Source: Planctomycetales bacterium (GTDB taxonomy: Bacteria; Planctomycetota; Planctomycetia; Pirellulales; Pirellulaceae). From it: a stretch of 49,771 bases of DNA. Of the stretch, positions 1 to 49,771 are shown piece after piece. The stretch lies in the NCBI GenBank assembly GCA_020426925.1, contig JAGQPC010000229.1, positions 1 to 49,771 of the forward strand, written 5' to 3'. The first letter of the stretch is position 1, and each line of letters opens with the position of its first letter. The notes beneath the pieces are model-generated. The model did no database searches and had not been told where the DNA came from. It worked only from the letters and a program-made list of their open reading frames with translations. The position numbers were made by a program, and so were the translations under genes.

Positions 1-1
1 C

Positions 2-1540
2 GTTGTCGGTATCCATGATTCCCGCCCAGCCGACAGTTTCAAAGAACGTCGCCGATTGCGCGCCTGCGTCAGCGAGATACTTCAAACTGCCCAGCGTCCA
101 TGCTGCGGTAAACGGTTCGACTTGTCGCTTGTCGATATAAGTTGGCAGTGGGCCTCCGTGAGGCGGACCGCCCGGCTGATCGACGCCATCGAGAAGTTGC
201 GGAGCCATCGTAATTGGGCCGATAATCAGAGGCAGGTTTCCAGCAAATTGCCGCGCACTTCGCACGACGTCGGCGTGGATCGGGAGAGTCTCAACCATCG
301 ATGCGTTGTCGAACGCATGAATTTGTGGATTGATGGCAAAGCCGATCGCTTGGACTGAATTCGTATCTGGTCGAGCGCGATTCAAATCGACAAAGTTCGT
401 CACTCGCGTCACGCCGACTTTAGCATCCGATACCGAATTCAAGTGACGTGTTGCCGTTTCGAAGTGAGACGGATCTTCACCTCGCACCAGCCAGTAGGAA
501 ACAGGCGGCCGTAGCTCTTTGATTAGCGCGGTTAGCGTTTCGAAGCCTGGCGATTCACCCAAGCCTAGCACAATCTGCAGCGACACATCCAACGCATTCG
601 CTTGACGTGTCGCGCGCCGCAATTTGTTTGCAAATGACTTGTCGGACAACGCCAGATCGACGCGAAGATGGTCCAGATTTAGTTTTCTCAGTCGTTCGAT
701 TTGCACGCTGGTTAGGTCATCCACTTCGCTTGAGACCTGAAGGCCGAGTTTGGGCAACGTTGATTCGCGTTTGCCAATCGTCAAAACGGTTAGGTCCTTC
801 GCAGATTCCGACCTGTCGGGAATGTCGCCGTCGAGACTGAGGCTGATCTTCTGTGAAATTGTTGCTCCTTTTGCGATCTCGACAGGATACGGCAGCTCCA
901 AAGGCGTGCAGTACGTTTTGAACGATGCGTCGGTCCAGTTGCGTTGGTCTTCCATTTCGAAAATGTCGCCTTCGAATGCAACACGAGCCATCAGGCCCGG
1001 CGCGACTTCGTGAGTAATCGCTTTTAGGTTTTTCGCTGGCTGGTGAGCTGAAATGAACTTAGGGAATTGTCCGTTCGATTTTTCCCCGTCGACGGTTTCT
1101 AGAACCCACGGTTGCCCAGCGGCAGAAGGTCCGTGCAAAATACAAAAGCCAATTCGGTTTTTCTGAAATGTTGTGTGAGCTTCCCCATCAAATGTGAATT
1201 CGACATTCCCTATGTCACTTCCAGAGATCGTGCCTTTCCAGCGGAAATCAATGTCGGCTTGCTGGCACGTTACGTCGAACGTCACAGTAAATCCATTATC
1301 GCGTTGCTCAACGAGCACATTCGAAACCTTGGGTGCAATCGTTGCCCAATTCTCGTCGCGGATGGGCGCATTGATGCCTCGAAGAATTTCAAGCTTGCCG
1401 ACGCGGATGTAACGAAGAAACACGTTTTCCGCGTCGAACACCATTGAGACGGGACCCGCTCGCAGCGGAATCAGCTCCGCAGTGTGTGCAATCGACGCGA
1501 GGAGCAAAATCGCCAATACGGAACGAAGGATGCGTTTCAT
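2..1540 (-). CDS. Secreted hypothetical protein, 3' end cut by the window edge (absent from the ORF track because no stop lies in the window)
   Basis: I translated the minus strand by hand from the ATG at 1540-1538 to position 2: 513 codons with no stop. The N-terminus MKRILRSVLAILLLASIAHTAELIPL looks like a Sec signal peptide. No family recognised. Confidence 0.6.
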   Translation of the reverse strand, partial: MKRILRSVLAILLLASIAHTAELIPLRAGPVSMVFDAENVFLRYIRVGKLEILRGINAPIRDENWATIAPKVSNVLVEQRDNGFTVTFDVTCQQADIDFRWKGTISGSDIGNVEFTFDGEAHTTFQKNRIGFCILHGPSAAGQPWVLETVDGEKSNGQFPKFISAHQPAKNLKAITHEVAPGLMARVAFEGDIFEMEDQRNWTDASFKTYCTPLELPYPVEIAKGATISQKISLSLDGDIPDRSESAKDLTVLTIGKRESTLPKLGLQVSSEVDDLTSVQIERLRKLNLDHLRVDLALSDKSFANKLRRATRQANALDVSLQIVLGLGESPGFETLTALIKELRPPVSYWLVRGEDPSHFETATRHLNSVSDAKVGVTRVTNFVDLNRARPDTNSVQAIGFAINPQIHAFDNASMVETLPIHADVVRSARQFAGNLPLIIGPITMAPQLLDGVDQPGGPPHGGPLPTYIDKRQVEPFTAAWTLGSLKYLADAGAQSATFFETVGWAGIMDTDN

Positions 1541-1613
1541 GATGGATTGTTTACTTTCGGAGAACATTGAAATCGTCGTGCGAGCGAAGCGCTCTGCAGT
1601 TTTCAAACAGCGT

Positions 1614-3065
1614 CTACGCAAGTATCTCGCTCACCACTTGACCGTGGACATCTGTTAGTCGCATGTCTCGCCCGCCGTAGCGGAACGTCAGCCGCTCGTG
1701 GTCCAGACCAAGTAAGTGAAGGATTGTGGCGTGCAAATCGTAAATCGCAACAGGATTTTCGACGGCGTGCATTCCGAACTCATCGGTCGCACCATAAATC
1801 GTTCCGCATTTAATTCCACCGCCAGCAAGCCACACGCTATAGCCCGACGTGTGATGATCGCGACCATGCCCATTCCCCGTGTGCGGAGTGCGTCCCATTT
1901 CGCCAGCCCACAGAATCAGCGTTTCTTCAAAGAGCCCTCGCTGTTTGAGGTCTTTAATGAACGCCGCAATCGGCTGATCGGTGACTAACGCGTTTTTTTC
2001 GTGGTGCGGCTTGAGGCTTCCGTGCTGGTCCCACGTTCCGTTATCAAGTCCCAATGGGTTGGCAGTTACTTCCACAAAACGCACACCGGATTCAATCAGA
2101 CGACGAGCACGCAGGCATTGAATCGCATACAGGCGCAGATCTTCGTCCTTGGCATTTATGCCGTAACTGTCCTTTGTCGCTGCTGATTCTTGCGAAAGAT
2201 CCAGCGTGTCAGGCACTGCGGTTTGCATGCGGAACGCCATTTCATAGTTTCGAATTGCCGATTCGACTTCAGCGTTGTCTCCGAGCGTGCGAGCAAAGTC
2301 GCGATCCTGCTCGAGTAACCATTTTAATTTCAGTTCTTGTGCACTGGCTCGAGCGGGAACGATGTTCTCCAGCGGATCGCCGTCTGCTCGTATGGACGTT
2401 GCCTGATAACTGGCAGGTAGATAACCGTTCGAGAAATTCTCTTTGCCACCAGGAGGAACAGCGCCACTGTTGAGCAAAACGTATCCGGGCAGATTGTCGT
2501 TCTCACTTCCCAATCCGTAAGTGATCCACGAGCCCAAGCTGGGCGACCCAGCACGTTATCGGCCTGAGTGCAGGAACAGATTACCGGCGGCGTGCAGTGG
2601 TAATTCCGCGACCATCGATCGAATGACTGCAATGTCGTCTGCACACGTAGCGATATGGGGGAACAGATCGCTCACCGGCATTCCGCAAGAGCCATACTGC
2701 TGAAACTTCCACGGGCACTTTTTCCATTTGCGGTTTGGCGACACCGATTGAGATTTGCGTCCGGCGCGACTCGCCCAATCGCCAATACTCTGGTCGTGGT
2801 GTTTTGTAAGTGTCGGCTTGGGATCGAACGAGTCGACGTGCGACACGCCGCCAGGCATGAAAAAGAACACTACATTTTTAACCTTGGGCGGAAAGTGAAA
2901 CGTCGTCGGACTGTCATTCAACCCAGCGTAGCTTTTGTTGCTCATCAGTGAAGAAAGCGACATCAGTCCAAACCCTGTCGAGGCTGTCGCTAGCATTTGA
3001 CGGCGACTTATCGGGCGTGGCACTCGCCCAGGACATTTTGTGTTTGTGCGTATCGAGGGATTCAT
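1614..3065 (-). pseudogene. DUF1501 (sulfatase-like) family protein interrupted by an in-frame TAA at 2556-2558
   Basis: ORFs 2556..3065 (169 aa) and 1614..2537 (307 aa) are in the same frame, separated only by TAA plus 6 codons. The N-terminus has a twin-arginine signal (ISRRQMLATASTGFGL). DUF1501 motifs are FFFMPGGVSHVDSFDPKP, then [35 protein letters not shown] reading straight across the stop. Confidence 0.7.
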
Positions 3066-3078
3066 GTGCGTGCTTTCG

Positions 3079-6000
3079 CTATCGGATGTAAATGAATTCC
3101 TTCATGTTGAAAATGCTGTGGGCAACGTCCTGCCAAATGCTCTTGTTTTGCATGATGGCTGGATCGCCTGCCGGAGCTGAATCCGCAAGTTGTCGAATCA
3201 AGCCAAGCATGCGCTGCAGCTCGGCTTCAATTGGTTCGCGCCCGAGTGCTTTGCGGAACATTGACCGGACGCGATCGGCAACCGAATCGTGATCCTCAGT
3301 TAGCAAACGCTCCGACCACACTCGGGCTTGGTCGATGACGAATGGATCGTTGAGCAGCGCGAGCGCCTGTGCCGGTACGTTCGTGCGATCTCGGCGGCCT
3401 CGCGTCGCCATGGGATTTGGGAAATCGAACAGCTCGAGGAACTGCGGTCCTTCCATTCGCGTGACTTGAGTGTAAACGCTGCGTCGGCCGTCGCCATCCA
3501 GCGGCCCGCTCCAGAGTTTTCGATAGTCGATTTCGTTTTTTCGAAATGGGTGGATGCTCGGACCGAATAATTGCGAATCCAATCGACCCGACACGGCAAG
3601 AATTGTGTCACGCACAGCTTCGGCACTCAGTCTGTGTGGAGGATAGTAGTGGAGTAAATTGTTGTCTGGATCTAGCTCCTTCGACTGATCAAAAGGGCGG
3701 CTCGATTGCCGAAACGTTTTGCTCAACACAATCCTGCGGACAAGCCGTTTGATGGACCAATCGTCTTCTGCAAATTCAGCTGCAAGATAATCAAGCAGTT
3801 GCGGATGCGTTGGTTCTTCACCCATGTGGCCGAAGTCGTCGGTCGTCGCTACGATGCCTCGGCCGAATAGATGATGCCAGACGCGATTGACCATGACACG
3901 TGCCGTCAACGGATTCGTTGGGCTGGCGACAAGCTCAGCAAGTTGGCGGCGTCCGCTTCCCATTGAATCAAACGGCTGCGAAGCGTCAGCGATTGCTTCA
4001 AGGTATCTGGGCGGCACTGTGATTCCCGGCTTCAGCGGATCGCCACTTCGCAAGACAGGGAACGCTCGACCTTTGCCATGATCGGCCAAACCTGCGATGA
4101 CTCGCGGTTCAGGAATTTCCGCGACGACTTCGTGATAACGAGTCAACAGCTTCTGAAGTGTCGGGTCGCCATTTGCGGAATTGGGGAGTAGGCCAACTCG
4201 GAGCAGCCAGTTTATCCACGTCACGTCAGCGTCGGTGGCTCGATCTTCCTTCCAAGCGATAACGGCGTTCTGCGCTGCCGACGCGAAGGACGAAGCAATC
4301 GTGGCTTCGTCTACAGTCTGCTCATTTTGCTGCCGTTCGAACAGATCGACAGCGTGTCCCAAATCGGGCAACGGCGACGCCGGTGAATCGTGCAATACAG
4401 CTCGCATCACGCCAAAGTATGATCGATGAGACCGCAGTTCTTTGGGGTCCTTTGAACCTGCGCGATCGGGGCGGTCCGGCCAACGCGGATTGTCTGCTCG
4501 AGTTGTCAACTCGACGAATGATCGGTGTGAGCCACCTGCACTCGTCGGGAATCGCTTCCACTCGGACGCACCGCCGAGAAGATAATGCAAGCCACCGCCC
4601 GCGAACTCATTTAATGCACAAGTGTCGACTACTGTGCGCACCATGCTGCGATTATCGCCAACCAGTTGAACGCTGATGTATTTCTTGGTCGTTGGAAGCC
4701 AAGGCGACCGAAACGATCCGTTCAAACGTTCGGATATTAAATTTGTGTGCATCCCCGCAGGAAGGATTGAAGCTACGACGTGCTCGCCATCCTCCGCCAA
4801 AGTGAACTCGCCTGCACGACTTGTGCCATGCATCAGGCCGAGACCACTCGCCGTCCAGTTTGGTGTGTTGCTTGGTCCAAAATCGGACCACACTTCGAAG
4901 TTCTCTGCATTGAACTTCGAACGACGATCGTGCTCGACAACGTACTCGTCTCTAAGCGATGACCAGACTGATGCGAGATCGGCTTTCGTGCGAAGGCTCG
5001 TTTGCTCTGGCCAAGGATATCCCCAAGGTGCGATCCCAGCCTTGCCTAGTTCCATCGCGTTGACCCATTCGTGGTCGATGTTGGCGGTCCGCCATCCGTT
5101 GGTGGACTCACGGGAACATTTCCAATTGGAATCGGAAAAGACGAGTAGCGGATCACCTGCGTTGAACTCGACGCGGACCACGCCAATCCATCCTCCTGGA
5201 TTGGGCTGAACAGATGGATTGCCGTTTGTGTTTACGACCGCCAGCTCGTTTGCACCGCTCATGAGTTTGTCGCTGATATCCGCGGCATAAAGTGACGTGT
5301 GTCCTTCCTGTCTTCCAACGGGCGTGCCGTTGATATAGAAACTCACCGAATCGTCACCGGAAAACAAACACCACGCCTGAGTTACTCGCCTGTTTGCCGG
5401 CAGATTAATAGTCCTGCGAAAGTATCGACTCTCGATCGGCGCATTGATCGCAGCGTTTCCTTCGGGGAACCAAAGCCATTGAGCACGTCGGAGGTCGCTT
5501 GTGTCGACAAGTGACCCTCGCTCGGAACCGATGTCTCGTCTTGCCAGTCGACCAAGGATGTAGCCCGGATCTTCATGACCGAGTTTCTCGTTGGCGATGT
5601 GTCGGCTAAGAGGCGTGGAATTGTTTTTTTCGGATTCGTCGCCCGCAAGTGTCAAGCGTATTTGTTCTTGCACGTCGTCCACTGCCGAGAGCCAGCTTGC
5701 GGCGAGTCGCTGGCGAGTTTGCAGCTTTAACTTCTGAGCTTGTTCCGTGAAAGGCGAGATCCGTTGCGGCAAGTCGATCGTGTGAACGACTTGGCTGCAG
5801 CTTTCAAGCATTCCGACCAATGCGTAGTAATCCTTAGATGACATTGCATCCAGCTTGTGATCGTGACACCGAGCACACGAAAGTGTCAGACCTTGAAACG
5901 CTTTCGCAAATGTATCGATTTGATTATCCAATGCGTCGAACCGAATCTCGGGAAACTCTACACAATCGTCGTGCCCTAACTCGCCAAATCGCCAGAACGC

Positions 6001-6942
6001 GGTACCAATGATTGACTCGTTAATGCCGAGCGTTTCGTTTACTCGCGGTTCTTCCAGCAAATCGCCGGCAATGTGCTCGCGAACAAGTTGATCGTAGGGC
6101 AGATCGTTGTTGAACGCGCGAATCAGATAGTCACGGTATCGCCATGCGTCGCGGATTTCGTGGTTCCATTCGTAGCCGTGCGTCTCGGCGAAGCGAACAA
6201 CGTCCATCCAATGACGTGCCCAGTGCTCTCCGAAATGTGGCGAGTTTAACAGTCGATCGACATGCGATTCGCAAGCTGCATCTGGAGCTGTTTTGAAATC
6301 AGCGACCAAATTCTCGACGTCCGATGGAGCTGGCGGCAGGCCGGTCAAAACGAAAGACAACCGGCGTGCCAGCGCCTGCGCGGTCTCGGGTTCGGCCCGC
6401 GAAATACCGGCAGCCTGTTGCTTCGCGAACACGAAGGCGTCGATCGCGTTGTTGGTTTCTGCGCCAGGCGGCGTTGTCGCAACGACGGGTTGCAGGCTCC
6501 ACCAATTGCGTCGTTCGTCGAAGACCGTTTGCCACGATAGTTCGGCCACTTCGTCGGCAGACGGCGCGTTGTCGCGTGGATCAGGAGCACCGATTTTAAT
6601 CCAATGTTCGAAGTCCGCGATGACCGTGCTCGCGAGCTTGTTGTCGGGTGGCATTTCGATCGACTCGTGCCGAATCGCATCTAGTAGCAGGCTTTTTTCG
6701 GTGTCACCAGGAACAACTGCTGGGCCACTGTCTCCGCCGTTGCGAATGAGCTCGCGACTATCGAGCCGCAGCCCACCTTTCAACTCTGACGCGGCCGCCG
6801 AATGACATTCGTAACAGTGTCGAATTAAGATTGGCCGAATTTGCTTTTCGAAGAACTCGATCTCGGTTGCATCATCGCACGGCGCAAGACGGCACGCAAA
6901 CAAAACGGTTGCCGTCATAACTAGCGTTCGAAAGAAGTTCAT
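3079..6942 (-). CDS. PSCyt1 (planctomycete cytochrome c) / DUF1549 / DUF1553 family protein with an inserted galactose-binding-like domain
   Basis: CXXCH heme motif RHCYECHS lies near the N-terminus. The DUF1549 motif is CARCHDHKLD, and the DUF1553-type C-terminus ends FNMKEFIYIR. The ATG at 6942 (MNFFRTLVMTATVLFA, signal-like) is preferred over the GTG at 6960. It sits directly upstream of a DUF1501 gene, the usual pairing. Confidence 0.85.
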   Translation of the reverse strand: MNFFRTLVMTATVLFACRLAPCDDATEIEFFEKQIRPILIRHCYECHSAAASELKGGLRLDSRELIRNGGDSGPAVVPGDTEKSLLLDAIRHESIEMPPDNKLASTVIADFEHWIKIGAPDPRDNAPSADEVAELSWQTVFDERRNWWSLQPVVATTPPGAETNNAIDAFVFAKQQAAGISRAEPETAQALARRLSFVLTGLPPAPSDVENLVADFKTAPDAACESHVDRLLNSPHFGEHWARHWMDVVRFAETHGYEWNHEIRDAWRYRDYLIRAFNNDLPYDQLVREHIAGDLLEEPRVNETLGINESIIGTAFWRFGELGHDDCVEFPEIRFDALDNQIDTFAKAFQGLTLSCARCHDHKLDAMSSKDYYALVGMLESCSQVVHTIDLPQRISPFTEQAQKLKLQTRQRLAASWLSAVDDVQEQIRLTLAGDESEKNNSTPLSRHIANEKLGHEDPGYILGRLARRDIGSERGSLVDTSDLRRAQWLWFPEGNAAINAPIESRYFRRTINLPANRRVTQAWCLFSGDDSVSFYINGTPVGRQEGHTSLYAADISDKLMSGANELAVVNTNGNPSVQPNPGGWIGVVRVEFNAGDPLLVFSDSNWKCSRESTNGWRTANIDHEWVNAMELGKAGIAPWGYPWPEQTSLRTKADLASVWSSLRDEYVVEHDRRSKFNAENFEVWSDFGPSNTPNWTASGLGLMHGTSRAGEFTLAEDGEHVVASILPAGMHTNLISERLNGSFRSPWLPTTKKYISVQLVGDNRSMVRTVVDTCALNEFAGGGLHYLLGGASEWKRFPTSAGGSHRSFVELTTRADNPRWPDRPDRAGSKDPKELRSHRSYFGVMRAVLHDSPASPLPDLGHAVDLFERQQNEQTVDEATIASSFASAAQNAVIAWKEDRATDADVTWINWLLRVGLLPNSANGDPTLQKLLTRYHEVVAEIPEPRVIAGLADHGKGRAFPVLRSGDPLKPGITVPPRYLEAIADASQPFDSMGSGRRQLAELVASPTNPLTARVMVNRVWHHLFGRGIVATTDDFGHMGEEPTHPQLLDYLAAEFAEDDWSIKRLVRRIVLSKTFRQSSRPFDQSKELDPDNNLLHYYPPHRLSAEAVRDTILAVSGRLDSQLFGPSIHPFRKNEIDYRKLWSGPLDGDGRRSVYTQVTRMEGPQFLELFDFPNPMATRGRRDRTNVPAQALALLNDPFVIDQARVWSERLLTEDHDSVADRVRSMFRKALGREPIEAELQRMLGLIRQLADSAPAGDPAIMQNKSIWQDVAHSIFNMKEFIYIR

Positions 6943-7053
6943 GGCAGCGTGTAAGACCACAGAGACAGTGAGTCAAGTAAGACATTAGTCTACACCTTTC
7001 CGGCACGGTCCGCTGTGCAATTCTGTTCCGGCAGAACGCAGAAAACCGACTGA

Positions 7054-9441
7054 CTACCGTATTCGCGATCTTAACAGCTGAGTCTCAAGCCGCGTCAGCG
7101 ATTCTTCGAGCATCGCTCGTTCAGCGTCTGGCAATTCGCCGCCGCCGAATCTGACCAGATAGAACGCGTTCACGATGTTACTGAGCGCCGGAATTGCGGC
7201 GGAGTCGATCGTCATGGAAGTCAACGACCGCGCTGTGGCGTAAGCGAACTCTTGTGGAGTTTGGTCGTCAGAACGATGGAAGCCATGCTTTCCTAGCATG
7301 CGTTCCATTCGGTCGTAGATCGCCACGTCGGCTCGGCGCCGTTTGGATTTGCGCCACCGAGCCAGCACTCGGCCAATCACCGGTCCAAAGATCCGCCGAA
7401 TGTGGTCTCGCATAATGTAGACCAATGGCGTCAGAACACTCAGCAAGATGACGGCTTGACGCGTGAAGTAGCGTCCACGAATGATGTCTTTCCATATTCG
7501 CTTCATCCACCGCCAACGTTTTACCCACTGCTCTTTGCCAAATGCGTAGAAGAATGCTTGTCGAGCCACGCGCGTTGCCGGATTGTAAATCGACTCTTGC
7601 TGACGAGTGGAGTTGAGCCCGAGCACGTAGTCGTCCCACAGCACTTGGCAATAGTCAATGATTTCTTTCGCGCGTTGTACGATCGGATGATCCGCGACGA
7701 TCACTGCTTCGCGCCCACCCATGGGAGTTGGGTCAAGACGAAACCACGCTCCGTTCGCTCTTTGGTCCTCATGGACGACCTTAGCCGGAATCGCTTCGCC
7801 GGGAATGTAGGCTTCGACCCAAGCGTGAGCGTGTAATTGGCGTACTATGAAGTATCCTCCTAGGCCGTTGAATTCTCCGCCCTTGTATCCGATGACCAGT
7901 CTTGCGGGAATGCCCTGGCTGCGCAGCATTAGTGCTAACGCGGACGCAAAGTATTCGCAGTGGCCAGTCTTGTGGTTTGTGATGAAGTCGACGATTGGGT
8001 CCAGGTCATGATCGCGCTGCGTCGACATTTGCAGAGAGTATTTGTACGTCGTGTCGCGAAGAAAATGATTTTCAAGAGCTAACGCTTTCGCGTAGTCCGA
8101 TTCGGCCGTGACACCGGCGTCGGCTAACAGCTGTGTGGCCATCTCTTGAATTGCGTCCAGCCGCTCCCGTCGATCGTAGTACATTCTTCCCCACGGCGAA
8201 ATGAGTGTTTCAAACTCAATGTCGAATGAGGGGTCGTCTTTTTCGTCTAGCACAGGCCCCATCGGATCAAGCGACGCAACCCAACGGTTTTGGATCTTGT
8301 TGCGAAAAGCGTCGGTCATCAGCTGATAGCGGATTGGATTGGTACTGGTGTTTTGCTCCTTACCCAACGAAAGTTGACGCGTGTGCCGCTTGATAAAGAG
8401 GTCTTTCGGTTCTTCAGGCGATGCGTAGCACGGCGAAATGCTGAATAGGACAGCATGCTCGCCTGGTTGTAGCGTGATCTTTTGGACAATGGTGTTCGAC
8501 AGATCTGCGGGCGATCCGCTTCGCTTCAGGTTTTCTCGCCCTTCCGCGAGTTTGTCAGCTCTCCATCGTCCGCTATCGGGCTTGTAGCGATCGACGACCG
8601 AGCCACGAAAGTAAGGTTCGTCATCAAAATAGAACGGCGTGCGATCGAGCTTTGTAAACTCAACTCGCATCACCTGTTCCGGGTTTTCCAGAATCTTGCT
8701 GATGTTGTCGAGTTCGATTTCGTCGTCGTAGCCCACGGTGCGGATTTGGTCTTCCTGAGGCTGCCATACTCGACTGCTGTAACGCGGAATCGCGAAGAAA
8801 AACAAGATTGTTCCCAAAATCGTAAACGTTGCCATCCACGATAGACGCCCAAGGAAGCTGGTGCTCAGTACGAAATCGGCGCTACCTTCCACTGACTGCC
8901 ATCCAAAATGGTCCTGCGGACCGTCACTGCTGCTTACCACGGGAGTGCGATCTGTGGCAATGTTTCGGAGTTCTCGGTGAGTGGCAAACAGAGCCAAGGT
9001 AACGATCGCCGCTGCGACGTAAATGCACAGCATCAATCCAAAAACAAAGCCTAGGTTCAATGCGGCTGCGACAATCACTTGCAGCAAGCTAAGCGTCACA
9101 AGCTGCCAATAGATTCGGATGTTCTTACGCTGGTAAAGAAGAATCAACTGCAGGAATATCAACGCGTTCGCCACGTTCAGAAGTTGGCTTTGCTGCGTAT
9201 CGCGGACGATCTGCACGATGAGCCAAACGCACGCACCGATACCGAGTGCCCCAGACGAATAATGTCTTAATCGGAAAAGGCGTTTTCCGTCAACGATAAC
9301 GATGGATGAATAGCCGAGCACCGCCGCTAGTAACGGGAACCCGAAATCCTGTTGCCCCATTCCCAGCAGCAATGTTCCCAAAACGACAAGCGTCGCGCAG
9401 CCGATCTGCAACAACGGTTCAACACGAGTCGAATAATTCAT
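7054..9441 (-). CDS. Transglutaminase-like membrane protein (TgpA-like: N-terminal polytopic region + transglutaminase core)
   Basis: Several N-terminal hydrophobic helices. Transglutaminase core reads TGHCEYFASALALMLRSQGIPARLVIGY ... HAWVEAY. The start ATG overlaps the DUF58 stop (ATGA at 9438-9441). Confidence 0.85.
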   Translation of the reverse strand: MNYSTRVEPLLQIGCATLVVLGTLLLGMGQQDFGFPLLAAVLGYSSIVIVDGKRLFRLRHYSSGALGIGACVWLIVQIVRDTQQSQLLNVANALIFLQLILLYQRKNIRIYWQLVTLSLLQVIVAAALNLGFVFGLMLCIYVAAAIVTLALFATHRELRNIATDRTPVVSSSDGPQDHFGWQSVEGSADFVLSTSFLGRLSWMATFTILGTILFFFAIPRYSSRVWQPQEDQIRTVGYDDEIELDNISKILENPEQVMRVEFTKLDRTPFYFDDEPYFRGSVVDRYKPDSGRWRADKLAEGRENLKRSGSPADLSNTIVQKITLQPGEHAVLFSISPCYASPEEPKDLFIKRHTRQLSLGKEQNTSTNPIRYQLMTDAFRNKIQNRWVASLDPMGPVLDEKDDPSFDIEFETLISPWGRMYYDRRERLDAIQEMATQLLADAGVTAESDYAKALALENHFLRDTTYKYSLQMSTQRDHDLDPIVDFITNHKTGHCEYFASALALMLRSQGIPARLVIGYKGGEFNGLGGYFIVRQLHAHAWVEAYIPGEAIPAKVVHEDQRANGAWFRLDPTPMGGREAVIVADHPIVQRAKEIIDYCQVLWDDYVLGLNSTRQQESIYNPATRVARQAFFYAFGKEQWVKRWRWMKRIWKDIIRGRYFTRQAVILLSVLTPLVYIMRDHIRRIFGPVIGRVLARWRKSKRRRADVAIYDRMERMLGKHGFHRSDDQTPQEFAYATARSLTSMTIDSAAIPALSNIVNAFYLVRFGGGELPDAERAMLEESLTRLETQLLRSRIR

Positions 9442-10742
9442 TGCCGCACCTTTTCCATTTCGAGTGCTGACATGAGTTCCTTCTCGCTTGCAAAGTGCTG
9501 TTCTTTGCCCGAGTTATATTCAGATTCTTCGTAGGAAAACCAACGATCAAAATCGCTGTGGCTGACATCGACACCGATCGCTTTGGTCAAAGTCCTTCGT
9601 TTGCGTACATCATTCCAAACCTGCGAAAACCGATCAGTGTCTTGTAGGTTAACGGGATTCACCGACGCGATAACTACGCGATCGTCCATGGACACTGCCG
9701 TCATTGCATCGTCCATGACGGTTGGCAATCGATCGGTGGTTGTGGCTTGCGCGTCGGCGAGTACTTCCAGGGATTCGTGAACGAGCGCATTGGAGGCTGG
9801 CCCGCGTACGATCATCGGCGAGTGGCCAGCGATGCCAAGAATTAGGTTGCCGCCATTGCGACGGCAGTGATCGACGACGATGGTTGCCGCAAAGCTAATT
9901 GCTAATTCGACTCGGTCCAATTGTGCACGCCATTCGGACGAATCTGCCGGATGCTCGTTGAGTGTTAAGTCAAGTAGCAGAACAAAGTTTTGGTTGATCG
10001 ATTGCTCAAATTGTTTCACCACAATTTCGTTTCGCTTCGCCGACGACCGCCAATGAATCCAACGCTGACTGTCACCTGTTCGCCAACCTCGCAAACCGTA
10101 AAAGTCGCCTTCTAGCTGGCCTTGATTGCGACGACTGGTCCGCTGACCAACTTGATCCATCTTTACGAGATCTTTCCAGTGCTTCGACACGACACCTAAC
10201 TTTGGGTAGACCAAAAGCTGCGCAGTAGAATCGGGAATCGTGATGGTCCCCTGGATCAATCCGATGGGTACTCGAGTTGAAATCTGAAGAGGGCCGACAG
10301 TGTAGCGCCCTCGCTGCCACAACCGCCCGCGATAGGATGTCGATTCGGTCGAGCGTGTTTTGATTGTTGAGAGAAACGCTTTCGCTTTCGTTGGCTTTGG
10401 TTTTACCGCAACACCATCAGGCGGTCGGCGCACAAATTGATCGTGCACCGTCAGTCCCCAGCTGTCGAGCCGCTTTCGTGGATTCTTAACTTGGATACCT
10501 ACCGAAAGCAGTTCACCGGGATAGGCCAAATCCGGAAGCTTGCGTTTGCATTCCAATCGCGACAGCGTCATTCGCACAACTTGCCAGCTGACCAACAGCG
10601 GCCCGATCATCAGACCCGAAAGAATGATCAGCAAGTTGATCTCGCGAATGATTGCACCTGAAATAATCACGATCACGATCAGTACGTAACCGAACGTTTC
10701 TTTCGGGATCGAGATTTGACAGCGGCTCTTCAAACTCTTCAT
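9438..10742 (-). CDS. DUF58 domain-containing protein
   Basis: Two N-terminal TM helices. DUF58 signature FYGLRGWRTGDSQRWIHWRSSAKRNEIVVKQFEQ. It sits between a MoxR ATPase and a transglutaminase-like gene, the conserved trio. Confidence 0.85.
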   Translation of the reverse strand: MKSLKSRCQISIPKETFGYVLIVIVIISGAIIREINLLIILSGLMIGPLLVSWQVVRMTLSRLECKRKLPDLAYPGELLSVGIQVKNPRKRLDSWGLTVHDQFVRRPPDGVAVKPKPTKAKAFLSTIKTRSTESTSYRGRLWQRGRYTVGPLQISTRVPIGLIQGTITIPDSTAQLLVYPKLGVVSKHWKDLVKMDQVGQRTSRRNQGQLEGDFYGLRGWRTGDSQRWIHWRSSAKRNEIVVKQFEQSINQNFVLLLDLTLNEHPADSSEWRAQLDRVELAISFAATIVVDHCRRNGGNLILGIAGHSPMIVRGPASNALVHESLEVLADAQATTTDRLPTVMDDAMTAVSMDDRVVIASVNPVNLQDTDRFSQVWNDVRKRRTLTKAIGVDVSHSDFDRWFSYEESEYNSGKEQHFASEKELMSALEMEKVRQ

Positions 10743-10774
10743 GTTGGTTTCGACGAGTAATCGAGTAATGTGTT

Positions 10775-11773
10775 CTACGCGGGCACTTTGATGTCACTGA
10801 CAAGTCGCTCGATTAGTTGCTCAACTGCTTCTCGCTGACCGGCGTGCAAATAGCCTTTAGGGATTACTCGGTGCGCCATCACTGGTGCTGCCAATGTTTT
10901 GACATCGTCCGGGACAACGTAATCTCGGCCGCTCAGCATCGCCAATGCTTGAGTGGCTCGATACATGCACAGTGCGCCGCGAGTACTAACACCGACGTGC
11001 AGTTCGTCGCAATTTCTAGTGGCGCTAACCAAGTCCAGCAGGTAATCGTAAATCGAATCTTCTACTGTGACTTGTCGAACGGCCTCTTGAATCTGAATGA
11101 TCTGTGCGCCAGAAATCACTGGCTGCAGTTCATCAACCGGTTCTTTGTCGCGATGGCTGATCAGAACTTGCCGCTCTTCTTCTCGGTTCGGGTAGCCCAT
11201 CGAAACTCGGATGAGGAACCGGTCTAGCTGACTTTCGGGAAGCGGATAAGTTCCTTCGAACTCAAATGGGTTTTGCGTCGCAATGACAATGAAAGGTGTC
11301 GGGAGTTTGTGTGAATGGCCGTCGATCGAGGCTTGCCCATCGCTCATCGCTTCAAGTAAAGCGCTTTGAGTTCGAGGCGGAGTACGGTTGATCTCATCGG
11401 CCAAGACGACGTTCGAAAAAATCGGGCCTTCGCTGAATTTAAACTCACCCGTTTGAGAGCTGTAAACGTTGCTGCCAACAATGTCACTTGGAAGTAGATC
11501 GGGCGTGAACTGTATGCGTCGGAATTCGCCGGATACGCTGCGAGCCAGCGCCTTGGCCATCAACGTTTTGCCAACGCCGGGAACGTCTTCGAGCAGCACG
11601 TGTTCGCCAGCCAGCAGTGCTACCAAACACATTCGAACCGCATCTGTTTTGCCTAAGACGACCGACGAGATATTTCTTTCCAGCTCAGCGATAAGGCTGT
11701 CTACTTCAGTAGTCATCCAGAGACCCTCAGACTGATTGATAAGATTAGACCAGCCGACGGCATGCGATACCAT
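10775..11773 (-). CDS. MoxR-family AAA+ ATPase
   Basis: Walker [19 protein letters not shown], Walker [10 protein letters not shown], and MoxR-type C-terminus. The longest ORF starts at 11773. The internal ATG at 11716 (MTTEVDS, preceded by GAGGG) may be the true start. Confidence 0.9.
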
Positions 11774-12001
11774 GCGATAAAAGCGTGCTGATTCGACTGG
11801 TAACGCCTATCGTAACGATTTCGTTTGCGTTTGTCTGCCTAATCCACCGTCGACTTCCGGTGCGTTTCGGTTCATTAATCCAAGCCGCTTAGATAGAATG
11901 AAAAGACCACGGGCACGTCCTTGCCGAGATCCGGACGACCCACACTGCATGTCCAACCGTAGAACGCCAAAAAGACAGACCTAACGTCGCGAATCTGATT
12001 C

Positions 12002-13930
12002 ATGGCAGACTCACAAAATGGTTTTCGTTTTGTCGCTCCCGTCGGAGCAGACTATGCGCCATTACGTGATGCGCGGCCGCTCAGTTCTCTTCCGGTGTTG
12101 TCATTGAAATCAACCGAGCCGCTTCCGCGAACAAGCGGCGGGCTCGTCGATTGCTCTGAATCGGCCATTGAACAGGGAGTTGCTGACGGAAGGTTGTGGC
12201 GGCCCTCACCCGTTGGTGTGAACGGAAAGACGTTGTTGTGCAAGTGTCCCGAATGTTCTGCACCGTTGTCGATTCGAGTTTGGCTACTGACAGTCAATTG
12301 TTGGCGATGCGGCGCCAGTGTTGCAATCGATGAACTCGAATGCGCGTTCGAAACGGTGGCCGACGCGGCAATGCCAGTCGCTCGCGCGAAGGAAGTCCCG
12401 ATAGCTAGTACGCCCGCGGCAGAAGACGACGTAGTCAACGCTGCAGGAATCGCTGGTGCGCCGGAACCGCCGCCGCTAACTGAGCCTGCTGTTCGGTTTC
12501 GCGTCGTCGATCTATTTGACAACACGCCGGCGTGGCTCGCCAGCCTGATGGTGCATCTGATACTTTTGATTTTGCTCGCGCTTTTGCATTTCAATTCGTT
12601 ACGGTTAGACGAATCCATTACGTTGTCGACGAATGTAGGACGTTCTGATACCGAAGACGTAAACGCACGCATGGTTGACCGGATCGACAATGTCGACTTC
12701 GAACTTCCTGTGCCCGAATCGGACCTCCCAACCAATCGGCAGCAACGCGAGCAGTTAGTGCTCGCGAACGAAGAAGCTAAGGTGCTGCGGATCGATCCGA
12801 ACGAGCCGCATCCGGAACTTCCTGATCTAGCTCAACTGAAACGGGTCATTGGCAGCGACGTGGATCAACGGACGTTGGCTGTTCGTGATCCACGCATCCG
12901 CGTCGACATGATTCGTCGAGAAGGCGGTACGACATTGACGGAAGCAGCCGTCGCTCGCGGATTGCAGTGGATGGCAGCTCACCAAGCTGAAGACGGCAGT
13001 TGGAACACCTACGCGTTCAATCGCTGCGATAATTGTCGCCGTCGATGTGACGGAGCTGGGTCGCTTGGCAGTGAATCGGCTGGGACTTCTCTGTGCTTGC
13101 TGCCGTTCTTGGGCGCCGGGCAAACCCATTTGACTGGGCGATACAAAGATGTCGTCTCAAAAGGTCTGCGATGGCTAATCGATCATCAAAAGGAAGACGG
13201 TGATTTGCGCGCGGAAACGGTTGGACAAGCGGGTATGTACGCACATGGGCAGGCGACGATCGTGCTTTGTGAAGCGTACGCGTTGACGCGAGATGAAACA
13301 TTGCGGCAGCCGGCGCAAAACGCCGTCAACTTCATCGTCGGCGCGCAGCACGGTGGTGGAGGCTGGCGGTACTATCCAGGCGAAGACGGCGACACAAGCG
13401 TCGTGGGGTGGCAGCTGATGGCTCTGCAGAGTGCTCGCGCTGCGGGGTTACAGGTTCCGGCCGAAACGATGGAACTCGCGGGACATTTTCTTGATACCGT
13501 TTCCAGCCACGACGGATCGCGTTATGCCTATCGACCCAATCAACGTGCGACCCACGTGATGACCGCTGAAGCAATGTTGTGCCGTATGTATATGGGTTGG
13601 AAACGAGATGATCCGGCGTTGCTATCAGGACTTGAGTACTTGATCGACCGACATCCTCCGCAAGCAGGCGACTTCAATATGTACTATTGGTACTACGGAA
13701 CTCAAGCGTTTCATCACGTCGGCGGCAGTTCTTGGCGAAAATGGAACAAACGCGTTCGCGACATTTTGGTCCAAACTCAACATTCGTCAGGTCACATTGC
13801 TGGAAGTTGGGACCCGCGCGGCCCGCATGCATCGGTCGGTGGGCGTCTTTACGTAACAGCACTAGCCGTGTGCACGTTGGAAGTTTACTATCGTCATGCT
13901 CCGATTTTCCGACAGCTTGACCTCTATTAG
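12002..13930 (+). CDS. Zinc-ribbon / single-TM / prenyltransferase-squalene-oxidase-repeat (alpha-alpha toroid) protein
   Basis: CxxC-x17-CxxC (CKCPECSAPLSIRVWLLTVNCWRCG). TM helix WLASLMVHLILLILLALLHF. Repeated aromatic repeats in the C-terminal half: DGSWNTY, GGGWRYYPGEDGDTSVVGWQLMALQSA, AGSWDPRG. Confidence 0.75.
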   Translation: MADSQNGFRFVAPVGADYAPLRDARPLSSLPVLSLKSTEPLPRTSGGLVDCSESAIEQGVADGRLWRPSPVGVNGKTLLCKCPECSAPLSIRVWLLTVNCWRCGASVAIDELECAFETVADAAMPVARAKEVPIASTPAAEDDVVNAAGIAGAPEPPPLTEPAVRFRVVDLFDNTPAWLASLMVHLILLILLALLHFNSLRLDESITLSTNVGRSDTEDVNARMVDRIDNVDFELPVPESDLPTNRQQREQLVLANEEAKVLRIDPNEPHPELPDLAQLKRVIGSDVDQRTLAVRDPRIRVDMIRREGGTTLTEAAVARGLQWMAAHQAEDGSWNTYAFNRCDNCRRRCDGAGSLGSESAGTSLCLLPFLGAGQTHLTGRYKDVVSKGLRWLIDHQKEDGDLRAETVGQAGMYAHGQATIVLCEAYALTRDETLRQPAQNAVNFIVGAQHGGGGWRYYPGEDGDTSVVGWQLMALQSARAAGLQVPAETMELAGHFLDTVSSHDGSRYAYRPNQRATHVMTAEAMLCRMYMGWKRDDPALLSGLEYLIDRHPPQAGDFNMYYWYYGTQAFHHVGGSSWRKWNKRVRDILVQTQHSSGHIAGSWDPRGPHASVGGRLYVTALAVCTLEVYYRHAPIFRQLDLY

Positions 13931-13946
13931 TTGTTAGCGCGCTCTG

Positions 13947-14513
13947 ATGACCCACGATGATCGACGCGAGTTCTTGCAGTTCCTGGCAGACCACGATGTA
14001 CCGGCGTTCATTCGGCGCGCTCAAGGTGTTCAAGACGCTTGGAAACGGGCGTTGCAAGACTGCGAAAAGCAGCGTAACGAGCTGCTTGAGATGCCAATAC
14101 TGCGTTTAGGAATACTCGCGGAAACGATTGGCCGCAATTGGGAAGCGTACGCCGAAGAGCTTGTCGACTCAGCCGTCGCGCAAACGTTAAAGCAGCACCA
14201 TGATGATTGGCGGCCAACGCTTCGAGTTGCAGTCAACGCTACGACCGACCGGCGAAAATGGTCTCGCGCAACAGAAGAACTTGTCACCGCGTTTCAGCGG
14301 TTCAACAAGAAGTGGACAACGTTCGTGGCGGAGTATGACTTTGCTCACGTCAACGACATTCGTGACGGATACAACCGATGGTACGTCATTGAAAAGTCGT
14401 GTGCGTTCGATTCCGATCGCATCGGCGCAGAAGGCTTTGTAGAAATCGAGCACGCAACGGCGGACGATGTCCTGATAGAGCTCCCATTGCTTGATATTCC
14501 GCAGTTGCGCTAG
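13947..14513 (+). CDS. Hypothetical protein (188 aa), probably co-transcribed with the preceding gene
   Basis: Clean ORF 16 nt after the upstream stop. No recognisable motif. Confidence 0.55.
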   Translation: MTHDDRREFLQFLADHDVPAFIRRAQGVQDAWKRALQDCEKQRNELLEMPILRLGILAETIGRNWEAYAEELVDSAVAQTLKQHHDDWRPTLRVAVNATTDRRKWSRATEELVTAFQRFNKKWTTFVAEYDFAHVNDIRDGYNRWYVIEKSCAFDSDRIGAEGFVEIEHATADDVLIELPLLDIPQLR

Positions 14514-14541
14514 TTGCTGCCATCGCCGGTGGCTTGCATTC

Positions 14542-15900
14542 TCAATGCAATCCGTAACGGTTCATCTTGTAGTGCAGGGTGCGGACGCTCACGCCGAGTG
14601 CCTTTGCGGTGTTTTCACGGTGGAAATCGTTCGCGGCGAGAGCAGCTTGAATGGTTTCTTTTTCCGCTGCTTCGATTGCTTCCGTCAGCGTCAGGCCGGT
14701 TGCGGCGCTGGTGCTGGCGGTCGTCGCGAGTTCCGCCGGTAAATCGTTCGCAGTGATTTGATCATTGGCGACCGTGACAACGAGACGCTCGATGACATTT
14801 CGGAGCTGCCTGACGTTGCCAGGCCAGCTTGCCGCGGTCAAAATCTGGAGCGCTGTTTGATCGACGATTTTGGCTGCACGTCCATGACGCGAACAAAAGT
14901 GCGAAAGGAAGTGATCTACGAGCAGCGGGATATCGTCGCGTCGTTGTCGTAACGGCGGAATCTCGACCGGCACAACGTTGAGGCGATAGTACAGGTCTTC
15001 GCGAAACGAACCGTCCGCAACGAGTTGCGGTATGTCGCGATTGGTGGCCGATACGATTCTGGCATTCGATTCCAGGTTTTCCTCGCCGCCCACGCGAAAG
15101 AACTGCCTTGATTCCAAAACGCGCAACAGGTCTACCTGGCTCTTGGCTGGTATCTCAACGATCTCATCCAAAAACAGCGTGCCATCGATTGCTTGTTCGA
15201 AACAACCTGGCTTTTGCCGAGAAGCTCCAGTGAAGGCTCCTTTTTCATGGCCGAACAATTCGCTTTCGAGCAGTGATTCCGGCAGCGCTCCGAGATTCAC
15301 CGCAACGAATCGCCCTGACGATCGATCACTCAAGTCATGAATTGCTCGTGCAATGAGTTCCTTTCCTGTCCCGCTCTCACCACGAATCAGCACTGTCGCA
15401 TCGGTATCGGCCACCTGCTGGATCTGTTTGAGGACTTCTTTTAATGCTTGACAGTTGCCGATGATTCCAGAGACTTCGCCTGCTTTGGCAAGTCGATCTT
15501 TGAGCGCTCGGTTCTCGGTTTGCAGCCGATGGTGTTCTACTGCCTTCGCCACCTGCTGACGAATCAGCTCTAAATCGACAGGCTTTGTGATGAAGTCAAA
15601 CGCTCCGCGACGCATAGCCTCGACGGCTGTTTCAACGGTTCCGTGTGCGGTGATCACAATTGCCGTCGTGTCCGGTTCGCGCTGCCGCAAGAGCGAAATC
15701 AACTCCAGGCCGTCTCGATCACCAGGAAGGCGCACATCGGCGATGACCAGCTGAAATGTCCCAGCGTCAAATTTATCGAGCGCTTCATTCGCTGAACCGG
15801 CGGATTCAATTCTATCTGCGAGCTTTTCCAAGCCCTTCGCCAGCCCGGACCGAATGTTCGGTTCGTCGTCGACGATCAGAATGTGGAATGGATCATCCAT
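14542..15900 (-). CDS. Sigma54-dependent response regulator (NtrC family bacterial enhancer-binding protein)
   Basis: Receiver domain (ILIVDDEP ... VIADVRLPG). AAA+ domain with Walker A GESGTGKELIARAIH and the sigma54-contact loop GAFTGA (EKGAFTGAS). C-terminal Fis-type HTH (ENTAKALGVSVRTLHYKMNRYGL). Confidence 0.93.
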   Translation of the reverse strand: MDDPFHILIVDDEPNIRSGLAKGLEKLADRIESAGSANEALDKFDAGTFQLVIADVRLPGDRDGLELISLLRQREPDTTAIVITAHGTVETAVEAMRRGAFDFITKPVDLELIRQQVAKAVEHHRLQTENRALKDRLAKAGEVSGIIGNCQALKEVLKQIQQVADTDATVLIRGESGTGKELIARAIHDLSDRSSGRFVAVNLGALPESLLESELFGHEKGAFTGASRQKPGCFEQAIDGTLFLDEIVEIPAKSQVDLLRVLESRQFFRVGGEENLESNARIVSATNRDIPQLVADGSFREDLYYRLNVVPVEIPPLRQRRDDIPLLVDHFLSHFCSRHGRAAKIVDQTALQILTAASWPGNVRQLRNVIERLVVTVANDQITANDLPAELATTASTSAATGLTLTEAIEAAEKETIQAALAANDFHRENTAKALGVSVRTLHYKMNRYGLH

Positions 15901-15906
15901 GCACGA

Positions 15907-17277
15907 TTACTCGTTGGCGCTCGCGTGGCTTGCAGTCGGCAATGAGAAATTCAATTGAAACACTGTTCCACGCGGCGATGAGCGGAATTCCAAACTGCCG
16001 TCGTGCTGCCTCATGATCTTGTCGCATAACGCCAGTCCAAGTCCAGTGCCTTCGTCCTTTGTTGTAAAGTATGGATCGAAAATCTTGTCATGAAGTTCCT
16101 CTGGCACGCCGCAGCCTGTGTCGCTGACTTCAACGCAGATTGATTCCGAATCCGCAAATGCTGAGATCGTCACCTTTCCGCCGTCGGGCATCGCATCTAA
16201 CGCGTTGACGATGATATTGAGCAAGACTTGTTCCAATCGGCCAGAGTCGGCGAAAGGTTGTGGCAAATCCTTTGGCAGCTGTAGGTCAATCGCCACGGAT
16301 TGTGCACTAGCTTGCGGTGTGATGAGGTCAATTTGACGCTGGATCAATTGCTTTAGATCTACGCATGCAAGATTGAGCTTCCCAATTGACGCGAAGTCTC
16401 GAAACCCTTCCAGAACGCCGCCGACTCGCGCGACTTCTGTTTCGATCACACGCAGCATGTGACGTACTTCATCACACGACTCAGCGCCATCAGAGAGTTG
16501 CTCTTTTAGCAACTGCACATGCAGTGAGAGCGCGGTCAGCGGGTTTTTGATCTCATGGTGCAGGCCAGCTGCAAGCGACCCAAGTCCCATGTAGCGTTCC
16601 ATGCGACGCATGCGACTTTCGATTAGAAATCGATCGGTCACGTCGCGCAGCTGAAGGACGAAACCGATTTCTTGGTCGTCGATGTCGCTTAAAGTTTGGC
16701 AGAATGCCCGCAACACTCGAGCACCGTTTGCTGACAACTTGAAGTCTCGAGTCATTGCGACCGACTTTTCAACTATCCAGTCCTTTCGGAATTGTTCGAT
16801 TGGCACAAATCGAGAGAGTTCAGACAGAGGGTGTCCGACGCAGTTAATTTCCGGCCTCAGCATTTCCAAGCCGCGTCGGTTGATGCTGGTCACAATTCCG
16901 CTCAGGTCAGTTGTGATCACAGCTTGGTCCATGCAGCTGAGGATATCACCAGCTAGCGCTTTCAGATCACGCAGCGATTCCTGAGACGATCGGTAGGCTC
17001 GTGCCAACAGCACGACAGCGAATCCAGTAACGACCAGATTCAGAACAATCAATATGGACAATCGAAACTGCCATCGCAGCTCGCCTTCCAGAGCTTCAGC
17101 TTTATTCTTGGCAGAGACCGGAAGCTCTCGAATTAGTTCTCGAACAATCTGTTGTTCCGCCAGAAAGTCGACCATGACCCACACGGTTACAGCAAGTGCC
17201 AGCACACTTAACGCCAGCACAGCGACGATGGCGACTCGCCGCGTTCCGTCGGATTCGGCTTGCTTAACTCGAAACAT
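15907..17277 (-). CDS. Sensor histidine kinase (2 TM, short outer loop, PAS, HisKA, HATPase_c)
   Basis: H-box HHEIKNPLTAL, N-box LLNIIVNALDAM, and G-boxes DTGCGVP / GTGLGLAL. It lies 6 nt upstream of the response regulator. Confidence 0.9.
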   Translation of the reverse strand: MFRVKQAESDGTRRVAIVAVLALSVLALAVTVWVMVDFLAEQQIVRELIRELPVSAKNKAEALEGELRWQFRLSILIVLNLVVTGFAVVLLARAYRSSQESLRDLKALAGDILSCMDQAVITTDLSGIVTSINRRGLEMLRPEINCVGHPLSELSRFVPIEQFRKDWIVEKSVAMTRDFKLSANGARVLRAFCQTLSDIDDQEIGFVLQLRDVTDRFLIESRMRRMERYMGLGSLAAGLHHEIKNPLTALSLHVQLLKEQLSDGAESCDEVRHMLRVIETEVARVGGVLEGFRDFASIGKLNLACVDLKQLIQRQIDLITPQASAQSVAIDLQLPKDLPQPFADSGRLEQVLLNIIVNALDAMPDGGKVTISAFADSESICVEVSDTGCGVPEELHDKIFDPYFTTKDEGTGLGLALCDKIMRQHDGSLEFRSSPRGTVFQLNFSLPTASHASANE

Positions 17278-17370
17278 TTACGGGGCCTCTGCCGGAACGC
17301 TGAGTCCAGGATTTCTACAGCCCATTCATGCACGACAGCGACAAGCCGGTTGCTTTTGCCTCAACATTTC

Positions 17371-17406
17371 TGCAGCACGTTGCAGGTAACCTGCAAGATC
17401 TTGCAG
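17371..17406. promoter_or_regulatory. Two overlapping perfect palindromes, TGCAGGTAACCTGCA (17381-17395) and CTGCAAGATCTTGCAG (17391-17406); candidate regulator binding sites
   Basis: Read directly. TGCA(G/A) recurs at 17371, 17381, 17392 and 17402, about one helical turn apart. The sites lie in the 415-bp divergent intergenic region. Confidence 0.4.
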
Positions 17407-17581
17407 GCGTTATTCGTGATTGTATCGAGTTCGAAGAGGACTCGCAGCGCCACGCGTACTTCCCGCAGGGGTCGGGGCTTGAAATGAATCGTTCGAGTTC
17501 CTCGAAAGGCGATAGGTTTTTGTCACGTCGTATAGTGCAAAAGAACCCGGGATTTTGCTCGAGAACAAGACAGCTTTGCTC

Positions 17582-17604
17582 GGCCGGAGTCGCGAACTCC
17601 GGCC
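17582..17604. promoter_or_regulatory. Perfect inverted repeat GGCCGGAGT-N5-ACTCCGGCC; candidate enhancer (UAS) for the NtrC-type activator
   Basis: 9-bp arms centred about 90 bp upstream of the -24 GG, the usual distance for enhancer-binding protein sites. It is flanked by the direct repeat TTTGCTCG(A/G)G at 17554 and 17575, 21 bp apart. Confidence 0.4.
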
Positions 17605-17681
17605 TATGGCAGGCTCATGTGAGTACGTCAGCTGCTTGGTAGTCTCTGCGAAATTCTTGGATCCATTCCACTTTCGGAGTC

Positions 17682-17697
17682 TGGCACCTTAATTGCT
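17682..17697 (+). promoter_or_regulatory. Sigma54 (RpoN) -24/-12 promoter TGGCACcttaaTTGCT
   Basis: Exact match to the consensus TGGCAC-N5-TTGCW. It sits directly upstream of dabA and opposite a GAFTGA-containing activator gene. Confidence 0.75.
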
Positions 17698-17791
17698 AAA
17701 CGTTGGCTACACCATCCGAAGACGCTCGCGACACCATTTCAGCAACCGCGGTTTTCGGCATGAACGCCTACCCGCAGCCCTCAAGACGAAA

Positions 17792-20700
17792 TTGGGACAC
17801 GACGTGCCAGCTTTGGACCTCGAACAAACCCCCGCCCAAGATCAGCCAGCGTCGCGGCAATCTGCCATTCGCCATCAGATTGAGCACGCGGCTCATTTGT
17901 TACCGTCGCAGGGCCCAATTACAGTCTTTGTTCATCACAACACGCTTCACTCGTTTGAGCATCTCGACTTTGACGCTGGTGTCCAAGTTGGTGGTCGAAC
18001 GTTTGGTTGCAACGCTTATCTGACTGAGGAACAATACCGCGAAAAGCTGGATCGAGGCCGCATTCGCGTCGAAGATCTGGAAGCCGTTTTACAGGAAGAC
18101 CTTGGAGATGAGGCCGACCGCCTCGTGTCGATATTCTGTACAAGATATTCTTTGCGGCTTTCCATGCTTCAGTTTTCGATGCACACAGGGTCGACCCATG
18201 AGCTTCGTTGGGTTGTTGCGGAGACGGACGCACTTCGGCGGTTTCGTGAAGAAGTCACATACGGCATTCGAGCAGAAATGCTGTCCGACACTCGCAAGGC
18301 TGTTCTTGAGGGACCAGCGGACACGGCCGAGAAACGTGAAACGCTTGACGAAGTGTTGCAGCAATTTGAAGCGCCGGCTCCACAGAAGTGGACTGACCGC
18401 ACGTGGGAAGCGTTCGTACTGAACTATTTGTGGCGCGTGTGTTGTGATGGAGTTCAAGGGGTCGAAAGGTCGACCGACCCGAAAGCCTCAAGTGAAACGC
18501 CGGTCCGCCATCGTGATGTCATCATCGCAGCTGGCGGTGAAGATCCCGACTTACCAGTGCACGAAACGTTGATCCGATTTTGTGCGGCGTTTCTCGATCA
18601 GGGATTCGCAGATTGGGACTTGCCGGGTCGGGAGCTTGGGTTTTTCAGTGCCTTCCTAAGGCAGCATGCCGATGGCGTGGTGCCAACGCGATGGTTTCGG
18701 GCGCTCCGCCATGAGTGTCGCAGGCTGTTGGACGCAGGCACTAAACCGATGGATTCCATTGAGGAGTCGTTGAGCTTACTGGGCGTCGACGAAAGCGAGC
18801 AGGAAGCGTTCATCACACAGTCGTTGCTGGCGCTGCGTGGCTGGGCAGGAATGGTCTGGCAACTGGAAACGAATGCTGAGTGGGCTCCACACCCCGCGCC
18901 TCGCGATACCTTGATTGAGTTTCTCGCGATTCGGCTTGTGTTGGACCGAATCGCAATTGAGTTAGCAGCACGCGACATACCCAACTTCAACGCTTTGCTC
19001 GCAGAACTTCGCACCAGCTTCAGGCGCGATTACAATGAGCAATCGCTATCTGATCGCCTCGACCTGCGAGCCTTCACCGTATTTCAGCTGGCACAAGTTC
19101 TTGGCTGGAGGCCGCGAAGTCTTGAGAATCTCGCGCCGGAGCAGTGGGCCGTGCTGGTGAAGGAGATCGAGTTGTTTCCCTCGATGGAACGTCGTCGTAT
19201 TTATCATCGAGCCTTTGAAAGAAAGTATCGGAACGAGACACTCGACGCCGTCATCGCTCATAATCATCTGACGCATCCGCAGCCATCGTCGCCACCACTT
19301 TTTCAGGTAATCACTTGTATCGATGATCGCGAAGAATCGTTTCGTCGGCATTTAGAGGAGATTTGCCCCCAGTGTGAGACGTTTGGGGTTGCCGGTTTTT
19401 ATGGTACTGCGATGTATTACCGAGGGCTTGGACACGCACATTTCAAGCCGCTATGTCCTGTGTCGATCAAACCGTCTCACCGCGTGGTCGAAGAGCCGGT
19501 TTACTCACAGGCAGAGCTAGAAAGGCAGAAATCGGCAGCTAGGCGGCGTCTTGGGAAGTTAAGTCATCAGACGCATCGCGGTTCCCGATCTTTTTTTGGC
19601 GGGATTCTAACGGCGCTCGCCGGATCGCTGGCAGTGTTCCCGTTGGTTGGTCGAGTCCTGTTTCCTCGTGCAACATCGAAGATCCGATCATGGTTGGGGC
19701 GGATTGTCGAAACGCCAGCCACTGAATTGCGGATCGAGCAGGTTCCGGACGAAGATCCTGAAGGAATGGGCTTTACGATTGGCGAAATGGCCGACATCGT
19801 TGAAGGAGTGGTTCGTTCATCCGGCCTCGCCGTCCAATACTCTCCATTGGTCTTCGTCTTGGGGCACGGTTCAACGAGCCTGAACAACCCGCACGAGTCC
19901 GCGTATAACTGCGGCGCGTGCGCAGGCAGTCAAGGCGGTCCCAACGCGCGAGCCTTTGCGATGATGGTCAACGATCATCGCGTTCGCCGCATTCTTGCTG
20001 ACCGAGGCCTGAACATTCCAGACTCAACGGTCTTTGTCGGTGGCTACCACGATACCACGAACGAGTCGATCACATTTTCAGACCTTGATAGGCTTCCAGT
20101 TTCACACCGCAATCAATTTGAAAAGGCAATCGACATACTTACCGAGGCGAGAGTGCGAAATGCTCACGAGCGATGCCGTCGATTTGAGTCTGCGCCGCTG
20201 ACGATGTCTGCCGAAGACTCGCTTCGCCATGTTGAGGACCGCCCCGAGGATCTTTCTCAGGCTCGACCGGAATACAATCATGCAACCAATGCGCTTTGCT
20301 TTGTCGGGCACCGCAAATGGAGCCGGGGGCTGTTCCTTGATAGGCGGGCATTTTTGGCCTCATACGATCAGTCGCTTGACGACGAAGATGGAACGATTCT
20401 GGAAACGATTCTCCGGGCAGCTATTCCAGTCTGCGCGGGCATTAGTCTCGAGTACTACTTCTCTACTGTAGACGTCGAAGGGTATGGGTGTGGTTCAAAG
20501 TTGCCACATAACATCACATCGATGTTAGGGGTAATGGCCGGTGCCGCGAGCGATTTGAGACCGGGTTTGTCTCAGCAGATGATCGAAATCCATGAACCGA
20601 TGAGGTTGCTATTTGTCATCGAGACGAGTCTTGCTGCGATGACGCGAATCATCGAAAACAACGAGGCAATCGCTCGGCTCGTGAGAGGTGGATGGGTCCA

Positions 20701-20893
20701 GTTGGCCGTGTTCGATCCGGTCACCCGGCACGTTCATCGCTACGTTCGTGGCGAGTTCGTGCTCTATGCACCGCATGAACGAGACATCCCAACGGTTACA
20801 TCGTCGCTCAGCTGGTACGGCGGACACCGTGAACATCTTGGATTCGCATCCATCGTTCGCCCAGGGAACGAACGCCAAGGAGGCGAAGTATGA
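17792..20893 (+). CDS. dabA: DabA (DUF2309/UPF0753), catalytic subunit of a DAB-type inorganic carbon pump; 5' end uncertain
   Basis: Family-wide motifs are present: [34 protein letters not shown]...[10 protein letters not shown] (CxDxR), [47 protein letters not shown] and PMRLLFVIE. These match what I recall of the Bacillus YbcC / DabA family. The ORF-track TTG at 17693 lies inside the sigma54 promoter. No in-frame ATG precedes the conserved core, so the in-frame candidates are TTG 17792, GTG 17804 and TTG 17813. Confidence 0.9.
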
Positions 20894-22281
20894 CTTTGGA
20901 TCAGTGGTTTTTTGGATTCGGTTTGGCAGTTGTCCTCAGCCCCGCAGTTCTATTGGCCGCGCTGGGCATGACCCCGCTGGCGGGTCGCAAGGTCAGCGAG
21001 CGCACTTCGGCACACCTGACGGAAGCCACTATTGTTGTTGGATTGGTCTCCGCCCTGGCGATTCTTGTTCTAATGCTCGCAACAGGTCGCAGGCACATTC
21101 CAATTGAACTTGGCAATTGGGTCGTGATTCCAGAGCAACATTTTCATTTCCACCTGAAGTTCGTCTTTGACCGTTTGTCCGTGCCGTTCGCGATCTTGTC
21201 GTTTGTCCTTTGCGGAACGATCGGTGCTTTTACGAGTCGTTATTTACACCGCGAACCGGGCTACAACAGATTCTTTCTTCTGTTCGCGGTCTTCCTTGTG
21301 GGGATGATTGTATCGTCACTCGCGGGCACTATTGAAACTCTTTTCTTCGGCTGGGAATTCGTGGGATTGTCCTCGGCGCTGCTGGTCGCATTTATTCAAG
21401 AACGAGTCAATCCAGTACGAAACGGACAGAGAGTTTGGGCGATCTATCGCGTCGCAGATGCAGCGTTCTTGATCGCCGCGCTTGCGTTGCATCATCTGAC
21501 CGGCGCCGGAGACTTTGAGGGGTTGATGGGGACAGGTGCATGGCCTGACGGACAAGCTACGATTAGCGAATCGCATGCACTTTTTGTTGGGATGCTCTTG
21601 TTGCTGGCGGCTGCAGGGAAATCGGCCCTGGTGCCGTTTTCTGGATGGCTGCCGAGAGCCATGGAAGGGCCTACACCCTCTAGTGCGATTTTCTATGGTG
21701 CATTGTCAGTCCATCTTGGCGCGTTCCTTTTGCTTCGCGTTAGCCCTTTGCTGGAAGTTTCATTGCCACTGTGCATCGCGGTGGTTCTAGTCGGGTTGGT
21801 CTCTGCAATATTTGGTGCGTTGGCGGCACGAGTGCAGACCGACATTAAGAGCGCGCTCGCGTTTGCCTCACTGACTCAAGTCGGAATCATTGTTGCCGAG
21901 ATTGGGTGCGGGCTGCGTTACGTCGCACTCATCCATATCATTGGCCATGCCTGCCTGCGGACATTGCAACTGTTGCGAGCACCCACGCTACTGCACGACT
22001 ACCACGCACTTGAAAACGCGATTGGTGGGCACCTGGAGCACGCTCCTACGATTTGGTCACGACTACTTCCCGACCGTGCTCGAGCGTTGGTGTATCGAGT
22101 AGCAATGGAACGTGGGTTCCTAGATGCCGTCCTGAAGGAATGCTTCGTTCGGCCATTCTTGTTGCTGTTCCGATGGTGTGATGGGATGGAACGCCGCTGG
22201 ACGGATCTGCTGTCCGGCGCTGAATCGTGTGGATCCGACCAGGTCAAACCGCACGTCGATTCATTTGAGGAATTCGTCTGA
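20890..22281 (+). CDS. dabB: DabB, NuoL/NdhF-like proton-conducting membrane subunit (PF00361 type)
   Basis: Motifs [13 protein letters not shown] and [32 protein letters not shown] parallel the NuoL motifs GWEGVGL and KSAQ.PF..WLPDAMEGPTPVSAL. The ATGA overlap with the dabA stop (20890-20893) implies translational coupling. Confidence 0.85.
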
Positions 22282-23684
22282 TGCCTGAACTTCACTTACC
22301 GTGGATGGAAGTGTCCATCCTGATTCCGCTCCTGGGCGCGATCGTCGTCGCGTGCATCAAAGACTCTGCGAAGGCCAAGATTGTGTGTCTTGTGGCTTGC
22401 AGCCTAACGCTGATATTTGCGGCAGGTGAATGGATCGATTTTGCCGGCCTCGACACCTTTGAAGCTCATGATCATTGGGATGTCTTCCAGGCTGTATTCC
22501 ATCGCGACGTGTTTGTAATCGATGAGCTCAGTGCACCCCTGCTGCCGCTGGCAGCTTTACTTTACCTGACAACTGTCATGACGACGTTGCGGACAAAGGC
22601 AAGCCGGTTCTCGTTTGGCTGGACGCTGTTTTCAGAATCTGTCCTGCTCGCCACGCTCGCCTGCCGACATCCGTGGGTGATCATTATGTTGCTTGCGGTC
22701 GCGGCTGTTCCACCGTGGCTGGAACTTCGTCACAGAAATCAAAACACACGAGTCTTTACCGTCCACATGGGCATCTTTGTGGGGCTTCTTTGTTTGGGGC
22801 AGTTCCTTGCTGGCCGAGGAGCGACGGCTGCAGATCCACCGATCATTGCTGGTTGCCTTCTGACAGCTGGAGCCCTGATTCGAAGCGGAATTTGTCCTCT
22901 CCATTGCTGGATGACGGACTTGTTCGAAAAAGCTACATTCGGCACGTCGTTGCTGTTCGTGACTCCGATGACCGGAGCCTACGCAGTGATGCGTCTGGTC
23001 TTCCCGATCGCGCCTGCTTGGGCGCTGCAAAGCATTGCAATCCTGTCATTGATCACAGCCGTGTACGCTGCTGGGATGGCTCTCGTGCAAACGGAATCGC
23101 GGCGTTTCTTTTGTTATCTGTTCTTGAGTCATAGCTCGCTGGTGCTGGTTGGCCTTGAGCTGGGAACGCCAATCGGGTTGGCCGGCGCACTCTGCGTTTG
23201 GTTGTCCGTAGGAATCTCGCTGCTAGGATTTGGAATCGCGCTTCGCTGTATCGAGGCACGCACGGGACGCCTGACGCTCGACAAATATCACGGCCTTTAT
23301 GAGCACACGCCGTTTCTGGCGAGTATGTTCCTGTTGACCGGACTGGCTTCGATCGGATTTCCTGGGACCATTGGATTCATTGGCGCCGAACTGATCGTGG
23401 AGGGTGCGGTCGAAGTCTACGCGTCCGTTGGGTTGGCCGTCGTCTTAGCTGCGGCTCTTAACGGGATTGCCGTGGTGAAGGCGTATTTCCACGTCTTCAC
23501 GGGAACACGCCATGCGGCGGCTGTGCCGATCCATTCCCGCCTTGGCGAGCGAATTACGATTCTTGTCATGGTCGCGCTGATTGTGGGCGGAGGACTCATT
23601 CCACAGCCCGGCGTTGCATCGCGCTACCATGCCGCGCGTGCAGTGTTGGAACACCGGCACCCGTCGCAGTCGCCGCAACATTGA
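22281..23684 (+). CDS. Second antiporter-like membrane subunit (NuoM/NdhD/MrpD-like, PF00361 type)
   Basis: Polytopic protein with [28 protein letters not shown] and [36 protein letters not shown]. The start overlaps the dabB stop (TGATG at 22279-22283). Confidence 0.75.
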
Positions 23685-23693
23685 AGGAACACC

Positions 23694-24455
23694 ATGCAAC
23701 ATTCTCGACAAGCACGTTGTGGCGACTTTTTGTTTCGTTGGCGGAGCTATTTGCCTATTCTGTTTCTGCCATTCTTCGCGTACAGCTTCCTGACGTTCTC
23801 GTACCTGTGGAACTCGCACACACTGCAGCACGTATGGGCCGCAGGTTGCGTGCTGGTAGCTCTCATTGGTCTGTTGGTTCGAGGCCTAACAGTCGGATTT
23901 GTTTCAGATGGAACCTCGGGCCGCAATACGCGGAAGCAACGAGCTGAAGAACTGAATACTACGGGGATGTATTCGATTTGCCGGAATCCTTTGTATTTAG
24001 GAAATCTGCTGATTTGGGTTGGAGTGTTTTCCTACACCCGAAACGTCTCAATTGTCGTCATTTTTGTCCTGACGTTCTGGCTTTACTACGAGCGAATCAT
24101 TGCCCGAGAGGAAGTCTTTCTATTGGGCAAGTTCAAACGCGAATACCGTGACTGGTGTCGCGAGACGCCTGTCTTTGTGCCAAATCCGTTCTTGTGGAGT
24201 GCGCCCGCGCGGAGGTGGTCAACTCGGATGGTGTTGCGCCGCGAGTACACATCAATACTGGCGATCGGATTGGCGTTCTTTGCCATGGATACGGCGGCGC
24301 ATTTTGGAGTTGAGAAAAAAATCTATGTCGATCTGAGTTGGACGTTGTTCGCGGTGTCGTGTGGTCTCGTGTACATCGTGCTGAGGTTTCTGAAACGACA
24401 CACGAGCGTTTTGAATGCCCCGAATGACTTGCCAGCCGACGCTATGAACGGCTGA
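23694..24455 (+). CDS. Isoprenylcysteine carboxyl methyltransferase (ICMT)/phospholipid methyltransferase-family membrane protein
   Basis: Polytopic protein with the family motif GMYSICRNPLYLGNLLIWVGV ... ERIIAREEVFLLGKFKREYRDW. It starts 9 nt after the upstream stop, with AAGGA ahead of the ATG. Confidence 0.7.
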   Translation: MQHSRQARCGDFLFRWRSYLPILFLPFFAYSFLTFSYLWNSHTLQHVWAAGCVLVALIGLLVRGLTVGFVSDGTSGRNTRKQRAEELNTTGMYSICRNPLYLGNLLIWVGVFSYTRNVSIVVIFVLTFWLYYERIIAREEVFLLGKFKREYRDWCRETPVFVPNPFLWSAPARRWSTRMVLRREYTSILAIGLAFFAMDTAAHFGVEKKIYVDLSWTLFAVSCGLVYIVLRFLKRHTSVLNAPNDLPADAMNG

Positions 24456-24506
24456 CATCTGGAATGGAGATCGCGCCCGAACCGCAATGTTCGGAAGGAA
24501 TATCAA

Positions 24507-26480
24507 ATGAACAAAGAACTTGAAACCGCAATACCACGCGGCGACGCCAGTGGATTCGTGACGTACCTGAAGCAAGATCTCGTGTCGGGACTGCTCGTGT
24601 TTTTGATTGCTTTGCCGCTGTGTCTTGGCATTTCGATCGCTAGCGGCTATCCGCCAATTGCAGGTATTTTCACTGCGATCATCGGGTCGATCCTAACGAC
24701 GTTTATCAGCAACAGCGAACTTACAATTAAAGGTCCAGCCGCCGGCCTGATCGTCATCGCAATCGGCTGCATCAACGATTTCGGTGGTCCTGAAAGTCAT
24801 GACGCTTATCGGGCCGCGTTGGCGGTTGGTGCGGCTGCAGCCGTCCTGCAGATTTTGTTCGGGATATTTCGCGCCGGAATACTCGGCGAGTTTTTTCCGA
24901 CTTCCGCTGTACACGGCATGCTTGCTGCGATCGGTGTCATCATCATGATTAAGCAGGTTCCGGTAGCCTTGGGCGTGACCGCAAAGGGTGAACCGCTGGA
25001 AATGCTGCGTGAGATTCCACATTATGTCATGGAGGCCAATCCGGCGATTGCTTGCGTCGGACTGGTCAGCATCGCGATCATGTTTTTGTGGCCCATGGTC
25101 GGAAAACGCGTTGCGCTGCTGAAGAAAATTCCCGCGCCGCTGGTAGTGCTGCTAGTCGCCGTGCCCCTAGGGTTCGCGTTCGATTTGCTGCATGAGCATT
25201 CCTACACGCTACAGGGGCACAAGTATCAACTAGGCGAGCAATATCTCGTTCGGATGCCTGACCGCATGTTTGGAATGTTCGATGACATTACGTTTCCGGC
25301 ACTCGGGACACTTGCTCAACCAAAGGCGTGGAAGTGGGTCTTGATGTTCTTCATCATCGGGAGTCTTGAATCGCTTCTCAGTGCGAAAGCCGTCGACCTG
25401 CTCGATCCGTGGAAGCGCAAGACCAGCATGGACCGCGATGTTCTTGCTGTCGGCGTTGCCAACTTGTGCGTTGCCAGTGTTGGTGGGCTGCCAATGATTT
25501 CGGAGATTGTCCGATCGAAGGCCAACATCGACAACGGAGCGAGAACTCGCTTCGCCGATATGTGGCATGGGATATTTCTGCTCGCCTGCGTCGCCTTGAT
25601 TCCAATGGTGCTTCACCAAATTCCGTTGGCGGCACTTGCCGCAATGCTTGTGTATACGGGTTATCGGCTCGCTCATCCGACCGAGTTTGTTCACGTCTAC
25701 CGGATCGGCAAGGAGCAGCTGGCAATATTTGTAACGACGCTTGTTGTTGTACTCGCGACGGACCTTTTAATTGGCGTGGCAGCAGGGATCATTCTAAAAA
25801 TGGTGATTCACGTTGCGAACGGCGTTCCTATCAAGTCGCTGTTCAAGCCATACATTGAGGTGCAGGAGGTTGACGCGACGACCAGTTTGATACTGGCGCG
25901 GGAATCGGCTGTCTTTAGCAATTGGATTCCCTTTCGCAGACAGATTGAACAGATTGGGCTCGTTCAAAAACGCAACCTGATCGTCGACGTTTCCAATACA
26001 AAACTCGTCGACCACAGCGTTATGGAAAAGTTCGAGGAAATGGAGCGAGACTTCGAACAAGAGGGATTACGGTTTGAAGTTCGAGGACTCGATTCGCTTC
26101 AGCCTCTTGCTAACGACGCCCACGCAGCCAGGAAGCGAGGGTTGGCCTCGATTCGCCGCCTGATCATTGTCGCCGACAAGGAACTGGAAGATTGGTTAGA
26201 ACGCGAGTTTGTGGCATGCGGTTCGTCGGGATTCACAGTGATGCCCTGTAGCGGGGCTGGGCGACGCGGGATACGAGACGGGCAAATCAACAAGACTCCT
26301 CAAATACGAATTGAAGTCGTCGTTCCATTCGACGTGTGTAATCGCATTCTTGATTTTCTGCGAAGAGACATACTGCCCGATCATAGAGTGACGGCATGTG
26401 TGGAAACTGTCGACGTTGTTCATATTGGCCATTTCACGCCCGAATTGTCGGATGTTGAAGTGGCCTCGGAGCACGTATGA
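24507..26480 (+). CDS. SulP-family anion (candidate bicarbonate) transporter with a STAS domain and an extra C-terminal PII-like domain
   Basis: SulP N-terminal signature [30 protein letters not shown] and about 10 or more TM segments. STAS region [13 protein letters not shown]...[22 protein letters not shown]. The last ~110 aa have a beta-alpha-beta / loop / beta-alpha-beta pattern that aligns to GlnB. Confidence 0.85.
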
Positions 26481-26726
26481 CAAACGATCCCGCGAACTGC
26501 ACACTAGCACCGTCGGTTGGCACCTATGTAACACAGCCGCAAAGCGAGTCAATATATCTGTAGTGCAAGAAAACTTCGCTATTGCAGCTTGAGACAGTGC
26601 GCTAGTCGTCGTCTCAAGATGGATACACACGTCTGTGGCTGGACTATTGACGACGGTATGCAAATGTACTCGGCAATGATTCCGAGCGAGAGCGGTTGCA
26701 GGCAGCCGGCCGGTAATAACTGAAAT

Positions 26727-27371
26727 TCATCCAATTCGGTCGGTGGCTATCCTGTATGCATCAGCGATCTCTTCTGGATCGTTGATCGTGACATTTAGAT
26801 CACGCAGCAAACCGTCTTGGAGTCCGTAAATCCAGCCATGCACCGCAAGAGTTTGAGCTCGTTCCCACGCTTCTTGAACCACCGTCGTATGACAAACGTT
26901 GAGGGCTTGCTCGACAACATTTAGCTCGCACAACCGGTCCAATCGCTCGTCATCGTCACCGATGATGCGGAGCACTCCATCATGCTTTTGCCGAACGTCT
27001 CGAATATGTCGCAGCCAGTTGTCGATCAGGCCCAGATGATGATTTTGGGTGGCAGCTTTGACGCCACCGCAACCGTAATGTCCGCACACAATGATGTGTT
27101 TGACCTTCAGAACGCACACTGCAAATTCAATGACGCTGAGACAATTGAAATCGGTATGAACTACGACGTTCGCGATATTGCGATGTACAAAAACCTCGCC
27201 AGGGATTAGGCCAACAATCTGATTGGCAGGTACTCGGCTGTCTGCGCAACCGATCCAAAGAACTTCAGGCGTCTGCTTTTCGGCGAGCTTCTTAAAAAAG
27301 TCCGGGTCTTCTTGGGTCATGGAGTCGGCCCAACTCCGGTTGTTTTCGATCAGTTGGGGTAAGAAGCGCAT
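26727..27371 (-). CDS. can: Beta-class carbonic anhydrase, E. coli Can-like
   Basis: Colinear with E. coli Can as I recall it: EDPDFFKKLAEKQTPEVLWIGCADSRVPAN (CxDxR), VFVHRNIANVVVHTDFNCLSV, HIIVCGHYGCGGV (HxxC) and LCELNVVEQ. Confidence 0.93.
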   Translation of the reverse strand: MRFLPQLIENNRSWADSMTQEDPDFFKKLAEKQTPEVLWIGCADSRVPANQIVGLIPGEVFVHRNIANVVVHTDFNCLSVIEFAVCVLKVKHIIVCGHYGCGGVKAATQNHHLGLIDNWLRHIRDVRQKHDGVLRIIGDDDERLDRLCELNVVEQALNVCHTTVVQEAWERAQTLAVHGWIYGLQDGLLRDLNVTINDPEEIADAYRIATDRIG

Positions 27372-27508
27372 GGTTAGTCTCCACTGGTCCTATTGGTCCA
27401 AAGCACGTGCTATCGTGGGGATCTTATCACGTAGTCCAGAAGACAGTAACCACAAGTCATCGCTGGTTTGTGTCAACGCGCTGAAGCTGGCCGAAGTGAC
27501 GCGGGTCG

Positions 27509-29461
27509 CTATCTCCGCCGACGGGTCGCGCGATTCTTCACTGACTTTTCAGCTTGGACTGTGGCTTCTGCCCGATCGATTGCCCCGTCACGATTCGCGT
27601 CGAAATTGCGAAAAGCAAATTGACCAAAAGTTTTGGGGAGCTCTGATTCTACCAATCGACCGTTGTTGTCTTTGTCGAATCGTTTAAAAAAGCGGTCGAC
27701 CGTTTTCTTGACCAACCGCGATTCAGGAGTCTCAGCGGTCTCTGGCGGCTGAATTGTTTTCGGATCAACGGGCACCGAAATGCTGCAGTAAGTCAGCATC
27801 ATTTCGTCTTCCGACTGCTCGCCCCAGCGAACCGTTCGCGAAGGATCTGGGTTCGTCGGGTTACTCGCCGAATTGTCATAACGGGCTTCACACAGAATTC
27901 GCGTTTGAGCATCGAGCGCAATAGGTCGCTCCAATTGATAGGTGTGCTGCCAATTGTAGTCGTAATCGGGAACGTCCAGCAGAATCGAAGATTCCTTGTC
28001 GCGGCGAATTGTGCAGCGAAACGATTTCCCACGAAGATGCATGTGAGGCGATAGCGACAACAGCATCGCCTCCTTGGGGAACTTGCTTAGTGACGCTCCG
28101 ACTCGATGATTTGCCGCGTGTGCTGGAATGGCAAACGATCGGTTCTGTGCCAGCATTGTGAACACGCGCTCGGTTACAGCGTCTGGGTCCGCAAAGACAA
28201 TACCAATTCGCGTTACATCTGTTTGTGTTCGTCCTGTCGGTGTGTAGTGCAGTTGAAAAACCAATTTTGAACCGGCAGGAACGAAGTAAGCTTGGTGAGA
28301 CTTCAACCGCGTGACATCTTGCCCTGGGACATAGGCGGCGAGCCAGCTCATCGCTTTTTCGCCCCACTCGTCAGGCGTCACGACCGACACGATTGAATGA
28401 TGGACAACACCGCGGTTTCCGGGGACAACTTCCGCGGCCGCAATCCATTGATCTTCTTTAAATCCTGGATCAACGGTGAAGTACTGATACTCGATAATTC
28501 CTTCGGCGGGCACACGAAAAGGAACCTTCGACATTTCGAATACTGCGTCGGGCTCCTTTTCTAATCGCCAACCGTCCACGAACTTGCGAGGTGCAGGCAA
28601 ATCGGATTCATCACCATACGGAGCGTCAGCCTTCACCCAATCGTAAATCAGCTGTTTCTCTGATGGTGATAAACGACGAGCATTCAAGAACTTTCCATGT
28701 TGTGGATCGGCGCTCCACGGAGGCATGCGTCGATCCTTGACAACTTCGGCAATCATATCCGCCCATCCGACTAATTCGCTGTAGTCGTCCATTTGGAACG
28801 GACCGATGTCTCCGTCACGATGGCACTCGGCACAGTGTTTCTGAAACAACCGAGAAATCTGATTGCAGTATGTCACCTTATATTCGCTGCTTGGTTTCTT
28901 CACTCGGCCGATGATACATCCCACAGATTCTGTCGACGAATTTGAGACCGAATCACCGCTGAGCAGTTCTTCTACTGCAACTCGCAAATCGTGTTTCGTG
29001 GGAGCCGCGCGAACGTAGCCGACGCCGTACTGGTCATCGATTCGACCGTGGTAGCGCACAACTCGGTTTCCGTCCAGAACGAAGACTTCCGGCGTTCGCG
29101 TAGCCATGAGCTGATCGACGATTGCATTGTCATTATCTCGTAGAATCGAAAACTTGATTCCGAGTTCTTTTGCGTACTCTTGAATATCGGCCATTGAATC
29201 TTGCGAATTGGCGTTAACTCCGATGACGGCAACTTCTTTCGAAGAGTACTCGTCGGCCAATTGCTGAAGTCTGGGACCATAGAGTTTCGCCAAGGGGCAT
29301 TCCGTTCCCAGCACGGCAACCACGACGACTTTGGAATCAGCAAAGCTGGATAGCGCGCAGCTTCGACCATGCTGATCGTGAGCCTCAAATTCCGAGACCG
29401 GACTGCCGATGGGAGATACCGCTAGCGTGACCGCCGACAGCGCGTGCAATAAAAATGTCAT
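27509..29461 (-). CDS. Multidomain redox protein: redoxin/AhpC-TSA-like + c-type heme motif + copper type II monooxygenase (PHM/DBH)-like + two EF-hands
   Basis: Thioredoxin-fold region VVVVAVLGTECPLAKLY has a single Cys and no CxxC. Heme motif CAECHRDGD. Cu-ligand-like series VVHHSIV, FQLHYTP, PHMHLRG, DEMMLTY. EF loops DKDNNGRLVESE and DANRDGAIDRAE. The ATG at 29461 (MTFLLHALSAVTLAVSP) is preferred to 29500. Confidence 0.8.
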   Translation of the reverse strand: MTFLLHALSAVTLAVSPIGSPVSEFEAHDQHGRSCALSSFADSKVVVVAVLGTECPLAKLYGPRLQQLADEYSSKEVAVIGVNANSQDSMADIQEYAKELGIKFSILRDNDNAIVDQLMATRTPEVFVLDGNRVVRYHGRIDDQYGVGYVRAAPTKHDLRVAVEELLSGDSVSNSSTESVGCIIGRVKKPSSEYKVTYCNQISRLFQKHCAECHRDGDIGPFQMDDYSELVGWADMIAEVVKDRRMPPWSADPQHGKFLNARRLSPSEKQLIYDWVKADAPYGDESDLPAPRKFVDGWRLEKEPDAVFEMSKVPFRVPAEGIIEYQYFTVDPGFKEDQWIAAAEVVPGNRGVVHHSIVSVVTPDEWGEKAMSWLAAYVPGQDVTRLKSHQAYFVPAGSKLVFQLHYTPTGRTQTDVTRIGIVFADPDAVTERVFTMLAQNRSFAIPAHAANHRVGASLSKFPKEAMLLSLSPHMHLRGKSFRCTIRRDKESSILLDVPDYDYNWQHTYQLERPIALDAQTRILCEARYDNSASNPTNPDPSRTVRWGEQSEDEMMLTYCSISVPVDPKTIQPPETAETPESRLVKKTVDRFFKRFDKDNNGRLVESELPKTFGQFAFRNFDANRDGAIDRAEATVQAEKSVKNRATRRRR

Positions 29462-29633
29462 CTGTTCCTTCGTTCTGTTCCGCCTCAGGCCGTGCCTCAA
29501 ATCGACCTGATCGCCAAGGAGGGCACGTTCGTATTGTGCCCAAAGTGATCGACCATGTCACCTCGAAATTGGAACTTTTACTCACAATCGATGAGAATGC
29601 CGATTGTGCCGCCGATTTAGATCGCGATTTGAA

Positions 29634-30083
29634 TCACTTTGTCGTGAATTGAATGTTCTCGAAACCGACTTGCATCGCCGAATCGTAAACGTCAATTACA
29701 GGTCCCAATTTGACCGAATCGTCAGGGTCGACGATCACCGGGATATCCGTTCGCACCATCGCGACCGCGGCTAAGCGTTGACGAACCTGATCCAGGTTAC
29801 CCAGCGGTTCATCATTCACTCGCCATTGGAGTGCGTCGTCGCCGTCGTTTGCGGACAAAAGTCGAATGATGACTTGTTCTACATCGATGTGCTCCAAAGA
29901 CACTTCCGTGTTGTCGCCACTTTCGCTTGACACACTTAGTCGACTGGGCAACAGCAACTCTACTGACTGGAAGCTCGCAGTCCAAACGAAAAATACCAAC
30001 AGCAAAAACACAACATCGATCATGGGCGTCATAGCGACGTCGCGCACACCTTCTTGTCGATTATGAACAGACGGTATCTTCAT
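29634..30083 (-). CDS. exbD: ExbD/TolR-family biopolymer transport protein
   Basis: Signature MTPMIDVVFLLLVFFV with the conserved TM Asp. Size (149 aa) and periplasmic domain are typical of ExbD. Confidence 0.85.
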   Translation of the reverse strand: MKIPSVHNRQEGVRDVAMTPMIDVVFLLLVFFVWTASFQSVELLLPSRLSVSSESGDNTEVSLEHIDVEQVIIRLLSANDGDDALQWRVNDEPLGNLDQVRQRLAAVAMVRTDIPVIVDPDDSVKLGPVIDVYDSAMQVGFENIQFTTK

Positions 30084-30127
30084 GCCGCGAATTTATCGCC
30101 GGGGACAAAGTTCGTCGACCGGAGTTC

Positions 30128-33100
30128 CTACCAGCGTGTTAACCAAGCAATTACAAGCGTACCGAGAACAATTACCCAACCGAAGAGACTGGGTTGCAAG
30201 AAAAGCCACCAAGCAATACCGCACACGATCGCACCGGTGTAGATCCAAAGATCTGCCTCCGTAACAGAAATAGGCTTGAATCGACTTTGGATCGCAAACA
30301 CACCGACAAATACGGCAATCATTGCGGATGCCAGGCGAAGCAATACGGGCGTTTGGTCGACTTGTACAAACTTCACGCGTACTTCACGGATCGGCTCGGT
30401 TCGCACAGATCGAAACGCCGTGTTGAAGTTTGAATAGGGATCCGAAAGCGAGTAGGTTGTTTCCACGTACTCTGGATTCGAATCCAATTTCCGGTCGTTC
30501 AGATAGAATTCGACATTGTCAACGTCAGCCGTGATACGAAATTGCCACGTTGTCTGCTCCGGATGCAGCATTTGATCGGATTCACTTACCGACGTTGATA
30601 ACTGCACGAACTTGGGGAACTCGACGATTTGAAATGCTGCTCGCGAGACATCAAACTGGGCCGTTGTCCAAACGACACGCAGTCGCTGTTCCACTGACGA
30701 TCGGGCAAACGGCAAAGTAACATAGCCGTCACTTTCTGATACGGGAACAACGGCTCCGTTTATCGAGATTTGCTTGACCACACAACCGTCTGGTTTGGTA
30801 AAAGCAATGCCCCCGTCTCCTTGAACGACAATTGAAACATCTGATATGACTTGAGGCTGCGGTCGGTCGCAGACGGTGTGGCGAACGTCAATTACTCGCG
30901 ACGAACCGTCATCGACATCTGTGTTTGATTTCACTAGCGATGCGTCGGGTGACGAAACGAGATACACGTCATAGTCGCTCACGTCGAAACCAAAGCTGGT
31001 CGTGGTACTGTCGAGCGACTCCATGCCAATCGGCAACCATTCGTCCTCGGTCTCTGAAGAGTTCATTGCCACGAAAAATCGGCTGACATCACCATTAGTG
31101 ACGCCGATTTGAGCGGTCAAGCGTTCATCAGTTGCAGCTATCTCTCCGCTAAGGTCAATTGTGTCGCCTTTGCGGAACGGAACTGCCGGCCGCAACACAA
31201 CGATTTGCTGATTTGGAAATGGAGACGGCATCAACGCCACGGTAATAGCGTTAACCGTGATCGGGCGTTCCCAACTAGCCGGCAAAAGGAGTCGGATCGA
31301 GTCACACGAGTCGCTCGCACCGCTGCTGCGAACGTTATTGATGCGGCATTTCAAGTTGTAACTATACGCATCGCCCGCTGGCGCAAAAAGTAACAATGTC
31401 TCCAAATCGACGCTGCTGTCTGTCCTTTCAACATTCAGTGTCATCATGGCATTGTCCGCAGTTTTGCTCCACACTGATTGTCGGAACGCTGAGGTAGTAT
31501 CACGAGAAATACCTGCGACGTCCTGTGTTGCGGCTGTCGCTGTTTCGTACCCCGAGGCAGCGACATTCACAACCTGGATTCCCGGCTTTCGATAGATCGA
31601 TAGTTGTTCACCTACCTTGAGCATGTTCGGAATCGCAACCGATCCGCCCGAATGCCGCAGTTGCCCGCGTATGCGAAGCCTAGCCTGTCCAGTTCGCCTT
31701 TCCGGCAGAAAAACCGCGACCGAGTTACTGTCAGCTCGCGACCAGTTGAGCGAATCATTACCGGTTTCTGCCAACATTGAAACTTCTTTCACAATAACGT
31801 CGTCGGGAACCGGCAAGCGAACCTGATAAAGAGACTCTGCACTCAAATCCAGAGTCGCGGTGATGATCAGATCCGATTGAAGCTCTCCAACGAGCAGCGA
31901 TGCTTGGAGAGATGCCTCAGTTTGAAACGCCCTAGATTCGAATGCGAAGACACAGCTGTAGTTCGCGGCATCGTTAATTGTATAGGTGTACGTTGGAGGG
32001 GGCGTGGCGGTTTCCCAGACTTCCGAAAACAAGGAAGATGGAATCGACGAGATGCCTACGGTTCGCCAAGGAGTCATGGCGCGAGTGTTATTGCTCGATG
32101 CAGCAATGATGCTCGACACGACTTCCGCGCCCGTCACATGGACTCTAGGGATGCGGATTTTTCCGACGCTGGTAACTCCTGCAATGTCAAAATGAACATG
32201 AATCAACGCTTCCGTTTCAGATAAGATGTGAGGAGCAAAAGAGAGACGCGTGCGATTTCCATCGAGTTGATCCACACCGAGCGGTTGGTCACCGCTCTCG
32301 TTAGGGACTAGTCGAGAATCGACGACGACATCAAGCGGTCCGAATTTTCCCGCCATCGACTGCAGCAGGAGCCTCAACTCGTACCGAACGCTGTCTTTGT
32401 CAACTTTAAGCCAACCAATCTGTGTCGCTGTTACTTTGCCGTCCAGGCCTTTGCTGTCGTCGGCAGTCCACGTTAGATCTAACGTTTCAATTGGACCCAG
32501 AAACGCTGTGACTTCACGCTGCTGAGTATCGCGCTCAACTCTGCCAATGGAACGAACGCGAATTGCATTTGTATCAAGGAACGACGACAGCTGAACCGTT
32601 GAATCGGAGACCTTTACGATAGGAATCGATATTGAGTTGTCGGCTCCATTGGAAGAAACAGGCACCACATACGTCAGCTCCAATTCGTAGTGATTCCTGT
32701 CTTCAAACGACAGATTCAACGTCTGTGTGTCGACATCTTGTTGTAAGACAATTGGTTTCCGATCGAGCCTCGCCTCCAATTGCAAAAAACGCATAGCTTC
32801 CGGCGGAATGGGCAATCGGACCAGCACATCGTCATTTAGCGTTTCAATTTCATAGATGCCTGTGATTTGAACAGTGTCTTCTGCGGATACTTGGGCTAGC
32901 GTCGCTCGGTAATTCACTGATCGCAATAACCATTTTGCGGCGAGTCCTTTCGCTCGGGCGTCGTATTCGAGCAGGCTATCGTGGAAGGTTCGCGACAAGT
33001 AGACGTTGTCATTTTCTTTGTCTGGATCACCGTTTTCGTCGATGGGCACGTAAACGCTTTCCAGGCGGTTTGGTGCTGAGGTATATGGTTGATCTTGTGC

Positions 33101-36100
33101 GTCTGCATAGTTCGGCCAGCTAGAAACGCAGACAAGTCCAAACAGACCGGCAATGATCGGTCCGGCCGCCTTTACTGCAGCTGATTCATAAACCGTTCGC
33201 TCGGAACGCATGCGAAGCCAAAGCGCACGTCGAGACCAATGAAGCATTGCGCCCGCAACTGTCCCCCAAAAAACCATAGTTCCTGCTGCCGCTAGATTGC
33301 TAGGCAAAAGTAGGCAGGCAGCCCCAATAATCACAATCGCAGCGAAGGTCCAGTGCGCACCCAAACGGGAAACGATCCACGCGCAGCCTGTCGCAAGCAG
33401 GAAGCAGACAACGGAGACTCTAGTAACGAAATTGCGGTCGACGTAAGTGAGTGTTGTTTTTTCGTGTCCGCCTGGCACAATCGTTAGCTGCCACCCGCCT
33501 ACGACTAGCGACAAACTGTCAGGGGGACCGACTTGCCATCGAGGCAAATCATCTTGCAAGCGCCAACTCGAAACCGTATCTAGGCTGTCCAACTGCTGGC
33601 TAATGCGAGCGTCGATTGATTCGGCAGAAAATAGGCTATCGCGGACAAGCACTACGTTGGGTACTTCCGTCCATTCAAACGGCACGTCAAGCATGCCGAG
33701 TGCTTCTGCAGTGGTAACGTACAGGTGCGTTCGCGTGGCGATTATGCCTAAGTCAAGTTGTGAAAAAAAGTGTTCGGCGTTGTCCGTTTCATTGGCCGCG
33801 TTGGTGTTTACCTTGGCGTCGGGGGAGATGCCGCGATGTAGGAGACGCTTGGAATCAAGCATTGGGACGATCAACGTTGCTGAGCGGGTGATGCGGTTTG
33901 CGTTGTCGAATGCTTGGATAGTCTGATCCCACGTCATCGTATCATCATCGGCTGCTTTCATGATTTCCGTGACCAGCAGGCGTGCGGACTGCAGAGCATC
34001 GGATCTGGTGTTCCCTTGAAACAGCTGAATCCAGCTTTGGTCAGAAAAAAAATCAAACGGTTTGGAACCTGGAACTCGCGCAAACACACCAAAAAAACGG
34101 TGCATTACGTCGTGAGTCGTAAGGCGAGTGTTCCAATGCTGTGGCAGAGTCGGCAGCGCCGCAGGCGGCGTCCATACCTTCCACTGATGTTGAAGGACAG
34201 GCGATTCCAGGCCAATGCGCGGGCATCTGACGTTTTGTCCAAATCGCTTAGATACAACCGACTCAGTTTGCGGCTCGGTCATTTCAATCCGCACAACTGG
34301 ATAGCGATTGGCAGATGGCAAAGGAATCTGAAACGTGCCAGGCTCGTTGCTCGCCGATGTCACTCGTTGCTCGTCAACATGAATTTCGTTGACGATATAC
34401 TCATTGGGAACGACAACTGGCAAAACGTTTTCTCCATGGTTTTCGACGAACATGGAGATGACATGACGATGTTGGCCCGTTGGATCAACGATTGTCGTAG
34501 GCTGCAACAGCCATACTGTGGAATGCTGAATCGCGGCATGGCTGACCGCGCGGACTCGCAGGAGCGGTCGGTTCGCCATCGACGCTGGTTGAGAAACGCG
34601 GTATCGCAATCGAGGGCTAACCACCATGTCGTCGCTTGCTGCGATATCGGGCTTTTGGTCGACTCCAGCAAATTGCTGGACGTCAATCTGTGTGTCCAAG
34701 GACGACGTCACTGTCACTTGCCCAGATTGCGTCTGTGCGCCCGGGACGAAAATTCCGTAGATCGTAAACTCATCGTCAAACGGGACAATCCTTCTCCCGA
34801 TCAGAGTAAACGGTTGATCCATGGATCTGGGCATTCGAATCACTCGCGAGTTGTTACTGACCGTTTCGACAATTGGCAGCTCGTCCGAATCAAGTGTCCA
34901 GCGGTAAGGAACGTCGCGACCCTGCAAATGCACTTCCAACGAACGCACCGCGCCGGACATTGGAGTTACACGGACTCGCACGCTTTCATCGGAACTTACA
35001 TTTGATACGTGATACAGAAGTTGCACTTCTGCGCCAAAAGTTGCGTCGCTGTTTGTTAATGTGAACGTAACACCGGACGCATCATCGTCGAGTGCGATCA
35101 GCGCATCTGTTTCGAGCAATTCCATAGAACGCCGCAACAAAGCAGGAAGCGAATCATACGTCATCCATCGACCATTTTCGCCGTCAGTCCAAGTAATCCG
35201 ATTTACATCTGAATTCCGCACTGCCACGAGGCGGCTACCAACATCGTGAGCATCGAAACGTAACGCCTCAAGAGCTTCGACTGGGTACGTTTCGTTGCTG
35301 GCCAAGCGTCGAGTCGCGGTAATGACCATCTGCGTAATTCGAGATTTGTCGATTGGTCGGCGAAGCGACACTTGCAGATGCGTCGGATCCGCCGACTTTT
35401 TTTGCTCCCATCGTTCGACGAAGTTAAGCGTTTGACCGTCAACCGATCGCAATTTCACACTCTCTACGTTCCAGCCCGGCCGCACCGTCGACGAGATCTC
35501 AAACAAATCGCCTTGCAAGACGTTGATGTTTGCGATCGATTGTGCCTTTGCAATGGAATCGGAAATCTCGATCAACGTTGCTACGTCGAATCGTGCTCGA
35601 CTGTTAACGTGGCCAAGCGATACCAGAACAGATCCTTGCTCTTCGGCATACTCGAATTTGAAGGACTGGTCCGAGGCATCGGAATCGTCCACTTGCTGAC
35701 ATCGGTTTAATTCCAGTGCGTGGATGACGATTGTGCCAGACAGATTTAGGTACGCAGCTTCCTGCATCCACTCGCATTGTGGACTTGAAACTCGTGGCAA
35801 GGACTGCGGCTTTTCGATGTCGATGTCAGCGAGCCCATCAATTTGGATGGTTTTTCTTGTGTGGGACGAAGCAGCGTCTCGATTTAGTGCAGGAACGTCG
35901 ATAGGCAAATCAACGGTAATCGTCTGGCTGCCATCATGGTGAACCTCCAGGATTTCCCAATCCGCCACTTTGTCGTTTACATGCACATTCAGCGGTTGCA
36001 GTCCTGAGGACAATTGGAATTCAACCGCCCTTGTGGAATCCGGGACGTCCTCGATGTGGATTGTCGACCGTATTTCCAGTCCTACGTCTGAAGCACCGTA

Positions 36101-36859
36101 TACGACTTCCTGCGAGTAGTACGGTTTGGGTCTGTTCCCGGCTTCTTCGCGAACGACATCAATCGTCAACTCACCGGCACCAGAAACGCGAACATTCCAG
36201 ACTCGCACGTTGTTCGATAATTCGCTTGAGATCGTGCCGCGATTCGTCCGCAGTAATACGTTTGTCGGAGCGAAAATTGTGAATTCGTGAAGCAGTGATT
36301 CACACAATTGAATCGACAGTTTCCTGTGAGTGTCTCTGTCGGCTTGCAGCGACCACTGAAACTCAAACGTGTCCGACTGTGGAACTAACAGAACGATTTC
36401 GCCTGTGTTGCATAGTCCAAGTTGCGGACTTTGACCGTTGACACGCCATTGCGGATTAACGATTGGAATGTTGAATTCGCCAAAATTGACTTCGGTGGGA
36501 ACTTCAGCGGTAGAAGTAATTCTGAAAACTCCGCTACCATTTACAAACCCATCGTCGTCAAGCGTCGCAGTATAAGTGGCCTTGTCGATTGAAACACTGC
36601 GAATAACGGTTGTTGGCAGACCATTCTTCAAACCATCTACGATGTTTTCAAACTGCTTCCTGTCCATTGGCAAAAGAAACAGATTGCCTGCTGCCGAAAT
36701 GATCTTTTCGAGCGGAGCATACACTCGCACGAAAGAATGCTCGCCGGCGTCCGATGGTTGCGACTGTTCCTGGCCGTTCAAATGCGAGAACAGCAGCATC
36801 GCGACCAGAAGACTGATCGACAGTTTACGAAAGTCGCGAGATGGCCAGTGCGTAATCAT
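30128..36859 (-). CDS. Giant envelope protein (2243 aa) made of two tandem paralogous modules separated by a four-helix membrane segment; family unknown
   Basis: Uninterrupted ORF of about 6.7 kb. The ATG at 36859 overlaps the upstream stop (ATGA at 36856-36859) and gives the signal peptide MITHWPSRDFRKLSISLLVAMLLFSHLNG. Hydrophobic clusters lie mid-protein (about 33180-33425) and at the C-terminus (about 30128-30330). Confidence 0.85.
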   Translation of the reverse strand: MITHWPSRDFRKLSISLLVAMLLFSHLNGQEQSQPSDAGEHSFVRVYAPLEKIISAAGNLFLLPMDRKQFENIVDGLKNGLPTTVIRSVSIDKATYTATLDDDGFVNGSGVFRITSTAEVPTEVNFGEFNIPIVNPQWRVNGQSPQLGLCNTGEIVLLVPQSDTFEFQWSLQADRDTHRKLSIQLCESLLHEFTIFAPTNVLLRTNRGTISSELSNNVRVWNVRVSGAGELTIDVVREEAGNRPKPYYSQEVVYGASDVGLEIRSTIHIEDVPDSTRAVEFQLSSGLQPLNVHVNDKVADWEILEVHHDGSQTITVDLPIDVPALNRDAASSHTRKTIQIDGLADIDIEKPQSLPRVSSPQCEWMQEAAYLNLSGTIVIHALELNRCQQVDDSDASDQSFKFEYAEEQGSVLVSLGHVNSRARFDVATLIEISDSIAKAQSIANINVLQGDLFEISSTVRPGWNVESVKLRSVDGQTLNFVERWEQKKSADPTHLQVSLRRPIDKSRITQMVITATRRLASNETYPVEALEALRFDAHDVGSRLVAVRNSDVNRITWTDGENGRWMTYDSLPALLRRSMELLETDALIALDDDASGVTFTLTNSDATFGAEVQLLYHVSNVSSDESVRVRVTPMSGAVRSLEVHLQGRDVPYRWTLDSDELPIVETVSNNSRVIRMPRSMDQPFTLIGRRIVPFDDEFTIYGIFVPGAQTQSGQVTVTSSLDTQIDVQQFAGVDQKPDIAASDDMVVSPRLRYRVSQPASMANRPLLRVRAVSHAAIQHSTVWLLQPTTIVDPTGQHRHVISMFVENHGENVLPVVVPNEYIVNEIHVDEQRVTSASNEPGTFQIPLPSANRYPVVRIEMTEPQTESVVSKRFGQNVRCPRIGLESPVLQHQWKVWTPPAALPTLPQHWNTRLTTHDVMHRFFGVFARVPGSKPFDFFSDQSWIQLFQGNTRSDALQSARLLVTEIMKAADDDTMTWDQTIQAFDNANRITRSATLIVPMLDSKRLLHRGISPDAKVNTNAANETDNAEHFFSQLDLGIIATRTHLYVTTAEALGMLDVPFEWTEVPNVVLVRDSLFSAESIDARISQQLDSLDTVSSWRLQDDLPRWQVGPPDSLSLVVGGWQLTIVPGGHEKTTLTYVDRNFVTRVSVVCFLLATGCAWIVSRLGAHWTFAAIVIIGAACLLLPSNLAAAGTMVFWGTVAGAMLHWSRRALWLRMRSERTVYESAAVKAAGPIIAGLFGLVCVSSWPNYADAQDQPYTSAPNRLESVYVPIDENGDPDKENDNVYLSRTFHDSLLEYDARAKGLAAKWLLRSVNYRATLAQVSAEDTVQITGIYEIETLNDDVLVRLPIPPEAMRFLQLEARLDRKPIVLQQDVDTQTLNLSFEDRNHYELELTYVVPVSSNGADNSISIPIVKVSDSTVQLSSFLDTNAIRVRSIGRVERDTQQREVTAFLGPIETLDLTWTADDSKGLDGKVTATQIGWLKVDKDSVRYELRLLLQSMAGKFGPLDVVVDSRLVPNESGDQPLGVDQLDGNRTRLSFAPHILSETEALIHVHFDIAGVTSVGKIRIPRVHVTGAEVVSSIIAASSNNTRAMTPWRTVGISSIPSSLFSEVWETATPPPTYTYTINDAANYSCVFAFESRAFQTEASLQASLLVGELQSDLIITATLDLSAESLYQVRLPVPDDVIVKEVSMLAETGNDSLNWSRADSNSVAVFLPERRTGQARLRIRGQLRHSGGSVAIPNMLKVGEQLSIYRKPGIQVVNVAASGYETATAATQDVAGISRDTTSAFRQSVWSKTADNAMMTLNVERTDSSVDLETLLLFAPAGDAYSYNLKCRINNVRSSGASDSCDSIRLLLPASWERPITVNAITVALMPSPFPNQQIVVLRPAVPFRKGDTIDLSGEIAATDERLTAQIGVTNGDVSRFFVAMNSSETEDEWLPIGMESLDSTTTSFGFDVSDYDVYLVSSPDASLVKSNTDVDDGSSRVIDVRHTVCDRPQPQVISDVSIVVQGDGGIAFTKPDGCVVKQISINGAVVPVSESDGYVTLPFARSSVEQRLRVVWTTAQFDVSRAAFQIVEFPKFVQLSTSVSESDQMLHPEQTTWQFRITADVDNVEFYLNDRKLDSNPEYVETTYSLSDPYSNFNTAFRSVRTEPIREVRVKFVQVDQTPVLLRLASAMIAVFVGVFAIQSRFKPISVTEADLWIYTGAIVCGIAWWLFLQPSLFGWVIVLGTLVIAWLTRW

Positions 36860-39800
36860 CCGTTCGAGTCCGCTCCGACAACTTCTCTGTCTTGATGCGG
36901 CATCGAGGCGGTGGCTGCCTGCGAGGTTCCCTCGGACCATTGATGCTGCAGAAAGCTACTCGAGTCGTGACGCTTCTGCGCTGGAATTTGGAGCAACTGG
37001 CGACTGATGCTCAATCGCCGAATGAACAGCGCTGTCCACTGTCCTACCAAAGCCAAACAAACACCAATAACCGACGCTTGAGCCATCAAGACGGCTGGAC
37101 CAGGAAAGAGTAGTCCGAAAGTCACCAGCGTCAAAGCTGCCAGCAGCAATACGATCGGCTGGCGCAATTCCCCAAGATAAATGAGCATCAAACCGAACGC
37201 TAAAGCGCAGCCTGATGCGACGGCGACTAGTGCTCTTCGGCTGGCGGACCGAATCGAAGTCGTGCGGAGTGGAACTAGTGAGCGAAAAACATATTCGTTC
37301 CCGCCAGGCGTTGAACGCAAATTCGTTGTGCCAACCCAATTCTCCAAGACGGCTTGAACGTTAGGATTGCGGCTAAAGAACCAACCACGCCAAGTCCACG
37401 GCTGCGCTGGAACTAAGCGATCATCCGAAGTGATCAAGTGTTCGGATGGCGGCAGGGTGAGTTGCCAAATCCACCTTCCACACTCGCTTAGGTTGGTCAG
37501 AAACGGCAGCGTCGCGGCAATGTTTCCGGCCGCCGGTCGTTCGTTGTAGTCCAATTCTACCTCTACAAGAAAGGATCGGCGACTATCCTCTTTTGCCACG
37601 TTGTCGCCAAGCGGAATGCTCAATGTGTTTGCGTTGAGATATCGGTTCGGCTCTTCGACTTCGTTATTATTGACCCAAACGCGAACGGCCGCCGGCGACG
37701 GATTGCCTGGAACATCAATCTGTACTTGTGGACGTCCGGAATGAAGCTGAAACGCAATTTGATCACGACGTCGACTATTCGATAGAGTCGTGTGAACCCA
37801 GAATCGATCCACTCTGGTTTTTTCGCTGGTGTCACCCGCAATCGAATCATCGGCCGTGGCCACCACGCTGGCAGACTTTGGTTGGCCAATCGAGCTCGCG
37901 GCGATTGCGTTTAATCCGATTGTGCCTTCCGCCGCCGCGCCCATCGTTTCAATTGGAAAGTTGGCTTTTGCAAGCTGATTGATTTTCCATTCGGAGTCAG
38001 ATGTAGGCCATTCTACTCGAACACCGTTTGGATTGACGACGATCTGATTCGACACAGTACCTGGCTTTTCAATGCGGCTCGTCAAAAGCGGAATGTCGAT
38101 TGTTTCAACTTCACCTACTGCGAAGTCTTCGTCGTCGAGGGTGTAGGAGACATCGACCACCGACGAACCAATCATTGCTTCCGGCAATTGAATATTGGCG
38201 ATCGCATTGGAACCAGTTACATCTATCGAACGCAGCCACTCAATCGCTGGAAACGATACGCCGTTGATTGTCGTTGAAATTCGACTAGCGCGAGATGTGT
38301 CGCGAATCAGGTCGTACACTTTTTGCGGCAGCTCAAATCGCAACCTTTCTAATCGTTCATACTGAATTTCAAACGCAAATCGCTGTCTGATTTGGACGGT
38401 GTCGTCGGAAAGCTGGACCAAATTCGTAACGCTCAAATGGACCCGTTGCTCGCGCACCTCGACATTGAGTAGGAATTGTCTGGCTTGTCGTTCTGATTGC
38501 ATGCGGAAGCAGCGGACAGGTTGTGTGGACGTTATTGCTGGTAGCTCTTCACGCAAATCCGTTGGAATAGCAACCTGCAAGAACCCTCGCGGTTGATGCT
38601 CTGGAAAATCAAGCATCACATTGTCTGCGGCACCAATCAGCAAGACAGGCTGCGACGTCGAATCAGCGTCTGCGACCGGAAACGACATTTCAGCAGTTGG
38701 TGGTTCGATTAGTTTGTGTGACCGCACTCGCAGCTCAAAATCATCGCTTACAGGAGACTGAAAGAAGATTGTTAGCGTGGAGGTTGCCGCATCGTATTGG
38801 TCAACGTACTGGATTCCGTCCGGAAACGTGACGTAGTCGTACTCCCAATCGTCGAGTTTGACCGTCAGTTGATTTAGACTGCCTCCTCGGATTTGGTACT
38901 GGAACACGCTACGGAGGTAAATTCGATTTGTCTCAACGGACAACACTTGCAGCGGAGTGACCGCCACTCTTGTCGTTTCTAAACTGGCCCAAACGTTGAT
39001 CGAACACGGCTGCCGCGCGTACTTGAATACAGCGAGCAATTCCGGTGAAGTGTCTAGCAATACGTCGTTTACCCGCTGCACGCCTGGACCAGTCTTCCAG
39101 CTCACGCGCGCGTCCAACTTGTTGAATAACCGGACCTGGCCGAACTGACGAACGGTCGTTTGCGATTGCGAATCGACGACTTCCACTGCAGCAATGTTTG
39201 TTTGAATATCCGGAGCTGCGCTTTCTGGCGAGCCGATTCGCAGCTCAATTCGCAAATCGACGGTTTGTTCCGTCGCAGGCGTCGTCATGTTGATTTCGTA
39301 TTGCCGAAAGGCCGACTCCGCGGAAGTCGAGCGAGCTCGAGCCTTATAATTCGACCTGTCCAGCAACGTTATTTCTGCGTTGGCCGGAACGCGAACGTCG
39401 AACGAGCCGATTTCTCGGTTGCTGGACAATTGCAGCTTGACGTTGCTACTGACAATTCCCACTTGTTCGAATGTTGCGTCGATGTCCGCTTCGACGTCGA
39501 GTCTTGCAGGAACTTGTGGCTTCGCTGTATTGGTGTCACCCGTGCGCCAACTGATTTGATAACGTTCTTGAAGCCCAACACATTTGACAAACAGCGAGCC
39601 TTCTTCTTGCCGTTCATCACTAATCCGGCCACCAATGACTTCAGCAATAATTGACTGGCCCTCAATGGTCGCCTCGAATGATGATTGTGTCGCCTTGGGG
39701 AGTGTCAAAGAGAGTTCGGAAGATTCTGCCAGCTGCGTCGTTGGTGCAGACAGGTCAAGCCGAATTGTGATGGACGTCGCATCTGAACCACGGTACCACG

Positions 39801-40254
39801 CAATAAAGCCATCGGTTCGATCGCGCTGAAAGATGCATTCGCCATTTCCTTCGAATTCAGGCGACTCGATCAAGGCAGCTTCATGTAGTCCAAGGGGAAT
39901 GCGCAGCCAATCGTTTTCGTTCTTGTGTTTTTCTTCCGCCCTCCGGATTTGCAGAACGATTACTGCGCGCACTTGTGATTGCTCAGAATGTAGGCCGCCC
40001 GTCAAAGCCAAATTAGCCAACGTGGCGCGATCAGGCTGCATGCGATCGCTACGAGCAATGCGGTTCCTGAGGTACTCGTTGATTTCGTCGTACTGCAGCC
40101 CGTTTAACACGGGGATGTACTGTCCGCTGGCGTTCTTCGCATACAGAATCGACAGAGGATTCTCTTGAACCTTAGGATTTGCTGCATCGTCCTGCTGCGC
40201 AAGAGCACTGGCGCTTAGTAAGAGCAACGCGAGTATCGCGGCAATCTTAGACAT
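36856..40254 (-). CDS. Large envelope protein (1132 aa): signal peptide, ectodomain, C-terminal 3-TM anchor; paralogous to the modules of the downstream giant gene
   Basis: Signal peptide MSKIAAILALLLLSASALAQQ. Three C-terminal hydrophobic helices (ALVAVASGCALAFGLMLIY, IVLLLAALTLVTFGLLF, VIGVCLALVGQWTALFI) followed by a charged tail. Confidence 0.85.
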   Translation of the reverse strand: MSKIAAILALLLLSASALAQQDDAANPKVQENPLSILYAKNASGQYIPVLNGLQYDEINEYLRNRIARSDRMQPDRATLANLALTGGLHSEQSQVRAVIVLQIRRAEEKHKNENDWLRIPLGLHEAALIESPEFEGNGECIFQRDRTDGFIAWYRGSDATSITIRLDLSAPTTQLAESSELSLTLPKATQSSFEATIEGQSIIAEVIGGRISDERQEEGSLFVKCVGLQERYQISWRTGDTNTAKPQVPARLDVEADIDATFEQVGIVSSNVKLQLSSNREIGSFDVRVPANAEITLLDRSNYKARARSTSAESAFRQYEINMTTPATEQTVDLRIELRIGSPESAAPDIQTNIAAVEVVDSQSQTTVRQFGQVRLFNKLDARVSWKTGPGVQRVNDVLLDTSPELLAVFKYARQPCSINVWASLETTRVAVTPLQVLSVETNRIYLRSVFQYQIRGGSLNQLTVKLDDWEYDYVTFPDGIQYVDQYDAATSTLTIFFQSPVSDDFELRVRSHKLIEPPTAEMSFPVADADSTSQPVLLIGAADNVMLDFPEHQPRGFLQVAIPTDLREELPAITSTQPVRCFRMQSERQARQFLLNVEVREQRVHLSVTNLVQLSDDTVQIRQRFAFEIQYERLERLRFELPQKVYDLIRDTSRASRISTTINGVSFPAIEWLRSIDVTGSNAIANIQLPEAMIGSSVVDVSYTLDDEDFAVGEVETIDIPLLTSRIEKPGTVSNQIVVNPNGVRVEWPTSDSEWKINQLAKANFPIETMGAAAEGTIGLNAIAASSIGQPKSASVVATADDSIAGDTSEKTRVDRFWVHTTLSNSRRRDQIAFQLHSGRPQVQIDVPGNPSPAAVRVWVNNNEVEEPNRYLNANTLSIPLGDNVAKEDSRRSFLVEVELDYNERPAAGNIAATLPFLTNLSECGRWIWQLTLPPSEHLITSDDRLVPAQPWTWRGWFFSRNPNVQAVLENWVGTTNLRSTPGGNEYVFRSLVPLRTTSIRSASRRALVAVASGCALAFGLMLIYLGELRQPIVLLLAALTLVTFGLLFPGPAVLMAQASVIGVCLALVGQWTALFIRRLSISRQLLQIPAQKRHDSSSFLQHQWSEGTSQAATASMPHQDREVVGADSNG

Positions 40255-40485
40255 AGATCAACTTGTATACGAACTGTACACACTCCGCATCAAGCAAGCG
40301 GTAACAATTCTAAGCGATGAGGTGTTGGCGGGTACGGGGAACCCCAATCCGCAGACGAGTTACTCTAGTTTACACAGCCCGCGTCGATCACCGGAAGATA
40401 AATGCCCGTCAACTTCAGATTTATTAACAGCCACCGCCGGCGAAAATTGTCAAAGTGTCCGTATCGAAGACAATGTATCCGAACG

Positions 40486-41274
40486 TCAGATTCGCAAGAC
40501 TTTAGCAAGTTCAGCTTGAAGCTCCGGCGTTGCACCCACCACAATTCTTGGCCGCTCTAGATCGACAGCGTGTCCGTTCAAGTCGGTAACCACGCCTCCG
40601 GATTCTTCGATAATTAGCAGGCCAGCCGCCACGTCCCACGTTTTGACGCTGGTTGCCCAGTACGCATCGAGTCTTCCGGCAGCAACAAAGCACATATTCA
40701 ACGCTGCCGATCCAAGCCGCCGCAGCGCCTGGCACCGGACTAGGACTTCAACAAATCGCCGTATTTCCGCAGAATCACGCGCGACCTTCGCCGGAAAGCT
40801 GGCTGCAACGAGCGCCTGGTCTAGCCGGCGAACAGGACTGGTCTTTAACTTCTGTCCATTTTGAAACGCACCGCTCCCTCGAACTGCGGAGTACACAATA
40901 TCGCGGTTCGGATCGTAAATGACGCCCGCGGCGATTTGTCCATCTTGCCGCTGCAGCCCGATCGATACGCAGTAGTTTTCCAACCCGTGAACGTAGTTTG
41001 TAGTTCCGTCGAGTGGGTCCACGATCCAGCGGTAGTCCGAGTTAAAGCTCCTTGAAACGTTTGAGTCTTCCTCGCCAAGGAAGGCGAAATCTGGGAATCG
41101 TGCAGAAAGACACTCAAATATCAACTGCTGCGATGCAACATCCGCTTCCGTCACCAGATCGGCTGGAGCCTTTTCCCGCGGATGTATTTTCCCCCGCATT
41201 GTGAGTAGCAGGGCTCCTGCCTGTCGGGCAGCAGTTTCTGCAGATTCTACCGCGTCTGTTAGGTCGGTGTTCAT
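40486..41274 (-). CDS. Inositol monophosphatase family protein (SuhB/ImpA-like)
   Basis: Motifs FLGEE, WIVDPLDGTTNYVHG and WDVAAGLLIIEESGG. Confidence 0.9.
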   Translation of the reverse strand: MNTDLTDAVESAETAARQAGALLLTMRGKIHPREKAPADLVTEADVASQQLIFECLSARFPDFAFLGEEDSNVSRSFNSDYRWIVDPLDGTTNYVHGLENYCVSIGLQRQDGQIAAGVIYDPNRDIVYSAVRGSGAFQNGQKLKTSPVRRLDQALVAASFPAKVARDSAEIRRFVEVLVRCQALRRLGSAALNMCFVAAGRLDAYWATSVKTWDVAAGLLIIEESGGVVTDLNGHAVDLERPRIVVGATPELQAELAKVLRI

Positions 41275-41359
41275 GTGTATTGTTTGCGCAAAGGGTAAAA
41301 CTTGGCTGACATGTCAATCCCCAAACTTGACGATCCGACCATATTTTTTGGTCGAAGCC

Positions 41360-41387
41360 TAGACAACATCCCCAAAGTTGGTATGAT
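41360..41387 (+). promoter_or_regulatory. Candidate sigma70-type promoter TAGACA-16 nt-TATGAT
   Basis: Read directly: -35-like at 41360-41365 and -10-like at 41382-41387. It overlaps the second copy of the direct repeat ATCCCCAAA(C/G)TTG (41317-41329 and 41368-41380). Confidence 0.35.
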
Positions 41388-41393
41388 CATAGC

Positions 41394-41531
41394 TAGTTAG
41401 AGACAAGGCTTCGCGTCCGGATTCATTTTTATTATTCATACCTGGACAGACATCTTTTTTCTACCTTCGGGTAAATTGGCCTCTTCTCTGTTCCGGCCCC
41501 GTCGTTTGCTTTGCAGCCGACGGGGTTTTTT
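41394..41531 (+). ncRNA. Candidate small RNA or terminator-containing 5' leader (about 140 nt); family not recognised
   Basis: Bracketed by the candidate promoter and a strong intrinsic terminator. It holds no credible ORF. No plus-strand gene upstream would need that terminator. Confidence 0.3.
41497..41531 (+). terminator. Rho-independent terminator
   Basis: CCCCGTCG (41497-41504) pairs with CGACGGGG (41518-41525) across a 13-nt loop, followed by TTTTTTATT. Confidence 0.75.
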
Positions 41532-41568
41532 ATTGGTTGCCGCAGCACCACTGTGAAGGTTATTGGGC

Positions 41569-42264
41569 ATGGAGCCAACAGTTTCTTGGCGGATCAGCGG
41601 CACGCAGGCAGTTAGCCAAGGCGGACGACTCCACTGTGAGGTCGATGTCGCCAAGCCAAGCCAGGGTTTGGAGAACGTTCAGCTTGGTGATTCTCGTTTC
41701 TCGAATTGGTCACTGCTGCGAACGAAGCTGCCAGGAGGCATAGGTACCGAACCAGTCGCCGAACACTATGTTCGAGGCAATGACCTTATCGTGACTTACA
41801 AGCAGACGCCGAACCGTACAGTCAGACCTCAATTGTGTTGGCGGGCTGGCGCCGCTAGTACCGAATTGATCGTATCTGTCCAGACAAGCCTGCTGGAAAG
41901 TTGCCCGGCAATATGTGTGGGTTCCAGGCTGGTCGATGGCGAGGCCTACTCCCTTGACGGTGAGTCTTGTCAGCAGATTACGAATGCTTGCGAAATCCCT
42001 ACGTCCGCGATTCTCTTTCGACCTAACGGAGGCAGCGTCAGCTATCTGGAACTAGTCCATCCAAGTGACGCGAATTTGGTTCGCATTGAGTTTTCTGCCG
42101 ACCAAGTGGAGACGCAGTTCGAAATCTTTAACGACCGGTTAGAAAAAGGAGTGATCCGTCGCGGTCGCTTGCGGTCGCACTTTATCGACCGTGCCAGTGA
42201 CGTTGATTCGGCTATTGAGTTGATGCGAGAGTTCCAGGCATCACCCGCTCCGCTTACGACGTAG
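41569..42264 (+). CDS. Hypothetical protein (about 231 aa)
   Basis: ORF 41563..42264. The ATG at 41569 follows GAAGG by 9 nt. No motif recognised. Confidence 0.55.
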   Translation: MEPTVSWRISGTQAVSQGGRLHCEVDVAKPSQGLENVQLGDSRFSNWSLLRTKLPGGIGTEPVAEHYVRGNDLIVTYKQTPNRTVRPQLCWRAGAASTELIVSVQTSLLESCPAICVGSRLVDGEAYSLDGESCQQITNACEIPTSAILFRPNGGSVSYLELVHPSDANLVRIEFSADQVETQFEIFNDRLEKGVIRRGRLRSHFIDRASDVDSAIELMREFQASPAPLTT

Positions 42265-42469
42265 CGATATACGCCTCTGATTTACGGCGACAGTTCTAAA
42301 TCAACGAGTCGCAGCGCTCTTAATTCGTTGCCTACCACGTTTTCGCGGCATGCACCCACTTGTGTTTTTCAGATGCGTGCGGTTAACTTTGAGGGATTTT
42401 ACCCTGACCGGCCCCGACGGACCGCCGTGCGTCGTATAACACCAGACTGAAGCAACCAGGACTATCAGC

Positions 42470-45400
42470 GTGCCGAAACGCGAAGACATTAAGAAAATTC
42501 TATTAATCGGCTCCGGCCCAATCGTGATCGGGCAAGCGTGCGAATTTGACTATTCTGGCACGCAGGCATGCAAGGCGTTGCGTGAGGAAGGATTTGAGGT
42601 CGTTCTGGTGAACTCAAATCCCGCCACGATCATGACCGATCCGAGCATTGCCGAACGGACTTACATCGAGCCGCTTACTTGGGAAATCGTTGCCAAGGTT
42701 ATCGAAAAGGAACGGCCCGACGCGCTGCTTCCGACATTGGGCGGCCAAACCGGGCTCAACGTGGCAATGGACCTTGAGCGTCACGGCGTACTGGAAAAAT
42801 ACAATTGTCAGATGATTGGCGCCAATGCTGCCGTCATCGCCAAGGCCGAAGAGCGCGATCAATTCAAAACCGCGATGGAGAAGATCGGGCTTGAATGCTG
42901 CCGAGGAAAAACCGTTCGCACCATTGAGGAAGCTCGAGACGTTCTGGAGATGGTAGGTCTCCCGGCGGTCGTTCGCCCGTCGTTCACGATGGGCGGTTCG
43001 GGATCCGCCATCGCGTACAACCGAGAGGAATTCGACAATCTAGTTCGACAAGGACTCGAACAGTCGCCGGTTACCGAAGTTCTCATCGAAGAGTCCATTA
43101 TCGGCTGGAAAGAATACGAAATGGAAGTGATGCGCGACGTGGATGACAACGTCGTGATCATTTGCTCGATCGAAAACTTCGACCCAATGGGTGTTCACAC
43201 AGGCGATTCGATTACGGTCGCTCCGGCGCAAACACTAACCGACAAAGAATACCAGCGAATGCGCGACGCGAGCTTGGCGGTGATTCGCGAAATCGGTGTA
43301 GAAACGGGCGGCTCCAATATTCAGTTTGCGATCAACCCTCAGAACGGGCGGATGATTGTCATCGAAATGAACCCCCGCGTCAGTCGTTCCAGCGCGCTCG
43401 CGTCAAAGGCGACTGGTTTTCCGATCGCAAAGATTGCTGCGAAATTGGCGATTGGATACCGACTTCACGAATTGCCCAACGACATCACAAAAGAAACTCA
43501 AGCATGTTTTGAACCGACGATCGACTACGTCGTTACAAAGATTCCTCGGTTCGCGTTTGAAAAGTTCCCGGAAGCCGACGCAACTCTCACCACGCAAATG
43601 AAAAGCGTGGGAGAAACAATGGCGATCGGGCGAACGTTTAAAGAATCATTCCAGAAAGCGCTTCGAGGACTCGAAGTCGGCAGCTTCGGATTCGGCAGCG
43701 ACAAAAAGGATCTGTGGGGTACCGATAAGCAACCTAGTGACGAAGAGATCCGCGCGAAGCTGGCCGTTCCTAACGCAGACCGAGTTTGGTTTCTGCGCTA
43801 CGCCATGAAAAACGGGATGTCGCTCGAACAAATTTACGAGTTGACCGGAATCGACTTATGGTTTCTCGATCACTTACTAGAAATTGTGGAAACCGAGGAA
43901 CAGCTGCGTGCGATTGGAGCGTTGTCCAAGCTCAACGACGATCTGCTCCGGCAAGCCAAGCGGTACGGGTTTTCCGATCAGCAGCTCGCGCAGATTTTTC
44001 AATGTAGCGATATTGAGATTCGCGAACTTCGAAAAATGCGTGGAATCGTTGCGACTTTCAAATCGGTGGATACGTGCGCGGCCGAATTCGAAGCTTACAC
44101 GCCATACTACTATTCCACCTACGAAGACGAAGACGAAACGCCACCGAAGGCCGACAAGAAACGAATCATGATTTTGGGCGGTGGCCCCAATCGCATTGGT
44201 CAAGGAATTGAATTTGACTACTGTTGTTGCCACGCAAGTTTTGCGCTCCGCGAAATGGGAATCGAATCGATCATGGTCAATTCGAACCCTGAAACGGTCA
44301 GTACCGACTATGACACGAGCGATCTGCTTTTCTTTGAGCCGCTTACGACGGAAGACGTGCTGAATATTTGCGATCGAGTTCAACCGGATGGAGTCATCGT
44401 GCAGTTTGGTGGCCAGACTCCATTGAATCTAGCCCGTGCTCTCGAGCTGGCAGGCGTTCCCATCATCGGCACGAGCGTCGATACGATCGAAGCGGCTGAA
44501 GATCGCGAGAAATTCCAGCAACTTTTGCACAGACTCGGCCTGAAGCAGCCGGCCAACGGGATTGCTCGAAATCTGGCACAAGCACGATCGGAAGCGTCCA
44601 AGATTGGATTTCCATCGCTCGTGCGACCAAGTTTTGTGCTTGGTGGTCGCGCCATGGAAATCTGTTACGACACAGCGCAGTTTGAAAAGTTTGTGGTCGA
44701 GGCCTTCATCGTTGCTCAGGGCCAGCCGGTATTGATCGATCGGTTCTTGGAAGATGCAACGGAAGTCGATGTTGATGCTGTGTGCGATGGCAATCGTGTG
44801 GTTGTTACAGGCATCATGGAACACATCGAGGAAGCGGGCGTACACTCTGGTGATTCAGCATGTGCAATACCGTCATACAGCTTGCCGCAGCCAGTTTTGC
44901 AAGAGATTCGCGAGGCAACGCACGCGCTTGCAATGGAACTGCAAGTGATTGGCCTCATGAACATTCAGTTTGCGGTCAAAACAGAGGACGGTAAGTCGAA
45001 CGTTTACGTTTTAGAAGTGAACCCTCGTGCGAGTCGCACGGTCCCATTTGTCGCCAAAGCGACCGGCATGCCGGTTGCCAAGATTGCCGCGAAAGTCATG
45101 GCTGGAATGTCGCTCGAAGAACAAGGGGTCTCTGAGGAGCCTTTGCCGTCACACGTTTCCATCAAGGAAAGCGTATTTCCATTTCGAAAGTTCGCAGGCG
45201 TTGATATTGTGCTTGGTCCTGAAATGCGAAGTACGGGCGAGGTAATGGGAATTAGCTCCAGGTTTTCGATCGCGTTCGCGAAGAGCCAGCTCGCAGCAGG
45301 AGTCGTATTGCCGACAAGTGGCAAGATTTTTGTGTCGGTGACAAATCGACACAAAGACAAAATCGTCGATTTGTCCCGCCGCCTGCACGCGATGGGATTT

Positions 45401-45712
45401 GAGCTGGTGGCAACATCCGGCACTGCGCGAAGTCTTGAAGAAGCTGACATCCCTGTCGAACGAGTCAAGAAGCTCGCAGAAGGTCATCCCAACCTGGTCG
45501 ATTATCTCATCGATGGTAAGGTCTCCTTGATTCTCAACACGCCGAGCGGCAAAGGTGCCCGCACCGACGAAGGCAAAATTCGGGCATCGGCTGTCCAACA
45601 CGGAGTGTCTAGCATTACAACAATCCAAGCGGCAGAGGCAGCGGTCATGGCGATGGAAGCGTTACGCGAGGAAGAAATGAACGTTGAAGCAATCCAAGAT
45701 CGCTTTGCATAA
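42470..45712 (+). CDS. carB: Carbamoyl-phosphate synthase large subunit
   Basis: GTG start. N-terminus [37 protein letters not shown]. Duplicated ATP-grasp halves (second half [26 protein letters not shown]). C-terminal MGS-like domain. 1080 aa. Confidence 0.97.
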
Positions 45713-45730
45713 TTGGCTGAAACAAGAAAC

Positions 45731-45758
45731 GCTGAACCGACTGCGCGATCGGTTCAGC
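45731..45758. terminator. Hairpin between convergent genes (carB and DUF1501); possible bidirectional terminator
   Basis: GCTGAACCGA (45731-45740) pairs with TCGGTTCAGC (45749-45758), a perfect 10-bp stem with an 8-nt loop. There is no clear T-tract on the plus side and a weak one on the minus side. Confidence 0.45.
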
Positions 45759-45791
45759 TCAAGGGAAAGTGTTCTCCGAGAGGAGTCAGTT

Positions 45792-47060
45792 TTAGGAGAA
45801 CAGCTCTCTGATGATCTTTCCTCCATTTGCAATTTTCATTGGCCGCCCATTCTTGCTGGTGAATGTGGTTTCCAACGAAATTCCTAACGCTCGGCAAACG
45901 GTCGCCATCACGTCTTGCGAGGAATAGGGTTCTGTGTCCACGCCCGTGCCATCCGCGTTCGTCGAACCGACAGCGATGCCACCTTGCATGCCGGCTCCGC
46001 CCATGACGACGCTCCACGCTCGAGCCCAGTGATCGCGGCCCGAATTCCCGTTAATGCGCGGTGTTCTGCTGAATTCACCCATCCAGACAACGGCGGTGTC
46101 CTGCAAGATCTCACGCTGTTCAAGGTCTTCGAGTAACGCTGACATTGCGCGATCCAGAGTCGGGAGCTTGTCGTCCTGAAGGGTAGGGAAAATGTTGTTG
46201 TGGTTGTCCCATCCACCGAGATCAACTTCGACAAACGGCACACCAGCCTCAACCAGCCGGCGAGCCATTAGGCAACCGCGGCCGAAGTTGTTCGTCCCGT
46301 ATCTTTCTTGAACACTTTGCGGTTCCTGACGCACTTTGAAAGCATTCATTTGTTCGCTTGTCATGAGACTCAGCGTTTTGTTGAGAACCTTGGCGTGATC
46401 GGTTGCAGCTGATCCTCGTGCTTGCTCAATAAAGCCTTTTTCGACAAGACTCAAAGTTTGCATCCGCCGCAGAAGACGGTCTTGGTCGAGTCCCATCTTC
46501 AGGTTCTTGATGTCACCGTTTGAATTAACAACAAACGGAGCCCAAGTCATTCCTAGAAACCCCGGTCCGACACTACCGCCGCCCACCGCCACAAATGGTG
46601 GAATCTCCAAATCGGGACGCTGTTCCAAAAGCTCATGCGAAATCACTGAGCCGTAACTTGGATGCTCAACGTTAGGATTAGGAGCGTAGCCAGTGTGCAT
46701 AAAGTAACGCCCGCGACTGTGGTCTGCTTCACGAGTGCTCATCGAGCGGACGATTGCAAGGTTGTGCATTTGCCTTGCGATCATTGGAAGATGCTCGCAA
46801 ATCTGCACGTCCCCGCTTGTTGAGATCGGATTGAACGGACCTCCGGTCGCGGCACCGGGCTTGAGGTCCCACAAATCGATTGTCGACGGACCACCGCCCA
46901 TCCAAAGCAATATCGCGGACTTGCGCCGTTGTTTTAAATCGGCGGCGTTTGCATGTAGCGCATTGGTGAGTGACATGGCGGGAAGAGCCACAGCCGATGC
47001 GCCTGCAAGGTGACGCATAAAGTGACGGCGTGACATCCCGCGAGGAACGATTCGATTCAT
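45792..47060 (-). CDS. DUF1501 (sulfatase-like) family protein with Tat signal
   Basis: The ATG at 47060 gives MNRIVPRGMSRRHFMRHLAGASAVALPAMS (twin-arginine motif). Motifs LLWMGGGPSTIDLWDLKP and GRDHW. The longer ORF-track start (47255) would overlap the upstream gene by about 180 nt. Confidence 0.88.
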   Translation of the reverse strand: MNRIVPRGMSRRHFMRHLAGASAVALPAMSLTNALHANAADLKQRRKSAILLWMGGGPSTIDLWDLKPGAATGGPFNPISTSGDVQICEHLPMIARQMHNLAIVRSMSTREADHSRGRYFMHTGYAPNPNVEHPSYGSVISHELLEQRPDLEIPPFVAVGGGSVGPGFLGMTWAPFVVNSNGDIKNLKMGLDQDRLLRRMQTLSLVEKGFIEQARGSAATDHAKVLNKTLSLMTSEQMNAFKVRQEPQSVQERYGTNNFGRGCLMARRLVEAGVPFVEVDLGGWDNHNNIFPTLQDDKLPTLDRAMSALLEDLEQREILQDTAVVWMGEFSRTPRINGNSGRDHWARAWSVVMGGAGMQGGIAVGSTNADGTGVDTEPYSSQDVMATVCRALGISLETTFTSKNGRPMKIANGGKIIRELFS

Positions 47061-47073
47061 GATGATCTCGTTT

Positions 47074-48744
47074 TTAGTGATTGAGAATGAATTCGTTGCT
47101 GTTAAGTAATGCCCACCAAAGATCTTGGAGCGTGTCCTTTTCGTTCCACTTGGAAAGTTGTCGCAACTGTTCGACGGACTTTCTCTCTTGTCGGGTCGGC
47201 ATTCGAGAGAACGCAGCAAGGTAAAGCTGATTGACTTTTCGCGTGAACTTTTCATCGGTCTCTAGGACCGAATGTAAAAAGCTACCTCGACTGGCGTCTG
47301 TGGCTTTCTTGATCAAGTCGCCGTTGAACATCATCAATGTCTGCGGGATCGTGCCGTCGAAAGTCGTTGACTCATCACCTTCGTCGGTACCGAATGCCTT
47401 GGAGAACTGGTCGAGCCATTCTTGGCGAGTCTGCTCTCGTTTTTCATTGCTCTTGTCGCCTGCGGCATCGGCACGAGTGGCAACAAGCAACGATTCGTAA
47501 AGCTGTTCTGCGGTCATCTGGCGAACGTAGAAGTGTGAAAACTTTGGCGATTCACCCAGAGTCGGATCGTCCATTGCGTTTTCTGCCGTCATTCGGCTCG
47601 ACAGAGAATACGCCTCCGACAATGCGATCCAGGACATCAGCTGCTTCAGATCGTAGCTGTGCGTACGGAATTCACGACCTAAATAGTCCAGAAGTTCGGG
47701 GTGGGATGGAGCATTGTGCGGCCCCATGTCGTCGATAGGCTTTGTAAATCCATAACCCAGAAAGTGAGCCCACATACGATTTGCGATTGCTAACGGCAAC
47801 AGGTCCGATTTAGTAACGAGAGCCGCAAGTTTCGCTCGCCGATTGATATCGGAAAGGTAGCCGCTTGGATTTATCGTCGTGCCATCGACGAATTTGGGAA
47901 TCGCTGCTTCAAGCTTTCCGTTTCGCAATTCGTAAAAGATCCTTCCCTCCTCAGGACGGAGTGGCCGATCCTCGCCAGCGAAATCTTGATCGGTTAGCTG
48001 GACGTAACTGACATCGTTCGTGCCGCTTTGAAATCGCCTGAGTGCCACGGTCTGACGAAAGAAGGAATTCATCTGCCAGTATTGATTCTGTTTCCATTCA
48101 TTGAATGGATGGTTGTGGCATTGCGTGCATTGCACTTGAAGCCCAAGAAATATGCGTGACGTGTGCGCTGTCGCCTGTGAAGCCTTTTCGTCTAACTTGC
48201 CGCAAAGAAAGTTGACGGCTCCGTTGAAGTTTTCTGAATTGGGTGAACTATCGCCGGTTGCCGAGATTAGCTCGTGGACCATCGTGTCGTATGGCTTGTT
48301 GGTCGCGAAACAGGCACGAAGGTAGATCTGCATTCCGCGTCGGCTCGTTACAGAGTTGCGTTCTTGGCCACCGGTTCGACCAATCAGAATGTTGGTCCAG
48401 ATCGTTGACCAGTTGCGAATGTAATCTTGCGCGTATTCCTTTTCGTACAGAAGCTCGTGCACCAGTTCAGCGTTTTTGTTTGCATCCCTGCTTACTGCAA
48501 ATTGCTGTGCTTCAGATTCGGTTGGGATTCGGCCAAGGATGTCGAGAAACAACCGGCGACAGAACTCTTCGTCCGTTGCTGTCTTGGATGGAGTGATCTC
48601 GAAATCTGTCCAAACGGCCTGGACTCGCCGATTTATTTGATCTACTTGGGGCGGGAGAGACTTGGCCGCTTCGCGAGCACTTGCAACGCACGAAAGTGCA
48701 CAGACAAAAAAATAGAACAAGCTTCTAGTTAGGCGAAAGTGCAT
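47074..48744 (-). CDS. DUF1549/DUF1553 family protein (partner of the DUF1501 gene)
   Basis: Motifs RRLFLDILGRIPTESEAQQF, CTQCHNHPFNEWKQNQYW, and C-terminus LWWALLNSNEFILNH. The ATG at 48744 gives a signal-like MHFRLTRSLFYFFVCALSCVASA. The longest ORF reaches 48870. Confidence 0.85.
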   Translation of the reverse strand: MHFRLTRSLFYFFVCALSCVASAREAAKSLPPQVDQINRRVQAVWTDFEITPSKTATDEEFCRRLFLDILGRIPTESEAQQFAVSRDANKNAELVHELLYEKEYAQDYIRNWSTIWTNILIGRTGGQERNSVTSRRGMQIYLRACFATNKPYDTMVHELISATGDSSPNSENFNGAVNFLCGKLDEKASQATAHTSRIFLGLQVQCTQCHNHPFNEWKQNQYWQMNSFFRQTVALRRFQSGTNDVSYVQLTDQDFAGEDRPLRPEEGRIFYELRNGKLEAAIPKFVDGTTINPSGYLSDINRRAKLAALVTKSDLLPLAIANRMWAHFLGYGFTKPIDDMGPHNAPSHPELLDYLGREFRTHSYDLKQLMSWIALSEAYSLSSRMTAENAMDDPTLGESPKFSHFYVRQMTAEQLYESLLVATRADAAGDKSNEKREQTRQEWLDQFSKAFGTDEGDESTTFDGTIPQTLMMFNGDLIKKATDASRGSFLHSVLETDEKFTRKVNQLYLAAFSRMPTRQERKSVEQLRQLSKWNEKDTLQDLWWALLNSNEFILNH

Positions 48745-49056
48745 ACCAGCAAGAACAAACGGGGTCTGACAAGAAAGCTGTTCCATACATCTGTTTACAG
48801 AGCGATCATCAGAATCCAATGTACTCATTGGCTGCGGGCGTCGGCGGGGACTCGTTCCCGGTGGATGCATTTTTCGATGCGAGCCGATCCTTTCAGTGTC
48901 AAAAACGATCTAAACAGAAAACGTGGATCGGCAGCAAAAACATTCCTGTTTTGGCGAGGTATCGCAGAATCTGGCGGTCATTTCAGCCGACAAGAAGACG
49001 CTGGAGAGTGTTGCAAAAAAGAGCAGTTAACTGCATGTGTTGCAAAATGACACAGT

Positions 49057-49100
49057 CAAAATAAAACAGGCGACCTGAAACTTGCATTTCAGCTCGCCTG
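49057..49100 (-). terminator. Rho-independent terminator (minus strand)
   Basis: CAGGCGACCTGAAA (49067-49080) pairs with TTTCAGCTCGCCTG (49087-49100) with one mismatch and a 6-nt loop. On the minus strand it is followed by TTTTATTTTG. Confidence 0.65.
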
Positions 49101-49339
49101 CTACCTTTGCGGAGATCGCCAAGACGATCGTCCCTCGGGGTGCCTCAAATCTCTGTTCTTGCCTCGATTCTCTGCAAATCCCGAGTTTTTCCGCTATTCC
49201 GATCAGAGGTCCTCTTCTAAACCGACCCCGGCAAAAATGCCACTTCTCAACTCCGGCCCCGGCAATGATCTCTGATTATGTTTTATGCATAGTGCATGCG
49301 TCGTGCCAAAACAAAAAATAATCAGCAGGTCTGGTTGTC

Positions 49340-49612
49340 TCACCTGTTTTTCGGCTTCCTGAATGCCCTAGACACAGGATGGTTTGGGTTGCGACGAGTG
49401 AATCGGATGACTCGATGAACAAGGCTGACAACTACCAGGACGACGACAGGAGCCGCGAGCGAAAAAATCACGAAAACGCTCCGAGTGCTCGTGCTGCCCG
49501 TTTCTTCGGATTTGTATGCGTAGCGGGCTCCAGCCGCAGTAATGGCGCAAACGAGCGTCAGCATCATCAGGGACCACAGGCCGTTAACTCGGAATTGTCG
49601 ACGCTTATGCAT
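49340..49612 (-). CDS. Small membrane protein (90 aa, two predicted TM helices), hypothetical
   Basis: Hydrophobic segments LWSLMMLTLVCAITAAG and VFVIFSLAAPVVVLVVVSLV with basic flanks. A terminator lies about 240 nt downstream. Confidence 0.45.
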   Translation of the reverse strand: MHKRRQFRVNGLWSLMMLTLVCAITAAGARYAYKSEETGSTSTRSVFVIFSLAAPVVVLVVVSLVHRVIRFTRRNPNHPVSRAFRKPKNR

Positions 49613-49771
49613 TGCAAGTTATCTATTGCTGTGGAATCGCTCAATTATTCCGTGTGTCCTGACGATGACAGTTATACGGGATAATCGTCCACGCTAGCGG
49701 AATGTCACGACGCTCGAAAGTCTAGTCCGCAGAGCATGGCAGACCACGAACACGAGAGTCAAAGAAATGAA

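Follow-up and report, generated by a model that had tools for sequence, protein, structure and literature searches.

Organization of the Locus

Within the 49,771-nucleotide planctomycete stretch analyzed here (the window), a response regulator gene and a histidine kinase gene, separated by a 6-nt gap, are divergent from a block of five genes: dabA, a NuoL-like gene, a NuoM-like gene, a methyltransferase-like gene and a gene encoding a fusion of SulP, STAS and PII-like domains (Table 1). A Can-type beta-carbonic anhydrase gene converges on this block. Each gene named in the earlier note on this DNA (the kinase, the GAFTGA activator, the five-gene block and Can) was found in place, as were the junctions described within the block: first two overlaps, ATGA and TGATG, then gaps of 9 and 51 nt. 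No convincing terminator was found inside the block, and its domain content and its overlapping or short junctions agree with a DAB-type operon. The word island, used earlier for the region, is too loose: the G+C content is level throughout, and the flanking genes are ordinary planctomycete ones.

Table 1. Genes and sequence features of the locus, with their positions in the window.
Feature	Position	Strand	Basis
Response regulator gene	14542-15900	(-)	Pfam: REC + Sigma54_activat + AAA_lid_14 + HTH_8
Histidine kinase gene	15907-17277	(-)	Pfam: HisKA + HATPase_c
Candidate enhancer (UAS), TGCA array	17371-17405	not assigned	motif search
Inverted repeat, perfect 9-bp stem, between enhancer and promoter	17582-17604	not assigned	
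Sigma-54 promoter	17682-17697	(+)	zero-mismatch motif match
dabA, 1029 aa	17804-20893	(+)	PF10070, 779 bits, full profile
NuoL-like gene (DabB equivalent), 463 aa	20890-22281	(+)	Proton_antipo_N + Proton_antipo_M
NuoM-like gene, third subunit, 467 aa	22281-23684	(+)	PF00361, 96 bits
PEMT/ICMT-like methyltransferase gene	23694-24455	(+)	Pfam
SulP-STAS-PII-like fusion gene	24507-26480	(+)	SulP + P-II domains
Can-type beta-carbonic anhydrase gene	26727-27371	(-)	NF007756, Pro_CA

DabA and the Membrane Subunits

DabA aligns with DabA2 (PDB 9rd0_A) at E = 3e-68, and its zinc ligands C505, D507, a His and a Cys are matched to C351, D353, H524 and C539 of that protein. Its residues 597-615 form a hydrophobic membrane-inserting segment, as judged from hydropathy. 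The NuoL-like subunit has about 10-11 transmembrane (TM) helices followed by a C-terminal tail of ~110 aa, and its residues E156, K244, H349, H353 and R357 are invariant among 62 orthologues. It matches DabB2 at E = 7e-26 (94 bits), while complex I NuoL/ND5 scores higher, at about 140 bits; this closer likeness to complex I counts against the reading of the locus favored below.

The NuoM-like subunit is full-length, with about 13-14 TM helices and the invariant residues R201 and E370, and has no equivalents of the TM5 Glu and the TM8 Lys. Among 80 related loci compared, only dabA and the NuoL-like and NuoM-like genes are universal. The NuoM-like gene is present in all loci reaching past the NuoL-like gene except a few (L065, L076 and L162), which are assemblies that look incomplete or decayed; its product is up to 81% identical between loci.

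The function of DAB systems is established (Desmarais 2018, bioRxiv 10.1101/476713; Lo 2026, PMC13144422; Phillips 2026, bioRxiv 10.64898/2026.05.01.722082). Here, a PF10070 protein with beta-carbonic anhydrase-type zinc ligands adjoins a NuoL-like PF00361 gene with proton-path residues, which points to a DAB-type CO2-hydrating activity of the complex. The two known subtypes do not accommodate it. The two-gene DAB2 (DabAB) is ruled out by the NuoM-like third gene, and DAB1 (DabABC) does not fit a third subunit of 467 aa with a full-length PF00361 domain, DabC having been compared by its description.

In DAB2 of Halothiobacillus neapolitanus (DabA2/DabB2; PDB 9rd0), the PF10070 subunit has the same Cys-Asp-His-Cys zinc site and the NuoL-like PF00361 partner aligns with the planctomycete one over TM1-11; a one-way CO2 hydration driven by the proton gradient is presumably common to both. 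However, DAB2 consists of two genes, whereas three are conserved in the planctomycete locus. DabA measures 870 aa in DAB2 and 1029 aa here, with strong alignment only in the C-terminal half, and the NuoL-like subunits measure 551 and 463 aa, the planctomycete one scoring higher against complex I NuoL. The regulators implicated for the DABs of H. neapolitanus are of the LysR/Crp type, as opposed to the sigma-54 system with an enhancer-binding protein (bEBP) described below, and the planctomycete host differs in being a probable heterotroph.

DAB1 (DabA/DabB/DabC; Thermocrinis albus and H. neapolitanus; bioRxiv 10.64898/2026.05.01.722082) is a heterotrimer, with a third membrane protein at the NuoM position beside the NuoL-like subunit. 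The planctomycete third subunit, on the contrary, is a full-length PF00361 protein with its invariant Arg and Glu, DabC being known by description, and the gene order is A-B-B2 instead of the A-C-B of H. neapolitanus. The same pairing of NuoL-like and NuoM-like subunits with a zinc-dependent CO2-hydrating protein is encountered in cyanobacterial NDH-1MS (NdhF3/NdhD3/CupA; PDB 6tjv). The alignment of the NuoM-like subunit with NdhD3 runs over the whole length (6tjv_D; residues 6-439 against 8-468, E = 3e-16). In comparison, the planctomycete system lacks the NDH-1 redox arm, its DabA is unrelated to CupA, and it is presumably coupled to the proton gradient, whereas NDH-1MS is coupled to electron transfer.

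The Accessory Genes

The last gene of the block encodes a PII-like domain at residues of about 548-640, after STAS (PF00543, 37.6 bits, above the cutoff of 25). This domain matches TTHA0516 (2cz4) at E = 7.5e-11 and SbtB weakly, at E = 0.01. The SulP-STAS-PII fusion was confirmed as a family, and in about 45 of the 80 loci its gene comes next after the NuoM-like one. The protein is not an orthologue of BicA, with 110 bits against the BicA cutoff of 880, and it fits the generic SulP and DauA models better; this wide shortfall counts against the reading favored below. Hence, the substrate is inferred from context, and the protein is probably a transporter of bicarbonate (an anion) with a built-in PII-like regulatory domain. 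BicA of cyanobacteria is likewise a SulP-family carrier, and SbtB is the PII-like gate of a bicarbonate transporter, SbtA. In contrast to SbtA/SbtB and BicA, the PII-like domain of the planctomycete carrier is covalently fused behind the SulP STAS domain.

The methyltransferase-like gene is found at the same position in only one other of the 80 loci (L079) and is a sporadic passenger. Its product is LmtA-like but, with 186 bits, falls below the TIGR04571 cutoff of 325, so that only a place in the PEMT/ICMT superfamily is supported. The carbonic anhydrase is of the Can type (302 bits with NF007756, whose cutoff is 251; Pro_CA, 184 bits). Neither of these two genes has a regulatory signature of its own, and no TGCA array or sigma-54 promoter belonging to Can was found in the window. 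The "three independent inorganic-carbon functions" of the earlier note are therefore an overstatement, as Can is convergent, lacks array and promoter and has a Can-like counterpart beside the operon in just one of the other loci. A cytoplasmic Can, if co-expressed, would dissipate the bicarbonate disequilibrium, which is a point against the reading favored below.

The same neighborhood bears on a true CO2-concentrating mechanism (CCM) serving autotrophic carbon fixation by the host. DABs are CCM components in chemoautotrophs, one related locus (L074) is labelled Candidatus Kuenenia, and in another (L161) a NiFe hydrogenase cluster adjoins the operon. However, no RuBisCO or carboxysome genes were found in the window or in the flanks of related loci examined, the adjoining gene encodes a cytoplasmic Can, and the relatives Gimesia, Rhodopirellula, Crateriforma and Calycomorphotria are heterotrophs. 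This explanation is very improbable, and the label "CCM-like" given to the locus earlier finds no support in the regions examined.

The Promoter and the TGCA Array

The sequence TGGCACcttaaTTGCT, of the form TGGCAC-N5-TTGCT (-24 GG / -12 GC), is the only perfect sigma-54 promoter of the window, with zero mismatches to the consensus used (TGGCAC-N5-TTGCW). It lies 107 bp upstream of the dabA GTG, and transcription is predicted to start near 17709. The mechanically called dabA open reading frame begins at a TTG (17693) inside the promoter; the alignment of orthologues moves the start to the GTG. Of 72 loci, 14 have a site with at most one mismatch upstream of dabA, where ~0.7 would be expected. 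No sigma-70-like site was found in the intergenic region, and no consistent sigma-54 promoter was seen facing the kinase gene. Sigma-54 regulons have been reported in Planctomycetia (PMC12316311); rpoN is not among the genes of the 50-kb window. Conservation of the inverted repeat was not seen in other loci.

The array has the form TGCA-N6-TGCA-N7-TGCA-N6-TGCA, that is, two dyads with centers 21 bp apart. About 275 bp separate it from the -24 element downstream and 94 bp from the start codon of the kinase gene, and it is single in the window even when two mismatches are tolerated. The DAB loci and regulator-orthologue loci, 1.6 Mb together, contain 25 exact copies; none was found in 772 kb of paralogous-activator loci or in shuffled sequence. 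The dyad is identical to the TGCA-N6-TGCA dyad of the experimentally verified AtoC site of E. coli (PMC3118216). The conserved array is a candidate binding site of the adjacent regulator.

The Kinase/Activator Pair

The regulator has its GAFTGA motif at residues 221-226, D55 as phospho-acceptor, a Sigma54_activat domain (233 bits) and an HTH_8 domain. Its orthologues, with 58-75% identity, form a group separate from the paralogues (at most 46%). The kinase consists of two TM helices with a 33-residue external loop, a cytoplasmic PAS region and an H-box at 240. As the external loop is so short and the PAS region cytoplasmic, the cue is probably intracellular or at the level of the membrane. The best NCBIfam matches are AtoC for the regulator (463 bits, cutoff 714) and AtoS for the kinase (257 bits, cutoff 646). 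Both fall under the equivalog cutoffs; hence, the pair is related but not orthologous to AtoS/AtoC.

The E. coli AtoS/AtoC-atoDAEB system shares the regulator architecture, and its sigma-54 promoter is preceded by an enhancer with a pair of neighboring TGCA-N6-TGCA-type dyads (PMC3118216), which the candidate enhancer of the planctomycete locus resembles. The kinase described here, however, lacks a large periplasmic domain, and there is a 2-bp difference in the spacing of the dyads. AtoC targets short-chain fatty-acid catabolism, whereas the putative target of the planctomycete pair is inorganic-carbon uptake.

Conservation of the Circuit

The array and a sigma-54-like promoter, with order and position kept, are found upstream of dabA in 23 of 71 planctomycete DAB loci. 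The earlier note had proposed a search of PF10070 neighborhoods for sigma-54 activators, and the orthologous pair indeed adjoins 15 of these 71 loci, all 15 of which have array and promoter. Pair and array are thus associated (both, 15; pair only, 0; array only, 8; neither, 48; Fisher p = 5e-10), the eight loci with an array only being those whose covered flank lacks the pair. In the three nearest relatives (DabA identity 68-70%), the pair is always divergent from dabA, the array is always present and the promoter is found in two. Where genes intervene between the pair and dabA, a second array adjoins the kinase gene, so that separate arrays flank both.

The DAB operon appears to be under the control of the adjacent bEBP and sigma-54. 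This control, deduced earlier from gene adjacency only, is now directly backed by the perfect promoter and by an array linked to every adjacent pair. A pair that is only a chance neighbor with another target, its array and promoter-like sequence being fortuitous or autoregulatory only, is scarcely credible. Orthologous regulators without a nearby DAB operon do exist (L082, L084), and the array lies close to the kinase start codon. Against this stand the order kept upstream of dabA in 23 loci, eight of them with no pair in the flank covered, the presence of array and promoter with all 15 adjacent pairs, the separate arrays beside pair and dabA when these are distant and the lack of a consistent sigma-54 promoter toward the kinase gene.

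The regulator was also called dedicated, which holds for a subset of loci: the circuit is absent from about two thirds of the planctomycete DAB loci, some having an OmpR-type system instead, and some orthologous regulators lie away from DAB. In L091, a perfect sigma-54 promoter and the same array are followed by genes for a complex-I-like membrane module, DabA being absent, and for PTS-EIIA-like proteins. Together with the regulators far from any DAB operon, this means that the signal need not be inorganic carbon.

A module for ion/pH homeostasis or membrane energetics, switched on under alkaline, sodium or energy stress and using CO2 hydration as a cytoplasmic proton supply, could account for L091, where a homologous pair is present. 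It would also suit a kinase with no sizeable external domain and the NhaA genes directly upstream of dabA in three loci, and a proposal cited in Lo 2026 (PMC13144422) makes MpsAB a symporter of Na+ and HCO3-. It is nonetheless unlikely, as the zinc site of DabA is intact, dabA repeatedly has beta-carbonic anhydrase genes (five loci) and SulP-PII genes as neighbors, the PII-like domain resembles SbtB, a carbon-signalling protein, and DAB2 did not behave as a sodium transporter (Lo 2026, PMC13144422).

Proposed Function

From its sequence, the locus is read as a regulated inorganic-carbon acquisition operon. With good probability, dabA, the NuoL-like, NuoM-like and methyltransferase-like genes and the SulP-STAS-PII gene form a sigma-54-dependent operon controlled by the divergent sensor pair; the signal sensed would be inorganic-carbon limitation. 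The kinase would phosphorylate D55 of the AtoC-like enhancer-binding protein, which would occupy the two neighboring dyads and, by DNA looping and ATP hydrolysis, open the sigma-54 closed complex at the promoter. In the three-subunit DAB-type complex, the proton gradient would drive an irreversible conversion of cytoplasmic CO2 to bicarbonate. The SulP transporter would probably carry bicarbonate as well, with its own SbtB/TTHA0516-like PII domain as a gate. For a probably heterotrophic host, the operon would be an inducible high-affinity source of bicarbonate for carboxylases when CO2 is scarce, and Can, expressed separately, would be the housekeeping route.

A bolder version is possible, though doubtful: the pair would be dedicated to sensing the inorganic-carbon status of the cell, and the pump would be an unrecognised DAB class whose full-length NuoM-like subunit has kept a role in proton transfer, associated with a SulP bicarbonate carrier sensing nucleotide or bicarbonate through its PII-like domain. 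In agreement with the earlier note, which knew of no bEBP/sigma-54 circuit on a DAB operon, a literature search found no paper describing such control in this pump family. If the bolder version is true, the pair would be the first two-component, sigma-54-dependent pathway of response to CO2/bicarbonate, and the pump class would bridge the complex-I-type CO2-hydrating modules (NdhF3/NdhD3/CupA) and the minimal DAB1 and DAB2.

Gene Organization of the DAB Operon

The ORF listing, Pfam and NCBIfam place every gene named in the earlier note where it had been assigned, and the junctions read between the operon genes (an ATGA overlap, a TGATG overlap, and gaps of 9 nt and 51 nt) are exact. The start of dabA, the gene of the zinc subunit of the CO2-hydrating DAB complex, is corrected here: alignment with six orthologues sets it at a GTG codon (MPALDLE...), in place of the mechanical ORF opening at TTG 17693. 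No convincing terminator is present within the operon.

Genes of the DAB locus and of the divergent kinase/activator pair, with their positions in the window
Gene	Position	Strand	Features
Response regulator	14542-15900	-	REC, sigma-54-interaction AAA+ and Fis-type HTH domains; GAFTGA at residue 221; phospho-acceptor Asp 55
Histidine kinase	15907-17277	-	Six nt upstream of the regulator gene
dabA	start GTG 17804	+	PF10070, 779 bits
NuoL-like gene	20890-22281	+	PF00361
NuoM-like gene	22281-23684	+	PF00361
PEMT/ICMT-family gene	23694-24455	+	
SulP gene	24507-26480	+	C-terminal P-II domain
Can-type beta-carbonic anhydrase	26727-27371		Convergent; passes the NCBIfam equivalog cutoff (302 bits vs. 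251)

The locus had been called an island. The composition is flat over the region, and the flanks consist of ordinary planctomycete genes (PSCyt1/PSCyt2/PSD1, DUF1501 and a MoxR/DUF58/transglutaminase set); the term should therefore not be read as horizontal acquisition, for which there is no compositional support. The DUF1501 gene (window:1614-3065) is divided over two adjacent ORFs that match the profile at positions 2-84 and 92-390; a frameshift, a pseudogene or an error in sequencing is the probable cause. On the minus strand, two very large ORFs of 2270 aa and 1132 aa (window:30128-40254) have no Pfam match. The bicarbonate-consuming large subunit of carbamoyl-phosphate synthase (carB, window:42470-45712) is encoded 16 kb from the operon, a proximity that is probably coincidental.

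Sigma-54 Promoter and Candidate Enhancer

The kinase start codon and the dabA start are separated by 526 bp. On the dabA strand, positions 17682-17697 are the sole zero-mismatch match to the sigma-54 consensus TGGCAC-N5-TTGCW within the window; transcription is predicted to start at ~17709, with a leader ~96 nt long. The 526-bp region has no scoring sigma-70-type site, and Rfam matches no riboswitch or known RNA in the leader or in the rest of the window.

An array of four TGCA tetramers (17371-17405) is contained in the sequence TCTGCAGCACGTTGCAGGTAACCTGCAAGATCTTGCAGG, about 275 bp upstream of the -24 element. Their start-to-start spacings are 10, 11 and 10 bp; hence, the array is composed of two TGCA-N6-TGCA dyads with centres two helical turns apart. 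It is unique in the window, even at two mismatches. Between the array and the promoter, a perfect inverted repeat, GGCCGGAGT-N5-ACTCCGGCC, is visible (window:17582-17604). This repeat is also unique in the window and has no obvious conservation in other loci; it could be a site for a bending protein, a site for a second regulator or an upstream hairpin.

AtoC and AtoS are the best NCBIfam matches of the regulator and the kinase, both well under the equivalog cutoffs. The verified AtoC enhancer of Escherichia coli consists of two 20-bp sites side by side, GCTATGCAGAAATTTGCACA and its partner in inverted orientation, and TGCA-N6-TGCA or TGCA-N6-TGCG is contained in each (PMC3118216, Table 5). 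The planctomycete array shares the dyad and the two-site layout, whereas its inter-dyad spacing is 2 bp longer. By analogy with AtoC, the array is probably the binding site of the activator.

Even with mismatches allowed, no second enhancer or sigma-54 promoter is found for the carbonic anhydrase or elsewhere in the window. The earlier note was right about the type and the convergent orientation of this enzyme, but its place in a common module is not supported: without array and promoter, Can falls outside the predicted regulon. An equilibrium enzyme expressed on its own is the best interpretation of Can, which would short-circuit the pump if co-expressed. Directly beside the Can gene, window:27509-29500 encodes a 663-aa protein of unusual architecture, with an N-terminal AhpC/TSA-redoxin domain and C-terminal EF-hand motifs.

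Conservation of the Circuit in Related Loci

A DabA-seeded scan that took one genome for each species gave 80 loci. Their label is Planctomycetota in all cases but L028, a MAG deposited as Verrucomicrobia, and L041, an 'uncultured bacterium'. The order dabA, NuoL-like gene, NuoM-like gene is kept wherever the contig is long enough; the exceptions (L065, L076 and L162) are seemingly incomplete or decayed assemblies. The SulP-PII gene comes after the NuoM-like gene in about 45 loci; in a few, it is located ahead of dabA. Across the 80 loci, the Can-like enzyme recurs in L001 alone, and another beta-carbonic anhydrase clade is encoded upstream of dabA in several. The methyltransferase-like gene was rejected as a conserved DAB accessory, being present in just one of the 80 other loci (L079).

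At least 700 bp of upstream sequence could be inspected in 71 loci, 23 of which contain the four-TGCA array (one mismatch at most) and, after it, a GG-N10-GC promoter. The kinase/activator pair has orthologues within the flank in 15 loci, every one with the array, and in none of the 48 array-less loci (Fisher p = 5e-10). This association excludes, for practical purposes, the explanation that the regulator pair is a chance neighbour of dabA. L012 and L028, two adjacent-pair loci in which the promoter seemed to be missing at first, have a degenerate GG-N10-GC in the right place. Sigma-54 motifs with up to one mismatch are located upstream of dabA in 14 of 72 loci, where the background of the same loci predicts ~0.7. 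Exact matches to the array number 25 across 1.6 Mb of DabA and regulator-orthologue loci, against none in shuffled sequences or in 772 kb around paralogous enhancer-binding proteins.

The closest relatives of the DabA protein (68-70% identity) are encoded on three metagenomic contigs, L161-L163, all with the pair divergent from dabA. All three carry the array, and L161 and L162 also the promoter; in L163, the array is situated inside an over-called DabA N-terminus, and no promoter is found in the stretch scanned. In L162, a malic enzyme gene separates the pair from dabA. Here (L162:13099-14653), the NuoL-like gene is shortened to 302 aa and directly followed by a 226-aa product with the P-II domain alone, which looks like an internal operon deletion or decay, or a mis-assembly. 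On L161, the longest of these contigs, a NiFe-hydrogenase cluster lies immediately downstream of the SulP-PII gene (18056-22633), comprising large and small subunits, a HycI-like protease and FeS/NAD-binding subunits.

In five loci with other genes between the pair and dabA (L019, L047, L079, L012 and L162), a second array is present beside the kinase gene. These sequences suggest autoregulation, though a sigma-54 promoter facing the kinase gene, as in positive autoregulation, is absent from the window and not consistent among the loci. The same arrangement is found in the cultured strains Roseimaritima sediminicola JC651, Aporhodopirellula aestuarii, Rhodopirellula sp. SWK7 and Planctomycetaceae bacterium SH139 (L038, L040, L044 and L064). 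For SH139 (L064), the genome is complete (CP197414.1).

In DAB loci without the sigma-54 circuit (L013, L026, L032, L053, L057 and others), the closest genes ~1-3 kb upstream of dabA often encode an OmpR-type regulator and kinase (six loci), a beta-carbonic anhydrase (five) or NhaA (three). It seems that signal-transduction systems have been recruited to DAB operons more than once.

Subunits of the Predicted Pump

DabA aligns with DabA2 of Halothiobacillus neapolitanus (PDB 9rd0_A, E = 3e-68), and its four zinc ligands are all conserved: C505, D507, and the His and Cys of GHGS...NCGAC. A hydrophobic segment at residues 597-615 falls in the right region for the membrane-inserting 'finger/elbow' of the DAB structures in two cryo-EM studies of 2026. 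The NuoL-like subunit (463 aa) has about 10-11 transmembrane helices and a soluble tail of ~110 aa. The Glu of TM5 (E156), the Lys of TM7 (K244) and a His-His-Arg triad in TM8 are invariant in 62 orthologues. The tail (window:21943-22281, residues about 352-463) is conserved and non-hydrophobic, with the motifs YR..ERG..D and PF...FRW.D..ERRW; it has no Pfam match and no counterpart in the aligning part of DabB2 or NuoL.

With 467 aa and about 13-14 transmembrane helices, the third subunit is a NuoM/NdhD-type protein of full length; identity among loci reaches 81%. Among its invariant residues are an Arg (R201) where NuoM has K234 and a Glu (E370) one residue off the place of NuoM E407; neither the TM5 Glu nor the TM8 Lys has an equivalent. 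The subunit aligns end to end with NdhD3 of NDH-1MS (6tjv_D). The possibility that it is the C-terminal half of a split dabB was rejected, as each of the two is a full-size membrane protein with helices at the N-terminus, the NdhD3 alignment covers the whole length and the gene is universally separate. The DabC protein of DAB1 (DabABC) is only half as large as NuoM and falls outside every Pfam family, with its proton-path residues replaced by hydrophobic ones (bioRxiv 10.64898/2026.05.01.722082). The third subunit, on the contrary, is a full-length PF00361 protein with R201 and E370, and therefore differs from DabC as described. DAB2 (DabAB), in comparison, is a two-gene system, without the NuoM-like gene of this operon. 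Given the NdhD3 alignment, the layout of NuoL-like, NuoM-like and zinc-hydratase subunits is thus analogous to the NdhF3/NdhD3/CupA of cyanobacterial NDH-1MS.

A SulP Carrier with a PII-Like Domain

In the SulP protein, the transporter core is joined to a STAS region and, at ~residues 548-640, to a PII-like domain, whose best solved relatives are TTHA0516 (E = 7.5e-11) and the carbon-signalling SbtB (E = 0.01). Just 167 relatives of this domain were found in a search of 1.84 billion cluster representatives, the long ones being SulP-(STAS)-PII fusions; no description of such a fusion was found in the literature. By NCBIfam, the carrier is not a BicA orthologue. From the operon context and the SbtA/SbtB precedent, we infer that its substrate is bicarbonate.

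Proposed Mechanism and Inducing Signal

The external loop of the kinase has just 33 residues and its PAS domain is cytoplasmic; hence, the kinase most likely reads an intracellular or membrane-level cue. It would then phosphorylate the activator, which would fill the two dyads, loop to the sigma-54 closed complex and open it. The predicted products are a one-way CO2 hydratase driven by the proton gradient and an anion carrier with a built-in PII-like gate, which together may raise cytoplasmic bicarbonate for carboxylases under CO2 scarcity.

The regulator orthologues form a discrete group (58-75% identity), with paralogues at 46% or less. A regulator-side search recovered 12 orthologous loci, many too short to judge; a DAB operon adjoins the regulator in two (L081 and L086), and two others (L082 and L084) have RND efflux genes alongside and no DAB within 10 kb. 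L091 (8604-21119) encodes a more distant orthologue of the pair (regulator identity 58%). Behind it come the same four-TGCA array (11351) and, at about 11506, a perfect sigma-54 promoter, TGGCACaaactTTGCA. The downstream genes encode three PTS-EIIA-like proteins (two with HTH_17), two PF00361 proteins of ~660 aa, NuoH-like and NuoK-like proteins and a third PF00361 protein; DabA is absent. Judged from its sequence, L091 has the same predicted regulatory cassette wired to a complex-I-like membrane module.

This wiring and the NhaA neighbours of dabA favor the strongest rival explanation, namely that the circuit answers pH, ion or energy stress rather than inorganic carbon. The intact zinc site of DabA, the recurrent carbonic anhydrases at DAB loci and the SbtB-like domain of the SulP protein argue against it, and inorganic-carbon limitation is the putative signal. 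A true autotrophic carbon-concentrating mechanism is unlikely: RuBisCO and carboxysome genes are absent from every flank examined, and the designation 'CCM-like' used previously is not retained.

Implications for DAB Pumps

In agreement with the earlier note, which knew of no sigma-54 circuit on a DAB operon, full-text searches found no paper linking DabA/DUF2309/MpsAB to sigma-54 or enhancer-binding proteins. A 2025 survey of sigma-54 regulons that includes Planctomycetia leaves inorganic-carbon genes unmentioned (PMC12316311), and reviews of the inorganic-carbon toolkit mention neither sigma-54/enhancer-binding regulation of DAB nor planctomycetes. Taken singly, the pump family, sigma-54 activation and PII-like gating are well known, and the novelty lies in how they are combined: a DAB operon has a defined enhancer/sigma-54 circuit, a DAB lineage possesses a third antiporter-like subunit of full length, and SulP, STAS and PII are fused in one protein.

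DAB pumps are common in heterotrophs, pathogens and autotrophs, and their structures were first solved in 2026; what is known of the control of their synthesis is essentially confined to LysR-type regulation in autotrophs. This locus offers a complete, testable regulatory model, with sensor kinase, activator, two-dyad enhancer and sigma-54 promoter, and the cultured strains make the circuit directly testable. A tight off/on sigma-54 cassette for a CO2 pump could also serve engineering. Moreover, the full-length NuoM-like third subunit bears on the role of DabC, and the SulP-STAS-PII fusion on the gating of bicarbonate carriers.

Follow-up and report, generated by a model that had tools for sequence, protein, structure and literature searches.

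A candidate third DAB architecture in planctomycetes: DabA encoded with a short NuoL-like and a full-length NuoM-type subunit

In a 49,771-nt stretch of DNA from a Planctomycetales bacterium (contig JAGQPC010000229.1; the whole stretch is called the window), a dabA gene is followed by two genes for antiporter-like membrane proteins, here named P2 and P3. The features of the locus are:

14542..17277, minus strand: two-component system (NtrC-type), divergent from dabA, assigned from Pfam domains
14542-15900, minus strand: its sigma-54-dependent response regulator (Response_reg, Sigma54_activat, HTH_8)
15907-17277, minus strand: its sensor histidine kinase (HisKA, HATPase_c)
17682..17697, plus strand: sigma-54 (-24/-12) promoter consensus TGGCACCTTAATTGCT, an exact match just 5′ of dabA
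17693..20893, plus strand: dabA, maximal ORF of 1066 aa (PF10070), predicted beta-carbonic-anhydrase-like cytoplasmic subunit
20890..22281, plus strand: P2, 463 aa, short DabB/NuoL-like protein, TM1-11 followed by a conserved tail of ∼90 aa on the cytoplasmic side
22281..23684, plus strand: P3, 467 aa, full-length 14-TM NuoM-type protein, a probable 'long DabC' counterpart
24507..26480, plus strand: SulP-family anion transporter with a C-terminal P-II domain (PF00916 and PF00543; weak BicA match)
26727..27371, minus strand: associated beta-carbonic anhydrase, Can-type (PF00484, E = 2e-54; NF007756, 302 bits against a cut-off of 251)

As the first-pass annotation had described, two distinct PF00361 ORFs lie directly after the PF10070 ORF and both junctions overlap, by four bases between dabA and P2 (ATGA, in gtATGAct) and by one base between P2 and P3 (TGATG, in tcTGATGcc). 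These start/stop overlaps suggest translational coupling of the three genes. Upstream, TGGCACCTTAATTGCT is the sole exact sigma-54 consensus match in the window, where 0.07 would be expected. Since the start in the ORF table (TTG 17693) falls inside this consensus, GTG 17804 or TTG 17813 is more likely to be the real dabA start. The same kinase/regulator pair is found upstream of dabA in two related loci (L063 and L084). Sigma-54-like sites (up to two mismatches) precede dabA in just 7 of 61 relatives, so sigma-54 regulation of dabA would be lineage-specific. Scans for sigma-70 promoters and terminators remained at chance level.

Related loci were retrieved with a 12-sequence alignment, and the best 80 were all from Planctomycetota. 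Of the 73 related loci having all three genes, 72 have DabA, P2 and P3 in that order and on the same strand. These loci span four planctomycete orders, and P2 lies immediately 5′ of P3 in 73/74. The arrangement is not due to chance, and DabA, P2 and P3 form one conserved module. The trio was also present in 5/5 loci from more distant P3 relatives, in one of which (L085) the P3 homologue is named Vicinamibacterales; breadth beyond Planctomycetota rests on these five loci. Mean identity to the window protein across the related loci was 53% for P3 and 48.5% for DabA, and P3 is under purifying selection. In a plasmid search no P3-type gene was found, the best matches being MrpD and NuoM at 25-31% identity.

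The dabA product gave a full-profile match to PF10070 (E = 8e-234) and matched H. neapolitanus DabA2 (PDB 9rd0_A; E = 3e-68). The beta-CA-type zinc ligands of DAB complexes (Cys, Asp, His, Cys) are present and the zinc site is intact; its residues C542, D544, R546, H725 and C740/C743 do not vary across 58 sequences. Window-type DabAs formed their own clade (bootstrap 100) and did not cluster with DabA1 (bootstrap 11). Their hydrophobic membrane 'finger' is present, at residues ∼631-656, and is free of any acidic residue: the finger Glu occurs in 7/7 canonical DabAs and in no aligned window-type DabA. In DAB2 this residue (DabA2 E444) is essential (PMC13144422).

P2 carries PF00662 and PF00361 (profile positions 6-227 of 294). 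Its best NCBIfam and PDB matches were NuoL/ND5 (205 bits, the curated NuoL cut-off being 556 bits; E = 3e-40), in agreement with the first-pass assignment of an L-like subunit, and it also matched DabB2 (9rd0_B; E = 7e-26). In a small neighbour-joining tree, with NdhF3, NdhD3 and broad Mrp sampling left out, P2 was sister to a clade of 7 canonical DabBs (bootstrap 82). Like the DabAs of this type, P2 and P3 each make up a clade of their own. All 72 orthologues share the NuoL-type residues E156, R187, D190, K244, H349 and H353; P2 has Tyr at the NuoL H254 position and Arg at the NuoL K342 position. The TM5 Glu, invariant in all 72 P2 sequences, is missing from 7/7 canonical DabBs; in DabB2 the position is Ile151 (PMC13144422). 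Judged by hydropathy and alignment, on which both TM count and tail are based, the hydrophobic segments end near residue 372, and P2 stops after TM11 with a soluble, conserved tail that weakly matches the NuoL 'YFDE.Y..FVRP' segment near helix HL. P2 is thus without TM12-15 and differs from the ∼15-TM DabB, with TM12-14 packed on the DabA finger, of DAB complexes in general. Orthologues have a median length of 466 aa. A single-sequence structure model of P2 was unusable (pLDDT 42.8).

P3 has PF00361 as its only Pfam domain and best matches NuoM, the M-like partner expected from the first annotation (132 bits against a curated NuoM cut-off of 263.8 bits; PDB NuoM, E = 2e-18). The P3 family profile aligned with E. 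coli NuoM over its full length (hhalign 99.6%, E = 2e-24), and the AF2 model of P3 (pLDDT 86.4, pTM 0.87) had NuoM, NdhD and MrpD as top Foldseek matches (TMq 0.82-0.87). Conservation is concentrated in the C-terminal half (60.5% identity; at least 90% conservation in 80 of 270 columns) compared with the N-terminal half (41.8%; 19 of 190 columns). All 75 sequences have R201 in TM7, and 74 of them have an acidic residue at position 370 in TM12 (E in 71, D in 3), which falls one residue past the column of NuoM E407 whether aligned with phmmer or with hhalign. The column of the NuoM mid-membrane TM5 Glu is occupied by A/S/I/T, that of TM8 Lys265 by L/M/I/Q, and that of His348 by Val in the window P3. 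Of NuoM E144, K234, K265, H348 and E407, P3 retains only the TM7 position, as a K-to-R change, and a shifted TM12 Glu.

The premise that DABs are two-gene units only is outdated, since a three-gene DAB1/DAC has been on record since 2018 (10.1101/476713) and cryo-EM has shown DAB1 to be a heterotrimer of DabA, DabB and a small DabC that superposes on the NuoM helices beside NuoL and has hydrophobic residues at its channel positions (10.64898/2026.05.01.722082). DAB1 examples include Thermocrinis albus (cryo-EM), H. neapolitanus Hneap_0907-0909 and the N. hamburgensis plasmid locus, the last being the one locus compared directly. The DAB1 and window systems share three subunits, a large DabA (∼1040 aa in DAB1, 1029-1066 in the window type) and a third membrane subunit apparently related to the NuoL-facing helices of NuoM. 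However, DabC is ∼250 aa long (253 in N. hamburgensis) and has no Pfam match, whereas P3 has 467 aa and a full PF00361; DabB1 has 565 aa, a full PF00361 and no TM5 Glu, whereas P2 has 463 aa, TM1-11 and the TM5 Glu; the finger Glu is present in DabA1 and not in the window DabA; and gene order is B-C-A in DAB1 and A-P2-P3 here. A DabC profile aligned in its entirety with P3 residues 196-440 (96% probability, E = 2.9e-9), while BLASTP of P3 against N. hamburgensis DabC gave no match, so that the relation shows in profile-profile comparison only. Against single sequences of the P3 family the DabC profile scored 7e-3 and 2e-4, modestly better than against E. coli NuoM (4e-2). Since the entire DabC profile finds its match in the C-terminal half of P3, P3 would be a full-length counterpart of DabC and not DabC itself; it also has the conserved TM7 Arg and TM12 Glu, whereas DabC is without channel charges and has Pro and Leu at the columns equivalent to R201 and E370. 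A downstream PEMT/LmtA-like gene of DabC-like length (253 aa) was considered as DabC and rejected (hhalign 0.3%; absent from 85/85 related loci).

The window system shares with DAB2/MpsAB (PDB 9rd0) a PF10070 subunit with the same zinc ligands and a NuoL-like partner with TM1-11, the TM7 Lys and the TM11 His pair. DAB2 has two subunits, to which the window type adds a second PF00361 subunit. In DabB2, which has 15 TM, the tilted TM12-14 hold the DabA finger Glu444 (PMC13144422); both TM12-15 and the finger Glu are missing from the window type. Compared with complex I, P3 has the full NuoM fold and, close to where NuoM has E407, an acidic residue in TM12; P2 retains two NuoL ion pairs, E144/R175 and K229/D178. 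The real M/L junction has the same features. P2 is without TM12-16. The first-pass annotation had also, tentatively, seen an echo of the cyanobacterial NDH-1MS complex (NdhD3-NdhF3-CupA-CupS), which likewise combines M-like and L-like antiporter subunits with a CO2-hydrating protein. The analogy in composition stands, and the best structural matches for P3 include NdhD3 (6tjv_D; TMq 0.84). Homology is not borne out: P2 scored 104 bits on the NdhF3 model TIGR01960 (cut-off 588.7), below its NuoL score, both P2 and P3 scored better on NuoL and NuoM than on the NdhF3 and NdhD models, and no CupA/ChpX homologue or NDH-1 core was seen among the neighbouring genes examined. The catalytic protein of the window system is instead the unrelated DabA, with no redox input, and the resemblance to NDH-1MS is probably one of composition only, reached by convergence.

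The proposal of a three-subunit DAB variant, separated from its two-gene premise, is supported by the strict co-conservation of the trio and by its pairing of an L-like and an M-like subunit. Given the published DabA-DabB-DabC heterotrimer, its novelty is narrower, and lies in a full-length PF00361 third subunit combined with an 11-TM DabB-like subunit. In the openly readable literature, outside the subscription surveys (Scott-lab DAC, MDT), no DAB with two PF00361 subunits, no 'DAB3' and no planctomycete DAB was found.

Four features change together in this module: the P2 TM5 Glu and the P3 TM7 Arg and TM12 Glu are kept, and P2 TM12-15 and the finger Glu are lost. Proton movement through the trio probably differs from that in the two DAB types with known structures. 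We think it somewhat probable that DabA, P2 and P3 make up one membrane complex, a third architectural class of DAB with a proton path split between P3 and P2. From gene content, co-conservation, fold and family assignments and residue patterns, we infer a subunit arrangement, a proton route and a physiological role as follows. DabA would be the zinc-dependent, beta-CA-like catalytic subunit on the cytoplasmic face, and P2 the DabB equivalent, a NuoL-like TM1-11 core with the cytoplasmic half-channel residues that has lost TM12-15. The C-terminal half of P3 (TM7-14, the DabC equivalent) most likely docks on the TM5 side of P2, a position modelled on the NuoM-NuoL and DabC-DabB contacts. In DAB2 the finger glutamate stands in for NuoL Lys399/Asp400. 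As P2 is without TM12 and the window DabA finger is without its Glu, P3 would supply periplasmic proton entry, from its TM9-13 bundle with the conserved Glu370. Protons would then be handed over laterally to the P2 Glu156/Arg187/Lys244/Asp190 cluster and pass along Tyr269/His349/His353/Arg357 to DabA. We propose that this passage from P3 through P2 to DabA, by way of a junction of NuoM/NuoL type between P3 and P2, drives vectorial CO2 hydration, and that the resulting bicarbonate supplies carboxylation reactions of a heterotrophic planctomycete.

Alternatively, P3 could be a purely structural or allosteric 'long DabC' that stabilises P2 and DabA in the membrane and conducts no protons, the path running through P2 and the DabA finger as in DAB1 and DAB2. 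Such a role, proposed for DabC, is allowed by the NuoM channel residues that P3 has lost: the Glu at mid-membrane in TM5, the Lys of TM8 and, in the P3 of the window, the counterpart of His348. The weak conservation of the P3 N-terminal half and the probable homology of its C-terminal half to DabC, which is essential yet judged non-conducting (10.64898/2026.05.01.722082), also favour it. However, this leaves unexplained why P2, alone among DabB relatives, keeps a TM5 Glu/Arg pair facing the neighbouring subunit, why P3 has kept its TM7 Arg without exception, and an acidic position in TM12, when DabC has lost both, and why the finger Glu, essential in DAB2, is absent; nor does it offer a place for the periplasmic half-channel in a P2 without TM12-13. 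We regard a purely structural P3 as possible but doubtful. That P3 is a second, fully independent channel, so that two protons per CO2 would hold a steeper bicarbonate gradient, is improbable: its full 14-TM NuoM fold, modelled with high confidence, and the charges kept in TM7 and TM12 would suit a channel, but several canonical NuoM channel residues are replaced and conservation is lowest in the N-terminal half-channel region. It is highly implausible that P2 and P3 are an Mrp-like or complex-I-derived cation antiporter module merely adjoining dabA, since, although both are PF00361 proteins with weak MrpA and MrpD model matches, all family scores fall far below cut-offs, neither the small mrp genes (mrpB, C, E, F and G) nor further nuo genes turned up among the neighbours of the trio in the window or related loci, P2 groups with DabB and is without half of an antiporter subunit, and P3-family genes accompany DabA in every context examined.

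Within the split-path reading, with the periplasmic half in P3 and the cytoplasmic half in P2, we tentatively raise the idea that this is a deep-branching, possibly ancestral-like DAB, although we think this unlikely. If so, a working complex-I-type M/L junction would have been kept outside any redox enzyme, and the systems would record a stepwise reduction, with a full M-like partner at one end, the half-size DabC of DAB1 in between and no such partner in DAB2.

DABs serve CO2 uptake in many chemoautotrophs, numerous heterotrophs and pathogens, and are candidates for engineered CO2-concentrating mechanisms. How proton flow drives a vectorial carbonic anhydrase is only now emerging from the DAB1 and DAB2 structures, and for complex I the lateral movement of protons from one antiporter-like subunit to the next is a matter of debate. 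The trio drops two elements that are central in those DAB structures (DabB TM12-14 and the DabA finger Glu) and restores two that are missing there (a TM5 Glu in the L-like subunit, and an M-like partner that is full-length and charged), and it therefore offers a natural experiment on which coupling parts are essential. With P2 and P3 it also gives a minimal system of two subunits in which such lateral movement can be studied. Loci of this kind are widespread in Planctomycetota and also occur in Acidobacteriota; given its presence in two abundant environmental phyla, the architecture may matter for dark assimilation of CO2 and bicarbonate.

The SulP/P-II protein, a candidate bicarbonate transporter, is encoded by an associated gene and is not a subunit; a SulP homologue adjoins the DAB trio in 24/85 related loci. 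A P-II protein accompanies both this system and DAB1, fused to SulP at the window locus and encoded by a separate gene at DAB1 (T. albus construct list). Beta-carbonic anhydrases, as found downstream in the window, flank the trio in Stratiformator and Lignipirellula too.

The two genes that follow dabA encode different PF00361 proteins, a short DabB/NuoL-like subunit (P2) and a NuoM-type subunit (P3), and both junctions overlap (gtATGAct, 4 bases, for dabA/P2; tcTGATGcc, 1 base, for P2/P3), as described in the first-pass annotation.

17693-20893, + strand: dabA, 1066-aa ORF; PF10070 over the full profile, E 8e-234
20890-22281, + strand: P2, 463 aa; PF00662 and PF00361
22281-23684, + strand: P3, 467 aa; PF00361 only

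The NuoL-like and NuoM-like assignments also held. Among NCBIfam models, P2 ranked NuoL (205 bits) above NdhF, MrpA and NdhF3, and P3 ranked NuoM (132 bits) above MrpD and NuoN (~70 bits), with every score under the curated cut-off. The suggested parallel with the cyanobacterial NdhF3/NdhD3/CupA module stands as an analogy of composition and not as homology of assemblies, the NdhF3 score of P2 (104 bits) lying below that for NuoL. The closest protein matches of the window proteins were from Planctomycetota (Stratiformator, Thalassoroseus, Bremerella and Lignipirellula).

The earlier premise that DABs are two-gene units was incomplete, since a 2018 report (10.1101/476713) already described DAB1 as a cluster of three genes, and a 2.13 Å structure from Thermocrinis albus shows a DabA-DabB-DabC heterotrimer (2026 preprint, 10.64898/2026.05.01.722082). 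DabC belongs to no Pfam family and overlays the NuoM helices adjoining NuoL (10.64898/2026.05.01.722082). Our direct DAB1 comparison was with one locus, on a Nitrobacter hamburgensis plasmid, ordered dabB (565 aa, full PF00361), dabC (253 aa, without a Pfam match), dabA1 (1037 aa) and then P-II. In the searchable literature, which excludes subscription papers, we found neither a DAB carrying two PF00361 subunits nor any planctomycete DAB described.

Conservation of the trio was examined in the best 80 genome loci by P3 family pattern, together with two complete genomes and three metagenome contigs. The best 80 were all planctomycetotal (Pirellulales, Planctomycetales, Gemmatales and Isosphaerales). 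Where all three genes were present, they lay on the same strand in the order DabA-P2-P3 in 72 of 73 loci; P2 was directly 5′ of P3 in 73 of 74, and DabA was found in all 60 loci having enough upstream sequence. The sole exception to the trio order, P2-P3-DabA, was a Gemmatales MAG locus (L057, 4964-12473) that reads SulP, P2, P3, DabA and resembles the B-C-A order of DAB1. A second P3 subfamily (34–39% identity), from Vicinamibacterales and other Acidobacteriota according to the names on the proteins, had the same layout in 3/3 fetched loci, as did two other divergent P3 relatives. A search of representative sequences returned 332 clusters (50% identity) at E < 1e-30. In two metagenomic contigs (L086, 2822-6994; L098, 4859-5371), DabA and/or P2 were called as fragments beside an intact P3, reflecting either pseudogenisation or assembly frameshifts.

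P2 aligned with E. coli NuoL from TM1 through TM11 and then ended. Its hydrophobic segments stop near residue 372, and the last ~90 residues are soluble yet conserved (YRxAlERGyLDa...FVxPF...cDxlERrWtd), weakly match a NuoL segment near helix HL and, by topology, would be cytoplasmic. Across 72 P2 orthologues the NuoL-type E144, R175, D178, K229, D303, K305, H334 and H338 were invariant or nearly so, and the H254 and K342 positions were always Tyr and Arg. As a canonical DabB set (n = 7) we used six two-gene dabB-dabA loci (Staphylococcus, Pantoea, Mycolicibacterium, Thiodictyon, Halobaculum and Phaeobacter) plus N. hamburgensis DabB1. H254 and K342 were kept in 7/7, and the TM5 Glu was absent in 7/7 (G/A/T/I/L/T/F instead), in DabB2 being Ile151 (PMC13144422). 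A small neighbour-joining tree (357 columns, 100 bootstraps) recovered both the P2 family (bootstrap 100) and canonical DabB (95) as monophyletic, and the two as sisters (82); on this placement P2 is a separate branch lying deep in the DabB lineage.

DabB2 has 15 TM helices, with NuoL superposing on TM1-11 and a tilted TM12-14 letting in a DabA 'finger', whose Glu444 stands in for NuoL Lys399/Asp400 and is essential in DAB2 (PMC13144422). The hydrophobic finger read x-x-E-[AS]-x-G in 7/7 canonical DabAs (FVESAG, TVEAVG, LAEAAG and similar). In window-type DabAs, i.e. those found with P2 and P3, the zinc ligands were invariant and the finger read LTALAG, FAGIVG, LTGVVG or similar, with no acidic residue among those aligned (57 in one alignment, six in another). 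These DabAs formed their own clade (bootstrap 100) and did not group with DabA1 (bootstrap 11) in a small neighbour-joining tree.

The P3 family profile (36 sequences) aligned full-length with E. coli NuoM (hhalign 99.6%, E 2e-24). A confident AlphaFold2 model of P3 (82-sequence alignment; pLDDT 86.4, pTM 0.87) had NuoM, NdhD, ND4 and MrpD as its top PDB matches (TM-scores 0.82-0.87), with NDH-1MS NdhD3 among the best. Channel residues were partly kept in P3. The NuoM K234 position is Arg201 (75/75), and E407 aligns with position 369 (T/A/S), next to Glu370, which is acidic in 74/75. K265 is replaced by L/M/I/Q and the mid-membrane TM5 Glu by A/S/I/T; a conserved Glu148 lies closer to the cytoplasmic end of TM5. 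Conservation was concentrated in the C-terminal half (60.5% identity; 80/270 highly conserved columns) compared with the N-terminal half (41.8%; 19/190).

BLASTP gave no match between P3 and N. hamburgensis DabC. However, the whole length of a DabC family profile (24 sequences) aligned with P3-family residues 196-440 (96.1%, E 2.9e-9), placing Arg201 opposite Pro and Glu370 opposite Leu. This profile matched single P3-family sequences (7e-3, 2e-4) somewhat better than E. coli NuoM (4e-2), NuoN (0.34) or NuoL (0.46). We take P3 for the full-length equivalent of DabC; the two may be specific sisters.

Four co-changing features set the window type apart from DAB1 and DAB2: P2 retains the TM5 Glu/Arg pair, P2 has lost TM12-15, the DabA finger lacks the Glu that replaces the TM12 Lys, and the partner P3 is full length and retains a TM7 Arg and TM12 Glu. 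In complex I, the TM5 pair faces the preceding subunit. The most economical reading predicts a P3-P2 junction with a split proton path. P3 would dock on the TM5 side of P2, matching the NuoM-NuoL and DabC-DabB contacts; the path would have its periplasmic half relocated to the P3 TM9-13 bundle, and protons would pass from P3 to the P2 E156/K244 cluster. The chief alternative makes P3 only a scaffold, as proposed for DabC, in which NuoM channel-charge positions are hydrophobic (10.64898/2026.05.01.722082). P3 is unlikely to be a second channel working independently, given that it lacks several canonical NuoM residues. The strict synteny of the trio, together with where P2 falls in the tree, excludes an unrelated antiporter.

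Further features flank the trio:

14542-17277, - strand: divergent NtrC-type sensor kinase and sigma-54 activator pair, adjoining the sigma-54 site
17682-17697, + strand: perfect sigma-54 promoter consensus, TGGCAC-N5-TTGCT; one match against 0.07 expected
23694-24455, + strand: PEMT/ICMT-family membrane methyltransferase, LmtA-like, 253 aa; 186 bits, under cut-off
24507-26480, + strand: SulP-family transporter with C-terminal P-II domain (PF00916 and PF00543; no STAS match)
26727-27371, - strand: Can-type beta-CA, over the NCBIfam cut-off; convergent, just downstream of the cluster
30128-40254, - strand: two very large ORFs, 2270 aa and 1132 aa

Because the nominal TTG start of dabA falls within the sigma-54 consensus, the true start is probably GTG 17804 or TTG 17813. 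The arrangement hints that a sigma-54 two-component system controls the DAB operon; comparable sites occurred in only 7/61 relatives, including Stratiformator (L002) and L063. A SulP homologue adjoined the trio in 24/85 related loci, the alignment extending into the P-II part in eight of these. P-II is a separate gene in DAB1 operons (N. hamburgensis, T. albus) and is fused to SulP in the window, which hints at shared P-II-type regulation of Ci uptake. The methyltransferase gene, which separates P3 from the SulP gene, was absent from 85/85 related loci; its product equals DabC in length (253 aa) yet is unrelated, and was rejected as a DabC.

Without differential regulation of the two, a conventional CA beside a vectorial CO2 pump should short-circuit it; in Stratiformator, three beta-CA genes surround the trio. 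The annotated window ORFs, a set without three large ORFs (3079-6960, 30128-36940 and 36856-40254), included no Rubisco or carboxysome genes, and the trio probably supplies bicarbonate to a heterotroph. Carbamoyl-phosphate synthase consumes bicarbonate, and the gene for its large subunit, carB (42470-45712, + strand), is located 19 kb downstream of the trio, a proximity that may be coincidental. In a 663-aa protein (27509-29500, - strand), an AhpC/TSA-redoxin domain occurs, unusually, together with a cytochrome c (cbb3-type) motif and with EF-hand motifs at the C-terminus.

Follow-up and report, generated by a model that had tools for sequence, protein, structure and literature searches.

We identified a SulP/SLC26 anion transporter that carries a PII-like domain at its C-terminus, a genuine fusion that is maintained across a planctomycetal family. 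The transporter is encoded on a 49,771-nt stretch of DNA from a Planctomycetales bacterium (here, the window) by a single uninterrupted open reading frame (24507 to 26480, plus strand, 657 aa), with an SD-like GGAAGGA located 8 nt 5' of its ATG. Translation of positions 26151 to 26480 reproduced the residues quoted in an earlier note on this DNA, and these residues are the C-terminus of the 657-aa protein. On the plus strand, the reading frame comprises a SulP/SLC26 membrane domain (24507 to 25817, residues 1 to 437, delimited by Pfam Sulfate_transp, AlphaFold2 [AF2], and Foldseek), a divergent STAS domain (25839 to 26099, residues about 445 to 531, delimited by alignment with SLC26Dg and by AF2 elements), a linker (26100 to 26144, residues 532 to 546, with low pLDDT and a conserved basic motif), and a PII-like domain of the TTHA0516/SbtB type (26145 to 26435, residues 547 to 643, delimited by Pfam, AF2, Foldseek, and a profile search against the PDB). 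It closes with a variable acidic C-terminal tail of low pLDDT that ends in E-H-V, followed by the stop codon (26436 to 26480, residues 644 to 657). The earlier note had counted about 110 residues after the STAS domain and assigned all of them to the PII-like domain; the count is about 126, and the folded part is confined to residues 547 to 643, with the variable 14-residue tail outside the fold. We consider it fairly probable that the PII-like domain would gate the attached SLC26 transporter, itself linked to inorganic carbon, in cis and in response to nucleotides.

Pfam, AF2, Foldseek, and conservation agree that the end of the protein is a PII-fold domain fused C-terminal to SulP-STAS, as the earlier note had proposed. 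The Pfam P-II family (PF00543) matched residues 551 to 638 over profile positions 3 to 98 of 102. The score was 37.6 bits with the full 657-aa protein as the query and 41.9 bits (E = 1.3e-10) with only the tail, compared to a gathering cutoff of 25, and the resemblance is far above chance. When the tail was compared with the PDB using phmmer, it matched the PII-like protein TTHA0516 at 7.7e-11. An AF2 model of residues 541 to 657 had a pLDDT of 90.9 and the topology beta-alpha-beta-beta-alpha-beta (E7-17, H18-31, E37-43, E57-66, H68-82, E88-97 in the numbering of that model); in protein numbering, the strands flanking the T-loop are E577-583 and E597-606. The best 50 Foldseek matches in the PDB were PII or PII-like without exception, led by TTHA0516, SbtB, and CPII. 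Structure prediction and Foldseek thus returned the PII fold for the tail, neither another fold nor disorder. A weak DUF3240 match (E = 0.023, under the cutoff of that family) was dropped.

The earlier note had drawn its comparison with GlnB, and this likeness holds for the co-linear P-II match but not for GlnB-like detail. A profile built from the family matched TTHA0516 in the PDB at 2e-33, SbtB at 2e-16 to 7e-14, canonical PII at 5e-6 or worse, and CPII at 1e-4; by profile score, the domain is a member of the TTHA0516/SbtB branch and not of GlnB. Membership in the CPII subfamily is likewise not indicated, given that phmmer found no CPII match at E < 10 and that CPII ranks below canonical PII in the profile search. 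A different reading is that the domain senses nitrogen in the manner of canonical GlnB/GlnK, with 2-oxoglutarate and ATP as its ligands, and ties anion uptake to nitrogen status; both the span of the Pfam match and weak phmmer matches to E. coli PII (E around 0.1) could be cited for this. We regard it as very unlikely, as TTHA0516 outranks canonical PII by 27 orders of magnitude in the profile search and the gene neighborhood concerns inorganic carbon rather than nitrogen. Canonical GlnB/GlnK proteins have the B-loop T-G-x-x-G-D-G-K-I-F and a T-loop of about 19 residues with a Tyr/Ser modification site. In the window, the B-loop region reads L-P-D-H-R-V-T-A-C in place of that glycine-rich motif, and the short T-loop (26256 to 26294, plus strand, residues 584 to 596, between beta2 and beta3) has about 13 residues in the model, with no Tyr and therefore no Tyr51-type modification site.

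The closest relative in both sequence and structure is TTHA0516 of Thermus thermophilus (PDB 2CZ4), which ranked first in Foldseek. The two domains have T-loops of equal length, an identical R-G-I-R segment (within G-E-G-S-R-G-I-R in TTHA0516), and a shared domain end, V-x-V-x-R-x-x-x-F/Y. Proteins of the TTHA0516 family are widespread, free-standing, about 100 aa long, and encoded after a short Sbt_1 gene, whereas the window domain is fused and adds the basic linker, three near-invariant cysteines, and the variable C-terminal tail. We know of no published function for TTHA0516. In five of five informative cases, including a Thermus sequence of the TTHA0516-type family, free-standing relatives are encoded directly 3' of an Sbt_1 (SbtA-like) gene; in the window the domain is fused to sulP, and no Sbt_1 gene lies nearby. 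CPII of Thiomonas intermedia (5D4N to 5D4P) reportedly binds ADP/AMP with bicarbonate and is said to be encoded beside DAB-type genes. It has the same PII fold (TM-score 0.8 to 0.9) and dabA/dabB-type neighbors and is a proposed inorganic-carbon sensor, but it is free-standing and its sequence likeness to the window domain is marginal.

SbtB and SbtB2 (5O3P, 6MM2, 7EGK), the regulators of SbtA and SbtA2, also share the PII fold (Foldseek probability 1.0, TM-score about 0.8). They have the T-loop base G-x-G-(S/R)-R in common with the window domain, including an Arg equivalent to R43 in most homologues, and are likewise tied to a secondary inorganic-carbon transporter. Several features differ: SbtB is a separate protein of cyanobacterial hosts with a trimeric partner, SbtA, whereas here the domain is covalently fused to a dimeric SLC26/SulP transporter in a heterotrophic planctomycete. 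In addition, the equivalents of SbtB K40 and N59 are Ala and Gln, and the window domain has no redox R-loop. SbtB plugs SbtA via its T-loop (PMC9974498; bioRxiv 10.1101/2023.08.10.552651), and SbtB2 cuts SbtA2 uptake by 30 to 90% (PMC13187645). Free SbtB bound the SLC26 transporter BicA in two-hybrid assays from 2025, in which the mechanism was stated to be unknown (PMC12454622). The PII-like carbon regulators known so far, SbtB with SbtA, SbtB2 with SbtA2, and CPII near DAB genes, attract active research and are all separate proteins.

We examined how widely the fusion is distributed. The tail was present in all 121 full-length homologues (73 to 82% identical), and a single reading frame ran through SulP, STAS, and PII in nearly all of 34 genome loci. 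One related locus, L019, holds the orthologue from Rhodopirellula baltica. Because the genome scan used a single exact peptide pattern, TACVETVD, the observation that 34/34 loci belong to Planctomycetota is biased to close relatives. Some results could be taken to mean that a sulP gene and a separate PII-like gene were joined artificially, through a lost stop codon or a frameshift introduced in assembly, sequencing, or gene calling: a protein search with the tail alone returned entries of 94 to 221 aa annotated as P-II and nothing longer, and the SulP and PII parts were called as two genes in two loci (L001 and L002). We consider this explanation extremely improbable. The short entries have STAS sequence before the PII part, and we therefore rejected reading them as a stand-alone family; they derive from the fused gene by frameshift or truncation. 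Loci L001 and L002 are each one frameshift away from the window sequence, at different positions, and other genes on their contigs are split as well. The frame is unbroken in the 121 full-length proteins, which are independent of one another, and in about 30 genomes. A profile search with a broad tail alignment listed short free-standing proteins and fragments, with no long fused proteins among them, and this listing is no gauge of how widely the fusion occurs.

The earlier note had left open whether this architecture is catalogued. It is present in public Pfam annotation, in which PF00916 and PF00543 occur together on >100 protein clusters, but we found no published description, and the database names of the fused proteins are only "SulP family inorganic anion transporter" or "DauA." The CPII paper may mention PII domains fused to transporters. 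Our literature searches, the scope of which omitted the original CPII and SbtB reports and the 2024 Selim & Alva review, returned no account of a SulP-STAS-PII fusion. In a neighbor-joining tree of 95 domain columns, the fused tails formed one clade in 1 of 200 bootstrap replicates, or 4 of 200 without P0189, a distant fused homologue. A single short entry, which we take to be a truncated fused protein, clustered with the 40 core fused tails, and the tail of P0189 was placed with the free-standing relatives. The tree did not resolve whether all fused tails form a single clade. Only the homology of the linker and of the SulP body suggests a single origin of the fusion.

The membrane part of the protein matched Pfam Sulfate_transp (PF00916, E = 8e-55) over residues 21 to 410, and the full-length AF2 model is helical up to residue 437. 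Foldseek matches of the transporter included SLC26A11, prestin, AtSULTR4;1, SLC26Dg, and BicA, which have the 7+7 inverted-repeat fold; the TM-score to the membrane domains of BicA and SLC26Dg was 0.80, and the alignments spanned the membrane domain and STAS of full-length SLC26 structures. BicA (6KI1/6KI2) and SLC26Dg (5DA0) share the order of 7+7 SLC26 fold and then STAS, to which the window protein adds the PII-like domain. The STAS domain is divergent: Pfam STAS gave no match at E < 1 in the 657-aa protein, but residues about 445 to 531 aligned with the STAS domain of SLC26Dg in both phmmer and family-profile comparisons. AF2 modeled this region as a compact alpha/beta domain at residues 450 to 526 (E450-454, E459-464, H473-486, E490-494, H503-518, E523-526).

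The substrate of the transporter is harder to assign. NCBIfam scores were far below the cutoffs for the BicA equivalog (110.2 bits compared to 880), DauA (155 compared to 614), and the sulP subfamily (153 compared to 380), and judged by these scores the transporter is not orthologous to BicA, DauA, or the SulP sulfate permeases. Fusions of SulP with carbonic anhydrase were reportedly described by Felce and Saier (2004). SulP genes that are fused or adjacent to genes for inorganic-carbon enzymes provide a precedent for reading such proteins as bicarbonate transporters (PMC6458275). In BicA, the substrate and Na+ site residues are T69, D258, T262, G300, A301, and T302 (PMC13249358). A profile alignment to 6KI1 indicated that these residues are replaced in the window protein (T69 by A78, D258 by E288, T262 by S292, and G300/A301/T302 by S332/E333/I334); Glu333, located in TM10 at the substrate site, is invariant in the family. 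The transporter thus fails the comparison with BicA, and bicarbonate as its substrate is suggested by context only.

Conservation within the PII-like domain is concentrated at particular positions. Across the 121 homologues, G572, G575, T577, G583, G585, R586, R601, E603, T629, C631, E633, V635, and V637 are conserved at ≥95%, the last five of them in beta4 (TACVETVDV at residues 629 to 637 in the window). The earlier note had pointed to a T-loop-like GxGRxxG segment, which corresponds to G583-A-G585-R586-R587-G588. The first part of this segment stood up well, with G583, G585, and R586 near-invariant (≥116 of 121 homologues) and R587 kept by 97 of 121; G588 is not conserved. The GxGRR form of the T-loop base (G583-A-G585-R586-R587 in the window) is absent from 4 of the 121. 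In alignment with SbtB, R587 corresponds to R43 and R590 to R46, and the latter position holds Arg in the window protein, whereas 62 of 121 homologues have Glu there. In SbtB, R43 and R46 bind the phosphates of the nucleotide and fasten the T-loop to SbtA (PMC9974498). The T-loop is about four residues shorter than that of SbtB.

These data also bear on whether the domain has lost ligand sensing and is now a structural or oligomerization module that clusters or stabilizes the transporter, or a constitutive autoinhibitory plug. In related loci, the PII part changes faster (about 40 to 67% identity) than the membrane and STAS parts (about 60 to 90%), equivalents of SbtB K40 and R46 are not conserved in the family, the T-loop is short, its base is degenerate in the four homologues mentioned above, and the R-loop motif (CGPxGC) is absent, the C-terminal tail in the window having no cysteine. 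The R-loop motif is missing from some genuine SbtB proteins too (PMC9974498) and is therefore not strictly defining. Loss of sensing seems unlikely to us, given that folding alone would hardly account for the near-invariance of G583, G585, R586, R601, E603, and G572-x-x-G575-x-T577. These residues make up the T-loop base and the cleft, which in SbtB form the nucleotide site (PMC9974498), and free-standing relatives carry the same conserved residues as the fused domain.

The gene neighborhood upheld the link to inorganic carbon suggested in the earlier note, through a dabA-dabB operon, an adjoining beta-carbonic anhydrase gene, and the SbtA-like genes that partner the free-standing relatives. 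The first gene of the operon is dabA (17693 to 20893, plus strand; Pfam DabA, PF10070, E = 8e-234). It is followed directly, as in related loci, by dabB, which encodes a NuoL-like proton-conducting subunit (20890 to 22281, plus strand; Pfam Proton_antipo_N and Proton_antipo_M). Between dabB and sulP::PII are a NuoM-like gene, the second with a Pfam Proton_antipo_M match (22281 to 23684, plus strand), which occupies the same position in 22 related loci, and a PEMT/ICMT-like membrane methyltransferase gene (23694 to 24455, plus strand; Pfam PEMT, E = 2.4e-9), which is found at that position in the window only, with no tblastn match in any related locus. The beta-carbonic anhydrase gene (26727 to 27371, minus strand; Pfam Pro_CA, E = 2.4e-54) is convergent with sulP::PII. 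Its position is not conserved in related loci, and two of them (L007 and L014) have a 28%-identical beta-carbonic anhydrase gene upstream of dabA. A scan 3' of the fused gene found no intrinsic terminator.

Upstream of dabA, we detected a sigma-54 -24/-12 promoter element, TGGCACCTTAATTGC (17682 to 17696, plus strand), which was the only zero-mismatch match in the whole window; perfect matches are also located upstream of dabA in three related loci (L014, L018, and L020). The element overlaps the listed dabA start, a TTG, and no ATG occurs within the first 76 codons; translation probably begins further downstream. About 290 bp upstream of the -24/-12 element is an 18-nt inverted repeat (17370 to 17406; arms 78% complementary and 1 nt apart), a candidate binding site for a sigma-54 activator. 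A divergent two-component system (14542 to 17277, minus strand) consists of a histidine kinase (15907 to 17277; Pfam HisKA and HATPase_c) and a sigma-54-dependent response regulator (14542 to 15900; Pfam Response_reg, Sigma54_activat, and HTH_8), and its homologues are located upstream of the operon in four related loci (L002, L014, L020, and L029).

Two gene orders connect sulP::PII with dabA-dabB, which encode the CO2-hydration pump. The fused gene is usually the last of its operon; 22 related loci have the order dabA-dabB-nuoM-like-sulP::PII, and an association of the dabA/dabB type was also detected in L040; the gene for the distant homologue P0189 is located immediately before dabA-dabB. 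This linkage, kept in P0189 despite the other order, could indicate that the PII-like domain mainly regulates the co-encoded DabA-DabB pump in trans and that SulP is chiefly a membrane anchor holding the sensor next to the pump, in the manner of CPII, whose gene neighbors DAB-type genes in chemoautotrophs. The absence of a free PII-like gene from these operons and the presence of CPII structures among the best Foldseek matches (TM-scores 0.8 to 0.9) are consistent with such a role. We nevertheless judge it rather improbable as the main function. Nine loci (L002, L013, L021, L023, L025, L027, L028, L030, and L031) have an intact fusion with no dab genes upstream, the sequence is far from CPII (1e-4) and near the partners of SbtA-like transporters, and a covalent tether of about 15 residues favors a target in cis. 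Roles in cis and in trans would be compatible.

We return to the gate acting in cis, for which the persistence of the fusion in the nine loci without upstream dab genes is the reason to place the action on the attached transporter. The protein would combine an SLC26/SulP secondary transporter, a flexible basic linker of about 15 residues, and the TTHA0516/SbtB-type domain. The PII domains would oligomerize, presumably as trimers, with adenine nucleotides in the clefts between subunits, and the ligand state would set the conformation of the T-loop. By analogy with SbtB acting in trans on SbtA, the T-loop or the core may dock on the transporter from the cytoplasmic side, at the STAS domain or the vestibule, and close or open it. 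The cargo would be bicarbonate or a related anion, with uptake or leak matched to energy charge or carbon status, and the transporter may work alongside the DAB pump, with which it would be co-transcribed under sigma-54 control. In the linker, the motif A541-R542-K543-R-G545-L546-A547 is conserved in 107 to 118 of 121 homologues, except for its fourth residue, R544, which is R in 85 of 121. The pLDDT of residues 532 to 544 is <50 in the full-length AF2 model; therefore, AF2 does not define where the PII domain sits with respect to the transporter.

PII proteins are trimers, and the AmtB trimer pairs with GlnK 3:3. GlnK-AmtB exemplifies the same principle, in which a PII-family module controls a membrane transporter via the T-loop (bioRxiv 10.1101/2023.08.10.552651). 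SLC26 transporters, however, are dimers (PMC6497670), thus a simple 1:1 docking like SbtA3:SbtB3 is impossible for the fused protein. One speculative answer, to which we assign a low probability, is that the protein forms symmetry-mismatched higher-order membrane assemblies, in which three dimers are bridged by PII trimers or a honeycomb-like array is formed. In such assemblies, trimerization of the PII module and dimerization of the SLC26 body would permit no closed 1:1 complex and would require higher-order structures, and many transporters, possibly along with the DAB pump, would be switched together by the adenine-nucleotide or bicarbonate state of the PII hubs. In long-form HisG, a C-terminal PII-like trimerizing domain is fused to a dimer-forming catalytic core, and the two coexist as a hexamer. 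HisG is soluble and can adopt D3 symmetry, whereas the membrane-embedded fusion cannot because all proteins face the same way in one membrane.

As evolutionary evidence, the conserved fusion argues independently for regulation of SLC26/SulP transporters by sensors of this class. It poses a concrete trimer-versus-dimer puzzle and, as a single polypeptide with a guaranteed 1:1 subunit ratio, offers a structural system for PII gating of an elevator-type transporter. If the symmetry-mismatched assemblies exist, they would represent a new principle of cooperative gating, and the fusion would provide natural "Rosetta-stone" evidence for SbtB-type control of SLC26 bicarbonate transporters, including cyanobacterial BicA. 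The dabA-dabB-nuoM-like-sulP::PII cluster is conserved and apparently undescribed in heterotrophic Planctomycetes, with sigma-54 control in the window and some relatives, and it points to regulated acquisition of CO2 and bicarbonate outside autotrophs. Bicarbonate transporters with a built-in regulator are also of practical interest where plants and other hosts are to be given carbon-concentrating mechanisms.

The variable C-terminal tails contain 5.5% His overall, and a His occupies position -2 in 40 of the 121 homologues and position -1 in 14.

The sulP::PII gene is an uninterrupted 657-aa ORF on the forward strand (24507-26480), with an SD-like GGAAGGA 8 nt 5' of its ATG. The residues that an earlier note had likened by eye to PII/GlnB are the exact translation of 26151-26480 and form the C-terminal part of this ORF. 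Pfam matched Sulfate_transp (PF00916) to residues 21-410 (E = 8e-55) and P-II (PF00543) to residues 551-638 (profile positions 3-98 of 102). P-II reached 37.6 bits over the whole protein and 41.9 bits (E = 1.3e-10) when the tail after the STAS domain was searched by itself, relative to a gathering cutoff of 25 bits. Against all PDB sequences, phmmer matched the tail to TTHA0516, a PII-like protein of Thermus thermophilus (2CZ4), at 7.7e-11, to SbtB at about 0.01, and to E. coli PII at about 0.1. Given the Pfam and TTHA0516 matches, the resemblance seen by eye is genuine and far above chance. The STAS domain was not detected by Pfam, although it can be aligned with the STAS domain of SLC26Dg.

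Structure prediction bore out the proposed fold. An AlphaFold2 model of residues 541-657, built on an alignment of 60 tails (A1), had a mean pLDDT of 90.9 and a pTM of 0.80 and showed the PII topology beta-alpha-beta-beta-alpha-beta, with strands at residues 547-557, 577-583, 597-606, and 628-637 and helices at 558-571 and 608-622; confidence was low at the C-terminal end after the fold. The best Foldseek match in the PDB was again TTHA0516 (E = 2.5e-10, target TM-score 0.84), followed by many SbtB and CPII structures (TM-scores 0.75-0.9), with canonical GlnK/GlnB ranked below them. A full-length model built on 79 homologs (alignment A3; pLDDT 78.9) contained four modules: a membrane domain (residues 1-437), a compact STAS-like domain (450-526), a linker (532-544, pLDDT < 50), and the PII domain (547-640, pLDDT ~90).

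We considered whether the SulP-PII fusion is an artefact. With the tail as the sole query, all matches of the protein search were 94-221 aa long and annotated P-II; we rejected these as a stand-alone P-II family, since the sequences start within STAS. On two long contigs (L001 and L002), gene calling divides the protein into SulP and PII genes that adjoin or overlap, and tblastn revealed a single frameshift relative to the window in each (near residue 340 in L001 and residue 464 in L002); further genes on these contigs are split likewise. The short P-II entries are assembly errors or fragments. Five contigs (L001, L002, L006, L021, and L025) are apparent long-read assemblies in which single frameshifts split sulP::PII and neighboring genes, and frameshifted contigs account for spurious "stand-alone P-II" public entries of 136-221 aa (P0001-P0013). 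The full-length query recovered, among the matches listed, 120 homologs of 646-736 aa with 73-82% identity, nearly all with precomputed PF00916 and PF00543 annotations. By phmmer, the tail was present in 121/121 proteins of at least 600 aa, including the few without a precomputed P-II match. One genome per GTDB species was scanned with a single exact peptide pattern. This yielded 34 loci, and in all but two, which have an obvious frameshift, one continuous frame spans the membrane domain of SulP, STAS, and PII. These data argue against an artefact and establish that the PII domain is fused to the SulP-STAS C terminus, as the earlier note had proposed. All 34 loci belong to Planctomycetota (Pirellulaceae, Planctomycetaceae, Fuerstiella, Planctomicrobium, Thalassoglobus neptunius, and Rhodopirellula baltica), a range that is a lower bound rather than evidence of exclusivity because the scan used one exact pattern. 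Residue 549, two residues before PII beta1, is Met in 52/121 homologs, and its use there as an internal start giving a free PII-like protein is conceivable; the window itself has Ile (26151-26153).

A canonical nitrogen sensor is one of the rival readings of the domain. When we compared a profile of the tail family with PDB sequences, TTHA0516 ranked first (E = 2.3e-33), followed by SbtB from Cyanobium and Synechocystis (2e-16 to 7e-14), the Anabaena PII-like protein 3DFE (5e-14), canonical PII (5e-6 or worse), and CPII (1e-4). By a crude distance, the tail domain is much nearer the TTHA0516 type than cyanobacterial SbtB. Searched exhaustively with HMMER, 1.84 billion representative proteins gave only 163 matches at E <= 0.001; many were free-standing proteins of ~100 aa, and the others were either pieces of fused proteins or, in a few cases, more distant fusions (P0189, 670 aa; P0154; P0141). 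In every readable context, the free-standing relatives are encoded directly 3' of an Sbt_1 (SbtA-like, PF05982) gene: P0164, P0168, P0183, the Thermus sequence P0293 of the family typified by TTHA0516, and the planctomycete protein P0359 on three contigs. This adjacency and the profile ranks identify the domain as an SbtB-type partner of inorganic-carbon transporters, here attached to a different transporter family. The pairing of P0293 with Sbt_1 also suggests a function for TTHA0516, which was solved by structural genomics. In Thermus, the P0293-Sbt_1 pair is transcribed divergently from purE/purK; bicarbonate is a substrate of PurK. The Sbt_1 gene preceding P0293 (L044/L045) is short, and the P0359 contigs (L046-L048) come from a Planctomycetes MAG.

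The full-length model resembles SLC26 structures across the membrane domain and STAS, and the membrane domain alone has a TM-score of 0.80 to BicA and likewise to SLC26Dg. NCBIfam scores were all far below their cutoffs (DauA 155/614, sulP 153/380, BicA 110/880), and by sequence the protein is best filed as SLC26/SulP, not BicA. We used a profile alignment to 6KI1 to compare the bicarbonate- and Na+-coordinating residues of BicA (PMC13249358). Bicarbonate-binding T69 corresponds to A78 (24738-24740), D258 to E288, T262 to S292, and G300/A301/T302 to S332/E333/I334, all three invariant in the fused family. Invariant E333 (25503-25505), aligned with BicA A301 at the TM10 substrate site, is unusual, and together with A78 it points to a distinct SulP subfamily. 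The putative inorganic-carbon role is assigned by association only, through the DAB genes, the SbtB-type domain, and, in the window, the carbonic anhydrase gene.

The sulP::PII gene ends a co-directional series on the forward strand: dabA (17693-20893; Pfam DabA, E = 8e-234), NuoL-like dabB (20890-22281), a second Proton_antipo_M gene, NuoM-like (22281-23684), and a PEMT/ICMT-like membrane methyltransferase gene (23694-24455). A beta-carbonic anhydrase gene (26727-27371, reverse strand) is convergent on the series. The order dabA-dabB-nuoM-like-sulP::PII occurs in 22 related loci, suggesting that Planctomycetes have a DAB variant of three subunits instead of a two-gene dabAB; the methyltransferase gene occupies its operon position in the window and in none of the related loci. 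The gene for P0189 immediately precedes dabA and dabB and itself follows an OmpR-type two-component system, so dab linkage survives changed gene order. With this linkage, the PII-like domain might regulate DAB in trans; however, the fusion is intact in nine loci without upstream dab genes, which favors a target in cis. Adjoining the carbonic anhydrase gene, a 663-aa protein (27509-29500, reverse strand) has an AhpC/TSA-redoxin domain and a cytochrome c motif together with EF-hands at its C terminus.

The only perfect sigma-54 -24/-12 consensus match in the window, TGGCACCTTAATTGC (17682-17696, forward strand), sits right at the listed dabA start; translation of dabA probably begins 3' of this TTG, which was listed mechanically. 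An 18-nt inverted repeat (17370-17406) lies ~290 bp upstream of the element, and genes for a histidine kinase and a sigma-54-dependent response regulator (14542-17277, reverse strand) are divergent from dabA. Perfect elements also occur 5' of dabA in three related loci (L014, L018, and L020). Taken together, the element, repeat, and two-component system have the appearance of a regulon dedicated to the dab-sulP::PII operon.

The best-supported reading overall is that the SbtB/SbtA principle operates here in cis: a nucleotide-sensing PII-like module, tethered by ~15 flexible residues, would dock on, or let go of, the cytoplasmic side of the transporter to which it is attached, depending on energy or carbon status. 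Docking would restrict anion uptake or back-leak, and sulP::PII would be expressed along with the CO2-hydrating DAB pump. SbtB plugs SbtA via its T-loop (PMC9974498; bioRxiv 10.1101/2023.08.10.552651), SbtB2 cuts SbtA2 uptake by 30-90% (PMC13187645), and free SbtB binds BicA in two-hybrid assays, by a mechanism stated to be unknown (PMC12454622). For the fusion, nucleotide binding, trimerization, docking, substrate, and direction of regulation are all inferred. Stoichiometry poses a genuine difficulty. PII proteins are trimers and SLC26 proteins are dimers (PMC6497670), so a closed 3:3 complex like that of SbtA:SbtB is not available to the fusion; it would have to build higher-order assemblies, unless the PII domain works outside a trimer. 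The architecture is implicitly catalogued as PF00916 plus PF00543 in public domain annotation, under the names "SulP family inorganic anion transporter," "DauA," and "sulfate permease-like" only. Full-text searches and targeted reading of the literature gave no description of a SulP-STAS-PII fusion, with some key subscription papers outside coverage. What appears new is finding such a regulator, PII-like and tied to inorganic-carbon transport, on an SLC26 transporter encoded within a DAB operon.

The domain could also be a degenerate structural module, and conservation within it bears on this alternative. Residues at least 95% conserved in the 121 fused proteins are R542, R550, R551, T553 (Ile in the window), G572, G575, T577, C581, G583, G585, R586, R601, E603, L618, R619, T629, C631, E633, V635, V637, and F643. 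The T-loop-like GxGRxxG segment picked out by the earlier note thus holds at G583, G585, and R586, with R587 being Arg in 97/121 proteins; GxGRR is lost in 4/121. In a profile alignment to Synechocystis SbtB, G39, K40, G41, S42, R43, R46, and N59 correspond to G583, A584, G585, R586, R587, R590, and Q599. In SbtB, R43 and R46 bind the phosphates of the nucleotide, while R46-N59 holds the T-loop in the conformation in which it enters SbtA (PMC9974498). Both Arg residues are kept in the window, whereas position 590 is Glu in most of the fused family; the modeled T-loop, ~13 residues, is 4 shorter than that of SbtB, and the SbtB-type R-loop CGPxGC is absent from the window domain. The T-loop base and core are under clear constraint, which fits retained ligand binding without proving it. 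Three cysteines, C581 (26247-26249), C611 (26337-26339), and C631 (26397-26399), are near-invariant (118, 112, and 116 of 121 fused homologs), and C611 is missing from most free-standing relatives; a redox or metal role is conceivable. The C-terminal tail (26436-26477) is variable and acidic, ending E-H-V in the window. His is penultimate in 40/121 homologs and last in 14 more, relative to 5.5% His overall in these tails; this could mark a recognition or ligand motif at the C terminus, or reflect common ancestry and nothing more.

Follow-up and report, generated by a model that had tools for sequence, protein, structure and literature searches.

Two large, adjacent genes on the minus strand of a Planctomycetales contig (JAGQPC010000229.1; the stretch analysed, 49,771 nucleotides long, is termed the window) raise the question of whether the three envelope modules that they appear to encode share a common origin, to which family these belong, and what such proteins might do between the membranes of the cell. 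The open reading frames lie where a first-pass annotation had placed them, and the ATGA overlap at 36856-36859 can be read directly in the sequence:

36856..40254, minus strand: gene A (module A), from open reading frame and translation; 1132 aa
30128..36859, minus strand: gene BC (modules B and C in one open reading frame); 2243 aa
36856..36859, minus strand: ATGA stop/start overlap of A and BC, read from the sequence and kept in related loci

On the minus strand the junction reads AACGGATGATTACG, where the TGA stop of A and the ATG start of BC share the ATGA. The translational coupling proposed for this junction extends well beyond the window, with a 4-bp overlap (ATGA/GTGA) found at 72 of 85 A-BC junctions in related loci among the matches listed; these homologous junctions also support the placement of the BC start at the ATGA. 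All 14 BC relatives are B-C fusions of 2100-2900 aa with a mid-protein helix cluster as in the BC of the window, and one relative is a 3410-aa A+B+C fusion.

The family had been described as unknown and as free of Pfam-type motifs, and this description holds: searches of Pfam, NCBIfam, PADLOC and PDB sequences with A and BC returned no match, leaving no curated family or solved structure that matches by sequence. Below threshold, DUF5693 recurs as a match in 7 of 42 members, with a best E of 0.0034 and ~10 bits where the cut-off is 29; these matches fall in the helix region and were treated as compositional. No paper describing the A/BC pair was found in the literature on giant genes, crateriform structures, planctomycete ribophorin and subtomogram work; the pair belongs to no described family, being without a curated family, name or paper. 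A word-indexed protein search returned just one A relative and three BC relatives, whereas exhaustive and profile searches reveal a large family, with A relatives forming 1481 clusters at 50% identity, nearly all of ~1100 aa (exhaustive HMMER search). A degenerate pattern derived from the motif W-Q-[LV]-x-x-P-x-x-[EQ]-H identified at least 120 loci, 26 of which are chance matches in other phyla that carry no family match; family matches are present in at least 94 genome loci labelled as planctomycete, plus one probably mis-binned contig. Among the loci listed with family matches, wherever the DNA reaches far enough, a BC-type gene comes after A in the same orientation. A/BC is a widespread gene pair of the Planctomycetia, not a rare one.

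The paralogy of the three modules had been judged in part from short local matches, which are not significant alone: BLASTP and Smith-Waterman comparisons between modules detect no pairwise similarity (z 0.15-1.5 against shuffles), and such shuffle-level scores would suit a chance or compositional likeness of unrelated large beta-rich membrane proteins. Against this stands the alignment of homologue profiles with hhalign, in which A and B align at E 1.1e-39 over 813 collinear columns, and A with C (E 7.9e-38) and B with C (E 5.5e-35) over ~800 collinear columns, compared with E 0.012-1 for controls using reversed or column-shuffled profiles. Cross-matching of A-type open reading frames in the loci listed gives the same picture, since 36 of 67 are matched at E<1e-5 by the B HMM and 40 of 67 by the C HMM, with median scores of 82 and 93 bits, respectively, and the predicted folds of A and B agree in plan. 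Mutual similarity at E 1e-35 to 1e-39, the controls and the HMM cross-matches together refute chance resemblance, the probability of which is negligible; on sequence comparison A, B and C are, decisively at the profile level, ancient and highly diverged paralogues of one module. The short h-x-V-Y-V-P element proposed as a shared signature sits in an N-terminal region conserved across all three families (B, RVxVP...YLP...F; C, VLVPID..G....YLPE.F; A, YL.D..G.L.PV...E.F); its proposed register in A is ~5 residues off that of hhalign.

The common plan is likewise upheld, each module having a signal-type helix followed by ~900-1100 residues, mostly beta, and then by three membrane helices in its C-terminal part. 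For module A the features are:

40198..40254, minus strand: signal sequence, residues 1-19, MSKIAAILALLLLSASALA, then QQ; hydropathy peak and model helix 2-19
37240..40197, minus strand: predicted periplasmic region, residues 20-1005; model secondary structure, internal repeat and conservation profile
37015..37239, minus strand: membrane anchor, residues 1006-1080, three close helices; hydropathy, model and conservation
36859..37014, minus strand: C-terminal tail, residues 1081-1132; basic, then Ser/Thr-rich, disordered

Hydropathy places a signal-type helix at residues 1-19 of A and a helix cluster at 1009-1078, and an A-x-A pattern suggests cleavage of the signal after ALA. The AlphaFold model of A (mean pLDDT 83.3) is nearly all-beta over residues 77-1005 and ends in helices 1006-1026, 1033-1049 and 1051-1086; a small strand-strand-helix tip (residues 34-76) is followed by ~5 beta-sandwich units of 180-200 aa each and a conserved juxtamembrane domain (935-1005). 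An internal repeat (255-757 against 433-961, E 3e-8) has a period of ~180 aa. Conservation across the A family is highest in the juxtamembrane domain, the helices and the N-terminal tip, with R1006, G1021, Y1026, R1031, P1033, P1051, Q1059 and G1064 near-invariant in the anchor. The tail is predicted to be cytoplasmic, given the number of helices and an RR after the third of them, and its residues 1084-1132 are modelled with pLDDT <50. The first anchor helix is preceded by three arginines on what would be the periplasmic side, a placement that is odd under the positive-inside rule and counts against this topology.

The fused gene repeats the plan twice:

36773..36859, minus strand: module B signal sequence, residues 1-29, RKLSISLLVAMLLFSHLNG; paired by hhalign with the hydrophobic leader of module C
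33437..36772, minus strand: module B predicted periplasmic region, residues 30-1141; AlphaFold model, and hhalign collinear with A and C
33221..33436, minus strand: module B membrane anchor, residues 1142-1213; three helices, hydropathy and model
33182..33220, minus strand: basic loop between B and C, residues 1214-1226, RALWLRMRSERTV...
33098..33181, minus strand: internal signal-like helix opening module C, residues 1227-1254; ends NYADA, then QDQ
30347..33097, minus strand: module C beta-rich region, predicted periplasmic, residues 1255-2171; hhalign with A and B
30131..30346, minus strand: module C membrane anchor, residues 2172-2243; three hydrophobic segments with TRW at the end, from hydropathy

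Hydropathy of BC shows an N-terminal signal, clusters at 1145-1213 and 2172-2241, the basic loop SRRALWLRMRSER and a helix at 1227-1245. The model of B (pLDDT 66) resembles that of A in plan, a beta-sandwich chain (up to ~residue 905) ending in a three-helix anchor (helices 1113-1136, 1139-1154 and 1158-1191, to which an offset of 29 is added for BC numbering); specific to B is an insert of ~215 residues at ~906-1121 (window 33497-34144), mostly helical and modelled at low confidence. The loop between B and C is predicted to be cytoplasmic, since three helices come after a periplasmic domain. A-x-A-like sites follow the internal signal-like helix in many relatives, and cleavage at the NYADA, QDQ junction between B and C may be hypothesised from the sequence.

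The models of A and B have low pTM (0.49 and 0.40), so that the overall shape and length of the chains are not given by them. Both share one spectrum of Foldseek matches to beta-sandwich ectodomains with membrane anchors, namely ribophorin I/Ost1, integrin alpha, PIGT and the M1-aminopeptidase N-domain, with further likenesses to mu-homology and macroglobulin-type domains; TM-scores are low (0.1-0.3), and the matches are generic beta-sandwich chains with little bearing on function.

Two neighbouring genes could in principle inform on function:

40486..41274, minus strand: SuhB-like inositol-monophosphatase-family gene, directly upstream of A; Pfam Inositol_P, E 4.8e-70
29634-30083, same strand as BC: ExbD/TolR-family gene, 44 bp downstream; Pfam ExbD, E 2e-21, 76.8 bits against a cut-off of 25.4

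Of the 51 related loci with enough upstream DNA, among the matches listed, 31 have a SuhB-like gene upstream in the same orientation; this gene is possibly part of the A-BC unit. The downstream gene invites a reading in which the ExbD-family protein would energise A, B and C as an envelope system of the Tol/TonB type, given its strand, its position after BC and its clear Pfam match. An ExbD homologue is found beside the A-BC pair in none of the other related loci among the matches listed, where loci L003-L005 have an acetyltransferase at this position, and no ExbB/TolQ or TonB gene adjoins the pair in the window. ExbD was rejected as a system member on this lack of conservation, by which the Tol/TonB-like reading is largely refuted and now very improbable.

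The paralogy, module plan, predicted fold, conservation, gene-pair linkage and coupling are each demonstrated or well predicted; the topology, the hetero-oligomer and, most conjecturally of all, a scaffold function are inferred. The explanation proposed, tentative and given not quite an even chance, is an equimolar A-B-C complex that would be anchored in the cytoplasmic membrane and stand in the periplasm as a scaffold. Each module consists of a signal-type helix, a small conserved tip, ~5 tandem beta-sandwich units of 180-200 residues, a conserved juxtamembrane domain and a hairpin-like three-helix bundle. The beta chains would occupy the periplasm, with the anchors of three helices embedded in the cytoplasmic membrane. 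Within BC, the chain would come back to the cytoplasm through the third helix of module B, after which the fourth, signal-like helix would re-export module C; helix counts of 3, then 3+1, then 3 fit exactly with all three beta regions lying on the exported side. With A coupled to BC through the ATGA and B fused to C, the modules would be supplied 1:1:1, a stoichiometric linkage to which the 4-bp overlap (72/85), the B-C fusion (14/14), the single A+B+C fusion and the A-then-BC order all point. Side by side, A, B and C could then build a hetero-oligomeric tower joined through conserved helices and domains close to the membrane, and perhaps through the conserved distal tips as well; the conservation peaks (juxtamembrane domain, helices and tip) are the sites where contacts between paralogues would be expected. 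Such a tower might be a scaffold or spacer that gives structure to the enlarged periplasm of planctomycetes, or else a platform for docking within it. Counting against a scaffold, the SuhB-like phosphatase is the sole frequent neighbour, and no conserved neighbour hints at a structural role.

The fold matches suggest a different use of the same architecture, in which the modules would be a ribophorin-like accessory platform, holding or presenting exported polypeptides or glycans for a membrane enzyme or translocon encoded elsewhere. Ribophorin I/Ost1, an accessory subunit of the oligosaccharyltransferase of eukaryotes (PDB 6s7o_E, 6ezn_A), is the top or near-top Foldseek match of A and B alike (E 5e-9 to 1e-6, probability 1.0), and PIGT is among the matches for B; the two appear to have a plan in common, namely a signal peptide, tandem ~200-residue sandwiches facing away from the cytoplasm and a membrane anchor at the C-terminus, and the strong conservation of the juxtamembrane and helix regions is what docking to a membrane partner would lead one to expect. 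The resemblance appears generic, however, with TM-scores of 0.12-0.32 and similar values for integrin legs and aminopeptidase N-domains; the Ost1 domains themselves resemble the LTA4H N-domain, a likeness on which no weight is placed. In hmmscan, neither A and BC (E<=0.1) nor 42 relatives of A (E<=1) matched the Ribophorin_I profile (PF04597), and a profile search of PDB sequences was also empty. By adjacency, no STT3/PglB-like or transamidase gene lies beside the pair in the window and the inspected loci, nor is an STT3-type oligosaccharyltransferase gene among the neighbours in the window and loci L001-L007. Unlike Ost1, with two domains and one helix, the modules have ~5 units and three helices, and A, B and C are three paralogues in a coupled gene pair; an accessory platform of this kind is judged unlikely. 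Still less favoured is a periplasmic capture device, in which the long chains of beta-sandwiches would present lectin-like or holdase surfaces to polysaccharides or proteins entering the periplasm. The likeness of the units to aminopeptidase N-domains, mu-homology domains and macroglobulin-type domains is in keeping with capture, as is the reported import of macromolecules into the enlarged planctomycete periplasm by players as yet unknown (review PMC12673574). Yet no carbohydrate- or other ligand-binding Pfam domain was found, the C.EQ thioester motif of macroglobulins is missing, conservation runs rather evenly along the chain with no focus on a pocket, and the inspected loci show no conserved glycoside hydrolase or transporter neighbours, all of which make this reading decidedly improbable.

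Other known systems share parts of the plan. Integrins are eukaryotic adhesion receptors, in which the alpha legs (thigh, calf and TM helix; 8t2v_A) are likewise a long beta-sandwich chain with an anchor (Foldseek E 1e-10 to 1e-7) and work as half of a heteromeric ectodomain stalk; TM-scores of ~0.1, the absence of the FG-GAP beta-propeller head from A/BC (Pfam) and the absence of RGD set them apart, and homology of A, B and C to integrins is highly improbable. BatD-type aerotolerance proteins and other Ig-like-repeat envelope proteins combine a signal peptide, an exported beta-sandwich chain and a C-terminal helix anchor in the cytoplasmic membrane, a general plan that they share with the modules, which far exceed them in size and form a set of three paralogues; no BatD Pfam match was found in A, BC or 56 relatives, and the MoxR-DUF58-TgpA cluster that lies 19 kb off in the window is not linked to the A-BC pair in the inspected loci. 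For alpha-2-macroglobulin and complement, A and BC contain no C.EQ and give no A2M Pfam match, and the Foldseek probability for A2ML1 and C5 is just 0.14-0.16. In size, BC (6.7 kb, a large envelope-type protein) fits the planctomycete 'giant genes', defined as >5 kb (Reva and Tummler 2008, as cited in PMC12673574), a class of size only and not a family.

Planctomycetes have an unusual envelope, with a periplasm that is enlarged, inner membranes that invaginate, crateriform structures and the uptake of macromolecules; the molecules responsible are largely unknown (PMC12673574). Into this setting the gene pair brings ~3,400 residues of membrane-anchored, predicted periplasmic protein from one widespread, tightly coupled source, recording an ancient triplication now visible solely through profiles and predicted structure, with one fusion threaded by a fourth helix. 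In its boldest form, which is quite unlikely, the proposed complex would be a lineage-defining, periplasm-spanning tower of the Planctomycetia, with 15 ribophorin-I-like beta-sandwich units and a B-C polyprotein that signal peptidase would cut at the internal signal-like helix; if true, it could underlie an envelope hallmark such as the enlarged periplasm, the spacing of membrane and envelope or the base of crateriform structures. At present the value of A/BC is that of a well-defined target, not of an explained mechanism, and the pair offers a concrete, genetically tractable candidate for a lineage-specific envelope structure.

The three modules are encoded on the minus strand by gene A, which carries module A alone, and by gene BC, in which modules B and C are fused:

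36856-40254, minus strand: gene A, 1132 aa
30128-36859, minus strand: gene BC, 2243 aa, lying 3' of gene A
BC residues ~1142-1213: three membrane helices of module B
BC residues 1214-1226: basic loop between B and C, directly after the B helices
BC residues 1227-1254: fourth, signal-like helix opening module C, ending NYADA and followed by QDQ
BC residues 2172-2241: three C-terminal hydrophobic segments of module C

One plan recurs three times over in hydropathy and in the AlphaFold models, as the first-pass annotation had outlined: a signal-type helix, ~900-1100 near-all-beta residues, three closely spaced membrane helices, and basic residues. These helix counts are exactly what would be required for the beta region of every module to be exported, in the topology that we infer. 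A-x-A-like sites lie past the internal pre-C helix in many relatives (NSAAG/QE, ASAQ/AP, AVA/TAD), so that a cut by signal peptidase separating B from C may be hypothesised. The junction reads AAC GGA TGA / ATG ATT ACG, with the ATGA already noted at 36856-36859 belonging to both the A stop and the BC start; a longer BC ORF extending up to 36940 is unlikely to be the gene, since relatives begin BC at the overlap.

Paralogy of the modules, originally judged by eye, left no pairwise trace, with only scattered BLASTP matches between modules (all E > 0.09) and Smith-Waterman scores 0.15-1.5 standard deviations from shuffles; relatives were therefore gathered for profile comparison. The A-type set comprised seven proteins (the window and related loci L001, L002 and L004-L007), and the BC-type set fourteen proteins found in two protein searches and cut at the mid-protein basic loop. 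At this level the proposal was borne out, with collinear hhalign alignments of A with B (E 1.1e-39, 813 columns), A with C (E 7.9e-38, 779 columns) and B with C (E 5.5e-35, 830 columns), against E 0.012 to 1 for reversed or column-shuffled alignments in the same comparisons. Plain B and C HMMs matched 36 and 40, respectively, of the 67 A-type ORFs of fetched loci at E<1e-5 (median scores 82 and 93 bits), and within single proteins the B HMM matches module C and the C HMM module B. Profile alignments, clean controls and HMM cross-matches together show that A, B and C are genuine, very ancient paralogues, with profile-alignment identity of about 11-12%; chance resemblance as the source of the three-module pattern has a negligible probability and is refuted. 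Secondary off-diagonal alignments, together with the self-comparison of the A profile (255-757 aligned with 433-961, E 3e-8), show that each module is itself a tandem array of about five units, each 180-200 residues long.

An exhaustive HMMER search of 1.84 billion cluster representatives with the A profile returned 1481 relatives at E<=0.001, 483 of which reach E<=1e-30, nearly all of the best 150 being 1050-1250 aa long and every example looked up being named 'hypothetical protein'. When species-representative genomes were searched with a degenerate DNA pattern based on W-Q-[LV]-x-x-P-x-x-[EQ]-H, a juxtamembrane motif, at least 120 loci came up. Among those listed, 26, all from other phyla, lacked a family match and are chance matches, their count being near the expectation of about 20. 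The other 94, which do have family matches, carry the labels Pirellulales, Pirellulaceae, Thermoguttaceae, Planctomycetaceae/Planctomycetales, Planctomycetia or Planctomycetota, with two exceptions (labelled only 'bacterium' and 'Ca. Nealsonbacteria'). The Candidatus Nealsonbacteria contig (L079, JABMRB010001437.1) is probably mis-binned, given that its GC content is 64.7% and that its family member is a typical one, a planctomycete-type A gene scoring 1360 bits.

Among the loci listed, a same-strand BC-type gene follows A wherever the DNA is long enough, and a 4-bp ATGA or GTGA overlap is kept at 72 of 85 junctions, extending to relatives the translational coupling proposed for the window. 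The B-C fusion is present in every BC relative (n=14), and one match, P0088 (MFO0870948.1, from a Pirellulales MAG), is a 3410-aa fusion of A (13-1117), B (from 1152) and C (2249-3405), in that order, in which the predicted cytoplasmic tail of A continues into the signal-like helix of B. This protein may be a natural fusion, or its reading frames may have been joined by an indel at the ATGA overlap, such as a one-base error of assembly.

The AlphaFold model of A, from 62 aligned relatives, has a mean pLDDT of 83.3 (573 residues at >=90) and comprises a short strand-strand-helix tip (36-72) and unbroken beta strands (77-1005), after which come three helices (1006-1086) and, last, a disordered tail. 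That of B (residues 30-1226, 16 sequences; pLDDT 65.7) follows the same plan, with a low-confidence insert, absent from module A, that separates the juxtamembrane strands from the last beta unit:

33497-34144, minus strand: B insert, BC residues ~906-1121, ~215 residues, mostly helical, pLDDT 32-50

Relatives carry inserts of varying length at this position. With low pTM (0.49 for A, 0.40 for B), the models do not fix domain arrangement, shape or length. Foldseek against the PDB gave one spectrum common to both models, including ribophorin I/Ost1 of oligosaccharyltransferase (E 5e-9 to 1e-6, probability 1.0), integrin alpha chains (E 1e-10 to 1e-6), the N-terminal domain of M1 aminopeptidases and LTA4H, mu-homology domains, PIGT and macroglobulins, at TM-scores of only 0.05-0.32. 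We read this spectrum as that of a putative membrane-anchored chain of large beta-sandwiches. In the A family, conservation peaks at 1.99 bits per column for the juxtamembrane domain, followed by the N-terminal tip (1.88) and helices (1.86), the units between tip and juxtamembrane domain having 1.3-1.75; a tip motif is common to the A, B and C families, and near-invariant polar or helix-breaking residues lie in the A helices (R1006, Y1026, R1031, P1033, P1051, Q1059).

Genes close to the pair in the window include:

29634-30083, minus strand: ExbD/TolR-family gene, 44 bp downstream of BC (Pfam E 2e-21)
40486-41274, minus strand: SuhB-like inositol-monophosphatase-family gene, directly upstream of A
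41563-42264, plus strand: 233-aa ORF, divergent from the SuhB-like gene

Of the 51 related loci whose upstream DNA reaches 1.3 kb or more, 31 have the SuhB-like gene upstream and in the same orientation, spanning deeply diverged planctomycetes; this gene may be co-transcribed with the pair or linked to it in function, and the arrangement may reflect either an operon or inherited gene order. The 233-aa ORF, without Pfam, NCBIfam or PADLOC match, has homologues near the pair in 20 related loci. Downstream, a 663-aa protein (27509-29500, minus) unusually fuses an AhpC/TSA-redoxin domain to EF-hand calcium-binding motifs, with a weak cytochrome c-type signal and, at the C-terminus, a copper-monooxygenase-like one; no counterpart adjoins the pair in other related loci. 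In one sub-lineage (loci L003-L005), genes for a GNAT acetyltransferase and a PlsC-type acyltransferase instead lie downstream of BC, joined in L004 and L005 by one for a Metallophos_2 phosphoesterase, which may be a conserved local gene order. Elsewhere in the window lie an inorganic-carbon cluster (17693-27371) of DabA (E 8e-234), then two Proton_antipo_M (DabB-like) genes, a PEMT-like methyltransferase, a SulP-family permease fused to a P-II domain and a beta-carbonic anhydrase; a MoxR AAA+ ATPase, DUF58 and TgpA-like transglutaminase membrane-protein cluster (7054-11773, minus), apart from the pair; and a 1293-aa PSCyt1/PSCyt2/PSD1 protein (3079-6960, minus), a planctomycete-typical combination supporting the taxonomic placement.

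The constant B-C fusion with the single A-B-C fusion, near-universal translational coupling and strict co-occurrence of A and BC point to an obligate 1:1:1 partnership. With this stoichiometric linkage, the conservation peaks, the common tip motif and the near-invariant helix residues lead us to propose, tentatively, an A-B-C hetero-oligomer that would be clamped at the membrane, perhaps also at the distal tips, and would stand in the periplasm, acting there as a scaffold, a spacer or a platform for docking, doubt falling mostly on the function and less on the architecture. Ost1-type accessory subunits are closest in plan to the A and B modules, a likeness that need not mean homology, and a ribophorin-like accessory platform serving an unlinked membrane enzyme is unlikely. 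A macromolecule-binding device is a doubtful alternative, to be given little weight. An ExbD-driven system is highly improbable: the ExbD gene is not conserved beside the pair, having no adjoining counterpart in any other related locus, and no ExbB/TolQ or TonB gene adjoins this orphan.

Consistent with the family being unknown, as first suggested, A and BC matched nothing in Pfam or NCBIfam, 14 BC and 42 A relatives had no Pfam match at thresholds as loose as E<=1, and PADLOC and a profile search over all PDB sequences were negative too; a recurrent DUF5693 signal (about 10 bits against a cut-off of 29, helix region only) is not meaningful. No family, structure or paper describing the gene pair was found, although the fold class itself is familiar. 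Both the first-pass observation and its interpretation hold. With its three paralogues in coupled genes, a fusion that is threaded through the membrane and, among the loci listed, conservation across Planctomycetia, the system fits no known kind, and the A/BC pair offers a well-defined, widespread and testable target in planctomycete envelope biology, itself an open problem.
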